A DNA stretch of 64,000 bases from a virus (taxonomy: Duplodnaviria > Heunggongvirae > Uroviricota > Caudoviricetes). The stretch is taken from IMG/VR virus record IMGVR_UViG_3300014204_000115, positions 115,637 to 179,636 of that record; one strand, 5' to 3'. Below the pieces are notes generated by a model. The model searched no databases. It was given only the letters and a program-made list of their open reading frames with translations, and was not told the origin of the DNA. Within the stretch, counting starts at the first letter, position 1, and each line of letters starts with the position of its first letter. Position numbers and translations under genes: made by a program. This document shows positions 1-64,000 of this stretch, piece after piece.

Positions 1-225
1 GATTATTGTTTTTTTTGTGAAAGAATTGTTATTCCAGAAGAGGTAAATACATATAATGAAATAATAGAGTTTTTTAAAAAAAATTCTATTCCATTTACAT
101 TTAACCATACAAAATTTAGTTTTAAATTAGGAAAGAAAATTATATGTACACAATGTAAAAATGAAATGCAGAAGATTTTTGAATATGAAGAATGTGATTG
201 TGAAGAGTGTAAAAACCAAGATTAA
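1..225 (+). CDS. 3' end of upstream gene (partial). Cys-rich C-terminal tail (CxxC..C..C..CxC..C), zinc-finger-like.
   Basis: Frame 1 is open from base 1 to TAA at 223-225. Translation is ..DYCFFCER..CTQCKNE..ECDCEECKNQD*. Confidence 0.35.
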   Translation, partial: DYCFFCERIVIPEEVNTYNEIIEFFKKNSIPFTFNHTKFSFKLGKKIICTQCKNEMQKIFEYEECDCEECKNQD

Positions 226-237
226 AAAAAGAAAGGA

Positions 238-987
238 TTGGAAATAAGAATGGAAAGACAAGTAAATCTAGATACAGTAAAGTATGAAGAATTTTTGAGA
301 ATTTTATTAATTTTAAAAGATATTTGTAATGATGTTGATATTAGAGATGGTTTTATTAGACAGAGATCAAATGATAGTGCAACAGTATTTGAAATTGATT
401 TAACTTCAATTATCTCAGATATAAACCTTCCAATTAGTGAATTAAAAAATAAGTTAGATATTCTTAAATGCTTTACTGGTGGAGAGGTATCGATTTCTAC
501 AGATGATGAAAGTTTTATGATATCAGATCAATATTCACTAATAAAAATTAAAAATCCAATTCTTGAATTTATGGATAATAAATTTCTTACACAGGAAGAA
601 TTATCAAGAGTAATTTCTCCAAATCAAGAAGATTTAATTATTTCAACTCAAATTTCAAAAAAGATTTCTGATAGAATGAGAGTTATAGCATCCAGTTTTC
701 ATATTAATAGTGTTCAAACAGTTTTTGAGGGTGAAGTAGCTAGTATTTCTTGCTCAACTCAGTCAAAAGACAATTTTGCTAAATTCGTAAATGATATAGT
801 TTCAAATAAAGAATTAAATCATTCTGCAAATTTAGTAATAACTCCATTTATTATTGATCATGATGGCGATATTAATTTTGAAATGTTTGATTCTGGAAAT
901 AATGTTGTTATTAATACATTCTCAACCACCATTGGAAGTATTAATTTAAATCTTTACACAAGAGCGAGTATAGTGGAAAATGAATAA
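238..987 (+). CDS. hypothetical protein (249 aa)
   Basis: Long ORF within the + strand tiling; no recognisable motif. Confidence 0.5.
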   Translation: MEIRMERQVNLDTVKYEEFLRILLILKDICNDVDIRDGFIRQRSNDSATVFEIDLTSIISDINLPISELKNKLDILKCFTGGEVSISTDDESFMISDQYSLIKIKNPILEFMDNKFLTQEELSRVISPNQEDLIISTQISKKISDRMRVIASSFHINSVQTVFEGEVASISCSTQSKDNFAKFVNDIVSNKELNHSANLVITPFIIDHDGDINFEMFDSGNNVVINTFSTTIGSINLNLYTRASIVENE

Positions 988-1222
988 TTTTGAAGAAATA
1001 TATACTAAAGTTTTAGAAGATTCAGGTTTTAAGGATATTACTTATGACAGAAAAACAGGTTTTTGTGGAACATTACTACCATATAGTAATATCAGACCAT
1101 TTCAAAAAGAAAAAATTAGATATTACAATATTACAGCTATAATAACAAAATTAATATATACTCAATTAGATAAAATTGAACCTGTTGTAATAAATTGTGA
1201 AAAGGAGGAAGTTTTATTGTGA
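980..1222 (+). CDS. hypothetical protein (80 aa)
   Basis: ORF overlaps neighbours by a few nt (translational-coupling style). Confidence 0.4.
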   Translation: MNNFEEIYTKVLEDSGFKDITYDRKTGFCGTLLPYSNIRPFQKEKIRYYNITAIITKLIYTQLDKIEPVVINCEKEEVLL

Positions 1223-1731
1223 TAATTGGATTAGTTGGAAAATTACAATCTGGAAAAACTACAGTTGCAAATATTCTTAAAGAATTTTATCCTAGTTCTA
1301 TTAAAATTGCTTTTGGTGATGCTGTTAAAGAAATGATTCTTAAAGCTGGACTATGTACAAGAGAAGAATTATGGGGAGTGAAAACTGATTTTTCTAGATT
1401 AATGATGCAAAAAATTGGTACTGATATTATTAGAAAACAGGTTTCTAATAATTTTTGGATAGATAAAATGAGAGAGAAAATTAATCATATATTAGAATCC
1501 AAATCAGATTCTGTTATAATTATTGATGATGTAAGATTTATAAATGAAGCTGAGTTAGTTCGTAATTTGAATGGTAAATTAATTAGAATTGTAAGACCGA
1601 GTTTACAACAAAATAAGAAAGAAAATCTTCATCTTTCAGAAACAGAACAAGATCTTATAAATGTTAACTTTGAAATTATAAATGATAGTAGTTTAGAAGA
1701 TCTTAAAACAAAAGTTTTTAGTAAATTTTAA
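1219..1731 (+). CDS. P-loop NTPase, deoxynucleoside-monophosphate-kinase-like
   Basis: GTG start after AAAGGAGGA. Walker A GLVGKLQSGKTT and acidic IIIDDVRF. Size and layout resemble T4 gp1-type small kinases. Confidence 0.55.
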   Translation: MIIGLVGKLQSGKTTVANILKEFYPSSIKIAFGDAVKEMILKAGLCTREELWGVKTDFSRLMMQKIGTDIIRKQVSNNFWIDKMREKINHILESKSDSVIIIDDVRFINEAELVRNLNGKLIRIVRPSLQQNKKENLHLSETEQDLINVNFEIINDSSLEDLKTKVFSKF

Positions 1732-1747
1732 CGGAGATAAAACTCAA

Positions 1748-2884
1748 GTGAATCCAAGTATTCTTAGTTATTATCCAACATATTCTATATTAGATGAAGT
1801 ATTAACATGTGGTAATTATGATACCTTAAATTTATATATTGACGTTAAAAATGTATTACAATCATTATACATGCAACATACAATAATTGAAATAGTTGAA
1901 AATACACTAAGTTCAAAACATACTGATTCATCTGTATTTGAATCTATATTAAAATTTTTAGCTTTTCATAAACTATATGCTGCTAACAGAAATATTAACA
2001 TTAATTTTTATTTATTTTTAGAAACAGGTAAATCAAACTATCATTTAAATGTTTCAAAAAAATATAAAATTAGAAGAAGAATAGATGATCTATATGGTTT
2101 AGATAGAGAAAAAAGAGATTTATTTTTTCATACTATACAAAAAAATTTTATGTTATTAGAAGCAGCAGCTAATAAGATGCCAAATATAAAAGTTATTAGA
2201 CTTCCAAATTTAGAAGCTGACTTTATACCATATTATTTAATTACAAGAAAATTAGTAGACACATCTAATAATATTGGTCACATTATATATTCAAATGATC
2301 ATGATTTGTTACAATGTTTAAAAGAGCATGTATATGTATATGTTAAAGTACCAAAAGTTAAAAAATTGGTTAAAAATGGCCAAGCTTTAAAATCGTATCT
2401 AAAATTTGAAAAAAATTATCCAGATGAATATCTTCCGTTAGTAATGGCTATAATTGGAGATACTGGCGATGATGTAGATGGAGTTAAAGGAATTGGTGGT
2501 AAAACAGTAGAAAAAATAATTGAAGAAGTTATAGATTTATCTGGAGGAATTGAAAATTTATATCAAAATGTAGTAAAGGGAAAACCAATATTCAATTTAG
2601 ATTTAGAAAATAACTCGAACAAATATATAAATACCATTATTGAAAAAGAAAAAAGCGAAAAATTAATTTCTAATAATTTAAAATTAGTATCTTTTGAAAT
2701 TCTTAGCAGATTTTTAGAAAATCCAATTTCTACTGAAATGTTAGATAAAAAGAAACTAATAGAAAATATTTTAAAACCTAACGAGATTGTTGAAATTGAA
2801 GTTATGAAAGGAGCATTAGAAAGAAGTAGAGTTTATTTAGAAGAAGAAACTCTATATACTATATATTTCAACAAGGGAGATTAA
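1748..2884 (+). CDS. 5'-3' exonuclease / flap endonuclease (T4 RNase H-like, FEN family)
   Basis: H3TH/helical-arch signature AIIGDTGDDVDGVKGIGGKTVEKII, similar to GDxSDNIPGVxGIGxKTA of 5' nucleases. Confidence 0.6.
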   Translation: MNPSILSYYPTYSILDEVLTCGNYDTLNLYIDVKNVLQSLYMQHTIIEIVENTLSSKHTDSSVFESILKFLAFHKLYAANRNININFYLFLETGKSNYHLNVSKKYKIRRRIDDLYGLDREKRDLFFHTIQKNFMLLEAAANKMPNIKVIRLPNLEADFIPYYLITRKLVDTSNNIGHIIYSNDHDLLQCLKEHVYVYVKVPKVKKLVKNGQALKSYLKFEKNYPDEYLPLVMAIIGDTGDDVDGVKGIGGKTVEKIIEEVIDLSGGIENLYQNVVKGKPIFNLDLENNSNKYINTIIEKEKSEKLISNNLKLVSFEILSRFLENPISTEMLDKKKLIENILKPNEIVEIEVMKGALERSRVYLEEETLYTIYFNKGD

Positions 2885-2891
2885 AAATAAA

Positions 2892-3611
2892 ATGTTAAAT
2901 TCTTCAAGACTCTTAAGTTATATAAAAGGTAATATTGGTTTTCCTTGGCAGTTTATTGAATTGACTGACGCAGAGATTTTAGAATATGTAACTCAATTTA
3001 CAATTAGAACATTTGGACATTTTTTTCCAGATGAAAATACTATAGGTTTAAATTTAAATACTACTACGAATAAAGTTCCAAATAAGGCTAATGAATATTA
3101 TATTACAGATCCAGAAGGAAGAGAGATAATTGGTGTATCTCATATTTATTTTGGTCAAGGAAATTTATATATTTTTGGTCATCCACCAATAGGACCAATG
3201 AGTCTTATGGAATTACCACAATGGGCGTTAAGTACTGAAATTGCTGGATGGGTAAAATCATTCTCATCTTGGAATTATACTTTTGTTTTTAAATCTCCTA
3301 ATATTATTTCAATTAGACCAACACCAACTTCTGAAACTTGGGTTGCAGTTGAATATGAGAGAGAACATTCAGATGATTTTTCAACTATACCAAATGAATT
3401 ACAAATGTACTTCTGTGATCTTTGCTTGGCTGATATAATGATCATGATTGGAAGAATAAGAAAAAAATATGGTGCAGGCGGATTAAAAAGTCCATTTGGC
3501 GAAATACCTCTTTCTGACGAAATTTATGAAGAAGGAAAAGAAAAACGAGCAGAAGTAATTGAAAAATTAACAAGCGGCGCATTGACAAATGTTGTAATTT
3601 CGTTTGGATAA
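2892..3611 (+). CDS. hypothetical protein (239 aa)
   Basis: ORF in tiling; no motif recognised. Confidence 0.5.
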   Translation: MLNSSRLLSYIKGNIGFPWQFIELTDAEILEYVTQFTIRTFGHFFPDENTIGLNLNTTTNKVPNKANEYYITDPEGREIIGVSHIYFGQGNLYIFGHPPIGPMSLMELPQWALSTEIAGWVKSFSSWNYTFVFKSPNIISIRPTPTSETWVAVEYEREHSDDFSTIPNELQMYFCDLCLADIMIMIGRIRKKYGAGGLKSPFGEIPLSDEIYEEGKEKRAEVIEKLTSGALTNVVISFG

Positions 3612-3706
3612 TAAGTTCTTACTCTTAAATGACTAAGACTAAAACATAGACCTTACCAGAAATGCTGAGATTCTAGTGATATTTTTAATTTATAAGGAGA
3701 AATAAG

Positions 3707-4225
3707 ATGACAGGTTCAATAGACAGAATGGTAGTTGATAAGGTTAAGTTATTAGAAGCATTAAAAACAAATAAGAAAAAATATAAAGAATTATATGAAT
3801 TAGCAGTAAAAAATTATTGGAAATTAGCAGTTTTAAAACTAACAAAAATGCTAGAAAGAGCAAAAGCTAAAAGAAAAATTGAATTTTTAAATATTACTTT
3901 ACCTGTTAATCATGAAAATGATTATGATCTAGTAATTAAAATGCTAGAATTTTCAGAAGATAAAAATATTAGTTTAACACCAGCAGAATTTTCAAAATAT
4001 ATTTTAAATGATTGGAGTTGGAAATCTGAATTTATTGGCGTAACAACTGTATTAGCAAAAGGCGCTTATTATGGTTATAGTGGTATAAGCGGATATTCAG
4101 GATATGCAGGAATTACAACTACTTCACCAAAAATAGAATATTCTGGAAATCTATCAAATGATGAAGATGATTTTGACTATGATGAAGAAACTAAAGAATT
4201 TTTAGATAAAATAGATAAATTTTAA
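3707..4225 (+). CDS. hypothetical protein (172 aa)
   Basis: RBS AAGGAGAAATAAG precedes the ATG. Confidence 0.5.
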   Translation: MTGSIDRMVVDKVKLLEALKTNKKKYKELYELAVKNYWKLAVLKLTKMLERAKAKRKIEFLNITLPVNHENDYDLVIKMLEFSEDKNISLTPAEFSKYILNDWSWKSEFIGVTTVLAKGAYYGYSGISGYSGYAGITTTSPKIEYSGNLSNDEDDFDYDEETKEFLDKIDKF

Positions 4226-4230
4226 ATAGA

Positions 4231-4275
4231 AAAACCAACCTGAATATTTTCATAATATTTAGGTTGGTTTTCATA
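4231..4275 (+). terminator. Rho-independent terminator-like hairpin
   Basis: 18-bp stem aaaaccaacctgaatatt / aatatttaggttggtttt (one G:U), 5-nt loop, followed by TTTT. Confidence 0.5.
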
Positions 4276-4289
4276 GAAAGGAAAGTATC

Positions 4290-4538
4290 ATGGAATTTAA
4301 TGAGTTAATGCAACTTTGTAATGAACTAGAAGAGTATTCTAATTTAGAAGGAACTGAGTTTGGAGAAGTTTGTAACGCACTAATATTATTAGCTAATTAT
4401 TATTCTATTTTATCAGAACCTCTTAGAAAAAGTGTAGAAGAAGAAATAATAGCAAATCTTAATTATTTTAAAGAAAATTGCGTAATAAATACAGAAGAAA
4501 CAATACCTGTAAAAGTAAGAAAATTAGATTGGAACTAA
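4290..4538 (+). CDS. hypothetical protein (82 aa)
   Basis: ORF with RBS GAAAGGAAAG upstream. Confidence 0.45.
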   Translation: MEFNELMQLCNELEEYSNLEGTEFGEVCNALILLANYYSILSEPLRKSVEEEIIANLNYFKENCVINTEETIPVKVRKLDWN

Positions 4539-4550
4539 TATGGAGAAATT

Positions 4551-5105
4551 ATGATTTGGAATGGATATATTTATCATTACTTATTAGATTTTAGTGATGT
4601 TAATAAAATTTTAAAAAGTGGTAAATTATATCCAATAGATGAACTAAAAGATGCTAAGATAATTAAATTTTATTCTGATTTATCAATTAGTAATAAATTA
4701 GAAGGTTCAAGTGAAGAAAAAGATGATTTAGAAAATGCTGAAATTCATTGGAAGCATTTTTATGATAAATTTTATAAAAATGTTTTAAAAGAACCATATA
4801 AACATTATGGTATTTATATGACCACTGTTGATTTATTTTCTTTTGACAACAATATCAATTATAGATTTAAATTTATATATGAAGATTTAAAAAATTTTAA
4901 ATCTGTCATTCAAGTTTCAGGTAAAGTTAAAAAAATTAATAATTCAAAAGATATAGAATTAACAGCAAATGTATATAGTAATACTAATTTAGTTAAAAGA
5001 ATTTGGGAATCAACAAAACGATTTAAATTTAAAAGATTACCCCAAATAGTTGTATTTTGTGATTCTATAAAAATTGATAAAACTATGTTGGAAGAAAGGA
5101 ACTAA
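4551..5105 (+). CDS. hypothetical protein (184 aa)
   Basis: ORF in tiling. Confidence 0.5.
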   Translation: MIWNGYIYHYLLDFSDVNKILKSGKLYPIDELKDAKIIKFYSDLSISNKLEGSSEEKDDLENAEIHWKHFYDKFYKNVLKEPYKHYGIYMTTVDLFSFDNNINYRFKFIYEDLKNFKSVIQVSGKVKKINNSKDIELTANVYSNTNLVKRIWESTKRFKFKRLPQIVVFCDSIKIDKTMLEERN

Positions 5106-5107
5106 TT

Positions 5108-5632
5108 TTGAATCTAGATAATAAAAAGTTATTTTGCGGAATTGATGCATCTTTTAGTGGTACTGGTCTTGTTGTTATTGACAACGAATTTAAAATTGTT
5201 GATCAAAAACTAATTTCAACAAAAAAGAAAGATGATGATTATGATATTGAAAAAAGAATGATTTTTATTGTTGAAGAATTATCCTTATTTCTTACAAAAT
5301 ATTTTATTGATTTAAAATTTACCATGATTGAAGGAATAAGTTATGGTTCTACAGGTGATGGTGCTGCTCAATTGGCCGCGCTAAATTATTTTATTCGAAT
5401 TTTCCTTTTTGAAAACAAAGTTAATTATTCTGAAGTAACACCTAGCAGATTAAAAAAATTTGTATCAGGAAAAGGTCAGTCTAAAAAAGAAATGATGTTA
5501 AAAGAAGTATATAAAAGATGGGGCGAAGATTTTGACGATAATAATTTGTGCGATAGCTACTGTTTAGCAAGATATGCACATGATACTTTTTTTAAGAAAA
5601 ATAATCTTTTAAAATTGAAAGAGGTAAAATAA
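5108..5632 (+). CDS. RuvC-like Holliday junction resolvase
   Basis: TTG start. N-terminal GIDASFSGTGLVV, MIEGISYGS and C-terminal DNNLCDSYCLARYA match the RuvC/RNase H-fold catalytic layout of phage resolvases. Confidence 0.6.
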   Translation: MNLDNKKLFCGIDASFSGTGLVVIDNEFKIVDQKLISTKKKDDDYDIEKRMIFIVEELSLFLTKYFIDLKFTMIEGISYGSTGDGAAQLAALNYFIRIFLFENKVNYSEVTPSRLKKFVSGKGQSKKEMMLKEVYKRWGEDFDDNNLCDSYCLARYAHDTFFKKNNLLKLKEVK

Positions 5633-5784
5633 TGTTTAAAAATTTAACAATAATGAGTATTATAAATCTTTTATTTATCTATGATTGTTTTTTCTGGCCT
5701 ATAGATTTTAGTAGAGATGCAAAATATTGGGGTGATATTTATGATGAGAGATGTAGTGGTAATACATATAGGGATAAAAAATAA
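5632..5784 (+). CDS. small hydrophobic protein (50 aa), tentative
   Basis: ATG overlaps the upstream stop (TAATG), GAGG RBS. The hydrophobic N-terminus is not in the ORF track (<60 aa). Confidence 0.3.
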   Translation: MFKNLTIMSIINLLFIYDCFFWPIDFSRDAKYWGDIYDERCSGNTYRDKK

Positions 5785-6902
5785 TGAGTTTTAAAAATGA
5801 AAAAATAAAAGAAAAATGGAAAAATAAAGAAGATCCCAATAACAAAAAAAGAATATTAATTTTACAAGAAATATCTAGAAATAAAAAAGATACAAAATGG
5901 AAAAAAAGAAATTGTTTATCTAGAAGCGAAAAAACAGAAAACTTTAATAAATTAGTTTTAAATATTAATAAAAATTTTGAAAAGAAAAAAGATTTAGTTT
6001 GTAGAATTTGTAATAAAACATGCAAAGATTTTAAATCATTTTCATCACATATATCACAAACTCATAACATTTTAATTAAAGATTATTATGATTTTTTTAT
6101 AAAAAAAGATGAAGAAGGATTTTGTAAAATTTGTAGTAAATTAACTAGATTTATAAGTTATAAAAATGGATATTCAATTTTTTGTTCATCAATGAAGTGT
6201 GTAAATAATGATCCAAATAGAATATTATCTATAAAAAATTCTGATAAATGGAAAAATATAGATTATAGAAAAAAATTATCAAATAATACAAAAAACCAAT
6301 GGATAAATAATTATGAATATATAAAATTAATGACAACACCAAAAAGTATATTTAGAATCAAACAAGCAAAATCTCAAATTATAAGATATCAAAATAAAGA
6401 AGAAAGAATAAAAACATCAGAATCAATTAAAAGAGCATATATTAATAATCCAAATTTAAGAATTAATGCATCTAATCATACTAAAAAAATGTGGATAGAT
6501 CCTAATAGCAAATTTAATTCAGAAGAATATTTAAAAAAAATTATGTCATATTTTAGAAAGGGATTAAAAACAACACCAGAAAAGAAAATAGAGATGATTT
6601 TAAGTGAATTAATAGGACATAATTTTAAATTTACAGGAAACGGATCTTTTTGGATTAATAGAAAAAATCCAGATTTTACAGATGTTAAAAATAAAAAAGT
6701 AATAGAAGTTTTTGGTGATTATTATCATTCTGAATATTTTAGAAAAAAATTTAATGATTTTTCAACGAATGAAGAACATCAATTAAATAGAGAAAATCAT
6801 TTTAAACAATCTGGTTTTAATTGTTTAATTTTATGGGAGATAGAAATCAAAAATTTAGATTTATGTAAAGATAAAATTATACAATTTATTGGAGAAAAAT
6901 AA
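5784..6902 (+). CDS. putative freestanding homing endonuclease: Lys-rich, C2H2/CxxC zinc fingers, NUMOD3-like repeats, C-terminal Vsr/DUF559-like PD-(D/E)XK nuclease motif
   Basis: Zinc fingers CRICNKTC..H..H and CKICSKL. Repeated K-x-S-E/N-x-x-K units (RIKTSESIKRAY, ASNHTKKMW, KKLSNNTKNQW). C-terminus VIEVFGDYYHSEYF...GFNCLILWEIEI. It sits between core replication genes, and its codon usage is richer in A/K than neighbours. Confidence 0.45.
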   Translation: MSFKNEKIKEKWKNKEDPNNKKRILILQEISRNKKDTKWKKRNCLSRSEKTENFNKLVLNINKNFEKKKDLVCRICNKTCKDFKSFSSHISQTHNILIKDYYDFFIKKDEEGFCKICSKLTRFISYKNGYSIFCSSMKCVNNDPNRILSIKNSDKWKNIDYRKKLSNNTKNQWINNYEYIKLMTTPKSIFRIKQAKSQIIRYQNKEERIKTSESIKRAYINNPNLRINASNHTKKMWIDPNSKFNSEEYLKKIMSYFRKGLKTTPEKKIEMILSELIGHNFKFTGNGSFWINRKNPDFTDVKNKKVIEVFGDYYHSEYFRKKFNDFSTNEEHQLNRENHFKQSGFNCLILWEIEIKNLDLCKDKIIQFIGEK

Positions 6903-6903
6903 A

Positions 6904-7311
6904 ATGGAAAAATTTGTTATTCACCTACATGAAGCCATTAGAAAGGGTACACATTTTGATCTGCGCTTTAGTATTCCTGATTCTAGAAATTGGGCTAGTT
7001 TTGTATTCAATAAATTTCCGCCTTTAGAACCTGGAGAAAGAGTTTACATACCAAGGGCACCGGATCATAATTTGGAAAATGCATTATTTACTGGAGAAAT
7101 AAAATCTGGTTATGGTGCAGGAAGTTTAAAAAAAGTTGATGGTGGTTCTTGTGATGTAATTAAATACACTAATGCTCATATTGTTGTAAATTTTAAAGGA
7201 AAGAAATTACAGGGAATTTATCATTTTATAAATGCAGGAGTGTTTGGTCGAAGAAGACAATATAATAAAAAAGTATATGCATTTTTTAAAGGAAAAATTG
7301 AATCTAATTAA
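6904..7311 (+). CDS. LigD-type 3'-phosphoesterase (PE) domain protein, standalone
   Basis: FVIHLHEAIRKGTHFDLRF...WASF...FTGEIKSGYGAGSL matches the LigD PE-domain signature (Q-x-H-x-A-x-x-x-HYDLRLE ... EG-x-IP-x-YGAG). The ORF track starts at a TTG at 6889; ATG at 6904 after GGAGAAAAATAAA is preferred. Confidence 0.6.
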   Translation: MEKFVIHLHEAIRKGTHFDLRFSIPDSRNWASFVFNKFPPLEPGERVYIPRAPDHNLENALFTGEIKSGYGAGSLKKVDGGSCDVIKYTNAHIVVNFKGKKLQGIYHFINAGVFGRRRQYNKKVYAFFKGKIESN

Positions 7312-7469
7312 AATTATCCCGCCTAGTTAAAAATCAAAAAACATAAAAATCTAGATTGATTCTTGTAAGTTTTACGTCAATCCCAGATAATTTTAGAAAC
7401 TATTTTAATATTAAAGAACAAATTAATAGTAAATCAACTTATTATAAAAATTATAGGAGAGAAATATCA

Positions 7470-10400
7470 ATGGGTAAAAAAGTTATTTTGTCAAAAAATG
7501 CAGAAGAAGTAGCAAAATCTAGATACTTTAATGAGGGCGAGGATTGGGAAACATGTACTAGAAGAGTAGCAGATGCAATTGCTCATGTAGAAAAAGATAA
7601 AGAAATATATGCACAAAAATTTCAAGAAATGATCTATAACATGGACTTTATTCCTGCGGGTAGAATTTTAAGAAATGCTTCTAGAGCAAAAGGTAGTTTA
7701 ATGAATTGCTATGTAATACCAATAGGAGATTCAATAGAAGAAATTGGAAAATTTATTGCTGATAGTCTGACTTTATGGAGTGAAGGAGGTGGAGTTGGGT
7801 GTCTTTTTTCACCTCTAAGACCAAAGAATGAAAAAATTCTTGGCAAAGGTGGCAAGTCATCAGGAATGGTTAGTTTTATTAAAGCTGCAGATGCTGTTTC
7901 TAAAACTATTGAAAGTGGTGGTCAGAGAAGAGCTGCAGCTTTAGCTTGTTGTGACGTATCTCACCCAGAAGTTCTAGATTTTATCAACGCAAAATTAGTT
8001 GATGGAGATATTTCTCATTTTAACATTTCAGTTTTAGTTGATGAAGAATTTATTAAAGCAGTTGAATCTGATAATGATTGGACTTTTAAGTTTAAACAGA
8101 AAGAATATGGTAAAGTAAAAGCTAGAGAAATTTGGAATTTAATTGTTGATAATATGATTAAAAAAGCTGAGCCAGGATTTTTAAATAAAACCAATCTTTA
8201 TAAAAATAATTCATATTATTATGATCCAGTAGTTTCAACAAACCCATGCATAACTGGGGATACTTTAGTTTATGTAGCAGATGGAAGGGGCCATGTTTCT
8301 ATTAAAACATTATCAGAAGAAGATAAGGATATTCCAGTATTTTCTTATAATGAAAGTAAAAAACAAGTTGAAGTAAAAATAATGAGAAGACCTAGAATAA
8401 CTGGGTATAATCAAAAAATATTAAAGATTACTTTAGATGATGGTTCTGTTTTTAGATGCACAGAAAATCATAAGATTTTTATGAAAGATGGATCACTAAA
8501 AAGAGCAGATGGGATTTTACCAGGAGATCGATTAACACATTTAATTTCTTATAATGCTCCACTAGAAGAAATTTTTCCTGATTCAAATTCTAAATCTCAA
8601 GATTATAGATGGATATTGAATAAAGGATATTCAATTTCAGAACATAGATTAATTGCATCATATAAAATTGGAAGAAATTTAAAAACAGGAGAAATTGTTC
8701 ATCATTGTGACAGAAATGGATTAAATAATAGTTTTGAAAATCTTGAAGTAATGATAAAAAAAGATCATGATAAATTACACGGAGATCTAATAAGAGGAGA
8801 TAATAATCCAATGAGGAGATTTCCAGAAAAGAATTATTTTAAATATCATAAATTTTTAGGAATTGAAAACGGAAATAGTATGGGTTTTACAAAAGAAGAG
8901 ATAATGGATAAAGCAATTGAATTTTGTAAATCTCTTACTAGAAAATCACATGTTGGTGAATGGAAGGAATATTGTAGAAAAAATAACTTTCCATATGATA
9001 GTTTTTATATTTTTGGCGATTACGGTCATATTGGCGGATTTCTAGAAGAAGCAGCAAGAAGAGCTAATGTAGTAAATTTTGATAGTTATCATCATGGTGA
9101 ATATAATAAGTATTTGAAATTAAAAGAAGAAACAGATTTAAATATATTCTTTGATAATGGAATTTTTGTGAAGAAGATTTGTGAAGGATGTAAGGAAGAG
9201 TTTATTGTTCCTTGGTCTTATAGAGAAGCCTCTTATCATACAAGAACTTGTTTTAACATCTCAGAACATAAAAAACAAAAAACAAGAGAAGATCGAAAAA
9301 CAAAATATAACGAAAATAAAGAAAATATCTTTAGAGTTTTTAAAGAGCTAGAAACTAAATTTGGAAGAAAACCCTTACTTTATGAGTTAACTGAAGAATG
9401 TAGAAAACAAAAAGTTAGTTTAGTTTTACATGGTTATAAAAAACCATCAGAAGATTATTTTGGATATTATAATGATGTAGTAAATTGGGTTGAAAATAGA
9501 CAAATTAATTATCAAGTAGTTTCTATCGAAGAAGATGGTTTTGAAGATGTGTATAATGGAACTGTTGACGATAATCATAATTTTTATTCAATGGTTAATA
9601 ATAATCAAACAGAATCTGGAAAATCTAAATATAATTATATACTTAGCAAACAATGCGGTGAAGCAATTTTATCAAATTATGAATCATGTGATTTAGGTTC
9701 TTTAGTATTACCAAATTTTATTACAGGAAATGTAAATACGAATTGGAAAAAATTAGGAGAAACTATTAAATTAGCTGTAAGATTTTTAGATAATGTAATT
9801 GATGTAAATAAATATTCTCTAAAAGAAATTGATATTAAAACTCATAATTCAAGAAGAATTGGATTAGGTATTATGGGTTTAGCTGAATATTTATTTTCTA
9901 AAGAATTAAGGTATGGTTCTAAAGAAGCTATAAATGAAATTGAAAAACTAATGAGATTTATTAGAGATAATATTTACCAGACACTAGTTGAATTATCAGT
10001 AGAAAAAGGATCATTCCCAAAATTTGATTCAGTTCAATATGGAAATGCATCATTTGTAAGGAAACTCCCTGCTCAACTTAGAATGGATATTAAAAAATAT
10101 GGTGTAAGATGTGTATCAGGAATGGCTATGGCTCCTAATGGTACAATTTCCCTATTACCTGAAGTAACAAGTGGAATTGAACCCTTAATGTTTAAGGCTT
10201 ATAAAAGAAAAGATAGGGTTGGAGAAAGAATTTATATTCATCCAAAGTATAAAGAGATACTTTTAAGAGGAGATTCTGTCCCGGATTGGTATGTAGATAT
10301 GTCGGATTTAACTCCAAAAGATCATTTTGAAACTCAAGCTATTATTCAAAGATATACTGATGGAGCTGTAAGTAAAACTATTAATCTTCCAGAAGGAACG

Positions 10401-10718
10401 ACATCTGAGCAATTAAATCATTATCTATTAGAATATATTAGAGATTTAAAAGGTGTTACTGTTTATGTTGATAAGTCAAGAGATGGTCAGGTTTATAATA
10501 AATTAAGCGAAGATGAAGTTTTTGATATTATTTCACAACAAACAATAGGAATTAGCAATTCAATGGATGGTGATGATATTGAGTGTAAATGTCAGAAGAA
10601 AGATGATGATGCAGAAGCAGACCAACCAGTAATTTGTGAAATTCCAACTAAATCAGTAAAAGAGGAGAAGAAAAATGTTGTACCTAAAAGAAAATCAAAA
10701 GTGTCCTCACGCAAATAA
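7470..10718 (+). CDS. nrdJ: class II (adenosylcobalamin-dependent) ribonucleotide reductase NrdJ, interrupted by an intein
   Basis: The N-terminus has the NrdJ-like signatures; ATG at 7470 follows GGAGAG (the ORF track begins upstream at a TTG). Extein reads STNP|CGEAIL...CDLGSL...RRIGLGIMGLAEY, giving the NPCGE active-site motif after intein removal. Confidence 0.85.
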   Translation: MGKKVILSKNAEEVAKSRYFNEGEDWETCTRRVADAIAHVEKDKEIYAQKFQEMIYNMDFIPAGRILRNASRAKGSLMNCYVIPIGDSIEEIGKFIADSLTLWSEGGGVGCLFSPLRPKNEKILGKGGKSSGMVSFIKAADAVSKTIESGGQRRAAALACCDVSHPEVLDFINAKLVDGDISHFNISVLVDEEFIKAVESDNDWTFKFKQKEYGKVKAREIWNLIVDNMIKKAEPGFLNKTNLYKNNSYYYDPVVSTNPCITGDTLVYVADGRGHVSIKTLSEEDKDIPVFSYNESKKQVEVKIMRRPRITGYNQKILKITLDDGSVFRCTENHKIFMKDGSLKRADGILPGDRLTHLISYNAPLEEIFPDSNSKSQDYRWILNKGYSISEHRLIASYKIGRNLKTGEIVHHCDRNGLNNSFENLEVMIKKDHDKLHGDLIRGDNNPMRRFPEKNYFKYHKFLGIENGNSMGFTKEEIMDKAIEFCKSLTRKSHVGEWKEYCRKNNFPYDSFYIFGDYGHIGGFLEEAARRANVVNFDSYHHGEYNKYLKLKEETDLNIFFDNGIFVKKICEGCKEEFIVPWSYREASYHTRTCFNISEHKKQKTREDRKTKYNENKENIFRVFKELETKFGRKPLLYELTEECRKQKVSLVLHGYKKPSEDYFGYYNDVVNWVENRQINYQVVSIEEDGFEDVYNGTVDDNHNFYSMVNNNQTESGKSKYNYILSKQCGEAILSNYESCDLGSLVLPNFITGNVNTNWKKLGETIKLAVRFLDNVIDVNKYSLKEIDIKTHNSRRIGLGIMGLAEYLFSKELRYGSKEAINEIEKLMRFIRDNIYQTLVELSVEKGSFPKFDSVQYGNASFVRKLPAQLRMDIKKYGVRCVSGMAMAPNGTISLLPEVTSGIEPLMFKAYKRKDRVGERIYIHPKYKEILLRGDSVPDWYVDMSDLTPKDHFETQAIIQRYTDGAVSKTINLPEGTTSEQLNHYLLEYIRDLKGVTVYVDKSRDGQVYNKLSEDEVFDIISQQTIGISNSMDGDDIECKCQKKDDDAEADQPVICEIPTKSVKEEKKNVVPKRKSKVSSRK
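8247..9653 (+). other. intein (about 469 aa) with HNH endonuclease domain inside nrdJ
   Basis: Starts CITGDTLVY (block A) immediately after NP and contains the HNH motif HHCDRNGLNNSFENLEVMIKKDHDKLH. It has a block-G-like VDDNHNFYSMVNNN. The C-extein starts CGE at 9654. The exact C-terminal splice junction is uncertain (the last intein residue may be Gln). Confidence 0.6.
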
Positions 10719-10910
10719 TTGTCCTTATAACAACACAAATAAATCTAATTTATTTTGCAAAGGTGCAGATGAAAATAGATTAACTCCTTTTACTTGTAAC
10801 TTAGTAAATAATGGAGTTTTTGCAGAAGGAAAAATCAGAAGCGGATTCGATGAAACTGGCAAGATGGGAATTATATTGGAATAGATAAAAAATAGGAGAT
10901 TTATTTAATT

Positions 10911-11378
10911 ATGAATGAATATGATATTTATGAAAATTTAATTAAAGAGTTTGTTGATCAAAGAGAAGCCATTAAATTAATGATAGCTGATCTAGAAAAA
11001 ATTAAAGAAAAAGTTAACCAATTATTTCCTGAACAATTAGATAAAAGATATATTAGATTTTTTGAAGAAAAGGTTAAATCTGTAACTGAGTTGTTTAGAG
11101 TTATATTAGATATGAGAAAAGAAATAATTAAAAATACAAAAGATGAATTTGAAGTAAGAAGAAGATTAAATTCAGCTGAGGATGATACTGATCTAGAAGG
11201 TATTTTTGATATTAAAAAAATAGCTGAAAAAGTTGATAAACTAAGAAAAGAAAAAATTGCATCAGAACAAAAAAGTATAATATTAAGAGCTTCATATAAA
11301 GACATACAAGATGGTACAAAAATGATTGAAGCAGGAGAAGAAATTTCAACTAGTAAAATCAAGATAGAAGGAGAATAA
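10911..11378 (+). CDS. hypothetical coiled-coil protein (155 aa)
   Basis: K/E-rich heptad-like sequence; RBS AATAGGAG upstream. Confidence 0.5.
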   Translation: MNEYDIYENLIKEFVDQREAIKLMIADLEKIKEKVNQLFPEQLDKRYIRFFEEKVKSVTELFRVILDMRKEIIKNTKDEFEVRRRLNSAEDDTDLEGIFDIKKIAEKVDKLRKEKIASEQKSIILRASYKDIQDGTKMIEAGEEISTSKIKIEGE

Positions 11379-11379
11379 G

Positions 11380-12717
11380 ATGACAGATGTTATAATTGAT
11401 AAAAGTGAAGAAATTGTAGAAGACGAGATTTATCAAGAAGAGAATATTTTTTCTGAAGTCAAACCTGAAGATTTAGAACAGAGTTTAAATAATATCAAAA
11501 TTGAATTAACAGAAGAAGATAAAAAGAAATATAATGCAGAAGTACCAGAACCTCCAACAGAAGTAAAAAAGAGAGGCAGAAAACCAAATACGCTTAAAAA
11601 AGATATTCCTACTCCAACAGAAGTAAATTATGAAATGACAGATGAAGAAATTGAATCTGGAATGGATCAGAAGACTAAAGATTTATATATGGAGTTTAAT
11701 AGTTTTCTTGAAGATAAAACAGAAATTACTTCTGATACCGGTATTAAAGATACTATTCCAACAGGAATAGATCTTTTAGATACAATCATGGGAGGGGGAT
11801 TTGCAATAGGCACTATGGGTGTTGCAACTGGAAATCCTGGTTGTGGAAAAAGTATGTTAGCAATTCAGACTATGGGTGCTGCACAGAGAAAATATAATGG
11901 TAATATTATTGCTGCTATGTTAGATTCAGAAGAAGCAACTACTACTATTAGAATGTCAAATCTTGGAGTAAAAAACCCTAAGATTAAACCTTATAATGAT
12001 ATTACAGTTGAAAAGGTTTTTAAATTTTTAGAAGGCATGTGTCTATACAAAGATATGAAAAAAATTATGGATACCCCATCAATAGTAGTTTGGGATTCTG
12101 TTGCAAATACATTAAGTCAGAGAGAAAGAGAAGCAGAAGATATTAATTCAGTAATTGGATATAAGGGAAGATTATTATCTTTATTAATTCCAAAATATGT
12201 ATCTAAATTAGCTATATACAATATTTGCTTAATTGCAATTAATCAGTTAAGAGATGTAATTTCTATTGGCAACTTCGCCCCAGCAAAAGAGTTAAAATTT
12301 ATGAGTCAGGGAAAAACTATGCCCGGTGGTAATAGTTTTAAATTTAATGCATTTCATCTATTAGAAATGAAAGCTAGGGAAACTGCTACTAGAGATAAGT
12401 TTGGGTTTGATGGATATTTTGCAGAAGTTGTTTGTGTAAAAAATAAATTATTTGCTCCTAATATTAAAATTAGTATAGCTGGAAATTTCGTTACTGGGTT
12501 TAATAACTTCTATACAAATTATAGATTCTTGACTGAAAATAAAAGAATGATAACTGGGGCTTGGAATTGGCTTGAAAATCTACCAACAGTTAAAACCCGC
12601 ACAAAAGACGCAGAAGAATTATATAAGACAAATACTTTATTTAAAGAAGCATTTGATAAATCTGTATCAGAAACATTACAAACAGAGATAATTGAAAAGT
12701 ACAATCCTTCTTTATAA
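11380..12717 (+). CDS. RecA-fold ATPase, UvsX/RecA-like recombinase candidate
   Basis: GIDLLDTIMGGGFAIGTMGVATGNPGCGKSMLAIQ parallels RecA G..LD.ALG.GG.P.GRIVEI.GPESSGKTTLAL. Acidic N-terminal extension. A DnaB-type helicase core cannot be fully excluded. Confidence 0.5.
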   Translation: MTDVIIDKSEEIVEDEIYQEENIFSEVKPEDLEQSLNNIKIELTEEDKKKYNAEVPEPPTEVKKRGRKPNTLKKDIPTPTEVNYEMTDEEIESGMDQKTKDLYMEFNSFLEDKTEITSDTGIKDTIPTGIDLLDTIMGGGFAIGTMGVATGNPGCGKSMLAIQTMGAAQRKYNGNIIAAMLDSEEATTTIRMSNLGVKNPKIKPYNDITVEKVFKFLEGMCLYKDMKKIMDTPSIVVWDSVANTLSQREREAEDINSVIGYKGRLLSLLIPKYVSKLAIYNICLIAINQLRDVISIGNFAPAKELKFMSQGKTMPGGNSFKFNAFHLLEMKARETATRDKFGFDGYFAEVVCVKNKLFAPNIKISIAGNFVTGFNNFYTNYRFLTENKRMITGAWNWLENLPTVKTRTKDAEELYKTNTLFKEAFDKSVSETLQTEIIEKYNPSL

Positions 12718-12724
12718 TTTAAAA

Positions 12725-13849
12725 ATGAAAATTAAATTATGTGATTATGGTTGTGGAAAAGAAGCAAGATTTCTTTTAAAGTTTAAAAATTCAGAAAAAT
12801 GGTGCTGTTCAGAAAAATATTCAGCATGTAAATCAAATATTAAAACATGGAATAAAGGTTTGACAAAAGAAACAGATGAACGAGTTAAAAAATATTCAAT
12901 TAATAAAATTGGATTATCTTCATGGAACAAGGGTTTGACAAAAGAAACAGATGAACGAGTTAAAAAAATTAGTTTATCAAATATTGGAAAGAAAATTTCA
13001 TCTAATCATAGATTAAAAATTAGTAAATCTTTAAAGGGAAAAAGTAAAACAGAAGATCATATAAAAAAATTATCTGAATCATTAAAAGGAAAAATTGGAT
13101 GGAATAATGGTTTAACAAAAGAAACTAGTAATTCTTTAATGATAGTTAGTAAAAAACTAAAAGGAAGAATAATAAAACAAGAAACTAAAGAAAAATTAAG
13201 AAAAATAAATCTTGGTAAAAAGTTATCAGAAGAAACTATAATAAAAATTTCTAAAAAAAATAAAGGTAGAAAAAGAACACCTGAACAAATTAAAAATCAT
13301 AGAAATTCTATTAAAGGCAACAAAAATCATAAAATGAATCATTATATAGAAACTTATCCAGATTTTATAAAATTAGAATTATTAGAGGAAGATTCTGAAA
13401 CAAAAGATTTAATAGTAATATGTAGTATTTGTAATTTAAAATTTACTCAAAATAATAGAGAAAAAATTTCTTATAGAGCACAAATGATTATATTAAAAAA
13501 AATGAATCAAGGAATGTTTTATTGCTCAAAAGAATGCAAAGAAAAATTTATTAATAAAAATAAAAATGATTATGAAATATATTCTAGAAAAGTTTGGAAG
13601 AATACTTATCAATCAGTAAAAGAACAAGGTTCTAATATCAAAAATATTGAATTAAGAGGCAGAAAATATAAATATCAGTTAGATCATAAGTATTCTATAA
13701 TAGAGGGTTTTAAAAATAATATAGATCCAAAAATTATTGGTCATTGGAAAAATTTAGAAATAATTTCAGATATTAAAAATACAAGAAAATTAGGAAAATG
13801 TTCTATAACAATACAAGAATTAATACAAGAAATAAATAATATTATATAA
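12725..13849 (+). CDS. freestanding HNH homing endonuclease with tandem NUMOD3 DNA-binding repeats
   Basis: N-terminal CDYGCGKEARF..CCSEKYSAC zinc knuckle. There are at least 6 repeats of W/L-N-K-G-L-T-K-E-T / K-K-L-S-E-E-T-I-I-K-I-S-K-K-N-K-G (NUMOD3 consensus). C-terminal QLDHKYSIIEGF...HWKNLEII is an HNH core. The ATG at 12725 is preferred over the TTG at 12692 in the ORF track. Confidence 0.6.
   Translation: MKIKLCDYGCGKEARFLLKFKNSEKWCCSEKYSACKSNIKTWNKGLTKETDERVKKYSINKIGLSSWNKGLTKETDERVKKISLSNIGKKISSNHRLKISKSLKGKSKTEDHIKKLSESLKGKIGWNNGLTKETSNSLMIVSKKLKGRIIKQETKEKLRKINLGKKLSEETIIKISKKNKGRKRTPEQIKNHRNSIKGNKNHKMNHYIETYPDFIKLELLEEDSETKDLIVICSICNLKFTQNNREKISYRAQMIILKKMNQGMFYCSKECKEKFINKNKNDYEIYSRKVWKNTYQSVKEQGSNIKNIELRGRKYKYQLDHKYSIIEGFKNNIDPKIIGHWKNLEIISDIKNTRKLGKCSITIQELIQEINNII
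12846..12968 (+). repeat. near-perfect direct repeat (about 47 nt unit, period 75 nt) inside the HNH/NUMOD3 gene
   Basis: catggaa(t/c)aa(a/g)ggtttgacaaaagaaacagatgaacgagttaaaaaa occurs at 12846-12892 and 12921-12967. It encodes the duplicated WNKGLTKETDERVKK unit. Confidence 0.8.
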
Positions 13850-13939
13850 GAAACAAACTCAAAGTTCTGATTTCTTAAAGAGCTAGAACAAATATTAAAT
13901 ATGGATTGAAACATCGAATTTTGATAAGGAGATAAACTA

Positions 13940-14254
13940 ATGGTAGCTTCAGTGACAGAATTAGTAAAATCATTAATTGAAGGAATGGTAAAAGCGATTG
14001 TTGATAAACCAGGCGAAGTTAAAGTTCAGGTTTCATCTACAACTAAATCAATATTAGTTCAAATTGAATCTGCAAAAAGTGATATTGGAAAAATAATTGG
14101 GAGACATGGTAGAATAATTGATAGTATAAAAATTATTTCTACTGCTGTTAAAAATACTCAATTTCTTGGAGATAAGAAAGATATTTTTATTGAAATTATT
14201 GAAGATGAGGATACAGATTTTTATAAAAAGAAAGATATCAAAAACCAAAAATAA
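13940..14254 (+). CDS. KH-domain RNA-binding protein (KhpA-like)
   Basis: GxxG loop IGKIIGRHGRIIDSIK in a 104-aa protein, matching the small KhpA/YlqC-type KH fold. RBS AAGGAGATAAA. Confidence 0.55.
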   Translation: MVASVTELVKSLIEGMVKAIVDKPGEVKVQVSSTTKSILVQIESAKSDIGKIIGRHGRIIDSIKIISTAVKNTQFLGDKKDIFIEIIEDEDTDFYKKKDIKNQK

Positions 14255-14271
14255 TTGGAGGAATTATAAAA

Positions 14272-14859
14272 ATGAAACTAAAAAAAGAATCAAAACTTAG
14301 AGTTTTGGAGAATTTTTACTCTCTAGATTATGTACTATTTGGAAAACCTGTTAGTAAAGTTAATACATGCTGCCCAGTTTTTATTGAGGAATATATCTCA
14401 GTTAAAGGTGCTTTAATGTCATTAGTTGTTGAGATGTATAAACTAGTAAAACATTCACCAACTCCAATAACTGAAAAAATTGAAACCTCAAAACTTTTAA
14501 AGATGGCCAGAGAGAGTGCTATAATTGCAAGAGAAAATTGCAAAAAATTAGTAACTTCTGAAAAGGGAAGAGAGAATGTTAAAAAGGAATTAAGTGAATC
14601 CTTAACAAAGACAAAGAAAAAAGTAAACATTGAAAAATTGGTTCAGGAAAAAATCAGAACTAAAGCTTATTCATTAGCAGTTGATAATCTTTTAGTTGGT
14701 AGAGCAATTACTGAATCCAAGAAATTTGAAAAATTAAATACTTGGAATGGTAGAATTATTGAAGATGCATATAAAATTCTTAGAGATAATCTTGTAGAAT
14801 CTGCAATGAATATTATTGAGAATGGTATTGAGTTTGAAGAGGGATCAAAAAAAAAGTAG
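14272..14859 (+). CDS. hypothetical protein (195 aa)
   Basis: ORF with RBS GGAGGAATTATAAAAATG. Confidence 0.5.
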   Translation: MKLKKESKLRVLENFYSLDYVLFGKPVSKVNTCCPVFIEEYISVKGALMSLVVEMYKLVKHSPTPITEKIETSKLLKMARESAIIARENCKKLVTSEKGRENVKKELSESLTKTKKKVNIEKLVQEKIRTKAYSLAVDNLLVGRAITESKKFEKLNTWNGRIIEDAYKILRDNLVESAMNIIENGIEFEEGSKKK

Positions 14860-14882
14860 TTAAAGAGGAAGAGATTGGAGCA

Positions 14883-15092
14883 ATGAGAAAAATTAAAGTT
14901 GCTGGTGTTCTGGCCCCTTTCTTATCTAACCTACAAATTAAGTTTAGAGAATGTATGAATAAATGCATGAAACCTGGTTTTCATATAGATAATATAGTTG
15001 GTGGAGAAGCACCTTGTAGAAAAGCTTGTAAGAAAAAATATCTAGAAGCTAGAGCAAAGTATCTTCAAGGTAAAGCAAAAAAGATAAAATAA
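14883..15092 (+). CDS. small basic Cys-containing protein (69 aa)
   Basis: RBS GAGGAAGAGATTGGAG. Four Cys (CxxxC..C..xC) in a K-rich protein. Confidence 0.4.
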   Translation: MRKIKVAGVLAPFLSNLQIKFRECMNKCMKPGFHIDNIVGGEAPCRKACKKKYLEARAKYLQGKAKKIK

Positions 15093-15110
15093 GTTTAAAA
15101 AGGTGATTAA

Positions 15111-16082
15111 GTGAATGAGTATGAAATTCTTTTATCTTATTTAGATAAACAAGATAAACCAGGATTCAAAGCTAAAAAAAATGAAAATATAAATAAAGTT
15201 AAAACTTTTGAAGATATTCCAAAAGAAAATATTGAGATATCTAAAACAAAGAAAGTTATCGAGGAGTGTCAAGAGAAAAATATTATTGACACTCCTCAAT
15301 TTTCAAATATTTCTGTAGGTTTTGATGCTGAAAAATTTGAAAATATGATGCGATCAAGATTAATTGATGATTATAAAAAAATGCAGAGTTATGAAAGACC
15401 CTATATCTCAGTTACTGAATTATTTTATTGTTTAAGAAAATCATATTATACAAGATTAAAATATGTAACCGATTTAAAAAAACAATTTAATTTTGCTTAT
15501 TTAGATTTAATTAATAGAATAGGTAATACTATTCATGATTATGTACAAGATATTTATAATTTTACTGAAACTGAAAAAACTGTTGTAACTGAAAAGTATA
15601 AAGTTAAAGGTAGAGTTGATGCAATATCTGATAAATTTCTATATGAATTTAAGACAATGGATGAAAAGAAATTTAAAGGAATTTATGTAAAAGAGCATTA
15701 TTTTCAACCAATTATATATTCATATATTTTAAATTCAGAATATAATTATAATATTAAAACAATAACTTTAGTTTATTTTTTTAGAGATAACCTAAAGAGA
15801 AGACCATACTCAATTGATTTACCAATTGATGATAAAATTGCTATTGGATTTTTAGAACAAGCCACAATTTTATATAACGCTGTATCTTCAAAGCAAGTAG
15901 CTGAACCATTAAACGCAAATAAAGACCAATGTCATTGGTGTCCATATATTAGTTTTTGCGAAAAAGATCCATCAAAAATACAAAAACCTTTTGAAGAGAA
16001 GTATAGTAATAAAGAAAAAGAAATTAATATATTCGAAGATGAACCAAAAAAACCAAAAAAAGAATCTTTATTTTTATTATAA
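15111..16082 (+). CDS. Cas4/RecB-family PD-(D/E)XK exonuclease with Fe-S cysteine cluster
   Basis: GTG start. Nuclease motifs GRVDAI...LYEFKT (D...ExK) and C-terminal CHWCPYISFC plus N-terminal Cys, as in the Cas4/AddB 4Fe-4S nuclease family. Confidence 0.55.
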   Translation: MNEYEILLSYLDKQDKPGFKAKKNENINKVKTFEDIPKENIEISKTKKVIEECQEKNIIDTPQFSNISVGFDAEKFENMMRSRLIDDYKKMQSYERPYISVTELFYCLRKSYYTRLKYVTDLKKQFNFAYLDLINRIGNTIHDYVQDIYNFTETEKTVVTEKYKVKGRVDAISDKFLYEFKTMDEKKFKGIYVKEHYFQPIIYSYILNSEYNYNIKTITLVYFFRDNLKRRPYSIDLPIDDKIAIGFLEQATILYNAVSSKQVAEPLNANKDQCHWCPYISFCEKDPSKIQKPFEEKYSNKEKEINIFEDEPKKPKKESLFLL

Positions 16083-16110
16083 ATAGAAATAGTTATTGGA
16101 GGAATTAAAT

Positions 16111-17130
16111 ATGATCGTAATATTTCCTATGCTAACTGATCAAAGTGTGTCTCAAAATATTTTACCCGGAGTATGTAAATCTCTAGAAAAATTTATTTTA
16201 GTTTATGAACTAGATGCTATTATGAAAATTACAGGGTGGAAAGTTTTAGAAATAGGTGGAAAAATTGCAGGATCAATGATTGGTACTGCTGCATTTTTAT
16301 CTAAAACAAAAAATGAATCTGAATTATTAGAAGCAGAACCAATGTATCCTATACCACCTTTAAAGGGAGAAGTAATAAATAGAGATAGAGGGGACAGAAA
16401 AAAATCTGCAGTTGATAATATTTTTGGTACAATAAAAAGTATAAAAGATTTGAATACTACAGAAGTTAATATGCCCAATGATAGTAATTCATTATCATTA
16501 GAACCAACCTATTTAACTGTTACTACTAGTGCAGGAACTAGAATTATTGGAATAAAAGTTATACCATTTCCAGTAAAAACAAAAGAGGGTTATACATTAG
16601 CAGATCTACTTACAGCAGACGCATCTTTAAATTATTTAGATTCTCTATTATATAAAATTTCAAGAAAAGCTATAAGAGCATTCTGGGCACTTTGTAGAGC
16701 TGCAAGAGTAATTCCATTTTTATCAGATAGAGTTTTAAGTGGTGATCCTGAAAAAGATATTTTATGGGCTTCTAGTTTTCATAAAAGATATGTATATTGT
16801 TTATTAAATTATTCTGATATGGATACTGAATTTTTCAGAAATGCAGGAGGTATTCATAAACTACATGGTGTTGGTTGGAATTCGATTATCTTAGCAGATG
16901 ATGTAAATAAGAGGGCTGTTTTTTGTATGGAAGAATTTCATGGATTGTGTTCTAGTGTTCCATATCAATTTATCTATTCAAGTTTAGGAAAGGAGCATTC
17001 AAAGATTTATGATAATCTAGAAGATCTAAAAAGATCTGCTAGTCCATTCTTTAAAACATCGCTTTCTTCTAAAAAAATCTTTGGAGAGATGAAAAATACA
17101 TTAAAAAATTATCTAAATAGGATTACCTAA
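16111..17130 (+). CDS. hypothetical protein (about 339 aa), possibly structural
   Basis: ATG at 16111 after GGAGGAATTAAAT (the ORF track starts at a TTG at 16096). Confidence 0.5.
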   Translation: MIVIFPMLTDQSVSQNILPGVCKSLEKFILVYELDAIMKITGWKVLEIGGKIAGSMIGTAAFLSKTKNESELLEAEPMYPIPPLKGEVINRDRGDRKKSAVDNIFGTIKSIKDLNTTEVNMPNDSNSLSLEPTYLTVTTSAGTRIIGIKVIPFPVKTKEGYTLADLLTADASLNYLDSLLYKISRKAIRAFWALCRAARVIPFLSDRVLSGDPEKDILWASSFHKRYVYCLLNYSDMDTEFFRNAGGIHKLHGVGWNSIILADDVNKRAVFCMEEFHGLCSSVPYQFIYSSLGKEHSKIYDNLEDLKRSASPFFKTSLSSKKIFGEMKNTLKNYLNRIT

Positions 17131-17131
17131 A

Positions 17132-17734
17132 ATGACTGAAGAAATTAAAAGTAATGTAGAAAGATTAGAATTATATAGTGATAATTATCCATTTAATTTA
17201 TCACTAAGAATTCAAACATTTGAAGATGAAGCAGGATACACCAAATTTGTAAAAAATTGTGAAAAATTAATTAGAGGATGTACTGAATATAAATTATGGA
17301 GAAATTATATTATAGATGTTTTACAAATTCAAACCTGTGCAATAACAGAAGAGAGAATGGATCAGTGTAGTACAGAAATTCATCATCATCCAGTTAGTTT
17401 ATTTGTAGTAGTTAAATCTTTAGTAAATGAAAAATTGGAAAAAGAAGAACCATTCTGTAGTTTTGATATTTGTACTAAAGCAATTGAATTGCATTTTAGA
17501 AATCAAATAGGTTTTGTAAATTTAGTTTCTTCAATCCATGAAAAATTTCATAATGGTTTTTTAAATATTCCAAAAACTTTAATAAAAGGTAATTATAATA
17601 CTTATTTAGAAGAATATTCTAAATATTTAGATGAGGATGAACTAGAAACTATTAATTCAAGACTTTCTATAACAGAACATAATTGTAATTGGTCAGCTAA
17701 TGATTACCCAGCTCTTAAACAAGGTATTATGTAA
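17132..17734 (+). CDS. hypothetical protein (200 aa)
   Basis: ORF in tiling, abutting the upstream stop. Confidence 0.5.
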   Translation: MTEEIKSNVERLELYSDNYPFNLSLRIQTFEDEAGYTKFVKNCEKLIRGCTEYKLWRNYIIDVLQIQTCAITEERMDQCSTEIHHHPVSLFVVVKSLVNEKLEKEEPFCSFDICTKAIELHFRNQIGFVNLVSSIHEKFHNGFLNIPKTLIKGNYNTYLEEYSKYLDEDELETINSRLSITEHNCNWSANDYPALKQGIM

Positions 17735-18130
17735 ATGTCTATAACAATAGATAATGAAGCAAGACAAAGAATTAAACTTCCTATTGATATTGATTTTATG
17801 GGAGAGAGATATCAAACTTCTAATGGGTTATATACATTTACATCTCCAGCTTTATGGACTATTGAAAAAAATTTATTTTATCTTTTAAAACATTCTGTTG
17901 AAGTAGATTTGGAACCAAAATATGTAAGAAAACCATGGTTATTAGCATTTGATCAATATGGTGTAGTTTCTCTTGAATATTTATTAATGTATGTTAATGG
18001 AGTTTTTTCTCCAGAAGATTTTAATATTTCAAGTGTTGTCCTTCCAGAAATGGAAGCAATAATTGAAATTTGTGGAGATAAATTTACTAAAAAAGAAAAA
18101 ATAGATTCATTGGAGAAAATAGGATGGTAG
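17735..18130 (+). CDS. hypothetical protein (131 aa)
   Basis: TAAATG junction. Confidence 0.5.
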   Translation: MSITIDNEARQRIKLPIDIDFMGERYQTSNGLYTFTSPALWTIEKNLFYLLKHSVEVDLEPKYVRKPWLLAFDQYGVVSLEYLLMYVNGVFSPEDFNISSVVLPEMEAIIEICGDKFTKKEKIDSLEKIGW

Positions 18131-19017
18131 TTAAGGAAAAATTTATTTTACTAAAAAATGTTCCTAATATTTTAAATTTATCCTCTTCAGAAATTAAAAA
18201 ATATTCTATTGAAAGAGGTCCTAGAAAAATATTTATCGTTCTAGAATTAAATAAAAATAGAATTAATCATTTTTCAAAAGATAAAGTTTATGGAATGATT
18301 TCTGATTTAGAAAAAAGAAAACAAATTGTAGTTGTAAATCTTCCAGAATATAATTTACATGTTTCATATAATAGACCAACAAAACAAATAGTTTTAAATT
18401 TAGCACCATTCAATGTAGATGATATATATTCAACAGAACCTGATCCAAAGAATATATATACTCAATTAGTATATGGAATATTATTTTCAAATCTAGTAAC
18501 TGAAAAATTTAAAGTAAAAACCTCATATTTTCCACAAATTTCTGGTTTTTTGCTTAGTATGTTTATTGGTATATTTGGTAAAGAATATGGATTATTATCA
18601 ACTTATTCTGATAGAATTACAAATTTAAATTTTTTAACTAATTGTTATGTATTATCATCATTTTTTGGAATCATAGGAAAGAAATCTTATAAGTTAGCTT
18701 CTGCTTCTTCTGGATTTGATTATAAAGATATTGAAGATAGTCTAGATACTTATGACTTTTCTAATATTGAAGATTTTATAAAATCTTTATCTGCTTTTAG
18801 TGTTATGGCAGGAATAGATAAATATTCTTTTTTAAATAAAATTTATAGAGTTGCTGGATTAAGTTTTGTACCAGCTATTGAAGACTTATCTAGATTTATT
18901 TGTATTATGACATGTATTAGTATGAAAGGATCAAATATTGTTCATACATTTATTTCAAAATATAATGAGGATACATTTAATAGAATTCTTGAAATTTCAA
19001 AACTTGCTTTTAAATAG
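18124..19017 (+). CDS. hypothetical protein (297 aa)
   Basis: Overlapping ATG within the upstream gene's end. Confidence 0.5.
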   Translation: MVVKEKFILLKNVPNILNLSSSEIKKYSIERGPRKIFIVLELNKNRINHFSKDKVYGMISDLEKRKQIVVVNLPEYNLHVSYNRPTKQIVLNLAPFNVDDIYSTEPDPKNIYTQLVYGILFSNLVTEKFKVKTSYFPQISGFLLSMFIGIFGKEYGLLSTYSDRITNLNFLTNCYVLSSFFGIIGKKSYKLASASSGFDYKDIEDSLDTYDFSNIEDFIKSLSAFSVMAGIDKYSFLNKIYRVAGLSFVPAIEDLSRFICIMTCISMKGSNIVHTFISKYNEDTFNRILEISKLAFK

Positions 19018-19046
19018 ATAAAGTAATTTTTAAAGGATATTGATAA

Positions 19047-19928
19047 ATGGAAGATAAATCTAAATTAGGTGGTTTTTATAGAGCAAAAGTTATTGATAAT
19101 AAAGATTCAGAATTATTTGGTCGTGTTAAGGTATGGATCCCAGATATTATGCCTAAGGTATCAGAAGATAAAGGTTTATGGGCTATGCCTGCAAATAATG
19201 TAACATCAGGTTTAAATTCTGACGGAGACTCTGAACATTTTTATTCAGGTTCTTGTTATATCCCACCAAAGGGTTCCTATGTATGGGTTTTTTTTGAAAA
19301 TGGCAACCCAAATAGACCTTACTATCTAGGGGGTCTTGACTTACAAAATACAAAAGTTTTACCAGAATGTCAAGTTGGGAGTAATCCTCAGAAAAAATGG
19401 GTAATTTATAAAAGTCATTCTGGAAGAGCAATTGTAATTTCTGATGATCCAGATGACGAAAGAGTTGAAATAACAGGAAAGAAAAGAGAAATTTCCACTC
19501 CACCAACCGGAGATACAAATTCTGTATATACAATCGATGGAAATCAAACTACAATTTTAATTGACGAAAGAGATGGAAAAGAAAAAGTTTTAATTAGAAG
19601 TCACAAGGGAGATTATATAAATTTTGATATTGAAAATCAAAAGATACAAATTTCAGTTTCATCTGATATACATATTAAATCAAATGGTAATATTTTTATA
19701 AAAGCTAGTGATAATATCAATTTAAAAGCTGGAACTAATATTAATATACATGCAGGAGGTGTTATAAATTTAAAAGCAGGAAGTAATGTAAATACTCAAG
19801 CTGGGGGTAATATTAATAATTTATCAACTGGACCTGTAAATCTAGATGGATCACAAGTAAATGAAATGAGCGGAGCTGCAGAACCAGCTTCTGATGCTAA
19901 TGGAGCGACACCAAATGGAGATAGATAG
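19047..19928 (+). CDS. baseplate central spike / gpV-gp5-VgrG-like protein with C-terminal beta-helix
   Basis: N-terminal OB-fold signature GGFYRAKVIDNKD..LFGRVKVWIPDIMP (compare G.V..V.DP...GRV.V..P of gpV/gp5). C-terminal repeats NINLKAGTNINIHAGGVINLKAGSNVNTQAGGNINN. Confidence 0.65.
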   Translation: MEDKSKLGGFYRAKVIDNKDSELFGRVKVWIPDIMPKVSEDKGLWAMPANNVTSGLNSDGDSEHFYSGSCYIPPKGSYVWVFFENGNPNRPYYLGGLDLQNTKVLPECQVGSNPQKKWVIYKSHSGRAIVISDDPDDERVEITGKKREISTPPTGDTNSVYTIDGNQTTILIDERDGKEKVLIRSHKGDYINFDIENQKIQISVSSDIHIKSNGNIFIKASDNINLKAGTNINIHAGGVINLKAGSNVNTQAGGNINNLSTGPVNLDGSQVNEMSGAAEPASDANGATPNGDR

Positions 19929-19940
19929 GAGAATTTAAAA

Positions 19941-20705
19941 ATGAATGTAATACAAACTGGTTTTTGTTCTAAATTGACTGATGAATTTGATAATAGAATG
20001 AATCAATTAAATGCACTGGAAAGACAACTAGATCTCAAAATTAAAGCTCTAAAAGTTGGAATAGCTAGTATAACTGGATTTTCTCCTCATGCTCTTCTTA
20101 AAAAGTTTGAAAGCGATGTTTCAAAGGGTATTGATAGTATGGTTCCTTCATTGGCAACATTTGATGATTTATTTACATTAGCAAATGCATGTCTCTTTAC
20201 TAAAAATGATCCAATGTTATCAAAACCTTCTACTCTAGCAAAATCAATAAAAAATAGAGTTAAAGCAAATGCTAATTCTGTTTTGACTAATCTTGCAGCC
20301 GCAATCCCAACTGAATTTGCATTATCAAATCTAGTAAATGCTTTAAAATCTCAAATTAAAACATCTAAAATTAATTTAATAGTTCCTGAAGCAACACAAG
20401 CTTTAAATTGTATTAGTGCTATATGCGGATATGATGTAACGATAAGAATAGCTAGACTACAAAATTTTATTTCAAAATATAATCTTAGTGGTACTGGAGA
20501 ATTAGATGTAGATGCATTATTATCTTCTCAAGGTCTTGGAAAGGAAGCTATAAAATCAATAAATAGAGTTATTAATCAAATAGATGATGTAATGAATCAA
20601 ATAGATACTTCATTTACAAGTGGAGTTGATAGATTAAAAAGATTATTTCCAGAAGATGATGATGATGATATAGATTTTTATGAACCAGATGAATATGAAG
20701 TCTAA
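19941..20705 (+). CDS. hypothetical protein (254 aa), acidic C-terminus
   Basis: ORF; ends EDDDDDIDFYEPDEYEV. Confidence 0.5.
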   Translation: MNVIQTGFCSKLTDEFDNRMNQLNALERQLDLKIKALKVGIASITGFSPHALLKKFESDVSKGIDSMVPSLATFDDLFTLANACLFTKNDPMLSKPSTLAKSIKNRVKANANSVLTNLAAAIPTEFALSNLVNALKSQIKTSKINLIVPEATQALNCISAICGYDVTIRIARLQNFISKYNLSGTGELDVDALLSSQGLGKEAIKSINRVINQIDDVMNQIDTSFTSGVDRLKRLFPEDDDDDIDFYEPDEYEV

Positions 20706-20789
20706 TAAACCATTTTAATTATAGTACTAGAAACTATATATATTATATTTTAATAAACAATATAATATTTCTTAATAGAAAGGGTATAC

Positions 20790-22241
20790 ATGATTAGATT
20801 CAATTTGGCGGATAAAAAATTAGATATTTTTAAAGATGAGAAAGAAAAAATTTTAAGTATTAATTTAATTTCAAGTACAATTACAAATAAATTTTTTATT
20901 GTAACTACATTTATTGAAAATGTTTCTAAAACTTGTCCTGGTTTTGATGAATGGTTTTGTAATTTTTTAGATGAATATACATCTGTAGTTGAAAGATATG
21001 TTGTAATTCAAAAGAACATTCCAATTATTAAAAGTTATGTTGATCAATATTTAAATGTAGCAAATATTGATTATAATCAATTTGTGGATGAAAGTAAAGC
21101 TAAGAAAACAAGTATTTTATTTTCTGCAGAAGAAATAAAAAAAATAATTCAATTATCTTGTTATCTAAAGATTTACTCATTATTTTTTAATAGTGTTGAT
21201 TTAAAATTAGATCAAAGACTTCATAAAAGTGTCTATAATGAATTTGCGGCTGAAGTTTTAAATAGTGAAATAGTAAATAAAATATTTACTATAATTAAAA
21301 CTAAAACATTTAGGTATAATCTTACTGATAAGTATATGTGGGATTATATTAAAATGGTTCAATGTAAATCAATTGATGTTCATATTATTGAAATTTTTAA
21401 TTTTATTATGAACTCAATCCTTATTCTTTGTGAAGAAGATAAAAACCCAATAATTTATTTTGTTAGTGTAGTTCAAGAATCAATTAACTGGTTTTTAAGA
21501 TCTGTATATAAAGGACAAATTGTCTATGACGATACTGTTAGTACTGAAGATATTCATGGTGCTAATATTGATAACTTAAAAACTTACGCCTATAATGATA
21601 CCTTGGGTAGATTAAAAGGAATAGCTTTTGAGCAAATCTATGATAATCTAGAAAGATCTTCAATTTTATTATTTCCATCAAATCAAGAAACAGTTTCAGA
21701 TAAGTCAATCATTGAGTTTCAAAATAGAATTTCAGAAATAGAATTTATTTCCCCTCTTTGTGATTCATTAATTTATCCCGTTTTATCTGTAGTAACATCA
21801 ATACCATATATACATTTCAAAACTTTATCTCCAGATCATGCAATAGTATTATCTGTATATACTCAAAATTTATTGAGAAAAGTATTTAAAATTACAGAAT
21901 ATAAAAATCTATTTTCATTACTAAGTTATTATCCAAAAAAAGAAATAGCAGTAGCAACAACATATAAAGTAAAGGGAATGGAAGATTTGATTAAAGTATC
22001 TCAATCAGTAAATAGTTTCTTTGGATTTAAATCGAAATTATTATTTGCTAATATTTTGGGGTATTTTATTGGAAGAATCTCAAGAGTAAATTTTGTTAAT
22101 ATTTTTGATGGAAATGAATTAACAGGGGTTCCATTGAGTAAAATTGAATCTGAAATGATTCAATTCTATACAATGTTATTTGGTGGAAAGTTAGATGAAG
22201 AATTTAATAAAATGAAAAAATTAATTTATCAGGACTTTTAA
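20790..22241 (+). CDS. hypothetical protein (483 aa)
   Basis: Long ORF after a 85-nt AT-rich spacer; RBS AGAAAGGGTA. Confidence 0.5.
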   Translation: MIRFNLADKKLDIFKDEKEKILSINLISSTITNKFFIVTTFIENVSKTCPGFDEWFCNFLDEYTSVVERYVVIQKNIPIIKSYVDQYLNVANIDYNQFVDESKAKKTSILFSAEEIKKIIQLSCYLKIYSLFFNSVDLKLDQRLHKSVYNEFAAEVLNSEIVNKIFTIIKTKTFRYNLTDKYMWDYIKMVQCKSIDVHIIEIFNFIMNSILILCEEDKNPIIYFVSVVQESINWFLRSVYKGQIVYDDTVSTEDIHGANIDNLKTYAYNDTLGRLKGIAFEQIYDNLERSSILLFPSNQETVSDKSIIEFQNRISEIEFISPLCDSLIYPVLSVVTSIPYIHFKTLSPDHAIVLSVYTQNLLRKVFKITEYKNLFSLLSYYPKKEIAVATTYKVKGMEDLIKVSQSVNSFFGFKSKLLFANILGYFIGRISRVNFVNIFDGNELTGVPLSKIESEMIQFYTMLFGGKLDEEFNKMKKLIYQDF

Positions 22242-22337
22242 ATATGAAAAAATAGAGTCTGATAAATTTAAAAAATTAAAGTTAAAAATGAAATAATCAA
22301 AGATATGTTATGGTTAGAATTAGAAGGGAAAAAATAA

Positions 22338-22478
22338 ATGATTAAATTTTGTCCAAATTGTGGAGAAGTTTTATCTAAAAATGTTAAATATGCAGAAGGT
22401 GTAAAATCTTGTAATACTTGTGAAGGAATATTTTTTATATTACAAACTAGCAAATCAATTCAACAAGAGGATAAATAA
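22338..22478 (+). CDS. small zinc-ribbon protein (46 aa), tentative
   Basis: MIKFCPNCGEV...CNTCEG (CxxC..CxxC). RBS GAAGGGAAAAAATAAATG. Below the ORF-track size cutoff. Confidence 0.4.
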   Translation: MIKFCPNCGEVLSKNVKYAEGVKSCNTCEGIFFILQTSKSIQQEDK

Positions 22479-22483
22479 AATAG

Positions 22484-22663
22484 ATGTCAGAAGAAATTTT
22501 AAAGATTGTTGTAAAAAAAGCACATGAAGTATTAGATGAGTTTATCTCAGAATGTATTGGTGAAGATGGAAAACCAAAAGCTCCATCTTATAAATCTCTT
22601 ATGAAAGTAAGAGGTTATTTACCAGAATCTTATAAAAATTCTATAATAAAGAAAAAGAGTTAA
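22484..22663 (+). CDS. small protein (59 aa), tentative
   Basis: ATG 5 nt after the previous stop; continuous ORF. Confidence 0.3.
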   Translation: MSEEILKIVVKKAHEVLDEFISECIGEDGKPKAPSYKSLMKVRGYLPESYKNSIIKKKS

Positions 22664-22734
22664 TGGAGATAAAATGCAGTTATTTACTCAGATACTACAA
22701 AGAGATGCATTAGAAGATGAAATAATTAGTAAGA

Positions 22735-23166
22735 ATGAGTAATTTTATGAGAAAATTAGAAGAATTTGCAGATTCAGAATCATATGATTTATTTTATAAT
22801 TTAATTGGAAAAGAATTAGTTTCAACAAGAAGTAGTGGACCAATAAGATTAAGAGAAGTCATAATACCAAAATGTTATGATATAAAATTTTTAAAGAAAC
22901 ATGGTAGAATGATAAGACTGGTTCTTTCTATTAAATATTCAGATAAGGAAGTAGTTTTTGGAAATGACTATCATGAAAGTTATAATGAACATCTTGATCT
23001 TCCATTTTCTTTAATAGAATCATGGTCTCTAAAAAAGATGAAAAATTGGGCAATTAAAAGGACAAAACAAGTAAGAGAAAAAGAGATTGAACGTTTACAA
23101 GATGAAATTATTCAAATTAATAAGAAATTAGAAGAACTTAAAAAAGCAGGAGATACTAAGAAATGA
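22735..23166 (+). CDS. hypothetical protein (143 aa), coiled-coil C-terminus
   Basis: ORF in tiling. Confidence 0.5.
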   Translation: MSNFMRKLEEFADSESYDLFYNLIGKELVSTRSSGPIRLREVIIPKCYDIKFLKKHGRMIRLVLSIKYSDKEVVFGNDYHESYNEHLDLPFSLIESWSLKKMKNWAIKRTKQVREKEIERLQDEIIQINKKLEELKKAGDTKK

Positions 23167-23399
23167 AAAAATATTTTTTATTTTTAATAATTATTCTTTT
23201 ATTTTGTTTAATAAGTTGTGATAATCATTATAGAAGATCCCTTTCATTCAATCTACCAAAAGAAGCAAAAATAATAAAAGAAGATCTATCTGTACCTGCA
23301 ATTTATTTTAAAATTGGAAAAAGATATTATATAAAAATTTTTAGTGGAAATGGATACTCAATTTTTGAAATAGATAAAGAGGTTATTAATGGACAATAA
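23163..23399 (+). CDS. small lipoprotein
   Basis: Signal peptide MKKYFLFLIIILLFCLISC with lipobox L-I-S-C. Confidence 0.5.
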   Translation: MKKYFLFLIIILLFCLISCDNHYRRSLSFNLPKEAKIIKEDLSVPAIYFKIGKRYYIKIFSGNGYSIFEIDKEVINGQ

Positions 23400-23829
23400 T
23401 ATAAAACAAGTAATTGTTATTAGAAAAGATCTTCATATGAGACAAGGAAAGTCATGTGCAAGTGCAGCTCATGCAAGTATGAAAGTTCTTCTTGATGTAT
23501 TAAAAGAAATACATTCTGTACCAAGAGGTGTCATTTTTGGTATGGAAATAACTCCAATAAATAATTTTCAAGAAAAAAATACAAGACAATTAGATTGTTT
23601 AGAAAAATGGATTAAAGGAACATTTACTAAAATTGTTGTTTATGTAAAAAGCGAAGAAGAACTTCTTGAAGTATTTAATAGAGCTAAAGATGAAGGGATT
23701 TTTTGCAGCCTGATTGAAGATGTTGGAAAAACTGAATTTAATGGTGTTCCAACCAAAACTTGTTGCGCAATAGGACCAGATGAATCAGAAATAATTGATA
23801 AAATAACTGGTAAATTACCTCTATTATAA
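23389..23829 (+). CDS. peptidyl-tRNA hydrolase, PTH2 family
   Basis: KQVIVIRKDLHMRQGKSCASAAHAS and C-terminal CCAIGPDESEIIDKITGKLPLL closely match the archaeal/eukaryotic Pth2 motifs (V.VR.DL.MGKGK.AAQ..HA; AIGP....IDKITG.LKLL). Confidence 0.8.
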   Translation: MDNNIKQVIVIRKDLHMRQGKSCASAAHASMKVLLDVLKEIHSVPRGVIFGMEITPINNFQEKNTRQLDCLEKWIKGTFTKIVVYVKSEEELLEVFNRAKDEGIFCSLIEDVGKTEFNGVPTKTCCAIGPDESEIIDKITGKLPLL

Positions 23830-23839
23830 GGATTTAAAA

Positions 23840-24094
23840 ATGAAAAAAATTATTCTTATAATTTTATTAGTATTAACTTTTTTATTAGTTTCATGTGATT
23901 TTTCACCTGTTGATCTTCCATATAAGTGTTATCAAACTGTTGAAAAAGAATTTCCTATAAATTCAAGAATAATGAATATACCAAGAGGTAATTATATTTT
24001 TATAGTAAAAACACCTGAAGGAAAAATTTGGTATGCAGAAACAATGGAAAGAAATTCTTCTAAAATAACTTATAAAGTTCAATTATTTGATTAA
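23840..24094 (+). CDS. small lipoprotein
   Basis: Signal peptide MKKIILIILLVLTFLLVSC with lipobox L-V-S-C. Confidence 0.5.
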   Translation: MKKIILIILLVLTFLLVSCDFSPVDLPYKCYQTVEKEFPINSRIMNIPRGNYIFIVKTPEGKIWYAETMERNSSKITYKVQLFD

Positions 24095-24098
24095 AAAA

Positions 24099-24140
24099 TG
24101 GCACTGAGATTTTCTTCTTAATCTCAGTGCCATTTTTTTG
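24099..24140 (+). terminator. Rho-independent terminator
   Basis: Perfect 12-bp stem tggcactgagat / atctcagtgcca with 9-nt loop, followed by TTTTTTT. Confidence 0.75.
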
Positions 24141-24217
24141 TTTATTATTTGTATAAAAGATAGAACAAAATATAAATTAGTAAGTTTATTTTTTGTTTAA
24201 AAGTGGAGGAAATTAAA

Positions 24218-24670
24218 ATGAAAAAGAAAGTATTTAAAGAAGACTTTCAAAGATTAGAAGAATTCATTCAAAAAATTAATAATATCATAACACCATTTTC
24301 CTTTCGTGATGAACTTAAAAGCGTAATGGATAAAGAAACTAGGATCAGAATGTCAGAGAAATACCCTAAATGTTATTTACCAGTTCGAATGGGTAATAAA
24401 GATATTCCATTTCTGCCTCTATGTAACAGAAATGGCGCAACTGATAAAAATATGATTTCTTTTTCTATGAAATTAGCTAATAGATTATTAGGAAGAGAAG
24501 ACGTTGATAGGGGAATGTTAGAAATAACTTTAAAGAAATTATCTAGAATGAATAATACATATTCAAAAGATATTCCAACTCCTCCTGGTCCAGCTTCACA
24601 AAAAGCTAATGTAACCAAGTCATTAATTTTACTAAAAAAGAATCTTGACAAAATAAAGAATGGTGAATAA
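24218..24670 (+). CDS. hypothetical protein immediately upstream of RNAP beta' (possible RNAP accessory factor)
   Basis: ATG at 24218 after GGAGGA (the ORF track starts at a GTG at 24203). Ends 1 nt before the beta' start. Confidence 0.45.
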   Translation: MKKKVFKEDFQRLEEFIQKINNIITPFSFRDELKSVMDKETRIRMSEKYPKCYLPVRMGNKDIPFLPLCNRNGATDKNMISFSMKLANRLLGREDVDRGMLEITLKKLSRMNNTYSKDIPTPPGPASQKANVTKSLILLKKNLDKIKNGE

Positions 24671-27600
24671 ATGTCCCTAAAATTTCTAGATTTAAATAAT
24701 TTTACAAGAAATTTAAAACCAGTAACAAGTACACAGACTCATACAAGAACAGATGAGTTTCATCCTCAAGGATTATTTTCCGAAATGATTTTTGGAGTAG
24801 AAGGTAGTTTAGATAGAAAGAAAACATTTTCATATATTGATTTAAATACATTTGTAATTCACCCTACTGCATATAGAATTCTTATCAGATTGGATAGAAA
24901 AATAGAAAAGATGTTTTCTACTGAAAAATCATTTAGATTGACAGAAAATGGTACATTAATAGAAGATGATAACGGAGTAACAGGAATTTTTGAATTTATT
25001 AAACTATTTCCAAAACTAATATTAAGAGGTGAATCTGAAGATAGAGATAAATTTATTAAAGTATTAAAAGATTCATATCAAGATCAAATATTATTTATAA
25101 ATAAAATTCCAATTATGCCTCCAGAACAAAGACCAATTTTTAAAGATAGCAGCGGAAGATACACACAAGATAAATTTAATGATTTTTACTTAACTATTTT
25201 AAGAAGATCAATACAACTTAAAACATTTGGGGCTAAAGGTACAATGTATGATCTATTAAATTGGGGATTACAAAGATCAGTAAATGATTTAGATGAATAC
25301 ACTAGAACAAAAATTGGTAAAAAATTTGGTTTAATTAGATCTCAGCTTCTAGGAAAAAGAACTGATTTCTCTGGAAGAGCTGTTATTACATCAGGTCCAG
25401 ATATTCCTGCAGATAAAATTGGAATACCTTTTAGATTAGCTATAACTTTATTTGAACCGTTTATAATTTATACACTTTTATATTCTGGAAAAATAAATAA
25501 AGATACTTTAGAAAAAGAAATAAAGAATTTTACAAAAACAGATTTATCCACAAATAGTATTGCAATTGTTTTAAAAAGTTTAAAATCTGGAGATGTTGTA
25601 CCTAAAAATTTATATGATATTTTCTTTAAGGCTGCAGTTTTGGCGTCTGAAAATAGAGTTGTTTTAGCAAAAAGAGATCCTGTTTTACATGCTGAATCAG
25701 TTCGAGCATTTTATCCTATCATAGTTCCTGGTAATACTATACAATTATCAGCTCTAGTTACAGGAGGATTTAACGCTGACTTTGATGGGGATACAATGGC
25801 AGTATTTCATCCTTTAACTATTGAATCACAAGATGAAGCAAAAAAAAGAATGATGATGGCTAGATCCTCTTCTTCATTTACAAGTATTACTTTTGAATTA
25901 AGTAAAGAAATGAGTGTTGGATTATATTTAATTACAAAAGATATTAAGGAATTTAAACCTCCTATTAGTGTTTCTAAAGAAGATTTAGAAAAAGCAATAG
26001 ATCCTTATACTCCAGTTATTTATAAAAAACAAACAACAACAATGGGAAAAGCAATTTTTAATAATTGTTTTCCTTCAGATTTTAGATTTATAAATGATTT
26101 GGTAACTAAAAAAATTGCTAATAAATTAATTTTTGAAGTTATTGATAAATATGGAGATGAAATTGGAAGACAAGTTGCATCTAATTTAAAAAATGTTGGT
26201 TTTAGATTCGCTAGTTTATTGGCACCTTCTTTAAATTTAAACGAAATTACAATTCCTCCTGAGATTTATGAATTAAAGAAAAATATGGATAAAGCTACAA
26301 CAGAAGAAGCAATTGAAATAATGGATAAAATGCGAAAAATAATGATTGAACATTTAAAAGATACAGGTTTATATAATTTAGTTGAATCAGGAAGTACTAA
26401 AGGATGGGATCAACCAATTCAAATTTTAGTTGCAAAAGGAATCATGGTAGATCCGACTGGAAAAATTCTTCCTCCTATTAAAGGTTCATTATCTGATGGT
26501 TTAACCACAACTGAATATTTTAATGCTGCTGGAGGAAGTAGAGCTGGAATCATTGATAGAGTTATCAATACTGCAGATACAGGATATACAGCTAGAAAAT
26601 TAGCTTATCTTTTAAACTCAGTAGAATTAGATTGGGTGTTAAAAGATTGTGGTACACAATTAACCTTAGATATAAAATTAGATCCAGATATTATTAGTAG
26701 ATTAAAAGGAAGATATATAGTAAAAAGAGGAAAATTAGAACTATTTGAACATTCTGGTTCAAAGTCTGGAGATTTAATTCATCTGAGAAGTCCAATTTTT
26801 TGTAAATCTTTAAAAATTTGTCATACTTGTTATGGAAAACTTTTAGAAATTCATAAAAGTCCTTATGTTGGAATTATTGCAGCATCAAATATTGGAGAAA
26901 GAAATACACAGCTTATTATGAGATCTTTCCATTCAACTGCAATTAAGATTATAACAAGAGATATATTAAAAGATATTTTTGATAATGATCCATTAGTTAA
27001 ATCCGATCAATTAAAAATAAAATTAAAACAGATGGAAAATAATTTGTATTGCACACAGGATTGTTCAATGACTATAGATTTAGATAGTTATGAATTAGGT
27101 GATGATATTACTATAAATGAAGAAGAAAATATAGTTGAAGCAAATGGTTTAATTTCTAGAATTGAATTTTCAGATTTATCATTTGATATAGTTCTTGATT
27201 ATCCAGTAATTATTAAATATGATAAAATAATTAAATCTAAAGAATTTATTAAAGTATCATTTAGAAAAGACGATGAAATTATTGAAGCTCCATTACAAAG
27301 ACAAGATTTAAAAGAAATTGTTTTATATGTCGAAAGATTAATTTCAGGTAAAGAAAAATTTAAAAGCATAGATCATTTATTTTTAAAATTTTACAAAATT
27401 TATAGCGACATTTCAAGTATGGATTTAGTTCATATGGAAGTATTAATTAGTCAGATTTTAAGAGATAAAAATAATCCAGTTTTCCCATCAAGAGTTGGAA
27501 AAGATCCAATGCATCCTGTATTAAGAAATATTAAAAAGAATGTTTTTAATAACGGAGGTTTGCTTCAAGGATTAGCTTTTGAAAATACATCAGCTGCTAT

Positions 27601-27700
27601 TAATGCAGGTTTAATAGCAACTACTGAATTAGAACCATCTATTTTAGAAAGATTATTAACAGGAACTTTAGTTGAGAGAAAAGATAAGGATAAGGATTAA
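24671..27700 (+). CDS. rpoC: DNA-directed RNA polymerase beta'-like subunit (1009 aa)
   Basis: Catalytic motif GGFNADFDGDTMAV. RAVITSGPDIPADKIGIPFRLAITLFEPF matches the beta' rudder/lid region. CHTCYGKL...GIIAASNIGERNTQLIMRSFH matches the beta' trigger-loop region. No N-terminal zinc-ribbon cysteines. Confidence 0.85.
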   Translation: MSLKFLDLNNFTRNLKPVTSTQTHTRTDEFHPQGLFSEMIFGVEGSLDRKKTFSYIDLNTFVIHPTAYRILIRLDRKIEKMFSTEKSFRLTENGTLIEDDNGVTGIFEFIKLFPKLILRGESEDRDKFIKVLKDSYQDQILFINKIPIMPPEQRPIFKDSSGRYTQDKFNDFYLTILRRSIQLKTFGAKGTMYDLLNWGLQRSVNDLDEYTRTKIGKKFGLIRSQLLGKRTDFSGRAVITSGPDIPADKIGIPFRLAITLFEPFIIYTLLYSGKINKDTLEKEIKNFTKTDLSTNSIAIVLKSLKSGDVVPKNLYDIFFKAAVLASENRVVLAKRDPVLHAESVRAFYPIIVPGNTIQLSALVTGGFNADFDGDTMAVFHPLTIESQDEAKKRMMMARSSSSFTSITFELSKEMSVGLYLITKDIKEFKPPISVSKEDLEKAIDPYTPVIYKKQTTTMGKAIFNNCFPSDFRFINDLVTKKIANKLIFEVIDKYGDEIGRQVASNLKNVGFRFASLLAPSLNLNEITIPPEIYELKKNMDKATTEEAIEIMDKMRKIMIEHLKDTGLYNLVESGSTKGWDQPIQILVAKGIMVDPTGKILPPIKGSLSDGLTTTEYFNAAGGSRAGIIDRVINTADTGYTARKLAYLLNSVELDWVLKDCGTQLTLDIKLDPDIISRLKGRYIVKRGKLELFEHSGSKSGDLIHLRSPIFCKSLKICHTCYGKLLEIHKSPYVGIIAASNIGERNTQLIMRSFHSTAIKIITRDILKDIFDNDPLVKSDQLKIKLKQMENNLYCTQDCSMTIDLDSYELGDDITINEEENIVEANGLISRIEFSDLSFDIVLDYPVIIKYDKIIKSKEFIKVSFRKDDEIIEAPLQRQDLKEIVLYVERLISGKEKFKSIDHLFLKFYKIYSDISSMDLVHMEVLISQILRDKNNPVFPSRVGKDPMHPVLRNIKKNVFNNGGLLQGLAFENTSAAINAGLIATTELEPSILERLLTGTLVERKDKDKD

Positions 27701-27702
27701 TT

Positions 27703-30700
27703 ATGATACAATTTAAATCACTAAGACAATATACTCATGTTGTTAATGGTATCAGATTTCCAAATAAACCCGGTCAAAATTTTGTTGTTACTTATTTTTC
27801 AGAAAATTCTAGTTTACTTGAAGATTATTCATTTTTAAATTTAAAATTAATAGATCTAAAAATTAATATAGTTCCATTTACAACAATTCCTAGAACAAGA
27901 TTAACACCTACTCTATTAAAATCATTTAAAAAACTAGGTTTAAATTCTTATCAATTAACTAATCAAGTACCAAGTGGAAGAAATGTAATATATGATTTAT
28001 CTCAATTTTTAAATGCAATTGATTATACATATAATCCATCAAATTATAGACAAAGATTAAATATGTTTATAAAAAATATTACTAATAGATCTTTTTCCGA
28101 ATTTAATAATTTTGAGAAAGTACTATTATATTCTATTAATTTAACAAAAGATAAGTTAAATAATTTTATTGACAGAAAATTTTTTCCAATAGTACAACAA
28201 TTAAAGGATGATTCATTTAGTTTTGATCATTTAATTTTATGTTTAATCACGCCATCAGGACCAAGATATAGATTATTAGTTAAAAATAGATCCTTTAAGT
28301 TTGAAAGAATAGTAACAATATTAAAAACAATTAAATTAGGTAATACTACAGAAGAAGTTAATGACATAGATACAGAAGAAGAAAATAATGCAGAAAAACT
28401 TGCAGATGAAGTAGTAAATAATATTCAAAATAATATTCTACCTAATAATAAAGATAAAGTAAAAGATGCAATTAAAAATTATCTTTCTAAAGATAATATT
28501 ACAAAAGAAAAAGTTATATCTAAAGAAGTATCTCCAAAAAGTATGAAAAAAATTGGAGTAGCATCTATTTTATATAAAGTAACTGGAGATTTAGATAAAT
28601 CTAAAAAAATTACAAATAATATTTCTGATAAGAATTTTAATAATGCTCTAAAAACTATAGATAAAAGATATTCTGATCAAATGTTACAAACTCAAAAACC
28701 AATTAATACATCAACTGATAATTTTGTTAAATCTTATGATACACCAAAAGCTGTAATTAAATCTCCATATCATTTATTTCAAAAAAGGTTGATAGACTTT
28801 GATATAAATCTCCAGAAAGATTTAGCTAATTCATTTAAAGTTCTTGAGACTAAAGAACTTCCTTTAAAAGTTGGTGAAATACAAATTGTAAATAGAAAAC
28901 AAAAAAATGGAGAAATTGAAAAATCTGATACTAATATAATTAAAACAGTATTGACAGATAAGGATGGTAATAATCATAACATTCAAATTGAAATTCCTAG
29001 AATTGATCCAAAGACTGGAACATTTAGAGTTAATGGTCAGAAAAAATGTTTAATCAATCAGATTGTATTATGTCCAATAACTTTTCCTAAAAAATTTGAA
29101 TCAAGATTTGAAAGTTCATATTCTATTTTTAGAATTAGAAGTAAAAGAACAAGAAATACAAAATATTTAGAAATTTTTATTGCTAACTCTTGGTTACCAT
29201 TATCTATATTATTATTTTATAGTTTTGGATTTGAAGAAACTCTTTCACAATATGGTATAAAATATAGAATAAGTTCAGATAAACCAAATAAAACTGACAC
29301 CTTTTATTCTAAAATTGATGGATCTAATTTTATTTATTTTGATGGTGTAAATAATGAATTAAAGGCAGAACTAATTAATTCATTTATAAATACAAAAGTT
29401 GACACATTAAAAATTAAAAAACCATTTGCTACTCAAGAATATTTCAATGATATAATTATTAGATTAACAGGAAGAGTAAATTCAACATTTTTAATTCTAT
29501 CAAATTTAGAAAATATTGTTGATCCTGTAGCAAAACAAGTTTTAATTAATATGCATCAACCATCTGTTTTAAAAGATATTATTTATTATATGTCTTTTAA
29601 AGTAATAACTGGATTTGTTCAAGATAGAAATGATATTTTAAACCAAAGAATTAGAGAATCAGAAGTATTAGTTCATTTAATACAAAAACAAATTTTAGCA
29701 GCTTATACGATTTATAAACAACAAATTTTAGCTGGTAATAAAAATGCAAAATTTGAAATTAATCAATCAAAATTATTAAGCGAATTTATTAGATCAGAAA
29801 TTGTTGCAAATATGGAGTATGCAAACCCAATAGAAGAAATGGCAGTTATGACAAGAATTTCACCTGTTGGAAAAAGTATCGGTGGTATTCCTGATAAAAG
29901 AGCAATTCAAAATGAAGCAAGAAATATACACCCATCTTATTTTGGAAATATTGATCCATTAGATACACCTGAAGGAGAAATGATTGGTATTTCACAACAA
30001 TTAGCTATCGGAGCTTCTATTAGTTCAGCAAGAGGTTTATTCTCAAAGAAACCATTTTTGGATAGTGAGAAATCTGGAATTTTATCAACATCATCCAATA
30101 TGATTCCATTTATAGAAAATAATGATGGTGCAAGAATTATTATGGCAACAAATCAAGCTAAACAGACGCTCCCATTAAAAAATCCAGAACCACCAGTTGT
30201 TAGATCTGGTTATGAATCATTATTAACAAATATATTATCTAATAACTTTATTAAAAAATCTCCATGCAATGGGAAAGTTTTAAAAATTACAGATGAGTCA
30301 ATTTTTATAATGTGTAGAGATAAAAGCATCAGAGAAATTTCTATAATTCCTGTTCATTTAAAATCAGGAATTGGAAAAGATACATTGAGTATTTTTAAAG
30401 TAATAGTAATACCAGGACAAATAGTTTTAGAAAATCAAATTATTGCAGAAGGAAGTTCTATTTCCAATGGAACAATTTCTCTAGGAAGAACTCTTTGTAC
30501 TGCAGTTATGCCATATAGAGGATATAATTTTGAAGATGGTATTGTAATCAACGAAAATTTAATAAATCAAGATAAACTAACATCTATTCATGGAATTATA
30601 GATGAAGTTTTAATTTCTGAAAATGATAGAGTTTTAGAAATTGCAAAAATTGGAACCTATCTTGAAAAAGGAAAACCTATTTTAAGAAAAACTATAGGTG

Positions 30701-31815
30701 AAATTGAACAACTTTTAGGATTTTCTGAAGAAGAAGGCGAAGAAGTAATGGGTCAACAATTTATTAAAAAAAGTCCAGGTGGAAGAATTGTTGACATTGA
30801 TGTATTTTCAAATTTAGATAATAATAAATTTCCAATTTTAAAAGATTTAATTGAAAGAACAAGAAGAAGATTTGGAACAACTCCGACTGAAAAGTTTTCT
30901 GTCAAAGGAAATTTAATTCAAGGTATTTTAATTAGATTTAAAATTGAACAAGAGTTAAGAATTAATCTGGGTGATAAATTAGCTAATAGATATGGAGCAA
31001 AAGGAATTATATCTTTAGTTGAACCAAACGAAATGATGCCCAGAACACCTTGGGGAGATTATGTTGATATCGTAGTAAATCCTGTTGGAATAATTGGAAG
31101 AAGTAATATTGGTCAGTTATATGAATTATATTGTGGTTTAATTTCTAGAGAGATTGGACAAAGGATAAGAAATTCTAAAAGTAAAAATCAAATTTTAACA
31201 TTAATGAAGAGCGTATATACCATTCTTGATGCATCAAAAAATAAAGAATTTTCAACAAGATTAATAGCAAATATAGCTGCTTTATCAGAAAGAGAATTTT
31301 TAATTTTAGTTAATCAAATAAAAACTACTGGATTTTCTCCAATTATAATTCCGCCATTTCAAGCTCCAAAACAAGATCAGATTAAAATGGCGTTAACTAT
31401 ACTAGGATTAAAACCGGGATATAATTTATTTCTTCCATATTATGGAACAAAAACTAAAAGTGAAGTTCCGGTTGGTTATATGTATTTTTCTGCATTGGAG
31501 CATAAAGCAGATGCTAAAGTATATGGAAGAAGTACAGGACCAGTAACAGGAAAAACTCTTCAACCTACATCAGGAAAAAGTAGAGAAGGTGGACAGAGAT
31601 TAGGAGAAGCTGATACATACTCATTAATTTCATATAATTGTCCAACTTTATTATCAGAATTGATGGGTCCATTAAGCGATGATTTATCTACAAAAAATGA
31701 AATCATTTCTGAAATTATACAAACAGGATCTGCAAAGTATAGAGATTCTAAAATATCTCCTGCTAAAGATCTGTTAAATTCTTATTTTGTCTCATTAATT
31801 TTGGAGAGAACATAA
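27703..31815 (+). CDS. rpoB: DNA-directed RNA polymerase beta-like subunit (1370 aa)
   Basis: YFGNIDPLDTPEGEMIGISQQLAIGAS, NRYGAKGIISLVEPNEMMPRT..VDIVVNPVGIIGRSNIGQLYE and GGQRLGEADTYSLISY correspond to conserved beta regions (..PIETPEG.NIGL.., .RHGNKGV.S.I.P.EDMP, GGQRFGEMEVWAL). Confidence 0.85.
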   Translation: MIQFKSLRQYTHVVNGIRFPNKPGQNFVVTYFSENSSLLEDYSFLNLKLIDLKINIVPFTTIPRTRLTPTLLKSFKKLGLNSYQLTNQVPSGRNVIYDLSQFLNAIDYTYNPSNYRQRLNMFIKNITNRSFSEFNNFEKVLLYSINLTKDKLNNFIDRKFFPIVQQLKDDSFSFDHLILCLITPSGPRYRLLVKNRSFKFERIVTILKTIKLGNTTEEVNDIDTEEENNAEKLADEVVNNIQNNILPNNKDKVKDAIKNYLSKDNITKEKVISKEVSPKSMKKIGVASILYKVTGDLDKSKKITNNISDKNFNNALKTIDKRYSDQMLQTQKPINTSTDNFVKSYDTPKAVIKSPYHLFQKRLIDFDINLQKDLANSFKVLETKELPLKVGEIQIVNRKQKNGEIEKSDTNIIKTVLTDKDGNNHNIQIEIPRIDPKTGTFRVNGQKKCLINQIVLCPITFPKKFESRFESSYSIFRIRSKRTRNTKYLEIFIANSWLPLSILLFYSFGFEETLSQYGIKYRISSDKPNKTDTFYSKIDGSNFIYFDGVNNELKAELINSFINTKVDTLKIKKPFATQEYFNDIIIRLTGRVNSTFLILSNLENIVDPVAKQVLINMHQPSVLKDIIYYMSFKVITGFVQDRNDILNQRIRESEVLVHLIQKQILAAYTIYKQQILAGNKNAKFEINQSKLLSEFIRSEIVANMEYANPIEEMAVMTRISPVGKSIGGIPDKRAIQNEARNIHPSYFGNIDPLDTPEGEMIGISQQLAIGASISSARGLFSKKPFLDSEKSGILSTSSNMIPFIENNDGARIIMATNQAKQTLPLKNPEPPVVRSGYESLLTNILSNNFIKKSPCNGKVLKITDESIFIMCRDKSIREISIIPVHLKSGIGKDTLSIFKVIVIPGQIVLENQIIAEGSSISNGTISLGRTLCTAVMPYRGYNFEDGIVINENLINQDKLTSIHGIIDEVLISENDRVLEIAKIGTYLEKGKPILRKTIGEIEQLLGFSEEEGEEVMGQQFIKKSPGGRIVDIDVFSNLDNNKFPILKDLIERTRRRFGTTPTEKFSVKGNLIQGILIRFKIEQELRINLGDKLANRYGAKGIISLVEPNEMMPRTPWGDYVDIVVNPVGIIGRSNIGQLYELYCGLISREIGQRIRNSKSKNQILTLMKSVYTILDASKNKEFSTRLIANIAALSEREFLILVNQIKTTGFSPIIIPPFQAPKQDQIKMALTILGLKPGYNLFLPYYGTKTKSEVPVGYMYFSALEHKADAKVYGRSTGPVTGKTLQPTSGKSREGGQRLGEADTYSLISYNCPTLLSELMGPLSDDLSTKNEIISEIIQTGSAKYRDSKISPAKDLLNSYFVSLILERT

Positions 31816-31816
31816 A

Positions 31817-32332
31817 ATGATATTAGATACTTATTTAGAAGAATTAAATAAACAAGATTTAAACAATGTAAAAATTCACCCAAAAAGAAAAACTGCTATG
31901 TCAGTTGCAGCATTAGCTAATCCTGCAGATGATGTATTATTTGGTGCAATGGGTGCAGGATCTGCATTAAAAGCAGCAAAAGATGCATCTAAATTAAAAA
32001 AATTTGGAGCTGCTGCTGGAGGTATTGCTATTGGTGTTGCTATGAGTGCAGCTTTAATAGCTGGTTATAGATTAATTAGATCAAAATTTGATAGGTGTAC
32101 AAAAGAGTGTGGAACATATACTGTTAATAAACCAAAAAGACAGTTATGCATGCTACAATGTAAAAAAGTTAATTTACAAAATGAAATAATTCTTTTACGT
32201 AAGGAAAAGAAACCTCAAAAAATTCCAAAGATTCAAAATAAATTAGCAATTGTTAATAGAAAGATTGTTTTAATGAATCAGTATTTAAAAAAGGGAACTA
32301 AAGATGAAAATACTAAAAGAATATCTAGATAG
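31817..32332 (+). CDS. hypothetical protein with Gly/Ala-rich (glycine-zipper-like) membrane segment
   Basis: GAMGAGSALKAAKDASKLKKFGAAAGGIAIGVAMSAALIAGY hydrophobic stretch. Confidence 0.5.
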   Translation: MILDTYLEELNKQDLNNVKIHPKRKTAMSVAALANPADDVLFGAMGAGSALKAAKDASKLKKFGAAAGGIAIGVAMSAALIAGYRLIRSKFDRCTKECGTYTVNKPKRQLCMLQCKKVNLQNEIILLRKEKKPQKIPKIQNKLAIVNRKIVLMNQYLKKGTKDENTKRISR

Positions 32333-32879
32333 AATAGATAAACCCGATAAATATTATGTAAAGGATTTAATTCAACAGAAGAAATTTAAAACAGCTCAAA
32401 AATATTTACTAAAAAAAAATATTAATACTCCAGTATTACAATGGTTATATAACTTAGAAAAAATAGATAATGAAGAAGAATTAATTAATACTAAAAAAAA
32501 GATATTAAAAAATAATAAAACAGATAAAATTGAAGTTCAAGAAATTTTGGAAGCTGAAAAAATCCTATCTGTAAAATTTCATCCTGATTATCTATGGATT
32601 TTAAAAAGATTTAGATATTTAGATGATGATAAAGGGAATGTAATATCTGGATTATCAAAATATGATCAATCTGAAAATATATTATTTTTAAATAAAAAAA
32701 TTATAGATCATAAAGAATTACCATCTGGTCATATTGTAATATCATATGATAATAAATTTCATGGATTATTAGTTTTAAATAATTTTACAGGTGAAGTTTT
32801 TTTATATAGTCATGATTTAAAAAATAAAAAGAAAATTTTTAATAGTTTAAAAGATTTTATAAAAATAATGTTTCATTAA
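32304..32879 (+). CDS. hypothetical protein (191 aa)
   Basis: ORF overlapping the upstream end by 29 nt. Confidence 0.45.
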   Translation: MKILKEYLDRIDKPDKYYVKDLIQQKKFKTAQKYLLKKNINTPVLQWLYNLEKIDNEEELINTKKKILKNNKTDKIEVQEILEAEKILSVKFHPDYLWILKRFRYLDDDKGNVISGLSKYDQSENILFLNKKIIDHKELPSGHIVISYDNKFHGLLVLNNFTGEVFLYSHDLKNKKKIFNSLKDFIKIMFH

Positions 32880-32904
32880 TTTTTAGAATAAAAGGGAACT
32901 AAAA

Positions 32905-33492
32905 ATGAGTAGTTATGAAAAAATATTAATTGGTGAATCTATACCTTTAATGGAAGTCGATGATGAAGAATCTGATTTAAATTATGATCTGATTTCAAAT
33001 GCTGAGATTGATGCAGATTTTTACGATATATTAAAATACTTTGGAACAGATGAATTTAAACCACTATTTTTAAATCTATATAATGAGATTATATCATTAG
33101 ATTTTGAAAGACAAAGGGAGTTGTGTGAAAAATTAAACTCTAAAATTACACAAATTTTTGAATTTGAATTTTCTCCAACATTATCTTTTGACAATCAAGA
33201 TGATATTAGTAATTTTTTAAAATTTATTGAATTTTTAGAATATGATTATATAGATTTTTTATCAACATTAATTTCAGGTTTAGATTTTGAGTTACTAAAA
33301 AAAGATTTAGATAAATTTTTAACTTTATATTGGAATACAATAATTAAAAGAGTTAATGAGTTTAAAGAAAACGAGTTGATTTTAAAATTTCTTAGAACAA
33401 ATAATAAAGAGAAATTATATGAGTTTATACGATTAAGGTTGGAAAGAGATAAAATGTTAGTAATATTAAAATCATTAGAAAGGGAATTTTAA
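32905..33492 (+). CDS. hypothetical acidic protein (195 aa)
   Basis: RBS AAAGGGAACTAAAAATG. Confidence 0.5.
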   Translation: MSSYEKILIGESIPLMEVDDEESDLNYDLISNAEIDADFYDILKYFGTDEFKPLFLNLYNEIISLDFERQRELCEKLNSKITQIFEFEFSPTLSFDNQDDISNFLKFIEFLEYDYIDFLSTLISGLDFELLKKDLDKFLTLYWNTIIKRVNEFKENELILKFLRTNNKEKLYEFIRLRLERDKMLVILKSLEREF

Positions 33493-33493
33493 A

Positions 33494-33757
33494 ATGTCTG
33501 ATAGTATAATTATTAAAAAAGGATTAATGAAAATTTTAGAAACTGACAGAATTAATTTAATAACTGCAGAACAGAGTCATGACGGAATTGTTTTTACATT
33601 AAAAGGTGGAATTCAAATTTATTGTACTGATAATTATATGCCAAATCATACAAAAGATATAATTAAAAATACTTGTGATAGTTTCCCAACAGCAAATCTT
33701 GTTTTTGATTTAGCAAATTATAATAAACCTGTGGTGGTACAACCAACAAAAAAATAA
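33494..33757 (+). CDS. hypothetical protein (87 aa)
   Basis: ORF abutting the upstream stop. Confidence 0.45.
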   Translation: MSDSIIIKKGLMKILETDRINLITAEQSHDGIVFTLKGGIQIYCTDNYMPNHTKDIIKNTCDSFPTANLVFDLANYNKPVVVQPTKK

Positions 33758-33931
33758 TTTTTAAATTCATTTAAAAACTACTTAGCTACATATATATATT
33801 TATGAATACTTAAGGAATACTTATGTTAACTTATATTTTTAGGGAAAAGAATATTATTCTTTTCCTCCGTTGTAATTTAATTTTTTATGAGAAAGGAGGA
33901 TAATTTATTATATTATCAGTAGTGAGTTATT

Positions 33932-34093
33932 ATGGTTAAGTTTGAACATTCAGACAACGTTAAAAGGATCAGGAGAAAAATTGAAGAAAAACTACGACAA
34001 GATTTCTCAGAAGAAAAAGTTATTGGACTTGCAAACTTGTTAGATATTGATACAAGACCGCAAGACAAAAACCAAAAAAAAGAAACAGAATAA
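33932..34093 (+). CDS. small basic protein (53 aa) inside the 530-nt intergenic region, tentative
   Basis: Strong RBS AAAGGAGGATAATTT 8-10 nt upstream. Not in the ORF track (<60 aa). Confidence 0.3.
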   Translation: MVKFEHSDNVKRIRRKIEEKLRQDFSEEKVIGLANLLDIDTRPQDKNQKKETE

Positions 34094-34289
34094 TCTTATT
34101 TTTATGCACTTTTATTTATTATATTATTAAAATTAGTATCGCTTCTGTATCGCTAATTTCTTGTTCTGCTTTTATTATTCTTTTTTAATGAGAGAATAAT
34201 AAATCCAGATCCTGGATTAGCGATGCAGATAATATAAAACTGTAGTGGTTTTTGTTGTTTTTATAAAAGAACTCAATTAAGGAGATAGT

Positions 34290-34892
34290 ATGAAACAAAT
34301 ATCAACAGAAAAATTTGTAGAAAAATTAGGAATAGATGTATATCCAATTACAATTATTAAATTTTTATTAAACAAGCGGAGGATCTTATCATACTTTAAT
34401 AAAGCATCAAGTAAAAATTTTGAATTAAGAGGAACTAAATATTTAGTAGATAATTCTAATTGTGAAATGTGTAAAGCTAAAGTAAATGATAATATTCTTT
34501 GCAGACAACATACTTCAATTTTTCGAGTTTTAAATGGAGAAAATGTTGGATATGACATTGACACAGGAGCATTTTTCTATAAAAATGAAATCTTTAAAAA
34601 AATAGATAATAAACTAGTTATAATTTATTGTCCTCATCCAAAATTAATAAAAGTAATTGGAGAGGAATTAACAGATGTAAATGTAAGAAAAGTAAACCCC
34701 ATTACTATTGAAGATCCAAATTTAAAAATGAAACAGTATAATAATGTTGTAAATTTTAATTCAAATGATTTATTAGATTCAAATATGAAATGTTGGTTTA
34801 ATGATTTATTTTCTATTGTAACTATACCAGAAGATAGAAATTTTTCAAATTGGTGTTTAATTCCCAATGGAGTAAAAAATCATGATTTATAA
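34290..34892 (+). CDS. hypothetical protein (200 aa)
   Basis: RBS TTAAGGAGATAGTATG. Confidence 0.5.
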   Translation: MKQISTEKFVEKLGIDVYPITIIKFLLNKRRILSYFNKASSKNFELRGTKYLVDNSNCEMCKAKVNDNILCRQHTSIFRVLNGENVGYDIDTGAFFYKNEIFKKIDNKLVIIYCPHPKLIKVIGEELTDVNVRKVNPITIEDPNLKMKQYNNVVNFNSNDLLDSNMKCWFNDLFSIVTIPEDRNFSNWCLIPNGVKNHDL

Positions 34893-34932
34893 AATAACAA
34901 AATTCTTAAAAATTACTTAAAAGGAGATAAAA

Positions 34933-35868
34933 ATGAGTGGTATTGATTTTTCAGAGTATTCAGAACTTGTAGGAGAGGGCGGATTTGATGTAAAGGCGCC
35001 AGTTAATCCGGAAGATGAATTTTTTCATGCTATTTATATTTCAGGTCAGCAAAGACAAAACACTAAGGGTGAAAGCGAAATTCCAGGAAAGTTGCAGATT
35101 CGAGGACTAAGATCTAATTTAGATGTAATTAAGGTAATTATTACACATGTAAAACAGGTTTTAGTAAAAACAGTAAGAAATAATAATAGAGATACTCTTG
35201 AGTGCTTCTCATATCAATCAGGAAATCCTCCTTGGAAGAGCACATCAGGAAATATATGTGGAAAAAATTCAGTTGAAAGAGCATCAAATCCGTATTGTAA
35301 TCTTTGTAGATCTCAGATTATTATTACGGGATTGTATATTGATGAAACAACTAATAAACCATTTATGGTTAATGAAAAACCAGTTTATGTTTTTATTAGA
35401 GCAAAAGGTATTAAATATGGAAATGTTGCAAATTATCTTTCAGATTTAGCAAAGAAAGAAGATCTAGAACCTATTGTAACACCTGTTACTGAAGAAAGTA
35501 AAAAGTTTGAAAAAGCTCAGGTTAACCATAAGAGATTCATCACATGTATTACAGTAGGTAAAGAATCTAGCGCTTATGGTATGAAAGATGTATTTAAACT
35601 AGAAACAGGTCCAAAATTATCAGTTGATGCAGTTAAAAATATTTTAAATAAATCCAAAGAAACAATGGAAAAGTTTAAAGAGAAATTTGATTGGTCTCGC
35701 GGAAAAGTTGCTGGATCAGCTGATTATTCTGGAGCTCAGAAACCAGTAGAAGATAATCAAAAATTTGATTTTAGTGCTGCCCAAGAACCAGTTGCACAAG
35801 AACAAAAACAAGAAACAAAACAGACACCTCCAAAAAGTGATTTTTCCTTTGATGACGTGAATTTCTAA
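34933..35868 (+). CDS. possible ssDNA-binding protein (gp32-like architecture), low confidence
   Basis: Internal Cys cluster C..x17..C..x12..CxxC is reminiscent of the gp32 zinc site. Q/E-rich C-terminal tail ending DFSFDDVNF resembles acidic SSB tails. Codon usage is GC-richer than neighbours, suggesting high expression. Confidence 0.3.
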   Translation: MSGIDFSEYSELVGEGGFDVKAPVNPEDEFFHAIYISGQQRQNTKGESEIPGKLQIRGLRSNLDVIKVIITHVKQVLVKTVRNNNRDTLECFSYQSGNPPWKSTSGNICGKNSVERASNPYCNLCRSQIIITGLYIDETTNKPFMVNEKPVYVFIRAKGIKYGNVANYLSDLAKKEDLEPIVTPVTEESKKFEKAQVNHKRFITCITVGKESSAYGMKDVFKLETGPKLSVDAVKNILNKSKETMEKFKEKFDWSRGKVAGSADYSGAQKPVEDNQKFDFSAAQEPVAQEQKQETKQTPPKSDFSFDDVNF

Positions 35869-35869
35869 A

Positions 35870-36124
35870 ATGAAAATAAAAGAAAATCTAAAGAATTTTG
35901 GATATTGGTTATATCCATATTTTGTATCAATGAAATATATAATTATAATTTGCATATGTATGATATGTTTATTAACAGGTGTGGATTTTATAAATCAACC
36001 GTCAACATTAAGTGTTGTTTTTGGTTATTGTTTAATTGCTATATCATTTATATCAGCATTTAAATTAATAATACATTCTGAAAAAGAAAAGGTGGAAAAG
36101 AAAGATGAGACTAAAGGGAATTAA
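35870..36124 (+). CDS. small membrane protein (2 predicted TM helices)
   Basis: Hydrophobic stretches YIIIICICMICLLTGV and VVFGYCLIAISFISAF. Confidence 0.45.
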   Translation: MKIKENLKNFGYWLYPYFVSMKYIIIICICMICLLTGVDFINQPSTLSVVFGYCLIAISFISAFKLIIHSEKEKVEKKDETKGN

Positions 36125-36971
36125 TTACTTTGTAGCTGCAATTTTGATGATTTCTATTTTTATGGTCGCAGGATGTACTATTATTCCTCCAGGTGAAGTA
36201 GGAATTAAAATTAATCAGTTAGGCGATAATAGGGGTGTTCAGAATCTAACTATGAGTACAGGAATGGTTGGATATGTTCCATTTATTACTGCAGTTATGA
36301 AATACCCAACTTATGTTCAGACTGCAAAATGGACACATTCAGATGAAGGAAAAAAAGGAAAAAATGATGAAATTGTATTTAATACAAAAGAAGGATTAGT
36401 TGTAAAAGGGGATGTTTCTCTTTCATATCAGTTAGAAGAGTCAAAAGTTCCTGCATTTTATGTAAAATTTAGAACAGATGATCTTGATACTTTTACTCAT
36501 GGTTTTTTATTCAATATTGCTAGAGATGCATTTAATGAAATTGGAGCAAATTATTCTGTTGAAGAAATTTATGGTGCAGGAAAAGAAAAATTCCTAACAC
36601 AGGTTAAAGAAAAAGTAAATTCTCAGATTAGACCTTATGGAGTTATAATTCAACAGTTTGGTTTTCTTAATGAGTTAAAGCTTCCTGAGTCTGTAAAAGG
36701 AGCAATTAATGCAAAGATTCAAGCAATTCAGGACGCTATCAAAGTAGAGAATCAGATTAGAGAAGCAAAGGCAGAGGCACAGAAGAAAATTGCAAAAGCA
36801 GAAGGTGATTCAAAGTCTAACCTTCTACTAGCTAGTTCAATCACTCCACAGCTAGTTCAGTGGGAGAACTTACAAATTCAAAAGCAAAATATTGCAAAAT
36901 GGAATGGAGTCCTTCCGCATATGATGCCGGGAAATGGTTCTTCATTTCTATTTAATGTACCAACTAAATAA
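36105..36971 (+). CDS. SPFH/band-7 (prohibitin/HflKC-like) domain lipoprotein
   Basis: Signal peptide with lipobox VAGC. SPFH core and an A/E/K-rich coiled-coil tail (REAKAEAQKKIAKAEGD). GC-richer codon usage than the flanks. Confidence 0.65.
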   Translation: MRLKGINYFVAAILMISIFMVAGCTIIPPGEVGIKINQLGDNRGVQNLTMSTGMVGYVPFITAVMKYPTYVQTAKWTHSDEGKKGKNDEIVFNTKEGLVVKGDVSLSYQLEESKVPAFYVKFRTDDLDTFTHGFLFNIARDAFNEIGANYSVEEIYGAGKEKFLTQVKEKVNSQIRPYGVIIQQFGFLNELKLPESVKGAINAKIQAIQDAIKVENQIREAKAEAQKKIAKAEGDSKSNLLLASSITPQLVQWENLQIQKQNIAKWNGVLPHMMPGNGSSFLFNVPTK

Positions 36972-36992
36972 ATAGAAATTTAAAGTAATGAA

Positions 36993-37023
36993 GGGATTGT
37001 ATATATTAATATATACAATCCCC
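36993..37023 (+). promoter_or_regulatory. perfect 31-bp palindrome (15-bp arms) between SPFH and MoxR-like genes; terminator or operator
   Basis: gggattgtatatatt-a-aatatatacaatccc. Confidence 0.4.
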
Positions 37024-37059
37024 AATAATGGTTATTATTAAAAGGAAAAGGTGAATTAA

Positions 37060-38283
37060 GTGGCTAATGCAACAAATGAAGAAAAGAAATATTATCAAAG
37101 ATTAGGTGTAATTCCTATTTCGATTGATAATATAAAAAGAATTATTAAAAATAATATTAAGAATACAATCAAGTGTTGGAATAATGGAAAAGATATTTCA
37201 AGACAAACATTTAAAATTACAGGAAATGCAGGAATTGGAAAAACAGATGTCAGTACCCAATTATCAAAAGAATTAACAGAAGAATTGGGTATTAAATTTG
37301 ACTGTATCATAATTAAAGCTCCTGTATTATCTAGAGATGATTTATTATGTCCATTCCCAATAATTGATAATGGACACTCAAGATTTAAAATGTTATATTC
37401 AGATTTTATTCCATTAGATCCAGATTCTTATGGTATATTTATTATTGATGAATTAAGTAGAGGAGATACTTCATTTCAACAATTATGTTGGCAGATACAA
37501 AATGAACATAAAGTTCATACATATCCATTACCAAAAGGATGGTTTGTTATTTGTTTAGATAATCCTGATGATCAAGAATATAGTTTAAATATGGTTGAAG
37601 ATGCAGCTGGATTGAGAAGAGTTCTTCATTTATATTCAGAAGTTAATGCTAAAGCATTTTTAAATTATGCTATTTCTGCAAATTTTCATCCTTTGGTTGT
37701 AGAATATATTCAAATTCATCCAGATTATCTTTATGATTTTGATTCTCAGAAAATTGGAATGATTTATGCTAATCCAGGATCATGGGAAAGAGTAAGTAAT
37801 ATTTTATGGGGTTATGAAGAAACTATTCTTGAAAATTTAGATGATTTAGCTACTTTATTTTCTGGTCTTTTAAATCAAAATATGACAAGAATGTTTATAA
37901 GTTTTATTCGAGATAGAAAAGATATTAGTCCATCTGATGTTTTTTATGATTATAAAAAAGTAAGAAAAGATATTTTAGAATTTTCTAGAAAATCTGAAAA
38001 TATAAAACTTGGTCAGTTAATGGAATCTTTTATTACTTTTCTAACTACATCAAAACCAAAATATAATGATGATAACTTAACTAATATGTCAGATTTCTTG
38101 ACAGATATACCTTCTGATATTGGAGTATTATTTTTATCTAAACTATCAGCATTTGATGTAAAATCTGAAGAATTTAAGTATGTTACAGGTATTCATGTAA
38201 TACTAAATTCAAAGTTTCCTGAATACAGAACAAAATTTTATGAAGCAATGGTTAATAAAAATCGTAAGGTAAATGGACAATAA
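37060..38283 (+). CDS. MoxR-like AAA+ ATPase
   Basis: Walker A GNAGIGKT, Walker B GIFIIDELSRGD, and a downstream CLDNPDD...AAGLRRV block (MoxR/AAA_5-like NP and arginine motifs). Confidence 0.6.
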   Translation: MANATNEEKKYYQRLGVIPISIDNIKRIIKNNIKNTIKCWNNGKDISRQTFKITGNAGIGKTDVSTQLSKELTEELGIKFDCIIIKAPVLSRDDLLCPFPIIDNGHSRFKMLYSDFIPLDPDSYGIFIIDELSRGDTSFQQLCWQIQNEHKVHTYPLPKGWFVICLDNPDDQEYSLNMVEDAAGLRRVLHLYSEVNAKAFLNYAISANFHPLVVEYIQIHPDYLYDFDSQKIGMIYANPGSWERVSNILWGYEETILENLDDLATLFSGLLNQNMTRMFISFIRDRKDISPSDVFYDYKKVRKDILEFSRKSENIKLGQLMESFITFLTTSKPKYNDDNLTNMSDFLTDIPSDIGVLFLSKLSAFDVKSEEFKYVTGIHVILNSKFPEYRTKFYEAMVNKNRKVNGQ

Positions 38284-39632
38284 TGAATCAAGAAGAGTCT
38301 AACAATAGAATTAAAAGTTTAATAACAGACTTGATTTTTAAAGATAGTTATTGGGGTTATTTATTTTCAAAAATAAATAGATTAGAAAATTTAACTATTC
38401 CCTCTCCAATGGGAGTTTGTCCTGAAATAGACGGATCAATTACAATTTTATATAATCCATTATTTATTAATTTAATGGATGATGAATTTTTAAAAATAGT
38501 TATTGAACATGAGGGAATGCATATTCTTAATAATCATATTCCAAGATCGTTAAGAATAATCTCAGATGAAGTTGATAAAAATAAAAAATTAGAAAAATCA
38601 GAAAAATGGAATTTAGCAGCAGATTGCGCAGTAAATACATTAATTCCAATTAAAAAATCATATCCAATGGGAAATTCAACTTTTACTATAATTCATCCTG
38701 ATCAATATAATCTACCAGTAAAAAGAACAGCAGAATTTTATTATGATAATATTCCATTTCAAAATAAATCTAAAAATAATTTAAAATCACAACAATCTCT
38801 TAATGGAAATGGTGAAAATAATTCTGAGTTAGAAGAAGAAGATTCTAAAGAAAATAATAAAATAGATGATCACGGTTCTTGGACAAAAAATAATTCAAAT
38901 GTATCTGATGTAAATTCTTTAGCAAGTAGGATGGAACAATATACAGAAACTATTGTTGAACAGTCATATAATAATGTAAGAAAAAAGGGAAACCTACCAG
39001 GTTATATTGAAGAAAGAATTTTTGAAATATTAAAACCACCACAAATTCCATATTATCAAATGATTTCAAAATTAGTAAAAGGTAGCAGATTAACAAAACA
39101 AAAAAGAGCTTATACAAGAATTAATAAAAAAAGAGTTTATACTTTTTTTATAGATCGTAAAAATCTACCAATTATTTCACCATTTCCTGGTAAAACAAAA
39201 GATTTTAGTTTTAATATTTCTATTGTTTTAGATACATCTGCAAGTATGACTAAAGATGAAATATTAGAAGGTTTATCTGGAGTTAAAAATATAATTGAAA
39301 ATGATAAAGATTGTAAAACTATAGTAATTGAAAATGATACAATGATTCATAAAGAATATGAGATTAAAAAGTTAAAAGATATTCAATTTAATATTAAGGG
39401 AAGGGGTGGAACTCGTTTATTTCCAGCTATTTCTAGATGTAAAGAATTAAATACAGATGTTACTTTAGTTTTTACTGATGGTGAATGTGATAATATTAAT
39501 TCTATTAATAGATCATTATTACCAAAAAAAATAATTTATGTTTTAACACATAGTGGATCAACAAATAGAGTAGATCAAACAGGATATATTGTGAGGTTAC
39601 CATATGAAGCTATGGTCAATAGGTTCAAATAA
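38283..39632 (+). CDS. zincin-like metallopeptidase (HExxH) + C-terminal von Willebrand A domain protein (DUF2201/CoxE-like partner of MoxR ATPases)
   Basis: HEGMHILNNH. VWA MIDAS VLDTSASM, with GGTRLFPA and LVFTDGE. ATGA start overlap with the ATPase gene. Confidence 0.6.
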   Translation: MNQEESNNRIKSLITDLIFKDSYWGYLFSKINRLENLTIPSPMGVCPEIDGSITILYNPLFINLMDDEFLKIVIEHEGMHILNNHIPRSLRIISDEVDKNKKLEKSEKWNLAADCAVNTLIPIKKSYPMGNSTFTIIHPDQYNLPVKRTAEFYYDNIPFQNKSKNNLKSQQSLNGNGENNSELEEEDSKENNKIDDHGSWTKNNSNVSDVNSLASRMEQYTETIVEQSYNNVRKKGNLPGYIEERIFEILKPPQIPYYQMISKLVKGSRLTKQKRAYTRINKKRVYTFFIDRKNLPIISPFPGKTKDFSFNISIVLDTSASMTKDEILEGLSGVKNIIENDKDCKTIVIENDTMIHKEYEIKKLKDIQFNIKGRGGTRLFPAISRCKELNTDVTLVFTDGECDNINSINRSLLPKKIIYVLTHSGSTNRVDQTGYIVRLPYEAMVNRFK

Positions 39633-40059
39633 TATTTATTTTACATCCTCAATTTTTCTTGAAGAAGCTCCATGGTATATTTTTGGACTACAAATTTTAA
39701 TTCAATGTATTTGTTCATTTATACCAAATATACCATTACCTAAGATTAAAATTATAAGAGAAAATGAAGAAACTAATCTAAGAGTATGGTATGGGTCAAT
39801 TTCAAGTCTTTTTCATATTTTTATTTGTGAACCAATTAGTAATTGGTGTTATGATAAAATTGAAACAAAATCTATTGAATTTCCATATTTTTTATTAAAA
39901 GAAAAATTTCCAGAGAGTTTTAAAGATACAGAAGAATATTTCAATGATGAAGATTCTGATAGAATAAAAGCTAATTTTGAACATTCAAAACAAATTGGAG
40001 AACAGTTTGAAGTAGTATATAAAAAAATTAAAAATATTTTTAAACATAGGGTTGAATAA
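39604..40059 (+). CDS. hypothetical protein (151 aa)
   Basis: ORF overlapping the upstream end. Confidence 0.4.
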   Translation: MKLWSIGSNNIYFTSSIFLEEAPWYIFGLQILIQCICSFIPNIPLPKIKIIRENEETNLRVWYGSISSLFHIFICEPISNWCYDKIETKSIEFPYFLLKEKFPESFKDTEEYFNDEDSDRIKANFEHSKQIGEQFEVVYKKIKNIFKHRVE

Positions 40060-40352
40060 TGATTATAGAATATTCAAAAGAAGGTATTTCAATCTCTGAT
40101 TGGGAAATTGAAAATTATATTTTAGATTGTATAAAAAATGAAAAAGATATAAATACATCAAATGAGTTATTAATTCTTGTTGCAAGAGTTTTTATAAAAG
40201 AAGAAAAACTTGATTATAAAACAACTAAATTTCTTTATGATGGTTTTTATATTCGTTGTGATAAGTATGGAACATTAGAGAATTGGCCAGATAATTTTTG
40301 TAATAGAAATGAAGATTATTTAATGAGAATAATTGATTGGATTGGGAGATAA
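40059..40352 (+). CDS. hypothetical protein (97 aa)
   Basis: ATGA overlap. Confidence 0.45.
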   Translation: MIIEYSKEGISISDWEIENYILDCIKNEKDINTSNELLILVARVFIKEEKLDYKTTKFLYDGFYIRCDKYGTLENWPDNFCNRNEDYLMRIIDWIGR

Positions 40353-41575
40353 TAATGAGCCATTTTACAGTTTTAGTTATTGGAGATGATTATAAAAAAC
40401 AATTGGAAGCTTTTAAAGAATTAGATTTATCAGAAGAAGAACTTAAAAATGATTCCAGAGCTATATTTAAAAGTTCTACTGATTCTTATATTAATGATTA
40501 TAATACAGGTACTGTTAAAAAAGTAATCATGCCCGATGGAAGAACACTATATCCTTGGGATGATGAATTTCGAGTTAAAGATGAAAAAAATCATTTTTCA
40601 AAAACAGTAATTCCAGATAATCTTGAACAGAGAGAAATTCCATTTAAAGAATTGTTTGCAACATTTGAAGATTTTATGAAGGATTATTGTGGAGAAGAAA
40701 GACATGATAATGGAGAATATGGATATTATTATAATCCTAATGCAAAATGGGATTGGTATAGTATGGGAGGAAGATGGACTGGATTTTTTAAATTAAAAGA
40801 TCCAGTTATTTTACACTCAGAAAAAGATTTAACAGAAATATCAATAAAATATAACATAGATATAAATTTACTAGAAAAATTATCAATTTTATTAAAAAAT
40901 AATTTAAATGATCTTTTTGATTTTTGTGAAAGAAATAAGATTCATGAATCATATAAACTTTGCAATGAATTATCAGAATTAATTACTACAAGATATACTA
41001 ATTCAAAGGTTGGATCTCCTGGATTGATGACAAATATTGCAAAAGATGGTTATGTTGATCAAGCTTTTAAAAAAGATATAGACTTTGAAGGTATGAGAAA
41101 TGAGAGTGAAGAAAAAACTAGAATCTATTATGATAGAGTTACTGAACTTTTAGGTTTTGAAATTCCAAAAATCCCTACTAGTTGGAAAAAAATATATGAT
41201 GATAATTTTGATCTTTCTCATGATAAAAAAAGAGAATTATATTATAATCAAAAAGAAGCAATTAAATTTCTGAATAGAATTAAAGAAATTACTGATAATA
41301 AAGATCTTAGTAAAGAAGATAGAGATATAATGACATGGTTAGATTTAGATGAATTTAATTGTACTAGAGAAGAATATATTCAAAAATCAAGAGATTCAGC
41401 AATTTCAACATATGCTGTTTTATTTAATGGTCAATGGTATGAAAGAGGATCAATGGGGTGGTGGGGTGTCTCAACAAATGAAAAAGATGAAAATGAATGG
41501 AATAAAGAATTTAATGATTTAATTGATAAACTTCCTGATGATACTCTTTTAACATTAGTGGATTGTCATATATGA
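40337..41575 (+). CDS. hypothetical protein (412 aa)
   Basis: Long ORF in tiling. Confidence 0.5.
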   Translation: MDWEIIMSHFTVLVIGDDYKKQLEAFKELDLSEEELKNDSRAIFKSSTDSYINDYNTGTVKKVIMPDGRTLYPWDDEFRVKDEKNHFSKTVIPDNLEQREIPFKELFATFEDFMKDYCGEERHDNGEYGYYYNPNAKWDWYSMGGRWTGFFKLKDPVILHSEKDLTEISIKYNIDINLLEKLSILLKNNLNDLFDFCERNKIHESYKLCNELSELITTRYTNSKVGSPGLMTNIAKDGYVDQAFKKDIDFEGMRNESEEKTRIYYDRVTELLGFEIPKIPTSWKKIYDDNFDLSHDKKRELYYNQKEAIKFLNRIKEITDNKDLSKEDRDIMTWLDLDEFNCTREEYIQKSRDSAISTYAVLFNGQWYERGSMGWWGVSTNEKDENEWNKEFNDLIDKLPDDTLLTLVDCHI

Positions 41576-41841
41576 GAACCTTTGATTTTATGATAAAAAG
41601 TACAATTAAAACTGAATGGAAAGAACAATTTAAAGATTATAAATATAAAATTAGAATTTATTGTGATAGAAGAAAAAGATTCTATAGAATGAAATTATAT
41701 CTAGTTCCAGAAGAAATAGCTATTGAGGCGTTAAAAATAGCAAAACGTTATAATGAAAATTCATATATAGAATCAGTTAAACATTGGTCCACAATGAAGA
41801 AAAAAGTTTATAATTGTATAGTAAAAATAGATTATTATTAA
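41563..41841 (+). CDS. hypothetical protein (92 aa)
   Basis: Overlapping ORF. Confidence 0.45.
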   Translation: MSYMRTFDFMIKSTIKTEWKEQFKDYKYKIRIYCDRRKRFYRMKLYLVPEEIAIEALKIAKRYNENSYIESVKHWSTMKKKVYNCIVKIDYY

Positions 41842-41854
41842 TTAAAGGAGGTTT

Positions 41855-43645
41855 ATGACCAAATCATATACTCATAATGACATAAAAAGTTTAACAGATA
41901 TTGAACATGTTATTGAATCTGCTGGTATGTATATTGGAAATACCTCAAACCCTGTTCATCTTATTGAAGAAGCTTTAGATAATGCTCTAGATGAAGCAAT
42001 TTCTGGATTTGCAAAAATAATAGCTGTCAATATTAATACAAAAACAAGTGTATGTTGTATTATGGATGATGGTAGGGGTATTCCCATTGAAAATGATACC
42101 CCTATCTTAATCTCATCTAAATTACACACTGGCGCTAAATTCAATACTTCAAAAACAGCTTATAAAATTGTAGCTGGTAAAAATGGAATTGGTCTTATTA
42201 CTATTCTTGCATTATCAGATTTTTATACTATTGAAATCTATAGAGATAAAAAACATGCAAAATATATTTTTGAGAATACAAAATTAAAACAAAAGTTAGT
42301 AGAAGATTTCACTGAAGTTCCGCCTTTTTCTACAAAAATTCAATTTAAACCAAGCAAGAAAGTTTTTGAATCATTAATACCTGATATAGAAAGAATTAGA
42401 AAAAGGTTAATTGTAGCTTCAGTTGAAATCCCAAATACAACTTTAGTTTTAAATGTTGATAATAAAAAAGAAATTATTAAACTAACAAAAGATGAGTTTT
42501 TTACAAAATATTGTTTATCTCAAAATGAAGCAACCTCAGAGATTATTGATATTAATATAAAAGATGAATCTGAAAAATTTGGAGTAAGATTTTGTCATTC
42601 TCTTAATGGTCCATTAGCACCAAGAGTTATTTCTTCAGTAAATTTATTACCTGTAGATGATGGTGGTACTCATGTTAATTCTTTTTATGATTTAATTAAA
42701 GATTTCTATATTTCTAAGACTAAAAAAACTGATTTTAAATTTCAACCAAATGATTGTCTATGTGGATTGAGAATATATTTTTCTTTAGAATTAGAAAAAC
42801 CAGATTATTCATCTCAGAGTAAAGATAAACTAATTAATAGAAAAGATCATTTTGTTAAACTTTTAACTAAAGTTAGAAATGATCTAGAAAAATATTATCA
42901 GAGTAATCAAGAAGGTCTAACTCATATGTTAGAATTTTTTGATGAATATAGAAAAAGATTAGATTCAAAGAAGATAAAGGGAACAGCAATTAATGGAAAA
43001 AGAGCTTCAACTAAATTTACAAAGTTAAGAGATTGTACTGCGCCAAATGGTGAATTATATGTAGTTGAAGGGGATAGCGCTGGTGGTGGTTTTATTGTTG
43101 TAAGAAACTCAAGAAAACATGCAATTTTACCTCTAAGGGGTAAGATTCCATCAATTATTAATAACAAAGATGATATTTTAAAGAATAAAGAAATTGGTGA
43201 ATTAATTGGTTCATTAGGAACTGGAGTTGGTCCAAACTTTGATATTACAAAATTGAAGTACGATAAAATTATTTGTACTACAGATCCTGATGCAGATGGA
43301 GGTCATATCTTTTGTTTAATGGCTATTGCACTTGCAATTTTAGTTCCTGAAATAATTAAACAAGGACATTTTTATCTATCTATAATTCCATTATATGCAA
43401 TTAATGAGTCAAAAAAAGTTTTTATTCCATTATGGACAGCTGAAGAATTAACGAACGCTAGGAAAAATAATAGGAATATCACTAGATTAAAAGGTCTTGG
43501 GGAACTAGATGAGTGGCAATTAAAAATTTGTTGTATTGATGAAAAAACAAGAAGACTAGAAAAAGTATCTTTTTCGGAAGATATAGATAAAATAGTTCAA
43601 CTTTTTTCTGATGTAAATATTAAAAGAGAATTATTAAAAGGATAA
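41855..43645 (+). CDS. type II DNA topoisomerase large subunit (GyrB-like ATPase + Toprim; T4 gp39/gp60-like)
   Basis: GHKL ATPase N-box EEALDNALDE, G1 box IMDDGRGIP. Toprim YVVEGDSAGG and ICTTDPDADGGHI. RBS AAAGGAGG. Confidence 0.8.
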   Translation: MTKSYTHNDIKSLTDIEHVIESAGMYIGNTSNPVHLIEEALDNALDEAISGFAKIIAVNINTKTSVCCIMDDGRGIPIENDTPILISSKLHTGAKFNTSKTAYKIVAGKNGIGLITILALSDFYTIEIYRDKKHAKYIFENTKLKQKLVEDFTEVPPFSTKIQFKPSKKVFESLIPDIERIRKRLIVASVEIPNTTLVLNVDNKKEIIKLTKDEFFTKYCLSQNEATSEIIDINIKDESEKFGVRFCHSLNGPLAPRVISSVNLLPVDDGGTHVNSFYDLIKDFYISKTKKTDFKFQPNDCLCGLRIYFSLELEKPDYSSQSKDKLINRKDHFVKLLTKVRNDLEKYYQSNQEGLTHMLEFFDEYRKRLDSKKIKGTAINGKRASTKFTKLRDCTAPNGELYVVEGDSAGGGFIVVRNSRKHAILPLRGKIPSIINNKDDILKNKEIGELIGSLGTGVGPNFDITKLKYDKIICTTDPDADGGHIFCLMAIALAILVPEIIKQGHFYLSIIPLYAINESKKVFIPLWTAEELTNARKNNRNITRLKGLGELDEWQLKICCIDEKTRRLEKVSFSEDIDKIVQLFSDVNIKRELLKG

Positions 43646-43648
43646 GAA

Positions 43649-43867
43649 ATGGTCAATACTTTTATAGTAGATGTATTTAAAGAAGCAATCTATGGTCCTT
43701 ATAGAAACAAAAGAAAAATGAATCGAGATATAAAAAAATTACGTGAAGATTCTGATATGTTTTTAGAATTAACAACAAATCTTTTTACCATTCATGGAGA
43801 TACCCAAATAACTTTTAAAGAATTTTTATATTTTAAAGAGTTTGAGATATTTAAAGGAGTAGAGTGA
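43649..43867 (+). CDS. hypothetical protein (72 aa)
   Basis: Small ORF between the topoisomerase genes. Confidence 0.4.
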   Translation: MVNTFIVDVFKEAIYGPYRNKRKMNRDIKKLREDSDMFLELTTNLFTIHGDTQITFKEFLYFKEFEIFKGVE

Positions 43868-43868
43868 A

Positions 43869-44126
43869 TTGCCATATATTAAAGAAGAAACTAGGTTATG
43901 GTTTGATGATAAAATTGAAAGATTAGCTAAAGATATATTAAATCCAGGTGATTTATGTTATTGTATTTATAAGTTAATGAAAGATGTAATATTAAAGAAT
44001 GGACCAAATTTTAAAATTATGTCAAGAGTTATTTCAGAAGTTGAATGTGCTAAATTGGAATTCTATAGAAGAATTGTATCACCATATGAAGATAAAAAAA
44101 TTGAAGAAAATGGTGATATTAAATGA
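43869..44126 (+). CDS. hypothetical protein (85 aa)
   Basis: Small ORF in tiling. Confidence 0.4.
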   Translation: MPYIKEETRLWFDDKIERLAKDILNPGDLCYCIYKLMKDVILKNGPNFKIMSRVISEVECAKLEFYRRIVSPYEDKKIEENGDIK

Positions 44127-44500
44127 ATAAAGTTGCTAGAAATATTTCAGTAGATTCAGGAACAATTATGATTTCTGATAGAAATTTTTATGAATATATA
44201 ACAGAAGATGATTCTTTATTTAAAAAATTTAAAGTAGAAAATGGACGATATATTGTTACTTGGAAAATTTCTAAAACATGGAATGGAGATGTTTTAGGTA
44301 AAGGTTTTTTAAATGTAGAATCAGGAGAAATAATTATATCAGATCCGTGTTATCATTATGAAAAACATTGTGATTGGATAGAATTACTTAGTAAAACAGA
44401 TTTTTTAAGAAATCCTCCAGAAGGAACATTAGTTCTTGATAAAATGGGCGGAGATGGAACTTATAACGTTTATTTTAATTTAGAAAAAATTATGGAGTAG
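44123..44500 (+). CDS. hypothetical protein (125 aa)
   Basis: ATGA overlap. Confidence 0.45.
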   Translation: MNKVARNISVDSGTIMISDRNFYEYITEDDSLFKKFKVENGRYIVTWKISKTWNGDVLGKGFLNVESGEIIISDPCYHYEKHCDWIELLSKTDFLRNPPEGTLVLDKMGGDGTYNVYFNLEKIME

Positions 44501-44503
44501 AAA

Positions 44504-44758
44504 ATGGGACAAGTAATAAATCTTGAAGATATGTTAAATATCTATAAAAACTATACTACAATTTTTGAAAAATATAATTTTAAAAAATTGGATAGTGGAG
44601 GAAAAAAAGCTTGGTCTATTAGATGGGTAAAGAATGAAACTTATATAGATCTTAGATACTCTAAATGGTCATTATATAATAAAGATGAAAATGAAGAAAT
44701 GTCAGGATTTAATTCAACTTCATTAGATGCATATCTAAGTAAAAGAATAGGAGGTTAA
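44504..44758 (+). CDS. hypothetical protein (84 aa)
   Basis: Small ORF. Confidence 0.4.
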   Translation: MGQVINLEDMLNIYKNYTTIFEKYNFKKLDSGGKKAWSIRWVKNETYIDLRYSKWSLYNKDENEEMSGFNSTSLDAYLSKRIGG

Positions 44759-44761
44759 ATA

Positions 44762-46075
44762 TTGGATACACTTATACCACGTTTATATAGAGAGTACGGT
44801 AAATATGTAAATCATTCTAGAGCATTTCCTTTAGATATTGATGGTTTAAAACCAGTTGAAAGACGTGTTTTATTATCAGCTTATACAATGGCTAGAGAAA
44901 AATTTGTTAAATCTGCTAGAGTTGATGGTAATACTTTGGGCAGATGGCACCCACATGCAAGTTCATATGGAACTATTTGTCAATTAGTAAGACAAGGATT
45001 TTTAGATGGACAAGGAAATTTTGGAAATGATGTTGGTGTAGAATCATCACCTCCTGCTGCAATGAGATATACTGAGTGTAGATTATCTAAACAAATTTTA
45101 GATATGTCTTTAAGATTGGTAGATTATGTAAAGTGGATTGAGGCGGAACTTGATGATGAACCTGAATACTTTCCAACGATGTTTCCTTTATGTTTATTAG
45201 GAAAAGATAGCACCACAGGAATTGGTTTTGGTTATAAAACTTTAATTCCTTGTTATGAAGTTAAAGATCTTAGAAACAGACTATTATTTCTATTGGGAAA
45301 GATAAAAGATAAACCAATAATTAAACCAATTTCAAATTGTAAAATATTATCTAATGATAAAGATTTTGAAAAATTATTAACAACCGGTAAGGGTCAAATA
45401 ACTTTTCAAGGAATTTTTAAGGTAGATAATCTAAGATGTAAAGCTGCTATTAGATCATTCCCTCCAGGTAAAAAATTTGAAAAAATTTTAGAGAAATTTG
45501 AAAAAGAATTAAATAATCAAGATATTGGTTGGATTGATGAATCTTCTTCAGAGAATGGTGGGACATATATTGTTTTTGAAGTATTAAAATCGAGAAATAG
45601 AGATGAAATATTTAAATCTTTTTCTAAAAAATTATCTGATGTAATGACTAGTACTATTACATTTGATACAGTAGTTGTAGATAATAAAACAAAAAATGTT
45701 AAAAATATGAGTATTGATGAAATGTTAGTTAATACTTTTAAGATTTATTTACAAGTAAATATGAATATGCTGAAAGAAAATGAAGATAAAATAATTAAAA
45801 CAATAGAAGAGGTACAATTATTAGAAAAAGTTAAACCATCTTTAAAAAAGTACATGAGTAATGAAGAACTTAGTATTGATCAAAGAATTGAAAATATTAG
45901 TTTAGAAATAAAAGAAGATAAAGATAAAATTAAAGATCTATTTCAAAAATATAGAATTACAAAACTTTTATCTTTTAAAGCTGACTTTGAAGATTTAAAT
46001 TCGAAATTAAACACAGTAAAAAATAATATTTTAAATATTGGTGATTTTGTGGTTGGACAATATGCCTCGTTATAA
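44762..46075 (+). CDS. type II DNA topoisomerase DNA breakage-reunion subunit (GyrA N-terminal domain-like; T4 gp52-like)
   Basis: TTG start after TAGGAGGTTAAATA. GLKPVERRVLLSAY, RWHPHASSYG and DGQGNFG match the GyrA/ParC winged-helix/active-site region. Confidence 0.75.
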   Translation: MDTLIPRLYREYGKYVNHSRAFPLDIDGLKPVERRVLLSAYTMAREKFVKSARVDGNTLGRWHPHASSYGTICQLVRQGFLDGQGNFGNDVGVESSPPAAMRYTECRLSKQILDMSLRLVDYVKWIEAELDDEPEYFPTMFPLCLLGKDSTTGIGFGYKTLIPCYEVKDLRNRLLFLLGKIKDKPIIKPISNCKILSNDKDFEKLLTTGKGQITFQGIFKVDNLRCKAAIRSFPPGKKFEKILEKFEKELNNQDIGWIDESSSENGGTYIVFEVLKSRNRDEIFKSFSKKLSDVMTSTITFDTVVVDNKTKNVKNMSIDEMLVNTFKIYLQVNMNMLKENEDKIIKTIEEVQLLEKVKPSLKKYMSNEELSIDQRIENISLEIKEDKDKIKDLFQKYRITKLLSFKADFEDLNSKLNTVKNNILNIGDFVVGQYASL

Positions 46076-46385
46076 TGGCAAATATTATGAATATAATGAA
46101 AATGAAAATAGAATAATTCTTCCTGGTCTATCTGAGGATGAAACTAGATATTTTCAATATTTACTAACTAGATCATTTAAAGAAATTACAGAAGAAAAAT
46201 GGAAAGATTTAACAATATTAAATCAAAAAACTTTAAAATTTATGTATGATAACCACAACCAAAAAATTCAAGAATCTTTAGGTTGTTTAGAGATTTGTCC
46301 ATCTTGTAATGAAAGATCATTAAAAGCTAAAATGAGTGGTATGGGATGTCTAAATCCAAAATGTGGATTTTTGGATTGTTATTAA
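46038..46385 (+). CDS. zinc-ribbon protein (115 aa)
   Basis: C-terminal CPSCN...CLNPKCGF. Confidence 0.45.
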   Translation: MVILWLDNMPRYNGKYYEYNENENRIILPGLSEDETRYFQYLLTRSFKEITEEKWKDLTILNQKTLKFMYDNHNQKIQESLGCLEICPSCNERSLKAKMSGMGCLNPKCGFLDCY

Positions 46386-46773
46386 AATGAATAATAAAAT
46401 ATTAGACAATCAACAAATTGGAAAATATACATATAAAATTTTAACTACAGACGAAAAAACTATAGAATTAGAAATCGGTGAAGAAATATGTCAGTCTTGT
46501 AAAGGAAAAGGTTTTAAAATAAGAGAAATTAACATTGATATTAAAGAACGATGTTGTGATTGTAATGGTAATAAAACTATTTTTTGGACACAAAAAATAT
46601 TTGAAAAACCAGTTCAAAGATATCCTGGAAATAATTGTTTTGAATACAATTTTTATACAATTATAAGATTATTAGAAAAAATGGCATATGAATCAGAGTA
46701 TGATTTTAGATTAACTTCTATGAATCTTAACACTAAAGAAACAAAAACATATACTTTTAGAGGTATTATATAA
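46363..46773 (+). CDS. DnaJ-type zinc-finger (CxxCxGxG) protein (136 aa)
   Basis: CQSCKGKG ... CCDCNGNK repeats. Confidence 0.45.
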   Translation: MDFWIVIKMNNKILDNQQIGKYTYKILTTDEKTIELEIGEEICQSCKGKGFKIREINIDIKERCCDCNGNKTIFWTQKIFEKPVQRYPGNNCFEYNFYTIIRLLEKMAYESEYDFRLTSMNLNTKETKTYTFRGII

Positions 46774-47171
46774 TGTTTTTAGTAACGAAAGTTTTTAGTT
46801 TTCCAATGGCTCATAGGTTAAGTAAAAATAACAGAGCGTGTCAATATTTACATGGACATAATATAATTGGAAAAGTAACAGTTAAATCAGAACAACTAAA
46901 TAATGAAGATATGGTAATGGATTTTTATGATTTGAAAAAGATAATTTCAGATATAATTAATTCATGGGATCACGGTCTATTTCTAAATAAACATGATAAG
47001 ATAATGCGTCCAGAGAAATGTAAATTATTTTTAACTGATTGTGATCCAACATCAGAAGCATTATGTAAAGTTTTATTTAATAAAATTGAAGAAGCTTTAC
47101 CAAAAAATGTAGAAATGCATTCTATAACTTTAATTGAAGCAGAGGGATCAGAAGCAACATACACAAGGTAA
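46773..47171 (+). CDS. QueD / 6-pyruvoyl-tetrahydropterin synthase family (T-fold) protein
   Basis: Zinc/catalytic motif CQYLHGHN (CxxxHGH) plus the N-terminal FSFPMAHRL His, at 132 aa. Confidence 0.7.
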   Translation: MFLVTKVFSFPMAHRLSKNNRACQYLHGHNIIGKVTVKSEQLNNEDMVMDFYDLKKIISDIINSWDHGLFLNKHDKIMRPEKCKLFLTDCDPTSEALCKVLFNKIEEALPKNVEMHSITLIEAEGSEATYTR

Positions 47172-47178
47172 AAAATAA

Positions 47179-48609
47179 ATGATAAATATTAAAAAAACTT
47201 CAGGAATAATAATACCTAGGAGATATGAAGAGTGTCAATTTTACAATGAGATAAAACATGATTTAACAAGACATGTCAGAGAATATCAAAAATCTACATT
47301 TATTACTAATCATTATTATCTTGAAGCTAAAAACACATTAAAAATTCCAAGATTTTTTCCTATTGAAAAATATGTTAATGAAATTGAAGTTGTTCAAGAG
47401 ATAAATGATGGACAAGATATTATTATAAATTGCAATATTGAATTACGAGATGAATTACAAAAAAATATTGTAAAATATATGATAACTAATACAAATGGAA
47501 TAATTAAAGCTAATCCTGGATCTGGAAAGACTATAGTATCAATTTATTCTGTTTGTTATTTAAAAAAGAAAACATTCATTCTTGTCCACAGAGATAGTTT
47601 AGTTGAACAATGGATAGGACCTGGTACAATTGATAAAAAACAAGGATTTCTATCTTATTCAGATATAGATAAAAATGAAATTGGTAGATTAAATTCTAAT
47701 AATTTTAAAAATGTATTAAAAAAATCAATTATACTTTGTACAGATCAAACATTTACTTCTCTTTTAAGAAGAGCAAAGAGAGAAGAATTTTTAATAGAAT
47801 TAAATAACGCCAATATTGGAATTTTTATAGCAGATGAAGTACATACAACTGTAGGAGCTCCAACATTTGCAGAATGCTCATTACATATTCCTAGTAAAAG
47901 AGTTTTTGGTTTAAGTGCTACACCTGATAGACAGGATGGAACAACTAATATTATTAAATATCATCTTGGTGAAATTTATGTTCCTGAAGGCAAATCTTCT
48001 ACAATGGATGCTAGAGTAACTGTATTATTATTCGATTTTGGATTTCTTCCAAAGAGTCGCTTTTATATATACTACAATGATTTCTTTCAAAAAACTAGAT
48101 ATTTAAAAATATTAAAAAATTCTAAAATTTTTATGAATATCATAGTTTCTTTAGTTAATAAATTTGTAAATGATAATAGACAAATATTAGTAGTTGGAGA
48201 AAGAATTAAACTATTAGAATTATTATTTTCAAAATGTAAGTCTAATAGTAAAGGAATATTTATGGCAGGATCTAGTATGGATGAAATTGAAAAACAAGTA
48301 ACATATACTACTCCAGTTAAATCAAGAGATGGTGTAGATTATGTTTCTAAAGATTGTTTAATCCTATCTAGTCCAATAACTAATATAGATCAAATGAGCG
48401 GAAGAGCTTTAAGACCAAAAGCGGGAAAACTTCAACCTCTTTTAATTGATTTAGTTGATATTGGAATTTCTGATGTAAAAAGAACTTTATTTGGAAGATT
48501 AGAATTTTATAAATCTAGAGATTGGGAAGTTAAATTTATTTTTATATCTAGTAATGGTAAAAAAAATGAAATAAGTGAAGAACAAGTTATTGAAATTTTA
48601 GGTGAATAA
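47179..48609 (+). CDS. SF2 DExH-box helicase (UvsW-like candidate)
   Basis: Motif I ANPGSGKT, II IADEVH, III GLSATPDR, VI QMSGRALR. Confidence 0.7.
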   Translation: MINIKKTSGIIIPRRYEECQFYNEIKHDLTRHVREYQKSTFITNHYYLEAKNTLKIPRFFPIEKYVNEIEVVQEINDGQDIIINCNIELRDELQKNIVKYMITNTNGIIKANPGSGKTIVSIYSVCYLKKKTFILVHRDSLVEQWIGPGTIDKKQGFLSYSDIDKNEIGRLNSNNFKNVLKKSIILCTDQTFTSLLRRAKREEFLIELNNANIGIFIADEVHTTVGAPTFAECSLHIPSKRVFGLSATPDRQDGTTNIIKYHLGEIYVPEGKSSTMDARVTVLLFDFGFLPKSRFYIYYNDFFQKTRYLKILKNSKIFMNIIVSLVNKFVNDNRQILVVGERIKLLELLFSKCKSNSKGIFMAGSSMDEIEKQVTYTTPVKSRDGVDYVSKDCLILSSPITNIDQMSGRALRPKAGKLQPLLIDLVDIGISDVKRTLFGRLEFYKSRDWEVKFIFISSNGKKNEISEEQVIEILGE

Positions 48610-48612
48610 AGA

Positions 48613-48954
48613 ATGAAGATAAAATCTGATTTTGTAACAAATAGTAGCTCATGTTGTTTTGTATTAATTGGTTTTAAGATCCTTAATAATATAGAAAATG
48701 AAGAAAAAATTGAGAAATTTGATAATTTTTTTAAAGATATAAAAGATTGTTATTTTGGTTTTGGAGATGAGGGTGGCGCTCCAACAGAAGATGATATAAT
48801 AATTGGAAGAATTCTAATAGATCATTTAGATGATTATTTTGAGTATACAGAACTAGAACTAAAAATTGATCCTTCTGATATAATTAAAATTGCAAATTAT
48901 TTTGGGGTAAGTAATGATAAAATTAAATATATTTGTGGAAGAAGATCATGTTGA
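48613..48954 (+). CDS. paralog family member A (113 aa): conserved N-terminal MKIKSDFVTNSSSCCF module, divergent acidic body
   Basis: First of four tandem paralogs; RBS GGTGAATAAAGAATG. Confidence 0.6.
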   Translation: MKIKSDFVTNSSSCCFVLIGFKILNNIENEEKIEKFDNFFKDIKDCYFGFGDEGGAPTEDDIIIGRILIDHLDDYFEYTELELKIDPSDIIKIANYFGVSNDKIKYICGRRSC

Positions 48955-48963
48955 GGTAAAATA

Positions 48964-49299
48964 ATGAGAATAAAATCTGATTTTGTGACTAACAGTTCAA
49001 GTACTAGTTTTGTAATTTCTTGTAAAGAAAAAATAGAAGAATTAAAAGAGTCTCCTCTTCTTGATTTGCTTCAAGAACTTCTAAATATAATAATAGTAAA
49101 TTCAAATGGAGATAATTTAAAAGAACTTGTAGAACATTATGGATTAGAAGAAACTGATCAAGAATATATTGATATTTTAGAAGCAATAAATAATGGAGGA
49201 ACTATAATATATCTAAGTGTTCCCTACGGTGGAGAAATTTATTGCGTAGATAGATTTTTAAAAAAATATGATGGACAAATAATGTTAAGTGATGATTAA
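48964..49299 (+). CDS. paralog family member B (111 aa): MRIKSDFVTNSSSTSF
   Basis: Tandem paralog; RBS GAGGTAAAATAATG. Confidence 0.6.
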   Translation: MRIKSDFVTNSSSTSFVISCKEKIEELKESPLLDLLQELLNIIIVNSNGDNLKELVEHYGLEETDQEYIDILEAINNGGTIIYLSVPYGGEIYCVDRFLKKYDGQIMLSDD

Positions 49300-49301
49300 T
49301 A

Positions 49302-49658
49302 ATGAAGATAAAAAATGATTTTGTGACTAATAGTTCAAGCACTAGTTATTTAATTTGTATTCCTAGAAAATTTGATGTTGAAAAATTTGTTGGAGAAAGA
49401 CTTGTAGAAAATCCACATATTGAATCAGATAATAGTACAATTTTAGATTTAATTAAGAATAGTATTTTAGAGGGTTTTGCAATTGAAGAATATGATGCTC
49501 AACAAGAATTTCATAATTTAGCTGAAATTTTTAAAAAAGAGATAATTTTTTCTACTGATGTAGATTCTGAGCGAGGTTGTATTGATATAATTTTTACGGA
49601 TTCTTTAGAAGGAGAAATCAAATCAATCAAAGAGGAATTCTCTAAATATGAAAATTAA
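49302..49658 (+). CDS. paralog family member C (118 aa): MKIKNDFVTNSSSTSY
   Basis: Tandem paralog. Confidence 0.6.
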   Translation: MKIKNDFVTNSSSTSYLICIPRKFDVEKFVGERLVENPHIESDNSTILDLIKNSILEGFAIEEYDAQQEFHNLAEIFKKEIIFSTDVDSERGCIDIIFTDSLEGEIKSIKEEFSKYEN

Positions 49659-49974
49659 ACAAGATTTTGTAACTAACTCAAGTTCATGTTCATTTATAGT
49701 TTGTATTCCAGATGTGAATAAATTTTTAAATGAACTAGAGAAAGAATATGAACTACCAAAAGAAATAAAAGATAAATTTTTTAACCAATATGGTTATATA
49801 AGTTTATATGATTTAGAATATGATAGTTTTTGGAAATTACATCAATGTATAGATAAATTAGGTTATGTTATCATGTTTGATGAATCTGGATCTGAAAATG
49901 AGCCAAGATATTTAAATATTGCATTTAATAATGAACAAACCAAAAAATTAAAAAAAATATTAGGAGAATCATGA
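49648..49974 (+). CDS. paralog family member D (108 aa): MKIKQDFVTNSSSCSF
   Basis: Tandem paralog; start overlaps the end of C. Confidence 0.6.
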   Translation: MKIKQDFVTNSSSCSFIVCIPDVNKFLNELEKEYELPKEIKDKFFNQYGYISLYDLEYDSFWKLHQCIDKLGYVIMFDESGSENEPRYLNIAFNNEQTKKLKKILGES

Positions 49975-50975
49975 GATTTTTACTAACAGCTGATTGGCAC
50001 TTTTCCTCATATAGTCAAGACAAGAATGATCCAGATACAAACCTACCTGAAAGATTGAGCGGTTTATATTTAGTAATCATGGAAATGATCCAATATGCAA
50101 TAAAAAATTCAATAGATTATATTGTTGTTGTAGGAGATATTTTTCATAATAAGAGTATTATATATTCAACCGCTCAATCTTTATTATTAGATATAGTAAG
50201 AAATAATAGACAAGTAAAATGGATATTTATTTCTGGAAATCATGATTTATCTAGTATGACTGGAGAAGGAGTTTCTGCTATAAAATGTGTAGATAATGAA
50301 CCAAATGTAACTACAATTCATACTACAACTAAAATTGATAATGTATTATTAGTTCCGTGGAATCCAAGAAGTATGATTCAAGATATTAAAAGTGGAAAAG
50401 CTGATTATTTATTTTCACACCTAGGTTTAAATGAAGGTGTTTTAAATAGTGGAATTTCTTTAGTATCCGACATAGGTTTAAAAGACCTGATTCAATATAA
50501 ATCAGTATATCTTGGACATTATCATACTCCACAAAAAGCAGGAAATGTTAATTATATTGGAAATCCAACACATTTGGATTGGAATGATAAAAACCAAGAG
50601 AAAAGATTTATGATTTTAGATACACAAACCGGTATGGAAGAATCAATTTTAACAACATGTTATAAAAAACATTGTGAATTTAATTTAACAAATGAGAATA
50701 AAGAAGAAGTATTAAAAATGAGTATTCAATTACAATCTGAGGGTCATCATATAAAATTAAATAGAGTTGATAATACAATTGATATAACAGAACTTGAAAA
50801 AGAATTTAATGTTGTTGATAAGGTTGAAAAAGATATAACCAACAGAGGAATTACATCTGGTATGAGTTCATCTGATAAAATTAATAGATTTTTAGAAATA
50901 AAAGAAATCCCTATTGAAAAAAGAGATATGTATAGAAATAAAGCTTTAGAAATTATGGAGACTGTTTCAACATGA
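49971..50975 (+). CDS. sbcD: SbcD/Mre11-family nuclease (T4 gp47-like)
   Basis: Calcineurin-like phosphoesterase motifs LLTADWHFS, VVVGDIFHN, ISGNHD. Confidence 0.75.
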   Translation: MRFLLTADWHFSSYSQDKNDPDTNLPERLSGLYLVIMEMIQYAIKNSIDYIVVVGDIFHNKSIIYSTAQSLLLDIVRNNRQVKWIFISGNHDLSSMTGEGVSAIKCVDNEPNVTTIHTTTKIDNVLLVPWNPRSMIQDIKSGKADYLFSHLGLNEGVLNSGISLVSDIGLKDLIQYKSVYLGHYHTPQKAGNVNYIGNPTHLDWNDKNQEKRFMILDTQTGMEESILTTCYKKHCEFNLTNENKEEVLKMSIQLQSEGHHIKLNRVDNTIDITELEKEFNVVDKVEKDITNRGITSGMSSSDKINRFLEIKEIPIEKRDMYRNKALEIMETVST

Positions 50976-51160
50976 TTAGTTTTGAAATAGATGATAATAT
51001 GGAAAAGAAATTAAACATCTGGAGAAATACAATAAAAAATGATCCAAGAACTATTGGTAAACCAGAAAAATTTGTTTTCTACATGATTGGACAATCAATG
51101 ATTTGTGAAGTAATAAAGGGCCCGCATAAGATAGATTTAACAGAAATTGAATCAGGGTGA
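50972..51160 (+). CDS. hypothetical protein (62 aa)
   Basis: ATGA-overlapping small ORF between the sbcD- and sbcC-like genes. Confidence 0.4.
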   Translation: MISFEIDDNMEKKLNIWRNTIKNDPRTIGKPEKFVFYMIGQSMICEVIKGPHKIDLTEIESG

Positions 51161-53376
51161 TAAATTTAATGAAAGAGATACAATTTTTAAAAGCTGGAAT
51201 GCAAAATTTTTGTGGTTACACTGATTTAATTGAATATGAATTTAAAAATAATAAAATAGTATTAATTACAGGTCCAAATGGTGTTGGAAAAAGTACTATT
51301 TTTGATTCTATTCAATTTACTCTTTTTGGTGTAACTGGAAAAGATGGAAAGAGCAGCGATGTTGTAAATAATGTTGTTGGAAAAAACTGTAAAACATATA
51401 TTGAATTTACATGTAAAATATTAGATAATATAGATTCATATAAAGTTATTAGATATGTTAAAGATACTAAACTTGGAGATACAGTACTTCTATTTAAAAA
51501 TGATTTTAAGAAACCTTATAAAAAAGGTCATAAAGAAGTTTTACCTGAAATTGAAAAGATTTTAGTACCGCAAAAACTATTTAATAACACATTATTATTT
51601 GGTCAAAAAGTAAAAGAGTTTTTTACAGATTTACCAGATTCTGATAGAAAAGAAATATTTAGAAAAGTCATTCAGGCTGATGATTATGTTTTATATTATG
51701 ATGAGACAAACAAAAGAATCAAATTAAAAAATGAAGAATTATCTGAAATTGAAAAAGGAATAATTTTAAATACTAAATTTTTAGAAGATACTAATTCTAG
51801 AATTGGTATAACTTTAGAAGATATAAAAAAGTTTGAGTTAAGAAAAAAGGACGAAATTAATAGTTTAACTATTAAAATAAGTGATTTAAATGACGAATTA
51901 TTGGAGTTGCACAAAAAAGAAAAAGATTTTGAGAACATCAATGATTTAGAGTTAGATAAATTAAATCAAGAAATTTCAAATATTGAAAATGAAATTAATA
52001 AACTTAGTCTAGAATTAAAAAATAATTTAGATTCATTAGAAAATACAAAAAGTTTAAAATTATCTGAATTTAATTTAAAATATCAAGAACTTTATTCAAC
52101 AGAATTATTATCTAAAAATGATAGTATTTCTAAAATTAATAAAGAGTTTCAAGAATATAAATTAGAAATTATAAAAAACAGAAATGAATTAAATAATTCT
52201 AAAAATAATTATTTAGTAAAACAACAGAATAATGAAAAAGAAATAGAAAAAACAAAACCAAAAATATCTGAATTACAGTTATCTTTAAATAAATCTAATG
52301 CAACTTGTCCAACTTGTGGAAAGTTATTAACAGAAGAATCTATTAAACAACATCTTACTAATTCTTTAAATGAACTGATAGAATCAAATAAAGAAAAGTT
52401 GAATGAAAATATTAATCTTAAAAATTTATTAGAAGAAATAACAAAACAAGAACAACAAAATTATAATCAAGAAACAGAATCTAAAAGATCTACTGATGAA
52501 AAAATAAAAGAAATTAATCAACAATTTGAATTAAAACACAAGACTATCTTACAAAGATTAAATGATGCAGAAACAAAATTAAATAATATTGTTTCTGAAA
52601 AAGAGAATAATATAAAAATTGAATATTTTTCCAATAAGAACAGTTTTATTAAAAAGTTAGACGTTGCAAAATCTAGAAGATCTATTTTATCTTTATCTAT
52701 TCAAGAGAAGTTATTACTCAGAGATAAAATGAATAAGTTAAAATCTGATATATCATTAAATAATGAACTGCTTCAAAATAAACAAAATGAAGAATATAAT
52801 ATTTCAATTTTAGAAAATTATTATACAGAAAAAGATAGATTAGAAACAGAGAAGAAATGTTTAGATGAAGATAAATTGGCTCTTTTGGATGAGTTAGAGA
52901 TTCTAAACTTTTGGAAAGTTGGTTTTTCTTCTACTGGAATACCCTCCTTATTAATTGATGAATCTATCCCTTTTCTAAATGAAACTGTTGGAAACTATCT
53001 TGAAATGATTGGTGGAAGATATAAAGCTAGTTTTGATACGATATCGACTACAAAATCTGGAGAATATAGGGACAAAATTAATGTAAATATACTAGATACT
53101 AAAACTAAAGCTAATAGTAAAAAACAATTTTCAGGCGGACAAACTAGAATTATTGATATAGCAATTCTATTATCACTTTGTGATCTACAAAATAATATTC
53201 AGGATATGAAAACAAATATTTTATTATTAGATGAAATTTTTGATAGTCTTGATGATGAAAATATTGGATATATTTCAAAATTGCTAAGAACCTTAGTAAA
53301 AGATAAATCAATAAATATTATTTCTCATAGATATATTGATACTATTGAATCAGATGAAGTAATAAGATTATTTTAG
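51157..53376 (+). CDS. sbcC: SbcC/Rad50-family ATPase (T4 gp46-like)
   Basis: Walker A ITGPNGVGKSTIFDSIQF. Long coiled coil with central zinc-hook CPTCGK. Signature/Walker B region QFSGGQTRIIDIA...LLLDEIFDSLD. Confidence 0.75.
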   Translation: MINLMKEIQFLKAGMQNFCGYTDLIEYEFKNNKIVLITGPNGVGKSTIFDSIQFTLFGVTGKDGKSSDVVNNVVGKNCKTYIEFTCKILDNIDSYKVIRYVKDTKLGDTVLLFKNDFKKPYKKGHKEVLPEIEKILVPQKLFNNTLLFGQKVKEFFTDLPDSDRKEIFRKVIQADDYVLYYDETNKRIKLKNEELSEIEKGIILNTKFLEDTNSRIGITLEDIKKFELRKKDEINSLTIKISDLNDELLELHKKEKDFENINDLELDKLNQEISNIENEINKLSLELKNNLDSLENTKSLKLSEFNLKYQELYSTELLSKNDSISKINKEFQEYKLEIIKNRNELNNSKNNYLVKQQNNEKEIEKTKPKISELQLSLNKSNATCPTCGKLLTEESIKQHLTNSLNELIESNKEKLNENINLKNLLEEITKQEQQNYNQETESKRSTDEKIKEINQQFELKHKTILQRLNDAETKLNNIVSEKENNIKIEYFSNKNSFIKKLDVAKSRRSILSLSIQEKLLLRDKMNKLKSDISLNNELLQNKQNEEYNISILENYYTEKDRLETEKKCLDEDKLALLDELEILNFWKVGFSSTGIPSLLIDESIPFLNETVGNYLEMIGGRYKASFDTISTTKSGEYRDKINVNILDTKTKANSKKQFSGGQTRIIDIAILLSLCDLQNNIQDMKTNILLLDEIFDSLDDENIGYISKLLRTLVKDKSINIISHRYIDTIESDEVIRLF

Positions 53377-53385
53377 GAAGAAAAT

Positions 53386-53568
53386 ATGACAAGATCTGAA
53401 TTTATAGAATGTTTAAAAAATATTAAATCTGAAAAAGAAGATCCAGTTGTGGTTATTCAAATATATGGCGGAGATTTATTAGAATTAATAAATGTAAATC
53501 TTGAAAGAGATACATATGAAAATGAACATGAAGAGAAAGTTTTTGATGAAATTATTATTATTTCATAA
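53386..53568 (+). CDS. hypothetical acidic protein (60 aa)
   Basis: Small ORF. Confidence 0.4.
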   Translation: MTRSEFIECLKNIKSEKEDPVVVIQIYGGDLLELINVNLERDTYENEHEEKVFDEIIIIS

Positions 53569-53582
53569 TAAAATTTAGAAAT

Positions 53583-53777
53583 ATGAAAACAAAAATTAGA
53601 TATGAAAATGTTCGGAAAAGAATTATAAAATTTGAAATTGATGATGATTCTTATGAAACAAATTGTCCAGAACGTCCAGATTCAGAAATAATGGTAGGAA
53701 GTTATCTTTGTACTAAATGTAGAAATTATATAGGTCAAATTGATGGAAATCTTCATTGTTTTGTATTTAAAGAATAG
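53583..53777 (+). CDS. zinc-ribbon protein (64 aa)
   Basis: CPERP...CTKCRNY...HC. Confidence 0.4.
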   Translation: MKTKIRYENVRKRIIKFEIDDDSYETNCPERPDSEIMVGSYLCTKCRNYIGQIDGNLHCFVFKE

Positions 53778-53788
53778 GAGTTTATATT

Positions 53789-54151
53789 ATGAAAACTAAA
53801 CAAGATTTTATTACAAATTCAAGTTCAACCTCTTTTATCATAGCAGATAAATCAGGAAAATTAGATAAAATTTTAGTTAAAATTAATGAAAATCCAGAAA
53901 TAATTGTAAATATTTTTGAGATTTTAACTTTTGAAGATATTAGTCATAATGCATCTGATTATGGTAAAAATATCAAAGAAAAATATCATATTGATCAAAT
54001 AGTTGATAATGGTGGAAAAATTTATGAATTTATAGCTGGCGACCAATCAGGATTATTAGAAGCTGGTTTTTGTAATTATGGAATTTACGAAGAAGAAATT
54101 TCTGAAAATAAGGAAATAATTGAAATTATAAAAGGAGAAGGTGGATATTGA
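53789..54151 (+). CDS. paralog family member E (120 aa): MKTKQDFITNSSSTSF, detached fifth copy
   Basis: Same N-terminal module as the 48613-49974 tandem genes. RBS TAGGAGTTTATATTATG. Confidence 0.6.
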   Translation: MKTKQDFITNSSSTSFIIADKSGKLDKILVKINENPEIIVNIFEILTFEDISHNASDYGKNIKEKYHIDQIVDNGGKIYEFIAGDQSGLLEAGFCNYGIYEEEISENKEIIEIIKGEGGY

Positions 54152-54160
54152 TTTTTAAAT

Positions 54161-54487
54161 ATGAGACAATCTCAAGGATTTAAATCAACTAGAAAATATA
54201 AAGATATTAGAAGTTTTATTTGTATTTTATTTGGACAACCAGATTATACAGATCATATTTCAAATGGTGTTAGTTTTAAATGGTATTTACATAAAGTTAT
54301 AAAATATATACCAATAAGTCATAGAGGAAAAATTGTAGAATTTGCTTTACATTTATTATCTAATAAAAATATTAAAGCTGAATGTAAAATTTTAAGATAC
54401 AGTAATGAAATAAATGATGCTAATTTATTAAGTCTTTATCACACAAATCCTAGAGACAGTTTTAGAATTTTAGTGAGGAATCAATGA
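54161..54487 (+). CDS. hypothetical protein (108 aa)
   Basis: ORF in tiling. Confidence 0.45.
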   Translation: MRQSQGFKSTRKYKDIRSFICILFGQPDYTDHISNGVSFKWYLHKVIKYIPISHRGKIVEFALHLLSNKNIKAECKILRYSNEINDANLLSLYHTNPRDSFRILVRNQ

Positions 54488-54807
54488 AAACAAAAATATT
54501 TTATAGTATTGAAAATTGTGGAGATGGAAGCGCCTATCCAATATTTATGGAATCTGAAGAATTATGTATGATTGAACAAGAATTCATGGATGAAGGTTGG
54601 GGAGAACCTTGCATTGGTCATATTACAATTGAACATGATACACCAATTAAGATTAAAAATGAAATAAAAACAGTGGACGAAGTAATTGAAGAAACCGAAT
54701 TAAGAATAAAAGAATCTTGTGTATCAGAAAATAGCAAACATTTTCTTAGAAAAAAATTAGAAGAACTAAATAAATTAAAAAATCAAATGGTAATAGATAA
54801 TGAATAA
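54484..54807 (+). CDS. hypothetical acidic protein (107 aa) with three Cys
   Basis: ATGA overlap. C..C..C spaced through the N-terminal half. Confidence 0.45.
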   Translation: MKTKIFYSIENCGDGSAYPIFMESEELCMIEQEFMDEGWGEPCIGHITIEHDTPIKIKNEIKTVDEVIEETELRIKESCVSENSKHFLRKKLEELNKLKNQMVIDNE

Positions 54808-55834
54808 GATTCATATAGTTAATTGGTTATTAACTAGAAGATGTAATCTTCATTGTGATTATTGTAGAATTGTAAAAAATTATAAAACAAAACCATTATT
54901 ATATCCAGATATGAAATATTATATTGAAAATGAAATGTCTAGTCAAACTATTATTAATGGATTAGAAAAAATTAAAAATCATAATCCTAATGCATTTCAT
55001 ATTTTCTATGGCGGTGAACCTTTATTAAGGTTAGATCTTTTTGAAATTATAAATTATTGTAACAAAAATGATATTCATTATACAATAATTAGTAATAATA
55101 CTGAGAGAGTTCAACCTTTAATGAAAGAATTATTAAGAAAAGTAGATTATATTGAAGGTTTTACCGCTTCTATAGATCCAATTATTTATGATAAAAATAA
55201 ACATATGACTGATACATTTAAAAAGAGTTTAGCTGGTTTTAAAAAACTTAAAGAATATTCAGATATTATTAAGGATGTAGTTGCAGAAATAACTGTAACT
55301 AATGATAATCTTGAATATCTTTATCCATTAGTATCTGAGTTATCTGATTTTGGAATAAATAGTGATATAACATTTGTTGATATTTCTAAGTCTAAATATT
55401 ATGATTTTTCTGATGTTGAGGATGATTCTATTTTAGTAAGAAAAAGTCCAGAGTTAAAGGAAATATTAGATAAAATTATTAGCGAAAAACTTAATGTTCA
55501 TATGGCAGAAACTCTATTACCAATAATATATGAGAATCTTCCAAGTGAATATGATTGTAAATTAGAAAATGATTTTCATAATTTATGTGTAGATGCAAAT
55601 GGTAGCATAAGATTATGTTTGAGAATTAGAGGAACTGCTATTCCAGAAAACTTTAATCTCTCTAATCTATTTGATGAAAATAATAATCTAAATCAATATC
55701 TTAAATATTCAATTAATTATGATAAAAAAAATTATTGTTTAAAATGTAATCATAGTTGTTACATGATGTCAGAGTTAATATCTAAGGGAGAAGATAATTC
55801 TAATAATTTAATTCATACAGAAGTAAGGAAATAA
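54800..55834 (+). CDS. radical SAM enzyme with C-terminal auxiliary Cys cluster (SPASM/twitch- or MoaA-like)
   Basis: N-terminal TRRCNLHCDYC (CxxxCxxC). SAM-binding glycine-rich IFYGGEPLL. C-terminal NLCVDANGSIRLCLR and YCLKCNHSCYMM. Confidence 0.75.
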   Translation: MNKIHIVNWLLTRRCNLHCDYCRIVKNYKTKPLLYPDMKYYIENEMSSQTIINGLEKIKNHNPNAFHIFYGGEPLLRLDLFEIINYCNKNDIHYTIISNNTERVQPLMKELLRKVDYIEGFTASIDPIIYDKNKHMTDTFKKSLAGFKKLKEYSDIIKDVVAEITVTNDNLEYLYPLVSELSDFGINSDITFVDISKSKYYDFSDVEDDSILVRKSPELKEILDKIISEKLNVHMAETLLPIIYENLPSEYDCKLENDFHNLCVDANGSIRLCLRIRGTAIPENFNLSNLFDENNNLNQYLKYSINYDKKNYCLKCNHSCYMMSELISKGEDNSNNLIHTEVRK

Positions 55835-55869
55835 AATAATATTAAAAACTTAAAAAGAAAAGAGGGTAT

Positions 55870-56178
55870 ATGAGATTATTTAGAGTTTATAGATTTAGAG
55901 CTTGTCATTGCGATAGAGAAGAATTTCCAGAAGAAATATTAATTCAAGGAAATAGTCCAGAAGAAATAGATAAAATTATTGAAAAAAGAAGAGAAGAATA
56001 TGAATATTCAGATGATTCTGAAAATTTAATAGATTTTGGAGACGAGCATCAACTTCAAGAAATTCTTTTCTTTGATGATGGTGTAGAAAATATTATTGAA
56101 AATGATAAGTTTAAAATTCTAAGTGAAGATGAACTATGTGAAGAGTTTCTAAATTTGAGAGATAAGAATGAGATCTGA
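55870..56178 (+). CDS. hypothetical acidic protein (102 aa)
   Basis: RBS AAGAGGGTATATG. N-terminal RACHCDRE. Confidence 0.45.
   Translation: MRLFRVYRFRACHCDREEFPEEILIQGNSPEEIDKIIEKRREEYEYSDDSENLIDFGDEHQLQEILFFDDGVENIIENDKFKILSEDELCEEFLNLRDKNEI

Positions 56179-64000: not shown

What the first reader, a model, noticed from the sequence alone, without database searches (positions are those of the whole stretch)
6904..7311. Standalone LigD-type 3'-phosphoesterase domain encoded directly upstream of the RNR
The 135-aa product matches the PE domain of bacterial NHEJ ligase LigD (H-x-H...HFDLR(F/L)..., ...G-x-I-x-x-GYGAG) but has no ligase or polymerase domain attached. PE domains trim 3'-phosphates or ribonucleotides at DNA ends. 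In a phage, a free-standing copy could heal ends produced by host tRNA/DNA-nicking defences or process primer ends. Its neighbours are the ruvC-like gene and a HEG.
Basis: partly seen in the sequence, partly recalled or inferred. Interest (0 to 1): 0.5.

Follow-up and report, generated by a model that had tools for sequence, protein, structure and literature searches.

The report
Phage-encoded minimal LigD-type phosphoesterase variant
A large uncultured phage carries a small free-standing enzyme of the LigD 3'-phosphoesterase family, but with one catalytic tyrosine and all the 3'-phosphatase-specific features missing, so it is probably a nucleic-acid end-trimming phosphodiesterase of the phage's replication/recombination module and not a bacterial-style end-joining or 3'-phosphatase enzyme.

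Summary
Window 6904-7311 (+) encodes a 135-aa protein that matches Pfam LigD_N (PF13298) above its curated cut-off. A confident AlphaFold model (pLDDT 91.7) superposes only on solved LigD-PE structures (TM 0.8-0.9).

It is free-standing. No ligase, Ku or primase-polymerase domain was found in the about 74 kb examined.

- The metal triad (H9, H17, D19) and the phosphate ligands R21 and H55 are invariant.
- The sixth essential residue, Tyr88 of Pseudomonas PE, is Asn59 here and Glu/Asn/Gln across the phage clade.
- Every determinant published as specific for 3'-phosphomonoesterase activity is absent: the N-peptide, Gln40 and Glu82.
- The best inference is therefore a Mn-dependent 3'-phosphodiesterase, not a 3'-phosphatase.

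The gene is a conserved core gene under purifying selection. It lies in a fixed block (FEN, gp13-like, RuvC, PE, RNR, UvsX, PD-(D/E)XK) in more than 20 large phage contigs (up to 312 kb). It has no counterpart in 50,697 deposited phage genomes, PHROGs or BFVD.

Verdict: a new, phage-specific variant of a known enzyme family. Its biochemical specificity and in vivo role are untested. Moderate interest.

The parts
6904..7311 (+). Gene for the 135-aa stand-alone PE-superfamily phosphoesterase (stop codon included)
   Evidence: ORF. PF13298 above its cut-off. PE fold. Called identically in the ENA contig. dN/dS 0.15-0.35 against relatives, pI 9.8.
6891..6894 (+). GGAG Shine-Dalgarno-like element 9 nt upstream of the ATG. 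The ATG lies 1 nt after the stop of the upstream ORF, so translational coupling is likely.
   Evidence: Read directly from the sequence. All homologues start at the equivalent Met.
6928..6966 (+). Codons for the metal-binding triad H9 (6928-6930), H17 (6952-6954) and D19 (6958-6960), and for phosphate-binding R21 (6964-6966). These correspond to Pae His42, His48, Asp50 and Arg52.
   Evidence: HMMER alignments to 3N9B, 3P43, 3P4H and 5DMP. Conserved in essentially all complete sequences among about 190 aligned family members; P0103 and P0116 deviate at the Arg.
7066..7080 (+). Codons for H55 (7066-7068, = Pae His84, invariant) and N59 (7078-7080, at the position of the essential Pae Tyr88). The canonical DHP(L)xY motif is remodelled to DH-N-L-E-N.
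   Evidence: The column is Y in canonical PEs, W in an intermediate group, and E 52% / N 18% / Q 9% in the phage clade.
7108..7122 (+). Codons for the G69-Y-G-A-G73 loop, shared with all PE enzymes
   Evidence: G69, Y70, G71 and G73 are invariant and A72 nearly invariant in alignment A1. Conserved in the canonical groups as well.
5108..5632 (+). Context: RuvC-like Holliday junction resolvase, the conserved upstream neighbour of PE in the phage lineage
   Evidence: PF02075 at 32.2 bits against a cut-off of 22.2. phrog_159 at 3e-26. Synteny.
5784..6902 (+). Context: 372-aa ORF inserted between RuvC and PE in this phage only. Putative mobile or homing-endonuclease-like gene, with no domain confirmed.
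   Evidence: Absent from this position in L001, L003 and L005-L022. Seven homologues in total: one is the identical sequence P0189, and one of the other six carries NUMOD3. No Pfam, PHROG, NCBIfam or PDB assignment.
7470..10718 (+). Context: adenosylcobalamin-dependent class II ribonucleotide reductase (NrdJ) interrupted by an intein with HNH. This is the conserved downstream neighbour of PE.
   Evidence: TIGR02504 at 455 bits against a cut-off of 400, plus an intein N-terminal domain. Pfam families. Synteny.

Best explanation
The gene encodes a minimal, free-standing member of the LigD 3'-phosphoesterase (PE) superfamily. The fold is an eight-stranded beta-barrel whose outer face carries a His-His-Asp manganese site and Arg/His phosphate ligands. 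It is a core gene of the replication/recombination/nucleotide module of a deep lineage of large, very AT-rich uncultured phages. The most likely mechanism (inferred, not shown) is as follows. The enzyme is metal-dependent, probably using Mn2+. It attacks a phosphodiester at the 3' end of a nucleic-acid strand, resecting 3'-terminal ribonucleosides or similar 3' adducts. This keeps 3' ends usable for the phage's UvsX-driven recombination-dependent replication. The clade has lost the Tyr and every determinant specific for the phosphomonoesterase reaction (N-peptide, Gln40, Glu82). It keeps Lys66 and a basic residue at position 75/76, which influence the diesterase reaction. It is therefore predicted to be a diesterase with weak or no 3'-phosphatase activity. 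It does not work in a Ku/LigD end-joining pathway.
For: Shown: family and fold membership. The five core catalytic residues are conserved in essentially all complete sequences among about 190 aligned members, and are invariant or nearly so (at least 90%) in alignment A1 of the 39 close homologues. Purifying selection, dN/dS 0.15-0.35, and basic pI 9.8. Conserved block orf249, dNMP kinase, FEN, gp13-like, RuvC, PE, RNR, orf155, UvsX, KH, orf195, PD-(D/E)XK in L001, L003, L005-L009, L011-L022 and L030, on contigs of 31-312 kb with neighbour identities down to about 30-50%. The window also encodes topo II, a UvsW-like helicase and Mre11/Rad50; a clamp loader and a Dda/Pif1-like helicase lie in the 10 kb upstream of it. 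This is a T4-like recombination-dependent replication toolkit. From the literature: Tyr-to-Ala mutants of CkoPE and MbaPE keep about 20% diesterase activity but are blocked at the monoesterase step, and minimal PEs without the N-peptide are mainly diesterases (PMC3082917). Arg14, Asp15, Glu21, Glu82 and Gln40 are monoesterase-specific, while Lys66 and Arg76 influence the diesterase (PMC3300020). In the window protein these map to: no N-peptide, H7, P53, N59, K37 and R46.
Against: No biochemical data exist for any member of this clade. Tyr88 is described as essential for both activities in Pseudomonas PE, so the clade could be a poor enzyme or could use a different substrate. Position 59 is variable (E/N/Q/D/G), so no single compensating residue is evident. 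The atomic model could not be inspected for active-site geometry. Conserved gene order in a vertically inherited block is weak evidence for a functional partnership. The tight and repeated association with RNR, including fusions, fits a nucleotide-metabolism role equally well. Only about 74 kb of a genome of at least 180 kb could be inspected for partner enzymes.
Confidence: 0.55

Rival explanations
1. The enzyme acts in nucleotide metabolism or on small phosphodiester or phosphate-bearing nucleotides, not on DNA ends. Candidate substrates are 3'-phosphorylated or 2',3'-cyclic nucleotides, short RNA breakdown products, or nucleotide second messengers. In this reading it is functionally coupled to ribonucleotide reductase and dNTP supply.
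For: PE is followed by an RNR within about 4 kb in nearly all loci, and is separated by only 2-400 nt in L001/L005, L017-L021 and L030. The association survives replacement of class II NrdJ by class III NrdG/NrdD in L014. The protein database holds in-frame PE-RNR fusions, P0060 and P0062. dNMP kinase, and ThyX in L001, are in the same block. The active-site groove is remodelled relative to DNA-end-healing PEs.
Against: The same block holds as many DNA-processing genes (FEN, RuvC, UvsX, PD-(D/E)XK). The PE-RNR gap is a hot spot for unrelated insertions (HEGs, M48 peptidase, a ferritin-like gene), so fusions may be accidental read-through of neighbours. The DNA encoding the fusions could not be inspected. 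All characterised PEs act on polynucleotide 3' ends, and the protein is strongly basic (pI 9.8). There is no PADLOC hit.
Confidence: 0.2
2. It is a classical 3'-end healing enzyme (3'-phosphatase plus 3'-ribonuclease). It would repair 3'-phosphate or 2',3'-cyclic phosphate ends made by host defence nucleases and hand them to a phage or host ligase. This would be a functional analogue of T4 Pnkp.
For: It belongs to a family whose characterised members all have this activity. The metal and phosphate core is intact. Large phages commonly carry end-healing enzymes of other folds (PMC7824862).
Against: All published monoesterase-specific determinants and the Tyr are missing. No DNA ligase, RNA ligase (no KxDG motif in any ORF of at least 150 aa except RNAP beta) or kinase was found in the window or 10 kb upstream. 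The gene is a fixed core gene of the replication block, not in a variable counter-defence island. The 'PNK3P' gene near UvsX in relatives is a GmhB-type sugar-phosphate phosphatase and is absent from the window.
Confidence: 0.15
3. It is a catalytically degenerate PE domain that serves as a nucleic-acid- or protein-binding module, for example as an adaptor for variable C-terminal domains.
For: An essential Tyr is lost. Many clade members in the 50%-clustered library carry heterogeneous C-terminal extensions: a TM segment plus M48 peptidase, a rubrerythrin-like domain, RNR and others. The second tandem copy in L014 has lost the GYGAG loop.
Against: His, His, Asp, Arg and His are invariant or nearly invariant (at least 90%) among the 39 close homologues, at 43-80% identity to the window protein, and are conserved in essentially all complete sequences of the wider family. 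Such conservation is not expected of a pseudoenzyme. The close homologues are almost all 131-145 aa stand-alone proteins.
Confidence: 0.07

Closest known systems
Candidatus Korarchaeum cryptofilum PE (CkoPE, PDB 3P4H/3TA5/3TA7): the 'minimised' stand-alone archaeal LigD-PE homologue
   Same: Same fold (Foldseek TM 0.80/0.91, rmsd 1.7 A). Similar size (117 against 135 aa). Starts directly at beta-strand 1 with no N-peptide. Same His-His-Asp metal triad and Arg/His phosphate ligands. Not fused to ligase or polymerase. CkoPE is mainly a 3'-phosphodiesterase with weak monoesterase activity, which is what is predicted here.
   Different: CkoPE keeps Tyr55 and the Glu two residues before the catalytic His (EDH...Y), whereas the phage protein has P53 and N59. 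Identity is only 28%. CkoPE is cellular and not clustered with repair genes; the phage gene sits in a conserved replication/recombination block.
Methanosarcina barkeri PE (MbaPE, PDB 3P43)
   Same: Best sequence and structure match: phmmer 2e-12, profile 1e-22, TM 0.82/0.89, 34% identity. Also stand-alone.
   Different: MbaPE has the N-peptide with Arg/Asp/Glu, plus Glu and Tyr, and is a vigorous 3'-phosphatase. The phage protein lacks all of these.
PE domain of bacterial NHEJ DNA ligase D (Pseudomonas aeruginosa LigD, PDB 3N9B/3N9D/2LJ6; TIGR02777)
   Same: Homologous domain with the same active-site core, His42/His48/Asp50/Arg52/His84.
   Different: The phage protein is not fused to LIG or POL domains, and no Ku was found. 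It scores 47 bits against the 144-bit equivalog cut-off of TIGR02777. Tyr88, Glu82, Gln40 and the N-peptide are absent. Identity is 23-25%.
Methanocella paludicola NHEJ phosphoesterase (PDB 5DMP)
   Same: A stand-alone PE that works on 3'-ribonucleotide tracts. Same fold (TM 0.78).
   Different: It operates with separately encoded Ku, ligase and polymerase in an archaeal NHEJ system (entry title; partner details from my own knowledge). No such partners were found here. It has the canonical EDH...Y motif.
Phage T4 polynucleotide kinase/3'-phosphatase (Pnkp) and other phage end-healing phosphoesterases (2H, cRec, HAD, calcineurin-like, HD)
   Same: Phage-encoded enzymes that process nucleic-acid 3' ends. 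They are a possible functional analogy (PMC7824862).
   Different: Their folds and chemistry are unrelated, and they normally co-occur with RNA ligases, whereas none was found here. The jumbo-phage survey does not list a LigD-PE type enzyme.

Membership tests
LigD 3'-phosphoesterase (PE) superfamily (Pfam PF13298 LigD_N) | Profile match above the curated gathering score | tested here: met
   46.2 bits against a cut-off of 31.1, E=5.7e-12, covering profile positions 2-106 of 107. All 39 close homologues also carry PF13298.
LigD 3'-phosphoesterase (PE) superfamily (Pfam PF13298 LigD_N) | Eight-stranded antiparallel beta-barrel with a short 3-10 helix after the catalytic His | tested here: met
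   AF2 pLDDT 91.7, with strands and helix 57-60 in the expected order. Foldseek top 7 hits are all PE structures, TM 0.69-0.91, with nothing else below E=0.4.
LigD 3'-phosphoesterase (PE) superfamily (Pfam PF13298 LigD_N) | Manganese-binding triad (Pae His42, His48, Asp50) | tested here: met
   H9, H17 and D19 align in every HMMER alignment and are conserved in all complete sequences aligned.
LigD 3'-phosphoesterase (PE) superfamily (Pfam PF13298 LigD_N) | Phosphate-binding Arg52 and His84 | tested here: met
   R21 and H55 are invariant in A1. Across the wider family they are conserved in nearly all sequences, with isolated exceptions: P0103 and P0116 at the Arg, P0131 and P0132 at the His.
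LigD 3'-phosphoesterase (PE) superfamily (Pfam PF13298 LigD_N) | Sixth essential residue, Tyr88, whose hydroxyl holds the phosphate-bound water | tested here: not met
   Asn59 in the window. E 52% / N 18% / Q 9% in the 74 clade sequences. Y in all four distinct solved PE proteins (five matched PDB sequences) and the canonical group; W in an intermediate group.
LigD 3'-phosphoesterase (PE) superfamily (Pfam PF13298 LigD_N) | Mn2+-dependent 3'-phosphodiesterase and/or 3'-phosphomonoesterase activity on polynucleotide ends | not testable with these tools
   Requires an enzyme assay.
Bacterial NHEJ ligase D PE domain proper (NCBIfam TIGR02777 equivalog; Ku/LigD system) | Score above the equivalog cut-off | tested here: not met
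   47.3 bits against a cut-off of 144.
Bacterial NHEJ ligase D PE domain proper (NCBIfam TIGR02777 equivalog; Ku/LigD system) | Covalent or genomic association with an ATP-dependent ligase and an AEP polymerase domain, and with Ku | tested here: not met
   The ORF is bounded by stops with at most 5 extra residues. No ligase, PrimaseS or Ku Pfam hit in about 45 window ORFs or in 10 kb upstream. No KxDG motif. None in the 20-kb loci L001 and L003. The rest of the genome (at least 180 kb in total) could not be inspected.
Bacterial NHEJ ligase D PE domain proper (NCBIfam TIGR02777 equivalog; Ku/LigD system) | Monoesterase-enhancing elements: N-peptide Arg14/Asp15/Glu21, Gln40, Glu82 | tested here: not met
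   There is no N-peptide (the protein starts 3 residues before beta-1). H7 stands at Gln40 and P53 at Glu82. In the clade these columns are V/M/H and T/N/H/P. Roles of these residues are from PMC3300020 and PMC3082917.
Minimal stand-alone archaeal PEs (CkoPE type) | About 117-128 aa barrel-only protein lacking the N- and C-peptides, with the full set of six active-site residues | tested here: inconclusive
   Size and architecture match (135 aa, barrel only), but only five of the six residues are present. Best treated as a sister subfamily.

The most novel reading that the evidence does not exclude
The phage clade may be a functionally distinct PE subfamily with a remodelled active site: DH-S/N-x-x-(E/N/Q) instead of EDHPxxY, a near-invariant basic residue at position 51, and clade-specific C83, H92 and H107. 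Its true substrate would not be a classical DNA 3'-phosphate end. One possibility is a dedicated 3'-ribonucleotide-resecting enzyme that copes with ribonucleotide-terminated primers when dNTPs are scarce, which would explain its fixed place beside, and occasional fusion to, ribonucleotide reductase. Another is a phosphodiesterase for a nucleotide-derived small molecule. Either case would give the first in vivo context for stand-alone PE enzymes, whose biological role has been open since 2010-2011.
Probability: 0.25. Interest if true: 0.65.

Novelty: new variant of a known kind. Interest (0 to 1): 0.42.

Why it matters
Stand-alone LigD-PE homologues are widespread in archaea, bacteria and eukaryotes. 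Their cellular role is unknown, and the archaeal genes are not clustered with any repair genes (PMC3082917).

Here a PE subfamily is a fixed core gene of a phage replication/recombination/nucleotide block. It lies between RuvC and RNR and near FEN, UvsX and Mre11/Rad50. That gives a concrete and genetically tractable context.

The clade is also a natural experiment on the PE active site. The Tyr and all monoesterase-specific elements are removed while the metal and phosphate core is kept. This predicts a separation of the two PE activities that a simple assay can test.

The family is absent from cultured-phage genome collections, PHROGs and BFVD. It therefore adds an end-processing enzyme type that the jumbo-phage survey consulted does not list.

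Tried and rejected
1. Search for a partner ligase, Ku or polymerase.
- Pfam and PHROGs scans of about 45 window ORFs found none.
- A KxDG motif scan found none apart from RNAP beta.
- The 10 kb upstream also has none.

2. Attempts to extend beyond the window failed.
- The 179,636-bp JGI source contig could not be retrieved.
- Look-ups returned only ENA contigs that end near the window edges.
- Exact-pattern scans gave nothing in IMG/VR and only 2-kb fragments in metagenomes.

3. A possible partner 3'-phosphatase was rejected. The 'PNK3P' gene near UvsX in relatives L001 and L003 looked promising. Its sequence (DRDGT...SNQSG...YCPHxxxxxCxCRKP...GD) is a GmhB-type sugar-phosphate HAD phosphatase fused to or adjacent to an ArgZ/deoxyhypusine-synthase-like domain. 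It has no homologue in the window.

4. Searches in cultured phages were negative: tblastn of the window PE, tblastn of CkoPE, PHROGs, and BFVD by fold, which gave one marginal hit, A0A516LT18, with TMq 0.48.

5. No defence-system link was found in PADLOC.

6. Regulatory signals were uninformative. Promoter-like sites do not exceed shuffled expectation and there are no terminators. There were no Rfam hits and no tRNAs.

7. The heterogeneous C-terminal 'fusions' in the 50%-clustered library are not evidence for a partner domain.
- They include an M48 peptidase, a rubrerythrin-like domain and apparent NTase-like sequences.
- Several correspond to separate neighbouring genes in L014.
- The NTase resemblance I saw by eye in P0046 and P0074 was not confirmed by Pfam.

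8. The identity of the upstream 'HEG' could not be established: no nuclease domain was found.
Full report

Yes. Window 6904-7311 (+) is an uninterrupted ORF of 135 codons plus TAA.
- The ATG is preceded by GGAG at 6891-6894.
- It lies one base after the stop of the upstream ORF.
- The only in-frame alternative start (TTG at 6889) would add five residues, so nothing larger can be hidden at the N-terminus.
- No ORF of 40 aa or more overlaps it on the other strand.
- The ENA gene call on an independent assembly is identical.

**2. What is it?**

Sequence evidence places it in the LigD PE family.
- Pfam LigD_N (PF13298) matches over almost the whole model at 46.2 bits (cut-off 31.1, E=5.7e-12).
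- phmmer against PDB sequences finds only LigD-PE proteins with significance. These are Methanosarcina barkeri PE 3P43 (2e-12), Korarchaeum PE 3P4H, Pseudomonas LigD PE 3N9B/2LJ6 and Methanocella PE 5DMP.
- A profile of 39 homologues raises the best of these to 1e-22.

Structure prediction agrees.
- An AlphaFold2 model built on that alignment is confident (pLDDT 91.7, pTM 0.85).
- The seven best Foldseek PDB hits are all PE structures (TM 0.69-0.91, rmsd 1.7-4.6 A).
- The eighth hit has E=0.4.

Fold and family are therefore settled.

NCBIfam's equivalog model for the LigD PE domain (TIGR02777) scores only 47 bits against a cut-off of 144. The protein is thus a distant superfamily member, not an orthologue of the bacterial LigD domain.

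**3. Active site**

HMMER alignments to the solved structures are gap-free through the catalytic segments. They give the following mapping to Pseudomonas PE:

| Window residue | Pae PE residue |
|---|---|
| H9 | His42 |
| H17 | His48 |
| D19 | Asp50 |
| R21 | Arg52 |
| K37 | Lys66 |
| R46 | Lys75 (next to Arg76) |
| P53 | Glu82 |
| H55 | His84 |
| N59 | Tyr88 |
| H7 | Gln40 |

I aligned 188 database relatives plus four distinct solved PE sequences to the family HMM.
- His-His-Asp-Arg-His is conserved in essentially every complete sequence, with a handful of isolated exceptions.
- The Tyr88 column splits the family three ways.
  - It is Y in canonical enzymes, which also have Glu at position 82.
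  - It is W in an intermediate group (motif PDHW).
  - It is E 52% / N 18% / Q 9% (also D, G, A) in the 74 sequences closest to the window protein.
- The same clade replaces Gln40 with V/M/H and Glu82 with T/N/H/P.
- It has clade-specific near-invariant residues: P25, R/K51, A60-L61, C83, K87, H92 and H107.

The literature gives the roles of these residues.
- The six residues His42, His48, Asp50, Arg52, His84 and Tyr88 are needed for both PE activities.
- Arg14, Asp15 and Glu21 (the N-peptide), Glu82 and Gln40 act specifically in the 3'-phosphomonoesterase reaction.
- Lys66 and Arg76 influence the 3'-phosphodiesterase reaction (PMC3300020).
- Tyr-to-Ala mutants of both archaeal PEs keep about 20% diesterase activity but stall at the 3'-phosphate intermediate.
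- The natural N-peptide-less CkoPE is mainly a diesterase (PMC3082917).

The phage protein lacks the N-peptide, Gln40, Glu82 and Tyr88. It keeps the metal/phosphate core, Lys66 and a basic residue at 75/76. I infer, but have not shown, that it is a phosphodiesterase with little 3'-phosphatase activity.

**4. Is it a functional gene, and in what kind of genome?**

The gene looks functional.
- Thirty-nine homologues at 43-80% identity are nearly all 131-145 aa stand-alone proteins.
- They share 21 invariant columns.
- Pairwise dN/dS against three relatives is 0.15-0.35.
- The pI is 9.8.

The genome is that of a large phage.
- The window (25.4% GC, all genes on one strand) encodes dNMP kinase, a FEN-type 5'-3' exonuclease, a T4 gp13-like protein and RuvC.
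- It also encodes NrdJ with an intein, a UvsX/RecA recombinase, a PD-(D/E)XK nuclease, a baseplate gpV-like protein and unsplit RNA polymerase beta' and beta.
- Further genes are topoisomerase II, a UvsW-like helicase, Mre11 and Rad50.
- Ten kb upstream lie an SLT lysozyme, a Dda/Pif1-like helicase and a clamp loader.
- The closest deposited phages share only 25-28% identity in UvsX or RNAP beta'.
- The source contig is 179.6 kb.

The context is conserved across a deep lineage.
- Eighteen IMG/VR loci on contigs of 31-312 kb, two ENA contigs (268 and 82 kb) and a 211-kb contig binned as a Woesearchaeota MAG carry the same block.
- The block is orf249, dNMP kinase, FEN, gp13-like, RuvC, PE, RNR, small ORF, orf155, UvsX, KH, orf195, PD-(D/E)XK, orf344.
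- Neighbour identities go down to 30-50%.

PE is therefore a core gene of a deep lineage of large phages, embedded in the replication/recombination/nucleotide module.

**5. Partners**

- No ATP- or NAD-dependent ligase, RNA ligase, Ku, AEP primase-polymerase or polynucleotide kinase was found in the window ORFs scanned.
- None was found in the upstream 10 kb or in the 20-kb neighbourhoods L001 and L003.
- No + strand ORF of at least 150 aa has a KxDG nucleotidyl-transferase motif, except by chance in RNAP beta.
- The remainder of the genome could not be reached. The absence of a ligase therefore holds for about 74 kb only.
- A 'PNK3P' gene near UvsX in relatives proved to be a GmhB-type sugar-phosphate phosphatase and is absent here.

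**6. The RNR connection**

- PE is followed by an RNR within about 4 kb in nearly every locus. It is immediately adjacent (2-400 nt) in eight loci.
- In L014 the NrdJ gene is replaced by NrdG/NrdD, yet PE, here duplicated in tandem, is still just upstream.
- Two database proteins, P0060 and P0062, are in-frame PE-NrdJ fusions.

Against a functional reading, the PE-RNR gap is a hot spot for insertions.
- Insertions include HEG-like genes, a TM-plus-M48 peptidase fused to PE in L007/L008, a small EKEH-motif protein and a ferritin-like protein.
- Several 'fusion' proteins in the clustered library correspond to neighbouring genes elsewhere.

I therefore treat a functional link to ribonucleotide reduction as a live rival (about 0.2), not as established.

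**7. Mechanism proposed**

- Shown: PE fold; intact His-His-Asp metal site and Arg/His phosphate site; loss of the Tyr and of the monoesterase-specific elements; purifying selection; fixed position among recombination and replication genes.
- Inferred:
  - the enzyme is metal-dependent, probably Mn2+;
  - it binds a nucleic-acid 3' end on the basic face of the barrel;
  - it cleaves the terminal phosphodiester, resecting a 3'-ribonucleoside or 3'-adduct;
  - this serves 3'-end quality control for recombination-dependent replication.
- It is not an NHEJ component.

**8. Comparison with what is known, and novelty**

- Stand-alone PE proteins are already known in archaea, bacteria and eukaryotes. 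'A free-standing PE domain' is therefore not new in itself.
- What appears new is a phage-borne subfamily.
  - tblastn of this protein and of CkoPE against 50,697 deposited phage records gave no hit.
  - No PHROG matched.
  - BFVD gave no convincing fold match.
  - A jumbo-phage comparative survey lists 2H, cRec, HAD, calcineurin-like and HD end-healing enzymes, but not LigD-PE.
  - Full-text searches for PF13298/LigD_N found nothing on phages.
- Taken with the systematic active-site remodelling, this is best filed as a new variant of a known kind.

**9. Verdict**

- Observation: confirmed.
- Interpretation: partly supported. Domain identity, stand-alone status and phage context are right.
- Interest: moderate, 0.42. 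A specialist would find the Tyr-less, monoesterase-stripped phage clade and its fixed RuvC-PE-RNR context noteworthy and easy to test, but it is not a new kind of system.

Noticed in passing
window 7470-10718: The class II (adenosylcobalamin) RNR NrdJ is interrupted by an intein of about 445 aa with an HNH-type endonuclease, at roughly residues 260-705 (window about 8247-9585). Relatives L001 and L003 have intein-free NrdJ of 595-599 aa.
   Followed up: partly
window 24671-31815, and L033/L034 just past the window end: There are two large unsplit multisubunit RNA polymerase genes: beta'-like (1009 aa) and beta-like (1370 aa). A second beta'-like paralogue (24-26% identity) begins just downstream of the window. 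The closest cultured-phage relatives (Rhizobium RHph_Y65, Acinetobacter MD-2021a, Cobetia Carin-5) share only 25-28% identity.
   Followed up: partly
window 5784-6902: A 372-aa ORF is inserted between RuvC and PE in this phage only. It has seven homologues in 5.8 billion proteins, including its own identical entry, and one of the others carries a NUMOD3 motif. It has Zn-finger-like weak hits and a C-terminal '...IEVFGDYYH...ILWE' segment that looks Vsr/PD-(D/E)XK-like by eye. No database assignment was found.
   Followed up: partly
window 12692-13849: An HNH/NUMOD3 homing-endonuclease-like ORF overlaps the 3' end of UvsX. It occupies the slot where relatives L001 and L003 carry a GmhB-type HAD phosphatase plus an ArgZ/deoxyhypusine-synthase-like gene. 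That gene is mislabelled PNK3P by Pfam and may be involved in base or sugar modification.
   Followed up: partly
L014 10001-14090: Two PE paralogues lie in tandem, and the second has lost the GYGAG loop. They are followed by a small EKEH-motif protein, a ferritin/rubrerythrin-like protein and a class III RNR (NrdG + NrdD) in place of NrdJ.
   Followed up: partly
L007/L008 10001-11266; proteins P0043, P0060, P0062, P0057, P0065: Several natural single-ORF fusions of the phage-type PE exist. Partners are a transmembrane M48 metallopeptidase (L007/L008, P0043), NrdJ (P0060, P0062) and a rubrerythrin/EncFtn-like domain (P0057, P0065). A subset of the more distant members shares an acidic linker followed by a K-x-L-x-W motif after the PE domain.
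   Followed up: partly
L030 (BPGB01000002.1, 211 kb) and L029 (JAUWWH010000020.1): Contigs binned as Woesearchaeota and Bathyarchaeota MAGs carry the same phage gene block (FEN, gp13-like, RuvC, PE, RNR, UvsX and so on). They are probably mis-binned phage contigs. Alternatively they hint at the host, although the SLT lysozyme upstream of the window argues for a bacterial host.
   Followed up: no
window 57838-62100: A conserved module of an 847-aa unknown protein, a JAB-like protein (338 aa) and a ThiF/E1-like protein (229 aa), with a radical SAM enzyme at 54800-55834. In L010 this module lies next to PE on the opposite strand.
   Followed up: no
window 23389-23829; 32304-32879; 36105-39632: An archaeal/eukaryotic-type peptidyl-tRNA hydrolase (PTH2), a SUKH (SMI1/KNR4) immunity-type protein, an SPFH/Band 7 protein, and an ATPase plus DUF2201 VWA/metallopeptidase pair.
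   Followed up: no
L004/L026 (ENA contig k141_1043833), end of contig, corresponding to window 11380-12717: The ENA assembly of the same phage is identical to the window through the PE region but only 92% identical in UvsX, just before the contig ends. The rest of the window lies on a separate 52-kb ENA contig. This suggests strain heterogeneity or an assembly break at the HEG-rich region.
   Followed up: no

What the first reader, a model, noticed from the sequence alone, without database searches (positions are those of the whole stretch)
7470..10718. Class II RNR (NrdJ) with an HNH-type intein inserted exactly at the NP|CGE active-site cysteine; unusual C-terminal splice junction
The extein reads ...VVSTNP then CITGDTLVY (intein block A). 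After about 469 aa the extein resumes CGEAILSNYESCDLGSL, regenerating the NPCGE radical-site motif. The intein carries an HNH nuclease motif (HHCDRNGLNN...DHDKLH) rather than LAGLIDADG. Its apparent last residues (..KYNYILSKQ) are not the canonical His-Asn, although a block-G-like DDNHNFYSMVNNN sits about 25 aa upstream. That suggests either a Gln-terminated intein or a short C-terminal insertion. An AdoCbl-dependent RNR in a phage also implies reliance on host B12.
Basis: partly seen in the sequence, partly recalled or inferred. Interest (0 to 1): 0.55.

Follow-up and report, generated by a model that had tools for sequence, protein, structure and literature searches.

The report
Gln-ended HNH intein in phage NrdJ
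A jumbo-phage B12-dependent ribonucleotide reductase gene is interrupted, exactly in front of its catalytic cysteine, by a 469-residue self-splicing intein that carries an HNH homing nuclease and ends in glutamine instead of the usual asparagine; this is a real but ordinary member of a large, already known kind of mobile element.

Summary
ORF 7470..10718 encodes a 1082-aa precursor. Removing residues C260..Q728 (nt 8247..9653, 469 aa) gives a 613-aa protein that passes the NrdJ equivalog model and restores STNP|CGE.

Two related jumbo-phage contigs carry the empty site with identical flanking residues, so the insert is an exact 1407-nt indel.

The "block-G-like" DDNHNF is really block F. The extra ~14 residues form a confidently modelled long F-G beta-hairpin that the whole family shares.

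In 107 family junctions from 50%-identity representatives, 66 end in Gln and 41 in Asn. None ends in anything else, and none has a penultimate His.

An orthologous intein (87% identical, also ending CAA Gln) gives dN/dS 0.11, equal to the exteins. The Gln-ended intein is therefore under selection and very probably splices.

The insertion site is the commonest known RNR intein site, and both Gln-terminal and HNH inteins are documented.

Verdict: new member of a known kind, modest interest.

The parts
7455..7459 (+). Shine-Dalgarno-like AGGAG, 10 nt upstream of the ATG at 7470
   Evidence: sequence read
7470..10718 (+). nrdJ precursor gene (1082 codons plus stop) containing one intein
7470..8246 (+). 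N-extein, residues 1-259, ending ...VVSTNP
8247..9653 (+). Intein, 469 aa (C260..Q728). Exact 1407-nt indel relative to the empty-site alleles
   Evidence: L002 and L004 empty; L003 filled with the same length
8247..8285 (+). Block A. Cys1 (C260) is the first nucleophile. CITGDTLVYVADG; C1 is invariant in 36/36 family members
   Evidence: (TIGR01445)
8460..8471 (+). Block B TENH (intein T72, H75). H75 is invariant in 36/36
8619..8819 (+). HNH endonuclease domain (HH-CDRNGLNN-...-DHDKLH)
   Evidence: Pfam HNH_3 at residues 392-433, E 5e-7. Nine PHROG families matched the intein at E <= 0.001; eight are HNH endonuclease families, best E 9e-11
9180..9251 (+). CxxC...H/C...C zinc-ribbon-like element inside the helical DNA-binding region (intein about 190-420)
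9549..9584 (+). Block F VYNGTVDDNHNF. The position that is Asp in most inteins (F:4) is Asn here
9579..9650 (+). Elongated F-G beta-hairpin (NFYSMVNNNQ - TESGK - SKYNYILSK), about 14 residues longer than in the Ssp DnaB intein
   Evidence: AF2 strands 450-459 and 465-473, pLDDT 93-95. Family-wide length
9651..9653 (+). Terminal Gln728 (CAA), preceded by Lys727 instead of His
   Evidence: The orthologue L003 also has CAA
9654..9656 (+). Cys729 (+1 nucleophile), which is also the NPCGE cysteine that the literature calls the class I/II RNR thiyl-radical site
9654..10715 (+). C-extein, residues 729-1082, including the C-terminal Cys-x-Cys at 10581-10592

Best explanation
This is a genuine class-1 intein that is very probably active. 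It has a bipartite HINT splicing domain that embraces an HNH homing endonuclease plus helical and zinc-ribbon DNA-binding modules. It sits in the nrdJ gene of a jumbo phage, directly N-terminal to the NPCGE cysteine.

Splicing mechanism (inferred from standard intein chemistry):
1. The 1082-aa precursor folds.
2. Cys260 makes the N-S acyl shift.
3. The N-extein is transferred to Cys729.
4. Gln728 cyclises in place of the usual Asn and releases the intein.
5. An S-N shift joins Pro259 to Cys729. This recreates the STNPCGE loop of a 613-aa adenosylcobalamin-dependent reductase.

Homing (also inferred): the HNH nuclease is expected to cut intein-less nrdJ alleles of co-infecting relatives, so that the intein is copied in by recombinational repair.

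The Lys-Gln end, the Asn at F:4 and the long F-G hairpin are traits of the whole intein family. They are not defects of this copy.
For: Junctions:
- The empty-site alleles L002 and L004 read SYYYDPVVSTNP|CGEAILSNYESC, identical to the window's flanks.
- 96 of 99 intein-less close homologues have a contiguous NPCGE.

Host gene:
- NrdJ_Z scores 473.5 bits against a cutoff of 399.95.
- The alignment to 1xjk runs through the junction without a gap.

HINT fold:
- AF2 mean pLDDT is 86.
- Foldseek probability is 1.0 to the DnaB mini-inteins.

HNH domain.

Family census:
- 50 junctions from the first two searches: 29 Asn, 21 Gln.
- 107 junctions among 50%-identity representatives: 66 Gln, 41 Asn, and no other residue. 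There is never a penultimate His. F:4 is Asn in 105 of 107.
- About 7 Asn/Gln switches on a rough neighbour-joining tree.

Selection (window vs the orthologue L003, both ending in Gln):
- Intein dN/dS is 0.114 overall: HINT-N 0.08, HNH 0.16, middle 0.11, HINT-C 0.17.
- Extein dN/dS is 0.10-0.12, at dS 0.65-0.94.

Mobility: presence is patchy. 21 of the 120 closest NrdJ homologues carry an insert at this site, including LAGLIDADG-type inteins.

Literature:
- This site is the most frequent RNR intein site (PMC2677866).
- Gln-terminal inteins splice (PMC4031507).
Against: No experiment was done; splicing and nuclease activity are inferred.
- Three positions that assist catalysis in most inteins are non-canonical: F:4 Asn, G:6 Lys, G:7 Gln.
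- Gln-terminal PolII inteins are reported to splice slowly.
- The dN/dS values use the Nei-Gojobori method in a 25% GC genome with dS near saturation, so they are approximate.
- The purifying selection on the nuclease part could reflect a function other than homing.
- The neighbour-joining tree is unsupported by bootstrap, so the number of Asn/Gln switches is rough.
Confidence: 0.88

Rival explanations
1. The intein really ends about 15 residues earlier, at ...MVNNN or ...NNNQ, with Thr714 as the +1 residue. A 15-aa insertion (TESGKSKYNYILSKQ) would then remain in the mature RNR.
For: The Pfam Intein_splicing match stops at residue 707, profile position 148 of 155. The profile end would therefore fall near N712-T714. 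An Asn run followed by Thr looks superficially like a canonical junction.
Against: - Empty-site alleles and 96 of 99 intein-less homologues have NPCGE with nothing in between.
- In 157 family junctions, the segment after HN[FY] varies in length (16-31 residues) and in sequence, but always ends [NQ]|C[GAS]E.
- AF2 models the segment as part of the HINT beta-hairpin at pLDDT 93-95.
- An insertion in the finger loop that carries the catalytic Cys would be expected to damage the enzyme.
Confidence: 0.02
2. The insert is a decayed, non-splicing intein, with the Asn-to-Gln and His-to-Lys changes as inactivating mutations. The nrdJ gene would then be a pseudogene or produce an inactive protein.
For: Non-canonical residues at G:6, G:7 and F:4. 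Some Gln-terminal inteins splice slowly.
Against: - Both exteins and all parts of the intein show dN/dS of about 0.1 against an orthologue that shares the Gln.
- The same three residue states characterise the whole family, across more than 100 diverged representatives. The terminal residue is restricted strictly to Asn or Gln.
- The frame stays open over 469 codons at a stop frequency of about 0.10 per codon.
Confidence: 0.05
3. The intein splices, but its nuclease no longer homes. It persists only because precise loss is rare at an essential site, or the HNH and DNA-binding part has been co-opted for another role.
For: The window's intein and the L003 intein have diverged about as much as their exteins (87% vs 84-87% identity). 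That fits vertical descent rather than recent invasion. GC3 of the intein (0.113) matches that of the exteins (0.12-0.14).
Against: - The HNH and DNA-binding regions are under purifying selection as strong as that on the splicing domain.
- HNH motif residues are intact.
- Presence is patchy among NrdJ proteins that are 82-86% identical.
- Family variants with and without nuclease modules (146-506 aa) fit the usual cycle of homing and decay.
Confidence: 0.15
4. The interruption is an intron (group I or II) with an in-frame ORF, removed at the RNA level rather than at the protein level.
For: Phage RNR genes often carry group I introns (PMC3653736).
Against: - No Rfam family reaches its gathering score anywhere in the window.
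- The insert is in frame with both exteins and begins and ends with intein blocks A and G.
- The HINT fold is formed from its two ends.
Confidence: 0.01

Closest known systems
Contiguous RNR inteins at the site directly N-terminal to the thiyl-radical cysteine (the InBase 'RIR1' alleles of class I and II reductases)
   Same: Same insertion point. Dassa et al. [quoted passage not shown] The catalytic Cys likewise serves as the +1 nucleophile.
   Different: This copy belongs to a clade with an HNH nuclease, Asn at F:4, no penultimate His, an Asn-or-Gln end and a long F-G hairpin. LAGLIDADG inteins with short canonical G blocks occupy the same site in other close homologues (P0081, P0121, P0148).
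Chilo iridescent virus RNR (CIV RIR1) intein
   Same: [quoted passage not shown] It is reported to splice better with Gln than with Asn (review PMC4031507).
   Different: The host is a eukaryotic iridovirus RNR. I could not retrieve its sequence, so shared ancestry with this family is untested. Whether its insertion site is the same rests only on my memory and was not checked.
Pyrococcus abyssi and Methanoculleus marisnigri PolII inteins
   Same: Class-1 inteins ending in Gln.
   Different: The host protein is different (DNA polymerase II) and they are archaeal mini-inteins. They are reported as slow splicers that improve on Gln-to-Asn substitution. The sequence relationship is distant (Foldseek E 1e-4).
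NrdJ-1 split intein (PDB 8ubs)
   Different: It is naturally split and has no embedded nuclease. It is inserted one residue further C-terminal. Sequence identity is only 23%.
HNH-type intein homing endonucleases
   Same: An HNH nuclease embedded between the HINT lobes. HNH is one of the two recognised intein nuclease types (PMC2677866).
   Different: It is a Pfam HNH_3-type domain followed by about 230 residues of helical and zinc-ribbon modules. These have no sequence match in the PDB.

Membership tests
Intein (class 1, HINT superfamily) | In-frame insertion at a conserved site of a host protein, with intein-less alleles in relatives | tested here: met
   Exact 1407-nt indel against L002 and L004. 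99 of the 120 closest homologues lack it.
Intein (class 1, HINT superfamily) | [quoted passage not shown] | tested here: met
Intein (class 1, HINT superfamily) | Cys or Ser at intein position 1, and Cys, Ser or Thr at +1 | tested here: met
   C260 and C729. C1 is invariant in 36/36 members. The +1..+3 residues are CGE in 106 of 107.
Intein (class 1, HINT superfamily) | Block B Thr-x-x-His | tested here: met
   TENH at intein 72-75 aligns with TANH of Ssp DnaB. The His is invariant.
Intein (class 1, HINT superfamily) | C-terminal Asn (G:7) | tested here: not met
   Gln728, codon CAA. This is a documented variant and the majority state in this family: 66 Gln against 41 Asn.
Intein (class 1, HINT superfamily) | Penultimate His (G:6) | tested here: not met
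   Lys727. It is never His in 157 family junctions. Functional inteins without this His are documented.
Intein (class 1, HINT superfamily) | Block F Asp at F:4 | tested here: not met
   Asn (VYNGTV) aligns with the Asp of VFDLTV in Ssp DnaB. It is Asn in 105 of 107 members. A conserved Asp lies four residues later (D441, 33/36).
Intein (class 1, HINT superfamily) | Actual protein splicing | not testable with these tools
   Supported only indirectly, by purifying selection on exteins and intein.
HNH homing endonuclease | HNH (beta-beta-alpha-metal) motif with conserved His, Asn and His | tested here: met
   PF13392 HNH_3 scores 29.7 against 24.8. Eight PHROG HNH endonuclease families match, best E 9e-11. 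The motif HH..N..NN..N....H...H is intact and 91% identical in the orthologue.
HNH homing endonuclease | Site-specific cleavage of the intein-less allele | not testable with these tools
   Inferred from patchy distribution and selection on the domain.
Class II (adenosylcobalamin-dependent) ribonucleotide reductase NrdJ | Match to the NrdJ equivalog model above its curated cutoff | tested here: met
   TIGR02504 scores 473.5 against 399.95 on the spliced extein. The class I model TIGR02506 falls below its cutoff, 244 against 341.
Class II (adenosylcobalamin-dependent) ribonucleotide reductase NrdJ | NPCGE active-site loop restored after splicing, colinear with a solved NrdJ | tested here: met
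   STNPCGEAILSNYESCDLGS aligns with STNPCGEIGLSDYEACNLGS of T. maritima NrdJ 1xjk without a gap.
Class II (adenosylcobalamin-dependent) ribonucleotide reductase NrdJ | No radical-generating small subunit needed; cobalamin binding and activity | tested here: inconclusive
   No Ribonuc_red_sm or NrdD family among the 57 window ORFs scanned. However, only 64 kb of a larger genome is visible, and cofactor use is not testable here.
LAGLIDADG intein endonuclease | LAGLIDADG motifs or domain | tested here: not met
   No Pfam LAGLIDADG hit in the intein. PF14528 is seen only in other inteins at the same site (P0081, P0121, P0148).

The most novel reading that the evidence does not exclude
This intein represents a large clade that may not have been formally described. 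It has at least 298 clusters at 50% identity, found in jumbo phages, a 735-kb megaphage and candidate-phyla bacteria.

The clade's active site appears built to cyclise either Asn or Gln:
- Gln is the majority terminal residue.
- No other residue is tolerated at that position.
- There have been repeated Asn/Gln switches, although the change needs two nucleotide substitutions.
- F:4 is Asn.
- Lys or Arg replaces the penultimate His.
- The F-G hairpin is elongated by about 14 residues.

If the hairpin and the basic G:6 residue turn out to be what makes Gln cyclisation efficient, the clade would give a natural system for dissecting glutarimide-type C-terminal cleavage. It might also offer new splicing tools or a slow, condition-dependent switch for phage dNTP synthesis.
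Probability: 0.25. Interest if true: 0.5.

Novelty: new member of a known kind. Interest (0 to 1): 0.3.

Why it matters
For annotation, it fixes the true product: a 613-aa NrdJ plus a free 469-aa HNH nuclease. It also shows that database relatives labelled only "HNH endonuclease" or "hypothetical protein" are intein-interrupted reductases.

For intein biology, the useful result is the family-level one. Gln at the C-terminus is treated in reviews as a rare variant known from a handful of tested inteins. Here it is the commoner of two strictly alternating states in a family with hundreds of diverged members, and in this lineage it is under purifying selection. That makes the clade a reasonable source of natural Asn/Gln pairs for mechanistic work.

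It does not change what is known about RNRs, inteins or phages in kind.

Tried and rejected
- Megablast of 7000..11000 against 50,697 phage records found no match, so no close cultured or deposited relative is available. tblastn gave only partial matches of 35% identity or less.
- An Rfam scan of the whole window gave no hits, so an intron reading is rejected.
- The alternative C-junction at N712/Q713|T714 is rejected on the empty-site and family evidence.
- A LAGLIDADG nuclease is rejected.
- I tried to read Amitai et al. 2004 (PMID 14593103) to test kinship with the CIV RIR1 intein, but the paper is not held. Kinship remains untested.
- I checked for nrdB, nrdD or cobalamin genes among 57 window ORFs and found none. 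This is uninformative beyond the 64 kb.
- The model coordinates cannot be read with these tools, so distances between Cys1, Gln469 and Cys+1 could not be measured.
Full report
**1. What is in the sequence**

The ORF is 7470..10718 on the + strand, 1082 codons plus a stop. AGGAG lies 10 nt upstream of the ATG, and homologues start at the same M-x-K-K residues.

Pfam finds four domains:
- Ribonuc_red_lgN at residues 8-74.
- Ribonuc_red_lgC stretched over 79-999.
- Intein_splicing at 269-707, 42.5 bits against a cutoff of 35.8.
- HNH_3 at 392-433, 29.7 bits against a cutoff of 24.8.

The N-extein ends ...VVSTNP at residue 259. The insert runs from C260 (CITGDTLVY) to Q728 (..KYNYILSKQ, codon CAA at 9651-9653). 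The extein resumes at C729 with GEAILSNYESCDLGSL. An open frame of that length at this base composition has a chance probability of about 2e-22. No Rfam family, including group I and II introns, reaches threshold anywhere in the window.

**2. The host gene is a class II RNR of a jumbo phage**

With the insert removed, the 613-aa protein scores 473.5 bits on the NrdJ_Z equivalog TIGR02504 (cutoff 399.95). It stays below the cutoff of the class I model. Its best solved relative is Thermotoga maritima B12-dependent RNR (E 3e-76). The alignment runs through STNPCGE...SNYESCDLGS without a gap.

The window has 58 ORFs of 110 aa or more on the + strand and two on the - strand, and no tRNAs. It encodes:
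- RNA polymerase beta- and beta'-like subunits, T4-type topoisomerase II and SbcC;
- a RuvC-like resolvase, and a RecA-like protein and a LigD-type phosphoesterase;
- a baseplate spike domain.

The same LigD_N - nrdJ - small ORFs - recA-like order occurs on metagenomic contigs of up to 268 kb. "Phage" is therefore supported.

No nrdB, nrdD or cobalamin gene was seen among the 57 window ORFs scanned, but only 64 kb is visible.

**3. The junctions are fixed by empty sites**

The 120 closest NrdJ homologues are 63-86% identical. Of these, 99 have no insert and 21 have one at this site.

Two syntenic contigs, L002 and L004, carry intein-less genes. They read SYYYDPVVSTNP|CGEAILSNYESC, residue for residue the window's flanks. 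L003 carries an insert of exactly the same 1407 nt. Of the 99 intein-less homologues, 96 have a contiguous NPCGE.

This excludes the alternative junction at ..MVNNN(Q)|T, which the truncated Pfam match might otherwise suggest.

**4. Anatomy of the intein**

- **Blocks A and B.** Block A (C1) and block B (TENH, intein 72-75) align with the Ssp DnaB mini-intein.
- **Block F.** The segment QVVSIEEDGFEDVYNGTVDDNHNFYS also aligns with it, against SIVSITETGVEEVFDLTVPGPHNFVA.
- **F-G hairpin.** After HNF the DnaB intein needs 9 residues to reach its end. This intein needs 23.
- **Structure model.** An AlphaFold2 model built on 35 aligned sequences has mean pLDDT 86. It places the extra residues in a long two-stranded hairpin, NFYSMVNNNQ / turn TESGK / SKYNYILSK, at pLDDT 93-95. 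Gln follows immediately after the second strand.

**5. The "unusual" junction is the family norm**

A search with the intein found 47 relatives. An exhaustive scan of 1.84 billion 50%-identity representatives found 298 at E <= 1e-30 and 1313 at E <= 1e-10.

| Census | Junctions | End in Gln | End in Asn | Other | Penultimate residue | HN[FY]-to-end distance |
|---|---|---|---|---|---|---|
| First two searches | 50 | 21 | 29 | 0 | K 17, R 14, L 7, A 4, M 3, P 2, Q, S, C; never His | 23 residues in 32 of 50 |
| 140 new representatives | 107 | 66 | 41 | 0 | never His | 23 most often (60 of 107) |

In the second census, F:4 is Asn in 105 of 107 and the +1..+3 residues are CGE in 106 of 107.

Family members range from 146-aa mini-inteins to 506-aa forms. 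One sits in the RNR of the published 735-kb megaphage LR756501 and ends ..ICVKN|CGE.

A rough neighbour-joining tree of 36 complete members needs about 7 Asn/Gln changes. The window groups with P0053 (Gln), next to P0048 and P0051 (Asn) and P0097 (Gln). AAY to CAR needs two substitutions, through Lys or His, yet neither intermediate was seen. This argues that a cyclisable amide is required and that both Asn and Gln work.

**6. Is this copy functional?**

Against the orthologous intein in L003 (469 aa, 87.4% identical, also CAA Gln), Nei-Gojobori dN/dS values are as follows:

| Region | dN/dS |
|---|---|
| Intein, whole | 0.114 |
| HINT-N | 0.08 |
| HNH | 0.16 |
| Middle region | 0.11 |
| HINT-C | 0.17 |
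| Exteins | 0.10-0.12 |

These hold at dS 0.65-0.94. The catalytic Cys is only brought next to Asn-Pro by splicing, so selection on the exteins implies splicing. Selection on the nuclease part implies it still does something.

Against the more distant L001, whose intein ends in Asn and lacks about 75 residues, the C-extein gives 0.12 and the intein 0.37.

GC3 of the intein (0.113) equals that of the exteins (0.12-0.14). The element has therefore been resident for a long time or circulates among similarly AT-rich phages.

Caveats: the method is simple, the genome is 25% GC and dS is high.

**7. Mechanism**

Shown here: the precise junctions, the HINT fold, the nucleophiles, the HNH motif, the patchy distribution, and selection.

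Inferred from established intein chemistry (review PMC4031507):
1. N-S shift at Cys260.
2. Trans-thioesterification to Cys729.
3. Cyclisation of Gln728.
4. S-N shift that joins Pro259 to Cys729.

Inferred from the homing paradigm: the HNH nuclease cuts intein-less alleles in co-infections, and repair copies the intein in.

**8. Comparison with what is known**

- Dassa et al. [quoted passage not shown] They also state that intein nucleases are of the LAGLIDADG or HNH type (PMC2677866).
- Mills et al. 2014 list Gln-terminal inteins that splice (the Pab and Mma PolII inteins and the CIV RNR intein) and functional inteins without the penultimate His.
- RNR genes of phages are known to be rich in introns, inteins and homing nucleases (PMC3653736). 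Huge phages are too (PMC12880540).

Each element of the finding is therefore a known kind. The new points are:
- this particular allele;
- the observation that its clade combines F:4 Asn, no G:6 His, an Asn-or-Gln end and a long F-G hairpin;
- the observation that Gln is the commoner end in the clade.

I could not test whether the CIV RIR1 intein belongs to the same clade.

**9. Verdict**

First, DDNHNF is block F. Second, the extra residues are a family-wide hairpin extension rather than an insertion after a hidden end. This is a new member of a known kind, with interest about 0.3.

Noticed in passing
window 12692..13849 (+): A 385-aa ORF immediately after the RecA-like gene (11380..12717) matches a PHROG HNH endonuclease family (phrog_21964, E 3e-13). 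No gene of this kind follows recA in L001-L004. It is probably a free-standing homing endonuclease.
   Followed up: partly
window 5784..6902 (+): A 372-aa ORF between the RuvC-like gene (5108..5632) and the LigD_N phosphoesterase gene (6889..7311). It has only weak zinc-finger Pfam hits and no PHROG or NCBIfam match. This slot holds different small ORFs in L002-L004. A mobile nuclease is possible but not shown.
   Followed up: partly
window 38283..39632 (+): A 449-aa protein matches PHROG 1314 'HNH endonuclease' at E 6e-53. It is another nuclease gene in the replication module.
   Followed up: no
window 24671..31815 (+): Adjacent 1009-aa and 1370-aa proteins match phage RNA polymerase beta and beta' subunit PHROGs. 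This multisubunit RNAP is typical of jumbo phages.
   Followed up: no
window, among 41 ORFs scanned together (coordinates not resolved by the call): Single hits to PTPS (QueD-like), Radical_SAM, ThiF, PTH2, Band_7, DNMK and SUKH families. PTPS together with radical SAM hints at a 7-deazaguanine DNA-modification pathway.
   Followed up: no
L003 1025..2892: The UDP-glucose/GDP-mannose dehydrogenase gene is called as 116 aa plus 523 aa here, but as a single 283-284 aa gene in L002 and L004. It may carry another insertion.
   Followed up: no
L005 2086..5568 (LR756501.1, 735-kb uncultured phage): The unannotated RNR ORF of this published megaphage contains an intein of the same family at SATNP|C..., ending ..ICVKN|CGEQIL.
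   Followed up: partly
P0081, P0121, P0148 (close NrdJ homologues): The same NP|CGE site is occupied by unrelated LAGLIDADG-type inteins with short canonical G blocks (..ANGILVSN|C). One starts with Ser. At least two intein lineages therefore compete for this site in related phages.
   Followed up: partly
L001 64..2025: The closest Asn-ended relative has Asn instead of Thr at block B position 7 (KANDVH) and lacks about 75 residues of the DNA-binding region. Its intein dN/dS against the window is higher, 0.37.
   Followed up: partly

What the first reader, a model, noticed from the sequence alone, without database searches (positions are those of the whole stretch)
23163..24140. Phage-encoded PTH2-type peptidyl-tRNA hydrolase sandwiched between two small lipoproteins, ending in a strong terminator
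23389-23829 matches the PTH2 family nearly motif-for-motif, including the C-terminal AIGP...IDKITGKLPLL, with one internal insertion. PTH2 is the archaeal/eukaryotic-type enzyme and is uncommon in bacterial or phage contexts. It is co-transcribed with two lipobox-bearing small proteins (LISC, LVSC) and followed by a perfect hairpin terminator at 24099-24140. A phage Pth could recycle peptidyl-tRNA released when host defences or phage takeover stall translation, or remove acyl groups from tRNA-like substrates. The lipoprotein pair suggests a superinfection-exclusion or envelope function expressed from the same transcript.
Basis: partly seen in the sequence, partly recalled or inferred. Interest (0 to 1): 0.6.

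Follow-up and report, generated by a model that had tools for sequence, protein, structure and literature searches.

The report
Phage Pth2 hydrolase in accessory island
An uncultured large phage carries an intact archaeal/eukaryotic-type peptidyl-tRNA hydrolase (Pth2) flanked by two small lipoprotein genes and closed by a real terminator, but phage Pth2 genes are already well documented, so this is an ordinary new member of a known kind.

Summary
Three tightly packed + strand ORFs (23163-23399, 23389-23829, 23840-24094) are followed by the strongest canonical intrinsic terminator found on the + strand of the 64-kb window. The middle ORF is a genuine PTH2-family protein (Pfam 108 bits; AlphaFold model TM about 0.9 to archaeal Pth2). 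K21, H28, D111 and T115 are invariant in its clade, and the 'insertion' is a variable, disordered loop.

The interpretation overstates the rarity. PTH2 is annotated in 48 GenBank phage records, occurs on at least 486 IMG/VR contigs and in at least 210 bacterial species genomes, and was discussed for phages in 2013, 2018 and 2021. In related phages the gene sits in a hypervariable accessory slot between a conserved 483-aa protein and the phage RNA-polymerase operon. In other phages it often lies beside tRNA genes (38 of 80 loci), which supports a tRNA-recycling role.

Lipoprotein 1 has no detected relatives. Lipoprotein 2 belongs to an undescribed family of phage lipoproteins about 80 aa long. 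That family is not Cor-like. It abuts Pth2 in three contigs from two lineages and occurs without Pth2 in five other contexts. The link is suggestive, not obligate.

Verdict: a new member of a known kind, low-to-moderate interest.

The parts
22338..22478 (+). 46-aa Cys4 zinc-ribbon-like small ORF, first gene of the variable island after the conserved 483-aa protein
   Evidence: ORF. Weak Zn_ribbon_TFIIB hit, E=3e-4, below the cutoff. Called as a gene on the public contig.
22484..22663 (+). 59-aa ORF of the island, no family
   Evidence: no Pfam hit.
22735..23166 (+). 143-aa ORF (139 aa if started at 22747), no family. Its stop overlaps the start of lipoprotein 1 (ATGA).
23163..23399 (+). Lipoprotein 1: 78 aa, signal peptide plus lipobox LISC, Asp at +2. 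No detected relatives.
   Evidence: Sequence read. Self-hit only among 5.8e9 proteins in the word-indexed search. No relative in any fetched locus. Unrelated to lipoprotein 2 beyond the signal peptide.
23389..23829 (+). PTH2-type peptidyl-tRNA hydrolase, 146 aa. Catalytic-site residues K21, D111 and T115 (plus H28) are conserved. A variable loop of about 20-25 aa lies between helices alpha1 and alpha2.
   Evidence: Pfam PF01981, 108 bits. TIGR00283, 102 bits, above the cutoff. PHROG 1866. PDB sequence hits. Clade alignment A1. AlphaFold pLDDT 88.4. Foldseek top 14 hits are all Pth2 or Bit1, with TM 0.81-0.90 normalised to the target for the crystal structures.
23840..24094 (+). Lipoprotein 2: 84 aa, lipobox LVSC, Asp at +2. 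Member of an undescribed family of phage lipoproteins about 75-100 aa long (mature domain: one helix plus a 4-stranded antiparallel sheet).
   Evidence: About 30 small relatives at 35-53% identity. No Pfam family. Model pLDDT 90.5. No PDB counterpart. One uncharacterised phage protein in BFVD.
24093..24145 (+). Intrinsic terminator: 19-bp stem, 8-nt loop, T-run. Symmetric (A-run upstream), so formally bidirectional.
   Evidence: The same position in L170 and L169 carries hairpins with different stem sequences.
24145..24177 (+). Conserved intergenic motif TTATTTGTATAAAAGATAGAACAAAATATAAAT, a candidate promoter or regulatory element for the downstream 150-aa gene and RNAP operon (inferred)
   Evidence: Near-invariant in three related phages. 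Not recurrent above chance within the window.
24218..24670 (+). Conserved 150-aa protein that precedes the RNAP genes in all lineage members; marks the right border of the variable island
   Evidence: 82% identical in L170 and 63% in L169. Synteny.
20790..22241 (+). Conserved 483-aa protein, left border of the variable island
   Evidence: 81-86% identical in L002 and L170. No PHROG family and no GenBank phage hit.
24671..31815 (+). Unsplit phage RNA polymerase beta' (1009 aa, NADFDGD motif) and beta (1370 aa) genes; context only
   Evidence: PHROG RNAP families. At most 28% identity to any deposited phage.

Best explanation
23389-23829 encodes a catalytically competent Pth2-type peptidyl-tRNA hydrolase. 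It is carried as an accessory (non-core) gene by an uncultured low-GC (25%) phage of about 180 kb that encodes its own RNA polymerase. The enzyme cleaves the ester bond of peptidyl-tRNA, and by extension N-blocked aminoacyl-tRNA, that has dropped off ribosomes. This returns free tRNA to the pool and keeps phage translation running when host Pth1 capacity becomes limiting, for example under heavy phage translation, host mRNA decay or damage to tRNA. The gene sits in a hypervariable cargo slot between a conserved 483-aa protein and the phage RNAP operon. It is probably transcribed together with its neighbours and is closed off by a conserved intrinsic terminator. The two lipoproteins are independent moron-type cargo destined for the host envelope. 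Lipoprotein 2 belongs to a mobile family of small phage lipoproteins that has travelled with Pth2 more than once, and lipoprotein 1 is lineage-specific. Shown here: family membership, fold, conservation of active-site residues, island variability, terminator conservation, and tRNA-gene proximity in other phages. Inferred: enzymatic activity, physiological role, co-transcription and lipidation.
For: Family and fold. K21, H28, D111 and T115 are invariant in 37 clade members, and the insertion falls in a stretch that varies in length across the clade and is predicted disordered in this protein. Accessory status: lineage relatives with 81-86% identical flanking genes carry different cargo in the same slot. 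These are HNH/NUMOD3 + Pth2 + a Cys-rich ORF + tRNA-Arg/His in L002, NUMOD3 + Pth2 + a 54-aa ORF on the P0006 contig, Pth2 + lipoprotein in L169, and Apyc1 + lipoprotein without Pth2 in L170. tRNA link: 38 of 80 IMG/VR Pth2 loci have tRNA genes within 5 kb, often 15-18 of them, against 6 of 80 bacterial loci. L172 has Pth2 inside an array of 10 tRNAs next to an RNA-ligase-like gene. The literature reports the same for cluster C mycobacteriophages (PMC5966550) and proposes ribosome rescue and tRNA recycling for jumbo-phage PTH2 (PMC7824862). No conserved protein partner: the most widespread neighbour family occurs in only 7 of 80 loci. Terminator.
Against: No tRNA gene lies in the 64-kb window, so the tRNA association is borrowed from other phages. 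The tRNA control is rough, because bacterial loci are not a matched background. No experimental study of any phage Pth2 turned up in the literature searches. The identity of the catalytic residues (K18, D86, T90 of S. solfataricus Pth2) rests on my recollection of Fromant et al. 2005, which was not in the held library. NCBIfam equivalog NF003314 is just missed (111 bits against 126) because the insertion splits the match. The host is unknown, so I could not check whether host Pth1 would be limiting.
Confidence: 0.7

Rival explanations
1. Dedicated counter-defence: the phage Pth2 exists mainly to undo host abortive-infection attacks on charged tRNA. For example, it could deacylate the N-acetyl-aminoacyl-tRNA made by GNAT toxins of the TacT/AtaT type, or clear peptidyl-tRNA fragments left after anticodon-nuclease cleavage. 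The slot it occupies would then be an anti-defence island.
For: The same slot in the sister phage L170 holds a full-length Apyc1 (anti-Pycsar) family protein (100 bits, cutoff 50). Another Apyc1-family gene directly abuts Pth2 in L001. The slot is hypervariable between phages that are 81-86% identical in the flanking genes, as anti-defence islands typically are. Bacterial Pth1 is known to reverse TacT acetylation of glycyl-tRNA (PMC9241777). Iyer et al. link jumbo-phage PTH2 to rescue after tRNA cleavage (PMC7824862).
Against: Apyc1-like genes are absent from all 80 IMG/VR Pth2 loci, with a positive control that worked, so that association is anecdotal. There are no PADLOC hits. No paper reporting anti-defence activity of a phage Pth was found. 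The same clade is chromosomal in many bacteria, which suggests a general housekeeping-type activity. This reading is not exclusive of the main explanation, since the chemistry is the same and only the selective reason differs.
Confidence: 0.2
2. Pth2 and lipoprotein 2 form a functional two-gene module. For example, the lipoprotein could sense or alter the envelope while Pth2 compensates for a translational consequence, or the two could act on a common pathway.
For: A member of the lipoprotein-2 family lies immediately downstream of Pth2, overlapping it by 4 nt or within 10 nt, in three contigs from two lineages that share no other detectable gene: window, L169 and L172.
Against: The lipoprotein family occurs without Pth2 in five other contexts (L170, L173, L174/175, L176/177, L178/179). 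An HMM of the family finds no member in the 80 IMG/VR and 80 bacterial Pth2 loci. One protein is cytoplasmic and the other is exported, with no obvious shared substrate. Transfer of a small two-gene cargo block explains the adjacency equally well.
Confidence: 0.07
3. The protein keeps the PTH2 fold but has a different substrate or a non-enzymatic role, for example as a deacylase of another acyl-RNA or as a binding protein, with the clade-specific loop providing the new specificity.
For: The alpha1-alpha2 loop is clade-specific and highly variable. The protein misses the strict NCBIfam equivalog cutoff. Eukaryotic PTRH2/Bit1 has moonlighting roles (established knowledge).
Against: All the residues implicated in catalysis, and the surrounding motifs (D-x-G-x-T-E-F, A-I-G-P), are invariant across the clade. 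The loop is predicted disordered rather than a new domain. TIGR00283 and Pfam cutoffs are passed comfortably.
Confidence: 0.05

Closest known systems
Archaeal/eukaryotic Pth2 (Pfam PF01981; structures 2ZV3 M. jannaschii, 1XTY S. solfataricus, 1WN2 P. horikoshii, 3ERJ A. fulgidus, 1Q7S human Bit1/PTRH2)
   Same: Full-length profile match. Same order of secondary-structure elements (beta-alpha-alpha-beta-alpha-beta-beta-alpha). TM 0.81-0.90 to the crystal structures. 33-38% identity to the archaeal structures (26-28% to human Bit1). K, D and T of the active site and the AIGP and ITG.L.LL motifs are conserved.
   Different: 146 aa instead of about 115-120. An extra, disordered loop of about 20-25 aa lies between alpha1 and alpha2. 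It belongs to a separate bacterial/phage clade with the motif RKDLxMRxGK.
Phage-encoded PTH2 already annotated (PHROG 1866; Xanthomonas phages XacN1 and Xoo-sp13, Mycobacterium phage Myrna and cluster C phages, Sinorhizobium phiM12 group, Agrobacterium Atu_ph07, Klebsiella RaK2, Salicola SCTP-2, metagenomic huge phages)
   Same: Same family, 31-48% identity. A single-domain stand-alone gene in a large phage genome. Annotated as peptidyl-tRNA hydrolase. Discussed in PMC3622015, PMC5966550 and PMC7824862.
   Different: This phage has no cultured relative: no megablast hit, no hit for the 483-aa protein, and RNAP at most 28% identical. Here the gene lies next to the RNAP operon rather than a tRNA array, and it is flanked by lipoprotein genes.
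Bacterial chromosomal PTH2 homologues (Chitinophaga, Phocaeicola, Kofleriaceae/Haliangiales and other Myxococcota, CPR bacteria)
   Same: Same clade, 42-53% identity, with the same variable loop region.
   Different: Cellular rather than viral context, with tRNA genes rarely nearby (6 of 80 loci).
Small phage lipoproteins with known roles: Cor (HK022/phi80/N15), Llp (T5), o-spanins (Rz1)
   Same: Similar size (about 60-65 mature residues), an N-terminal lipobox, and encoded as moron-like cargo.
   Different: Profile comparison of the lipoprotein-2 family with HK022 Cor aligns only the 19-residue signal peptide. Spanin hits are at E=0.35 or occur in single family members. There is no C-terminal TM segment, no Pro-rich mature region and no lysis gene nearby. 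Llp was not tested.
Apyc1 anti-Pycsar MBL phosphodiesterase (Pfam PF23023)
   Same: Occupies the same genomic slot in the sister phage L170 and abuts Pth2 in L001.
   Different: Not present in this window. It is an unrelated fold and activity, and it is not generally linked to Pth2 (0 of 80 loci).

Membership tests
PTH2 peptidyl-tRNA hydrolase (PF01981 / TIGR00283) | Profile match above the curated cutoff over the full domain | tested here: met
   PF01981: 108.3 bits against 23, model positions 1-115 of 115. TIGR00283: 102.4 bits against 82.
PTH2 peptidyl-tRNA hydrolase (NCBIfam equivalog NF003314) | Score at or above the 126-bit equivalog cutoff | tested here: not met
   111.2 bits. The match is split in two by the internal loop. 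This affects only the strict 'equivalog' label, not family membership.
PTH2 peptidyl-tRNA hydrolase | Compact alpha/beta fold: a mixed beta-sheet flanked by four helices | tested here: met
   AlphaFold2 pLDDT 88.4, pTM 0.83. The Foldseek top 14 PDB hits are exclusively Pth2 or Bit1, with E down to 3e-11 and rmsd 2.1-3.4 A for the crystal structures.
PTH2 peptidyl-tRNA hydrolase | Active-site residues equivalent to S. solfataricus K18, D86 and T90 (the residue list is from my recollection of Fromant et al. 2005, not verified in the held library) | tested here: met
   K21, D111 and T115 align to K18, D86 and T90 of 1XTY and are invariant in 37 clade members, as is H28.
PTH2 peptidyl-tRNA hydrolase | Hydrolysis of the peptidyl-tRNA ester bond; complementation of pth(ts) | not testable with these tools
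   Needs biochemistry or genetics.
Bacterial lipoprotein (Lgt/LspA substrates) | N-terminal basic residues, a hydrophobic stretch, and a lipobox [LVI][ASTVI][GAS]C within about 30 residues | tested here: met
   MKK + 13 hydrophobic residues + LISC (lipoprotein 1), and MKK + 13 hydrophobic residues + LVSC (lipoprotein 2). 27 of the 28 aligned relatives of lipoprotein 2 carry a Cys in the lipobox column (nearly invariant C19). Actual lipidation cannot be tested here.
Cor superinfection-exclusion lipoprotein (PHROG 1119) | Homology of the mature domain to Cor | tested here: not met
   hhalign of family alignment A2 against HK022 Cor aligns only 19 signal-peptide columns. The window protein itself has no PHROG 1119 hit.
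Spanin (o-spanin or u-spanin) | Profile match beyond the signal peptide; a partner i-spanin or C-terminal TM segment; a lysis-cassette context | tested here: not met
   NF037951 at E=0.35 over residues 1-21 only. Single A2 members hit Rz-like PHROGs weakly. There is no C-terminal hydrophobic segment in either sequence. Neighbours are not lysis genes.
Rho-independent (intrinsic) terminator | Stable GC-containing hairpin immediately followed by a U-tract, downstream of a stop codon | tested here: met
   19-bp stem with 6 GC pairs, dG -27.2, z -11.7, T7 tract, starting at the stop codon of 23840-24094. Hairpin plus T-run at the homologous position in L170 (dG -23.9, z -8.3) and L169 (dG -15.5, z -3.9), with different stem sequences. 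Termination activity itself was not tested.
Known anti-phage defence or anti-defence families (PADLOC) | Profile match | tested here: not met
   No hit for any of the five local proteins.

The most novel reading that the evidence does not exclude
Pth2 and the family of ~80-aa lipoproteins form a mobile two-gene cargo block that moves between unrelated large phages and lands in anti-defence islands (the same slot that holds Apyc1 in a sister phage). The phage Pth2 would act as a counter-defence enzyme that reverses host attacks on charged tRNA, such as N-acetylation by GNAT toxins or the debris left by anticodon nucleases. The lipoprotein would be a new class of envelope-acting exclusion factor.
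Probability: 0.12. Interest if true: 0.6.

Novelty: new member of a known kind. Interest (0 to 1): 0.25.

Why it matters
On its own it matters little. It adds one more phage lineage, uncultured, with 25% GC and its own unsplit RNA polymerase, to the long list of large phages that carry a Pth2-type hydrolase. It also confirms that the enzyme looks fully functional.

Three by-products are worth more:
- Phage Pth2 sits next to tRNA genes in about half of the viral loci examined. This is a simple argument, across many loci, that the enzyme belongs to the phage tRNA-maintenance toolkit.
- In this lineage the gene occupies a well-delimited hypervariable slot that also hosts an anti-Pycsar Apyc1 gene in a sister phage. 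That makes the slot a place to look for new counter-defence genes.
- Lipoprotein 2 defines an undescribed, confidently folded family of small phage lipoproteins with no solved structural counterpart.

No phage Pth2 appears to have been tested experimentally, so a simple complementation or anti-defence assay would still be informative.

Tried and rejected
1. Cor-like superinfection exclusion for lipoprotein 2. Weak PHROG 1119 hits in 5 of 29 family members turned out to be signal-peptide similarity only. Rejected.
2. Spanin identity. Only signal-peptide-level hits and no lysis context. Rejected.
3. 'Both lipoproteins are orphans.' This was my own interim conclusion from the word-indexed searches. 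The full HMMER scan overturned it for lipoprotein 2. It stands for lipoprotein 1 only within the limits of the less sensitive search.
4. 'Lipoproteins never neighbour Pth2 elsewhere.' A regex scan found 0 of 144 adjacent ORFs with a lipobox in IMG/VR loci. That holds for those loci and was confirmed with an HMM. Looking up family members directly then revealed two further Pth2-lipoprotein pairs.
5. A general Pth2-Apyc1 association. 0 of 80 loci, with a positive control. Rejected as a general rule.
6. Any conserved protein partner of phage Pth2. None is shared by more than 7 of 80 loci.
7. Hits of lipoprotein 2 to large beta-propeller or RCC1-like repeat proteins. I judged these to be motif-level resemblance to a beta-hairpin, not homology.
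8. A cultured relative or host. No megablast hit, no hit for the 483-aa protein, and RNAP at most 28% identical. The Fusobacterium phage JD-Fnp4 lead gave only 27% identity over 55% of beta', so the host stays unknown.
9. Recurrence of the conserved post-terminator motif as a phage promoter consensus. Not above chance in the window.
10. Rfam families and tRNAs in the window. None found.
11. Literature confirmation of the Pth2 catalytic residues. Not found in the held papers, so this rests on my own knowledge.
12. afdb50 fold search. The library was unavailable.
13. The RNA-ligase query in the neighbour script was empty, so RNA-ligase proximity in the 80 IMG/VR loci was not tested.
Full report
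**1. What is in the sequence**

The region 23163-24140 holds three + strand ORFs:
- 23163-23399: 78 aa
- 23389-23829: 146 aa
- 23840-24094: 84 aa

They overlap, or are separated by at most 10 nt. Both flanking ORFs start with MKK, a hydrophobic stretch of about 13 residues and a canonical lipobox (LISC, LVSC), followed by Asp at +2. A scan of all ORFs finds that these two are the only small ORFs in the 64 kb with a clean lipobox. It also flags the 288-aa lipoprotein at 36105 and one poorly hydrophobic match at 48964-49299. Beyond the signal peptide the two proteins are unrelated to each other.

Directly after the third stop codon there is a 19-bp hairpin with an 8-nt loop and a T-run (24093-24145). 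Its dG is -27.2 kcal/mol and z = -11.7. My own scan of the whole window shows no other canonical + strand terminator that comes close.

**2. The middle gene is a genuine Pth2**

Profile and sequence matches:
- Pfam PF01981 matches end to end (108 bits, cutoff 23).
- TIGR00283 is passed (102 bits against 82).
- The strict NCBIfam equivalog NF003314 is narrowly missed (111 against 126), because the match is split by an internal insertion.
- Six solved archaeal and human Pth2 proteins are hit directly.

An AlphaFold2 model built on 37 clade members is confident (pLDDT 88.4, pTM 0.83). Its 14 significant PDB neighbours are all Pth2 or Bit1, with TM 0.81-0.90 normalised to the target for the crystal structures.

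K21, D111 and T115 align with K18, D86 and T90 of the S. solfataricus enzyme. That residue list is my recollection of Fromant et al. 2005, and I could not find it in the held papers. Together with H28, these residues are invariant across the clade alignment.

The 'insertion' lies between helix alpha1 and alpha2, at roughly residues 40-63. In this stretch clade members differ in length by 0-30 residues. The model gives residues 43-61 as coil, with pLDDT below 50 for 46-57. It is a variable loop and not an added domain.

**3. How unusual is it?**

Not very.
- tblastn finds the family in 48 GenBank phage records, mostly large or jumbo phages such as XacN1, Xoo-sp13, Myrna and relatives, the phiM12 group, Atu_ph07, RaK2, SCTP-2 and metagenomic huge phages. 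Many are already annotated 'peptidyl-tRNA hydrolase'.
- PHROG 1866 covers the family.
- At least 486 IMG/VR contigs encode a relative.
- At least 210 species-representative bacterial genomes carry one, including isolate Chitinophaga and Phocaeicola chromosomes and many Myxococcota.
- More than 3,500 proteins match in the large protein collection.

The literature already covers the point. RaK2 ORF188 was noted as Pth2 in 2013 (PMC3622015). A PTH2-like gene is one of four genes shared by about 96% of cluster C mycobacteriophage tRNA arrays (PMC5966550). Iyer et al. [quoted passage not shown] They note that it is the archaeo-eukaryotic type and propose a role in ribosome rescue after tRNA cleavage (PMC7824862). 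I found no experimental study of a phage Pth2.

**4. Genomic setting**

The window is one-stranded and 25.4% GC. It encodes:
- a ribonucleotide reductase (RNR) with an HNH insert
- a UvsX-like recombinase
- split topoisomerase II
- SbcCD
- a helicase
- a radical-SAM protein
- baseplate-hub-like proteins
- unsplit RNAP beta' and beta

The exact Pth2 protein is on a 179,636-bp public contig. No cultured phage is close.

Lineage relatives from metagenomes share the order baseplate-hub, ~250 aa, ~484-aa protein, [variable slot], ~150-aa protein, RNAP beta', beta. Flanking genes are 63-86% identical. The slot contents differ:

| Contig | Contents of the variable slot |
|---|---|
| Window | three small ORFs + lipoprotein 1 + Pth2 + lipoprotein 2 |
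| L169 | Pth2 + lipoprotein-2 relative |
| P0006 contig | NUMOD3-like ORF + Pth2 + 54-aa ORF |
| L002 | HNH/NUMOD3 ORF + Pth2 + Cys-rich ORF + tRNA-Arg and tRNA-His |
| L170 (sister phage from the same samples) | Apyc1-family protein (100 bits, cutoff 50) + lipoprotein-2 relative, no Pth2 |

Pth2 is therefore frequent but dispensable cargo of a hypervariable island.

The terminator that closes the island is conserved in position in L170 and L169, with quite different stem sequences (dG -23.9 and -15.5). This is good comparative evidence that it works. It is followed by a near-invariant motif, TTATTT.TATAAAA..TAGAACAAA.TATAAAT, which I read as a candidate promoter for the RNAP operon. That motif does not recur above chance in the window.

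**5. Clues to function**

Across 80 IMG/VR Pth2 loci no protein family recurs next to the gene (maximum 7 of 80 loci). tRNA genes do recur. 38 of 80 loci have tRNAs within 5 kb, often arrays of 15-18, against 6 of 80 bacterial loci. In L172 the gene lies inside an array of 10 tRNAs next to an RNA-ligase-like gene.

Together with the intact active site, this supports the plain reading. The enzyme recycles tRNA from peptidyl-tRNA, or N-blocked aminoacyl-tRNA, to sustain phage translation.

Whether the selective driver is general translational load or host defences that target tRNA cannot be decided here. The Apyc1 neighbour in two contigs hints at the latter. However, Apyc1-like genes are absent from all 80 IMG/VR loci, and PADLOC gives nothing. 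The window itself has no tRNA gene and no Rfam match.

**6. The lipoproteins**

Word-indexed searches found only self-hits for both.

A full HMMER scan with mature lipoprotein 2 recovered about 30 proteins of 71-103 aa at 35-53% identity over the whole mature domain. The lipobox Cys is nearly invariant among the 28 I aligned, and they share a conserved core (C..QSV.KEFP...IP..YKFIVK..DGKIWYVETMN...IS.K..LF). The same scan also hit beta-propeller repeat proteins, which I regard as motif-level resemblance.

The family has no Pfam entry. Its model is confident (pLDDT 90.5): a signal helix, one helix and a four-stranded antiparallel sheet. It has no significant PDB neighbour. Its only significant viral neighbour is one uncharacterised protein. 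Weak hits to the Cor PHROG are signal-peptide similarity only.

Of eight genomic contexts examined, three have the lipoprotein immediately downstream of Pth2:
- the window
- L169, from the same lineage
- L172, which has 37.5% GC and shares no other detectable gene with the window

Five contexts lack Pth2:
- L170, next to Apyc1
- L173, with a release factor 3.5 kb away
- L174/175, with T4-like rIIA/rIIB
- L176/177, with S21, Cpn10 and DnaB
- L178/179, which looks bacterial

The pairing has arisen or been transferred at least twice. That is suggestive but fits co-transfer of small cargo as well as it fits a functional link. In the sister phage the lipoprotein is only 46% identical while flanking genes are 82-86% identical. 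That indicates replacement or fast evolution, as expected for envelope-interacting morons.

Lipoprotein 1 has no relative in any fetched locus. A full HMMER search for it could not be run.

**7. Verdict**

The claim of rarity and the implied novelty are not: phage Pth2 is a known, repeatedly published feature of large phages. I file this as a new member of a known kind.

Three modest additions came out of the analysis:
- the hypervariable island upstream of the RNAP operon
- the undescribed small-lipoprotein family, with its recurrent but non-obligate adjacency to Pth2
- the conserved terminator and motif boundary

Interest: 0.25.

Noticed in passing
window 24145-24177 (also L170 3166-3200, L169 about 770-806): Directly after the terminator lies a near-invariant A/T-rich motif, TTATTT.TATAAAA..TAGAACAAA.TATAAAT. 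It is conserved in three related phages whose terminator stems have diverged completely. It may be the promoter of the 150-aa gene and RNAP beta'/beta operon. Copies with 2 mismatches that retain TAGAACAAAT occur at 13884-13900 (intergenic) and 33393-33409. Overall recurrence is not above chance.
   Followed up: partly
window 22242-24094, between the conserved genes at 20790-22241 and 24218-24670: This is a hypervariable cargo slot. Phages whose flanking genes are 63-86% identical carry different gene sets here: Pth2, Apyc1 anti-Pycsar homologue, HNH/NUMOD3 endonucleases, a Cys-rich ORF, tRNA-Arg/His, small lipoproteins. It is a natural place to look for new counter-defence genes.
   Followed up: partly
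window 7356-10718: The ribonucleotide reductase large subunit is 1120 aa. HNH-endonuclease profile hits at residues about 422-477 lie between the N-terminal (73-267) and C-terminal (746-1093) RNR segments. This is probably an intein or inserted homing endonuclease.
   Followed up: no
window 24671-31815: Full-length, unsplit RNA polymerase beta' (1009 aa, NADFDGD) and beta (1370 aa) are encoded back to back. They are only 22-28% identical to any deposited phage RNAP (YerA41, Cobetia Carin-5, Rhizobium RHph_Y65). This indicates a deep, uncultured lineage of RNAP-encoding phages.
   Followed up: partly
window 36105-36971: A third, larger lipoprotein (288 aa, lipobox VAGC) belongs to the conserved PHROG 200 'lipoprotein' family (E=3.5e-64). 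This contrasts with the poorly conserved small lipoproteins beside Pth2.
   Followed up: no
L088-L167 (IMG/VR Pth2 loci); L172 1084-6407: Phage Pth2 genes lie within 5 kb of tRNA genes in 38 of 80 viral loci, with up to 18 tRNAs, against 6 of 80 bacterial loci. In L172 Pth2 and the lipoprotein sit inside an array of 10 tRNAs beside an RNA-ligase-like gene.
   Followed up: partly
L170 2081-2860 and L001 2940-3761: Full-length Apyc1 (anti-Pycsar) family MBL proteins (100 and 72 bits, cutoff 50) occupy the same slot in a sister phage and lie directly upstream of Pth2 in an unrelated contig.
   Followed up: partly
window 62601-62655: A second hairpin (GGGTGAGTA...TACTCACCC, about -17.5 kcal/mol) is followed by an interrupted T-rich run in an intergenic gap. 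It is probably another + strand terminator. My scan missed it on the + strand and picked it up only on the - strand.
   Followed up: no
window 12692-13849, 38283-39632; L002 3223-4014 and 5345-5860; L169 1298-2194: There are many HNH/NUMOD3-type homing-endonuclease-like ORFs in this phage lineage, several of them bordering the Pth2 slot. They may drive the turnover of its cargo.
   Followed up: no
L173 5076-5549; L176 385-651: Phages carrying the lipoprotein-2 family also encode other translation-related genes nearby: a class-I release factor (PCRF/RF-1 domains) and ribosomal protein S21.
   Followed up: no

What the first reader, a model, noticed from the sequence alone, without database searches (positions are those of the whole stretch)
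24218..31815. Phage-encoded multisubunit RNA polymerase: unsplit beta' followed by beta (reverse of bacterial rpoB-rpoC order), beta' lacking the N-terminal zinc ribbon
24671-27700 carries the universal NADFDGD Mg-binding motif and the beta' trigger-loop neighbourhood (CHTCYGKL..GIIAASNIGERNTQLIMRSFH). 27703-31815 carries the beta motifs (PLDTPEGEMIG, NRYGAKGIIS..VNPVG..SNIGQ, GGQRLGE). Both are much shorter than bacterial subunits (1009 and 1370 aa), and the beta' homolog has no N-terminal CxxC zinc ribbon. The genes are contiguous with a 2-nt gap, in beta' then beta order, preceded by a 151-aa unknown protein that may be an accessory or sigma-like factor. Known phage multisubunit RNAPs (the phiKZ/AR9 type) have split beta and beta' genes. 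A pair of unsplit, reversed-order subunits inside an otherwise T4-like gene set is atypical. It implies host-RNAP-independent transcription, for which the promoter and specificity factor are unknown.
Basis: partly seen in the sequence, partly recalled or inferred. Interest (0 to 1): 0.65.

Follow-up and report, generated by a model that had tools for sequence, protein, structure and literature searches.

The report
Published phage multisubunit RNA polymerase (mReC)
The window does carry intact phage genes for the two catalytic subunits of a bacterial-type RNA polymerase, but this lineage, and almost certainly this very contig, was published in 2020, so what is new here is a likely sigma-like partner protein, candidate promoters and a link to the split polymerases of jumbo phages.

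Summary
Two intact, adjacent genes encode beta' (24671-27700, 1009 aa) and beta (27703-31815, 1370 aa), with all catalytic motifs, inside a T4-like phage context with uniform ~25% GC.

It is not new. These are the "mReC" phages of Weinheimer & Aylward 2020. Their tables list a 179,636-bp contig (Ga0172381_10000022) with adjacent genes of exactly these lengths. The window's beta' sits on a JGI contig of that length.

- Beta is not short. It is a trimmed core plus a lineage-specific ~313-aa N-terminal module, which is a separate gene in some relatives.
- The zinc-ribbon-less beta' N-terminus is shared with phiKZ/AR9 beta'N subunits.
- "Unsplit" is not fixed. A 79%-identical relative has beta' cut in two by an inserted Cys-rich ORF (HNH-like by eye).
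- The 150-aa upstream protein is a conserved partner but has no sigma-like fold.

New leads:
- The conserved 483-aa protein (20790-22241) is homologous to the sigma2-like domain of AR9 gp226, the promoter-specificity subunit.
- A conserved element, AGAACAAA-W-TATAAAT, precedes the polymerase operon in the window and all 11 related loci examined.

The function of these two leads is inferred, not shown.

The parts
20734..20744 (+). Conserved upstream element CTAYATATATW, about 45 nt before the 483-aa gene. Candidate promoter of a second class.
   Evidence: By eye, TAYATATAT or a near-variant lies at the same place upstream of the 483-aa gene in about 10 of 13 type A loci, including the divergent L011 and L012. 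A second copy is at 33786-33796. The count alone is not significant: 2 found against 0.72 expected. It overlaps the AR9 early (virion RNAP) promoter AAATATATATTAT over 11 bases.
20790..22241 (+). 483-aa protein. Candidate sigma-like promoter-specificity subunit, homologous to the sigma2-like domain of AR9 gp226.
   Evidence: hhalign against the gp226 family profile gives Prob 74.5% and E 2.7e-5; residues 159-241 align with gp226 183-264. Controls score at most 25.5 against 48.7 observed. A plain gp226-family HMM run against 6,123 ORFs ranks 17 distinct ORFs at the top, all from this family; the window ORF scores E 6e-5. The gene is conserved upstream of beta' in all type A loci and lies directly adjacent to it in L012 and L033.
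24093..24138 (+). Intrinsic-terminator-like hairpin (19-bp stem followed by a T run) that closes the upstream transcription unit.
   Evidence: By eye, a similar hairpin plus T run precedes the motif in most relatives.
24159..24177 (+). Conserved promoter-like element GATAGAACAAAATATAAAT (core AGAACAAA-W-TATAAAT), 41 nt before the 150-aa gene.
   Evidence: Present at the same position and orientation in the window and all 11 type A loci examined, although their proteins are only 30-84% identical. Position-weight-matrix hits occur on the + strand only. The pattern AGAACAAAWWWWWAA occurs 3 times against 0.33 expected; 0 of 100 shuffles reach 3. At the score threshold that detects every type A site, it is missing from 18 of 20 type B loci; the other two show only weak variant hits (13.6 and 15.0).
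24218..24670 (+). 150-aa conserved partner protein of unknown fold class. Its stop codon abuts the beta' start codon.
   Evidence: Always directly upstream of beta' in loci whose beta' is >=49% identical. It has 266 homologs of about 145-165 aa. E15, P50, C52, P67, C69, N70 and L108 are invariant across 51 sequences. AF2 pLDDT is 81.5. No structural relative was found, and there are no Pfam, PHROG or NCBIfam hits.
24671..27700 (+). Beta' homolog, 1009 aa. NADFDGD lies at residues 368-374 (nt 25772-25792). Lid, clamp helices, rudder, bridge helix, second Zn site and trigger loop are retained. The N-terminal Zn ribbon is absent and the C-terminus is about 80 aa shorter.
   Evidence: The N-terminal 135 aa matches beta'N subunits of phiKZ-/AR9-like jumbo phages: 300 records, 34-38% identity, E down to 2e-15.
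27703..28641 (+). Beta residues 1-313: a lineage-specific N-terminal module (alpha/beta domain 1-215 plus helical domain 225-328), fused here to beta.
28642..31815 (+). Beta linker plus trimmed catalytic core. Bacterial region B aligns at residues 424-462. Fork/D region, flap region, DPBB with K1092/K1100, GGQRLGE and the clamp-connector are present.
31817..32879 (+). Two non-conserved inserted genes: a 171-aa protein (31817-32332) that looks membrane-spanning by eye, and a 191-aa SUKH/SMI1-KNR4 protein (32304-32879). They are not part of the conserved polymerase module.
   Evidence: Both are missing from every related locus, where beta is followed directly by the 195-aa gene.
32905..33757 (+). 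Conserved downstream genes of 195 aa (32905-33492) and 87 aa (33494-33757), function unknown. A second copy of the AGAACAAA element lies at 33391-33409, just upstream of the 87-aa gene.
   Evidence: Synteny is shown. The motif copy is conserved in L006, L087 and L093.
13882..13900 (+). Third copy of the AGAACAAA element, 40 nt upstream of a KH-domain gene (13940-14254).

Best explanation
What it is. This is the catalytic core of a phage-encoded, bacterial-type multisubunit RNA polymerase. It belongs to the published mReC lineage, here called 'type A' (beta' ~1005 aa, beta ~1370 aa).

Core enzyme. Beta' and beta supply the two double-psi beta-barrels and all catalytic elements. No alpha or omega homolog is detectable in the window, as is the case for phiKZ/AR9 polymerases. 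I infer that the core assembles on its own, perhaps helped by the beta N-terminal module and the translationally coupled 150-aa protein.

Promoter recognition (inferred). Promoter specificity most likely comes from the 483-aa protein encoded upstream, which carries a sigma2-like domain homologous to AR9 gp226. The beta' clamp helices and lid that such a factor would contact are retained.

Candidate promoters (inferred). A conserved element, AGAACAAA-W-TATAAAT, drives the 150-aa/beta'/beta operon. A CTAYATATATW element precedes the sigma-like gene.

Consequence. The enzyme lets the phage transcribe at least part of its genome independently of the host polymerase.

Shown: the genes are intact, conserved, catalytically complete and of phage origin; they belong to mReC; the 483-aa protein is homologous to gp226; the two DNA elements are conserved.

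Inferred: the subunit composition, which polymerase reads which element, and the timing.
For: Identity and integrity.

Phage origin rather than host:
- GC is uniform.
- Synteny holds on more than 15 independent contigs.
- The best bacterial beta' among GTDB genomes is only 25-30% identical.
- NCBIfam scores are 284 and 318 bits against rpoC and rpoB cut-offs of 963 and 896.

mReC membership:
- The paper is read.
- Its tables list Ga0172381_10000022 at 179,636 bp, with beta gene _208 (length 1371) and beta' gene _207 (length 1010); each is one more than the ORF lengths here, presumably counting the stop.
- The protein 100% identical to the window's beta' lies on a JGI contig of 179,636 bp.
- Sibling contig Ga0172381_10002555 is 83% identical.

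Large family under selection: 1928 hits, with more than 120 clusters at 51-83% identity; most are full-length at ~1005 aa, and some are 709-805-aa products covering 70-77% of the query.

Sigma-like partner:
- hhalign gives E 2.7e-5, confined to gp226 residues 183-264.
- The AR9 structure paper defines residues 184-264 as the sigma2-like domain.
- Nulls reach at most 25.5 against 48.7 observed.
- The HMM check is and the genomic linkage.

Promoter-like elements.

Beta' elements that contact sigma are retained.
Against: - There is no experiment and no transcript data.
- The gp226 similarity covers only about 80 residues, and hhalign probability is 74.5%, not above 95%.
- The AGAACAAA element occurs only 3 times in 64 kb, so it cannot be the general promoter.
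- That element precedes the polymerase's own genes. It therefore needs a pre-existing polymerase, either the host's or a virion-packaged one.
- Only 64 kb of a genome of at least 180 kb was visible. A second polymerase set, or gp55- or sigma70-type factors, could lie elsewhere.
- Alpha and omega were sought only by HMM among ORFs of 100 aa or more, plus the 87-aa ORF. Other small ORFs were not scanned, and omega is about 90 aa.
Confidence: 0.85

Rival explanations
1. The genes are a host-derived rpoBC fragment joined to phage DNA by misassembly, or a recent capture of host genes.
For: Overall the core scores higher against bacterial beta' (215-223 bits) than against AR9 subunits (103 + 74 bits).
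Against: - There is no GC break.
- The same flanking phage genes occur on more than 15 independent contigs from different samples.
- The best bacterial beta' in the GTDB scan is 25-30% identical.
- Scores are far below the NCBIfam equivalog cut-offs.
- Gene order is the reverse of rpoB-rpoC.
- The N-terminus is of the jumbo-phage type, not the bacterial type.
Confidence: 0.01
2. The phage beta'/beta replace the host catalytic subunits in a hybrid enzyme that still uses host alpha2, omega and a host or sigma70-type factor. On this view the AGAACAAA-TATAAAT element is read through its -10-like TATAAAT half.
For: - Beta' keeps the clamp helices and lid, and beta keeps the flap region.
- TATAAAT is close to TATAAT.
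- Intrinsic terminators of bacterial type flank the operon.
- No phage alpha or omega was found.
Against: - The beta' C-terminus is about 80 aa shorter than in bacteria; from general knowledge this is the region omega binds.
- Beta carries a foreign N-terminal module.
- A gp226-like factor is genetically linked to the core.
- The related AR9 and phiKZ enzymes work without alpha or omega (PMC7598289).
- The sigma70-type promoter scan is at or below chance in this region.
Confidence: 0.12
3. The enzyme is a virion-packaged 'early' polymerase, injected with the DNA like the AR9/phiKZ vRNAP or the YerA41 particle-associated subunits, rather than a polymerase made after infection.
For: - Window beta' is closer to the AR9 virion RNAP subunits (g145 at 103 bits, g264 at 74 bits) than to nvRNAP gp270 (60 bits).
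- YerA41's unsplit RNAP subunits are particle-associated.
- A promoter-like element in front of the polymerase's own operon would fit a pre-loaded enzyme.
- The CTAYATATATW element resembles the AR9 vRNAP early promoter.
- The operon lies near baseplate-hub genes.
Against: - No virion proteomics is possible for an uncultured phage.
- The gp226-type factor belongs to the non-virion enzyme in AR9.
- In the top-80 IMG/VR list, the large type A contigs carry a single set, so one enzyme may have to serve all stages.
Confidence: 0.3
4. The 150-aa protein, not the 483-aa protein, is the promoter-specificity or sigma-like factor.
For: It is strictly conserved, directly upstream of beta' and translationally coupled to it.
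Against: - The confident model has no sigma-like or helix-turn-helix fold.
- There is no profile similarity to the 'sigma' gene upstream of Carin-5 beta'.
- It was not detected in the three divergent type A loci L011, L012 and L033, which keep beta', beta and the 483-aa gene.
Confidence: 0.12

Closest known systems
mReC: multimeric-RNAP-encoding Caudovirales (Weinheimer & Aylward 2020, Nat Commun 11:4506)
   Same: It is the same lineage and almost certainly the same contig: Ga0172381_10000022, 179,636 bp, with adjacent genes _207 and _208 of matching lengths. Shared traits are full-length beta and beta' detectable with cellular profiles, a T4-type capsid gene, and origin in metagenomes.
   Different: Nothing differs in kind. 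The sections and tables of the paper that I read treat the subunits as phylogenetic markers. They do not describe the beta'->beta order, the domain deletions and additions, accessory proteins, promoters, or any link to phiKZ/AR9 enzymes; a later review notes that the authors left the jumbo-phage RNAPs out of their tree. The paper does not separate the two architectures seen here: type A (beta' ~1005 aa, beta ~1370 aa, with the 483-aa and 150-aa genes) and type B (888 and 999 aa in L015).
AR9/PBS1 and phiKZ-type jumbo-phage multisubunit RNAPs (vRNAP and nvRNAP, with gp226/gp68)
   Same: - The beta' N-terminus lacks the Zn ribbon and is homologous at 34-38% identity.
- No alpha or omega is found.
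- A gp226-like protein with the sigma2-like domain is present.
- Candidate promoter elements contain AACA and ATATATATTAT, as do the AR9 late and early promoters.
- Homing-endonuclease-type ORFs interrupt the polymerase genes in AR9, and a similar Cys-rich ORF (HNH-like by eye) does so in one relative here.
   Different: - Here beta' and beta are single polypeptides and adjacent; in AR9 and phiKZ they are 4-5 scattered genes.
- Only one set is seen, against two.
- The genome backbone is T4-like, not chimallin/phiKZ-like.
- Beta has a unique N-terminal module.
- The catalytic core as a whole scores higher against bacteria than against AR9.
- AACA-to-start spacing would be off by one from the AR9 consensus.
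Cultured phages with unsplit beta'/beta: Yersinia YerA41/vB_Yru_GN1, Cobetia Carin-5, Vibrio Va2, Rhizobium Kleczkowskaviridae, Fusobacterium JD-Fnp
   Same: These phages encode an unsplit beta'; an unsplit beta was also seen for YerA41/vB_Yru_GN1, Carin-5 and JD-Fnp4. Carin-5 has the small gene -> beta' -> beta order. YerA41 subunits are expressed early and are particle-associated.
   Different: Identity is only 24-28%. None has the 483-aa protein or the beta N-terminal module; the 150-aa protein was compared only with the Carin-5 upstream gene and does not match it. In the Rhizobium and Fusobacterium phages no beta gene lies within 8 kb of beta'.
Bacterial rpoB-rpoC core
   Same: The double-psi beta-barrel catalytic core, bridge helix, trigger loop, lid, rudder, clamp helices, second Zn site and flap region are all alignable.
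   Different: - The gene order is reversed.
- There is no N-terminal Zn ribbon.
- The beta' C-terminus is shortened, and the region between bacterial beta positions 168 and 502 (the lobes, from general knowledge) is about 115 aa shorter.
- Beta carries an extra N-terminal module.
- Identity is at most 30%, and scores are about a third of the equivalog cut-offs.

Membership tests
mReC (multimeric RNAP-encoding Caudovirales) | One tailed-phage contig encodes both beta and beta' homologs recognisable with cellular profiles | tested here: met
   Pfam and NCBIfam hits to both subunits. Phage genes lie on both sides.
mReC (multimeric RNAP-encoding Caudovirales) | The RNAP falls in the distinct deep-branching clade, separate from cellular homologs | tested here: inconclusive
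   I built no tree. Indirect evidence: identity to any bacterial beta' found is at most 30%, and the contig with matching length and gene sizes is marked 'included' in the paper's RNAP dataset.
mReC (multimeric RNAP-encoding Caudovirales) | T4-type major capsid protein (PF07068/VOG11186) and a PF03237-type large terminase | not testable with these tools
   Neither gene was found among the window ORFs scanned. The paper's MCP table lists gene _60 of Ga0172381_10000022 as VOG11186.
phiKZ/AR9-type jumbo-phage msRNAP | Beta and beta' are each split into two or more separately encoded polypeptides | tested here: not met
   Both are single ORFs of 1009 and 1370 aa. However, relatives have beta' split at the trigger loop (L006) or the beta N-terminal module as a separate gene.
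phiKZ/AR9-type jumbo-phage msRNAP | The beta' N-terminus is of the phage type, without a Zn ribbon | tested here: met
   Residues 1-135 match beta'N of 300 jumbo-phage records, with E down to 2e-15.
phiKZ/AR9-type jumbo-phage msRNAP | A fifth, sigma-related specificity subunit of the gp226/gp68 type | tested here: met
   Homology of the 483-aa protein to the gp226 sigma2-like domain. Its function as a subunit was not tested.
phiKZ/AR9-type jumbo-phage msRNAP | Two paralogous sets, virion and non-virion | tested here: inconclusive
   There is no second copy in the 64-kb window, and the rest of the genome is not visible. Among the top 80 IMG/VR loci, only one type A contig carried a second (type B) set (L013/L015).
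Bacterial rpoBC | Equivalog-level similarity, rpoB-then-rpoC order, and an N-terminal Zn ribbon in beta' | tested here: not met
Sigma70 family (for the 150-aa protein) | Sigma2 or sigma4 helical domains, or a sigma Pfam signature | tested here: not met

The most novel reading that the evidence does not exclude
mReC type A polymerases may be the unsplit sister, or an ancestral-like form, of the enigmatic split RNAPs of phiKZ/AR9 jumbo phages.

Shared features:
- the zinc-ribbon-less beta' N-terminus;
- a gp226/gp68-type sigma-related specificity subunit;
- possibly AR9-like promoter logic: an AACA-containing element before the polymerase operon, and an ATATATATTAT-like element before the sigma-like gene.

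Close relatives show subunit genes being split now. One has a Cys-rich, HNH-like ORF inside the beta' trigger-loop region. Others have the beta N-terminal module as a separate gene. This would give a concrete route from two-gene polymerases to the 4-5-gene jumbo-phage polymerases.
Probability: 0.45. Interest if true: 0.65.

Novelty: already known. Interest (0 to 1): 0.4.

Why it matters
As written, the finding re-discovers a lineage published in 2020, so it adds little by itself.

What could matter is that nobody has described how these polymerases find promoters, and a 2020 review calls the origin of the split jumbo-phage polymerases 'a mystery'. This work supplies four things:
- a two-gene, alpha-less polymerase;
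- a linked gp226-like factor;
- a defined 17-bp candidate promoter;
- natural split variants among close relatives.

Together they give a small set of proteins and DNA templates that can be tested in vitro. They also give a concrete hypothesis connecting mReC enzymes to the phiKZ/AR9 enzymes.

Tried and rejected
- DNA-level search of the region against 50,697 GenBank phages found no match.
- No close protein relative exists among cultured phages, for type A or for type B.
- Profiles of the 150-aa and 483-aa families against PDB sequences gave nothing meaningful.
- The 150-aa profile against the 'sigma factor' gene upstream of Carin-5 beta' showed no relation. That Carin-5 gene itself has no sigma Pfam hit.
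- The generic sigma70 promoter scan gave fewer hits than shuffled sequence and is uninformative at 25% GC.
- K-mer enrichment upstream of genes mostly recovered the Shine-Dalgarno sequence. A TTGAAATTATATAA lead was at chance level.
- Search for a second beta or beta' copy in the window found none.
- The window's own JGI contig was not returned by the metagenome scan. Its identity therefore rests on contig length, gene lengths and adjacency.
- The paper's environment and full-annotation sheets were truncated in the held copy.

Full report
**1. Observation**

- a small ORF at 24218-24670 (150 aa from the ATG, which has a GGAGG eight bases upstream; 155 aa from the GTG at 24203);
- beta' at 24671-27700 (1009 aa);
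- beta at 27703-31815 (1370 aa), after a 2-nt gap.

Pfam recognises Rpb1 domains 2 and 5 in beta' (2e-27, 1e-16) and Rpb2 domains 6 and 3 in beta (6e-44, 2e-9).

Catalytic residues are conserved. In a 20-member family alignment, A369-D374 of NADFDGD (368-374) are invariant and N368 is >=90% conserved. F753 and H754 of the trigger-loop MRSFH are invariant, with M750 and R751 >=90% conserved. The four cysteines of the second zinc site (C660, C711, C717, C720) are invariant. In beta, both barrel lysines (K1092, K1100) and GGQRxGE are invariant.

No cysteine is conserved in the first 125 residues of beta', and bacterial beta' aligns only from about residue 125. The missing N-terminal zinc ribbon is therefore real.

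**2. What it is, and that it is published**

A homology search found 1928 relatives of beta'. More than 120 clusters are 51-83% identical; most are full-length at ~1005 aa, and some are 709-805-aa products covering 70-77% of the query. All come from metagenomes.

A literature search led to Weinheimer & Aylward 2020 (PMC7481178). They described 97 metagenomic contigs of 'multimeric RNAP-encoding Caudovirales' (mReC) with full-length beta and beta', a T4-type capsid gene and a deep-branching RNAP.

Their supplementary tables list contig 3300014204_____Ga0172381_10000022:
- length 179,636 bp;
- beta is gene _208 (length 1371) and beta' is gene _207 (length 1010); each is one more than the ORF lengths here, presumably because the stop is counted;
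- marked 'included' in the RNAP dataset.

The database protein 100% identical to the window's beta' lies on a JGI contig of exactly 179,636 bp. A sibling contig from the same sample is 83% identical. I conclude that the window is part of that published contig. A 2020 review of jumbo-phage RNAPs already cites the group.

The host-fragment rival is excluded. The best bacterial beta' in a scan of GTDB genomes is 25-30% identical. NCBIfam scores are 284 and 318 bits against cut-offs of 963 and 896.

**3. Anatomy of beta'**

Against solved bacterial enzymes, beta' retains:
- the lid, clamp helices and rudder (residues 125-276);
- the catalytic barrel (302-425);
- the funnel, bridge helix and second Zn site (455-672);
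- the first trigger-loop helix (702-758);
- region H (904-933).

About 160-240 bacterial residues near the N-terminus are replaced by about 80, and the C-terminus is about 80 aa shorter.

The N-terminal 135 residues are not orphan sequence. They match the beta'N subunits of 300 phiKZ-like and AR9-like jumbo-phage records at 34-38% identity, with E down to 2e-15. Against AR9 itself, the window beta' is closer to the virion enzyme (g145 at 103 bits, g264 at 74 bits) than to nvRNAP gp270 (60 bits).

**4. Anatomy of beta: the 'short beta' claim is wrong**

Bacterial beta residues 131-168 align with window residues 424-462, and by eye core similarity starts near residue 350. Residues 1-~313 are an added module followed by a low-complexity linker.

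In some relatives this module is a separate 311-324-aa ORF (L087-L089).

A profile search of 1.84 billion representative proteins found it in only 114 clusters. Nearly all matches start at the N-terminus of ~1330-1740-aa betas, or lie in short standalone or partial proteins.

**5. Synteny, and 'unsplit' as a variable state**

In all loci with beta' at least 49% identical, the block is: 483-aa gene ... 150-aa gene -> beta' -> beta -> 195-aa -> 87-aa -> 200-aa -> 311-aa. The 171-aa and SUKH genes after beta in the window are absent from every relative, so they are an insertion.

A second mReC architecture, type B, also runs beta' -> beta, and the two genes overlap by 4 nt in L015 (beta' 888 aa, beta 999 aa). 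Type B lacks the beta N-terminal module, the 150-aa gene and the 483-aa gene. One 248-kb contig carries both types (L013 and L015).

In a 79%-identical relative (L006), beta' is encoded as 779-aa and 230-aa ORFs. They are separated by a 333-aa cysteine-rich ORF that looks HNH-like by eye (Pfam finds nothing), inserted just after the first trigger-loop helix. Several other relatives show an interruption at the same place.

'Unsplit' is therefore a state of this genome, not a fixed trait of the lineage.

**6. The 150-aa protein**

It is a genuine, strictly linked partner. It has 266 homologs of about 145-165 aa, with seven invariant residues including C52 and C69. Its stop codon abuts the beta' start codon.

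Its confident model (pLDDT 81.5) has no sigma-like fold and no structural relative. It was not detected in the three most divergent type A loci. It may be an assembly or accessory subunit, but that is inference.

**7. A better specificity-factor candidate**

The 483-aa protein (20790-22241) is conserved upstream in all type A loci. In the divergent L012 and L033 it lies directly next to beta'.

Evidence for homology to AR9 gp226:
- A profile of this family aligns with a profile of AR9 gp226 and six homologs from cultured jumbo phages: hhalign Prob 74.5%, E 2.7e-5, with residues 159-241 matching gp226 183-264.
- The AR9 holoenzyme structure paper defines gp226 residues 184-264 as its sigma2-like domain. 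The 2.1bis helix (205-214) reads the template-strand 3'-UUGU-5' promoter element (PMC9209446).
- Invariant K164 and D180 align with invariant K188 and D204. W184 (conserved in 10 of 12) aligns with invariant W208.

Controls:
- unrelated alignments score 11-25;
- 60 column-shuffles reach at most 22.6;
- the reversed profile scores 19.8;
- the observed score is 48.7.

As an independent check, a plain HMM of the gp226 family was searched against 6,123 ORFs from the window and all loci. The top-ranked hits are 17 distinct ORFs, all from this family (window ORF E 6e-5). The next hit is at E 0.75.

I regard the homology as likely. The role as promoter-specificity subunit is inferred. No paper in the library links gp226 homologs to mReC.

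**8. Candidate promoters**

A 19-bp-stem terminator hairpin (24093-24138) is followed by GATAGAACAAAATATAAAT (24159-24177). The core AGAACAAA-W-TATAAAT lies at the same place and orientation upstream of the 150-aa gene in the window and all 11 type A loci examined, although the proteins there are only 30-84% identical.
- Matrix hits are + strand only.
- The pattern occurs 3 times in the window against 0.33 expected; 0 of 100 shuffles reach 3.
- A second conserved copy precedes the 87-aa gene (33391). A third precedes a KH-domain gene (13882).
- At the threshold that detects every type A site, it is missing from 18 of 20 type B loci; the other two show only weak variant hits.

The element contains AACA, the non-template form of the AR9 nvRNAP -11..-8 element (5'-AACA-N6-U-A/G). 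The spacing to a T-A start would be one base shorter.

A second element, CTAYATATATW, precedes the 483-aa gene in about 10 of 13 type A loci by eye and recurs at 33786. It overlaps the very conserved AR9 early (virion RNAP) promoter AAATATATATTAT over 11 bases. Its count in the window is not significant on its own.

Which polymerase reads either element is unknown. TATAAAT could equally serve a host sigma70 enzyme.

**9. Mechanism: best estimate**

- Shown: an intact, conserved, catalytically complete phage beta'/beta pair of the mReC lineage.
- Inferred, at about 0.5: the core assembles without alpha or omega. None was detectable among the ORFs scanned. It binds the 483-aa gp226-like factor through the retained clamp helices and lid, and initiates at AACA-type elements.
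- Open: whether it is packaged in the virion, as in YerA41 and the AR9 vRNAP, or made after infection.

**10. Verdict**

As a discovery it is already known.

The residual value lies in the corrected anatomy, the gp226-like factor, the candidate promoters, and the evidence tying mReC type A to the phiKZ/AR9 polymerases.

Noticed in passing
L006 8337-9338 (relative, 79% identical beta'); similar gaps in L009, L010, L011, L012, L033, L036, L092, L093: In L006, a 333-aa cysteine-rich ORF that looks HNH-like by eye (no significant Pfam hit) sits inside the beta' gene just after the first trigger-loop helix. It splits beta' into 779-aa and 230-aa ORFs. P0091 (1389 aa) instead carries an intein domain. 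The polymerase genes of this lineage look like active targets of mobile elements.
   Followed up: partly
L013 and L015, both on IMGVR_UViG_3300040801_004532 (248,136 bp): One contig carries both a type A set (beta' 52% identical) and a type B set (31% identical) about 38 kb apart. This may be a two-polymerase phage analogous to the vRNAP/nvRNAP systems. Other large type A contigs in the top-80 list showed only one set.
   Followed up: partly
window 7356-10718: The ribonucleotide reductase large subunit is 1120 aa. HNH-endonuclease matches lie at residues ~422-477, between the two RNR halves, which suggests an intein or an inserted homing endonuclease. A separate HNH ORF follows the UvsX-like gene (12692-13849).
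   Followed up: no
window 46773-47171 and 54800-55834: A 6-pyruvoyl-tetrahydropterin synthase (QueD-like, 7e-30) and a radical-SAM protein are present. From general knowledge, these hint at a 7-deazaguanine-type DNA modification pathway. Modified DNA would be a reason to carry a dedicated polymerase.
   Followed up: no
window 60385-62100: Adjacent genes show a weak JAB-domain match (E 4e-4, below the Pfam cut-off) and a ThiF/E1-like match (7e-18). This could be a ubiquitin-like conjugation or deconjugation pair in a phage, perhaps aimed at host defence.
   Followed up: no
window 31817-32879: A 171-aa protein that looks membrane-spanning by eye and a SUKH (SMI1/KNR4) immunity-type protein are inserted immediately after beta. 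They occur only in this genome and are absent from all relatives.
   Followed up: partly
window 23389-23829, 13940-14254, 62125-62601, 56841-57155: Small RNA- or translation-related genes: a PTH2 peptidyl-tRNA hydrolase, a KhpA/B-type KH-domain protein (preceded by the AGAACAAA element), a protein with a Rho N-terminal domain, and a WYL_2 Sm-like protein.
   Followed up: no
window 36992-37023: A 14-bp-stem palindrome (GGGATTGTATATATTAATATATACAATCCCC) lies in the gap before the ATPase gene at 37060. It was called as a minus-strand terminator, but it is nearly symmetric and could be a bidirectional terminator or a protein-binding site.
   Followed up: no
P0243 (150-aa family member) on a 255,557-bp NCBI contig: A relative of the 150-aa protein is labelled in NCBI as coming from a 'Candidatus Thorarchaeota archaeon' MAG. 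I think a phage contig mis-binned into an archaeal MAG is more likely than an archaeal host.
   Followed up: no
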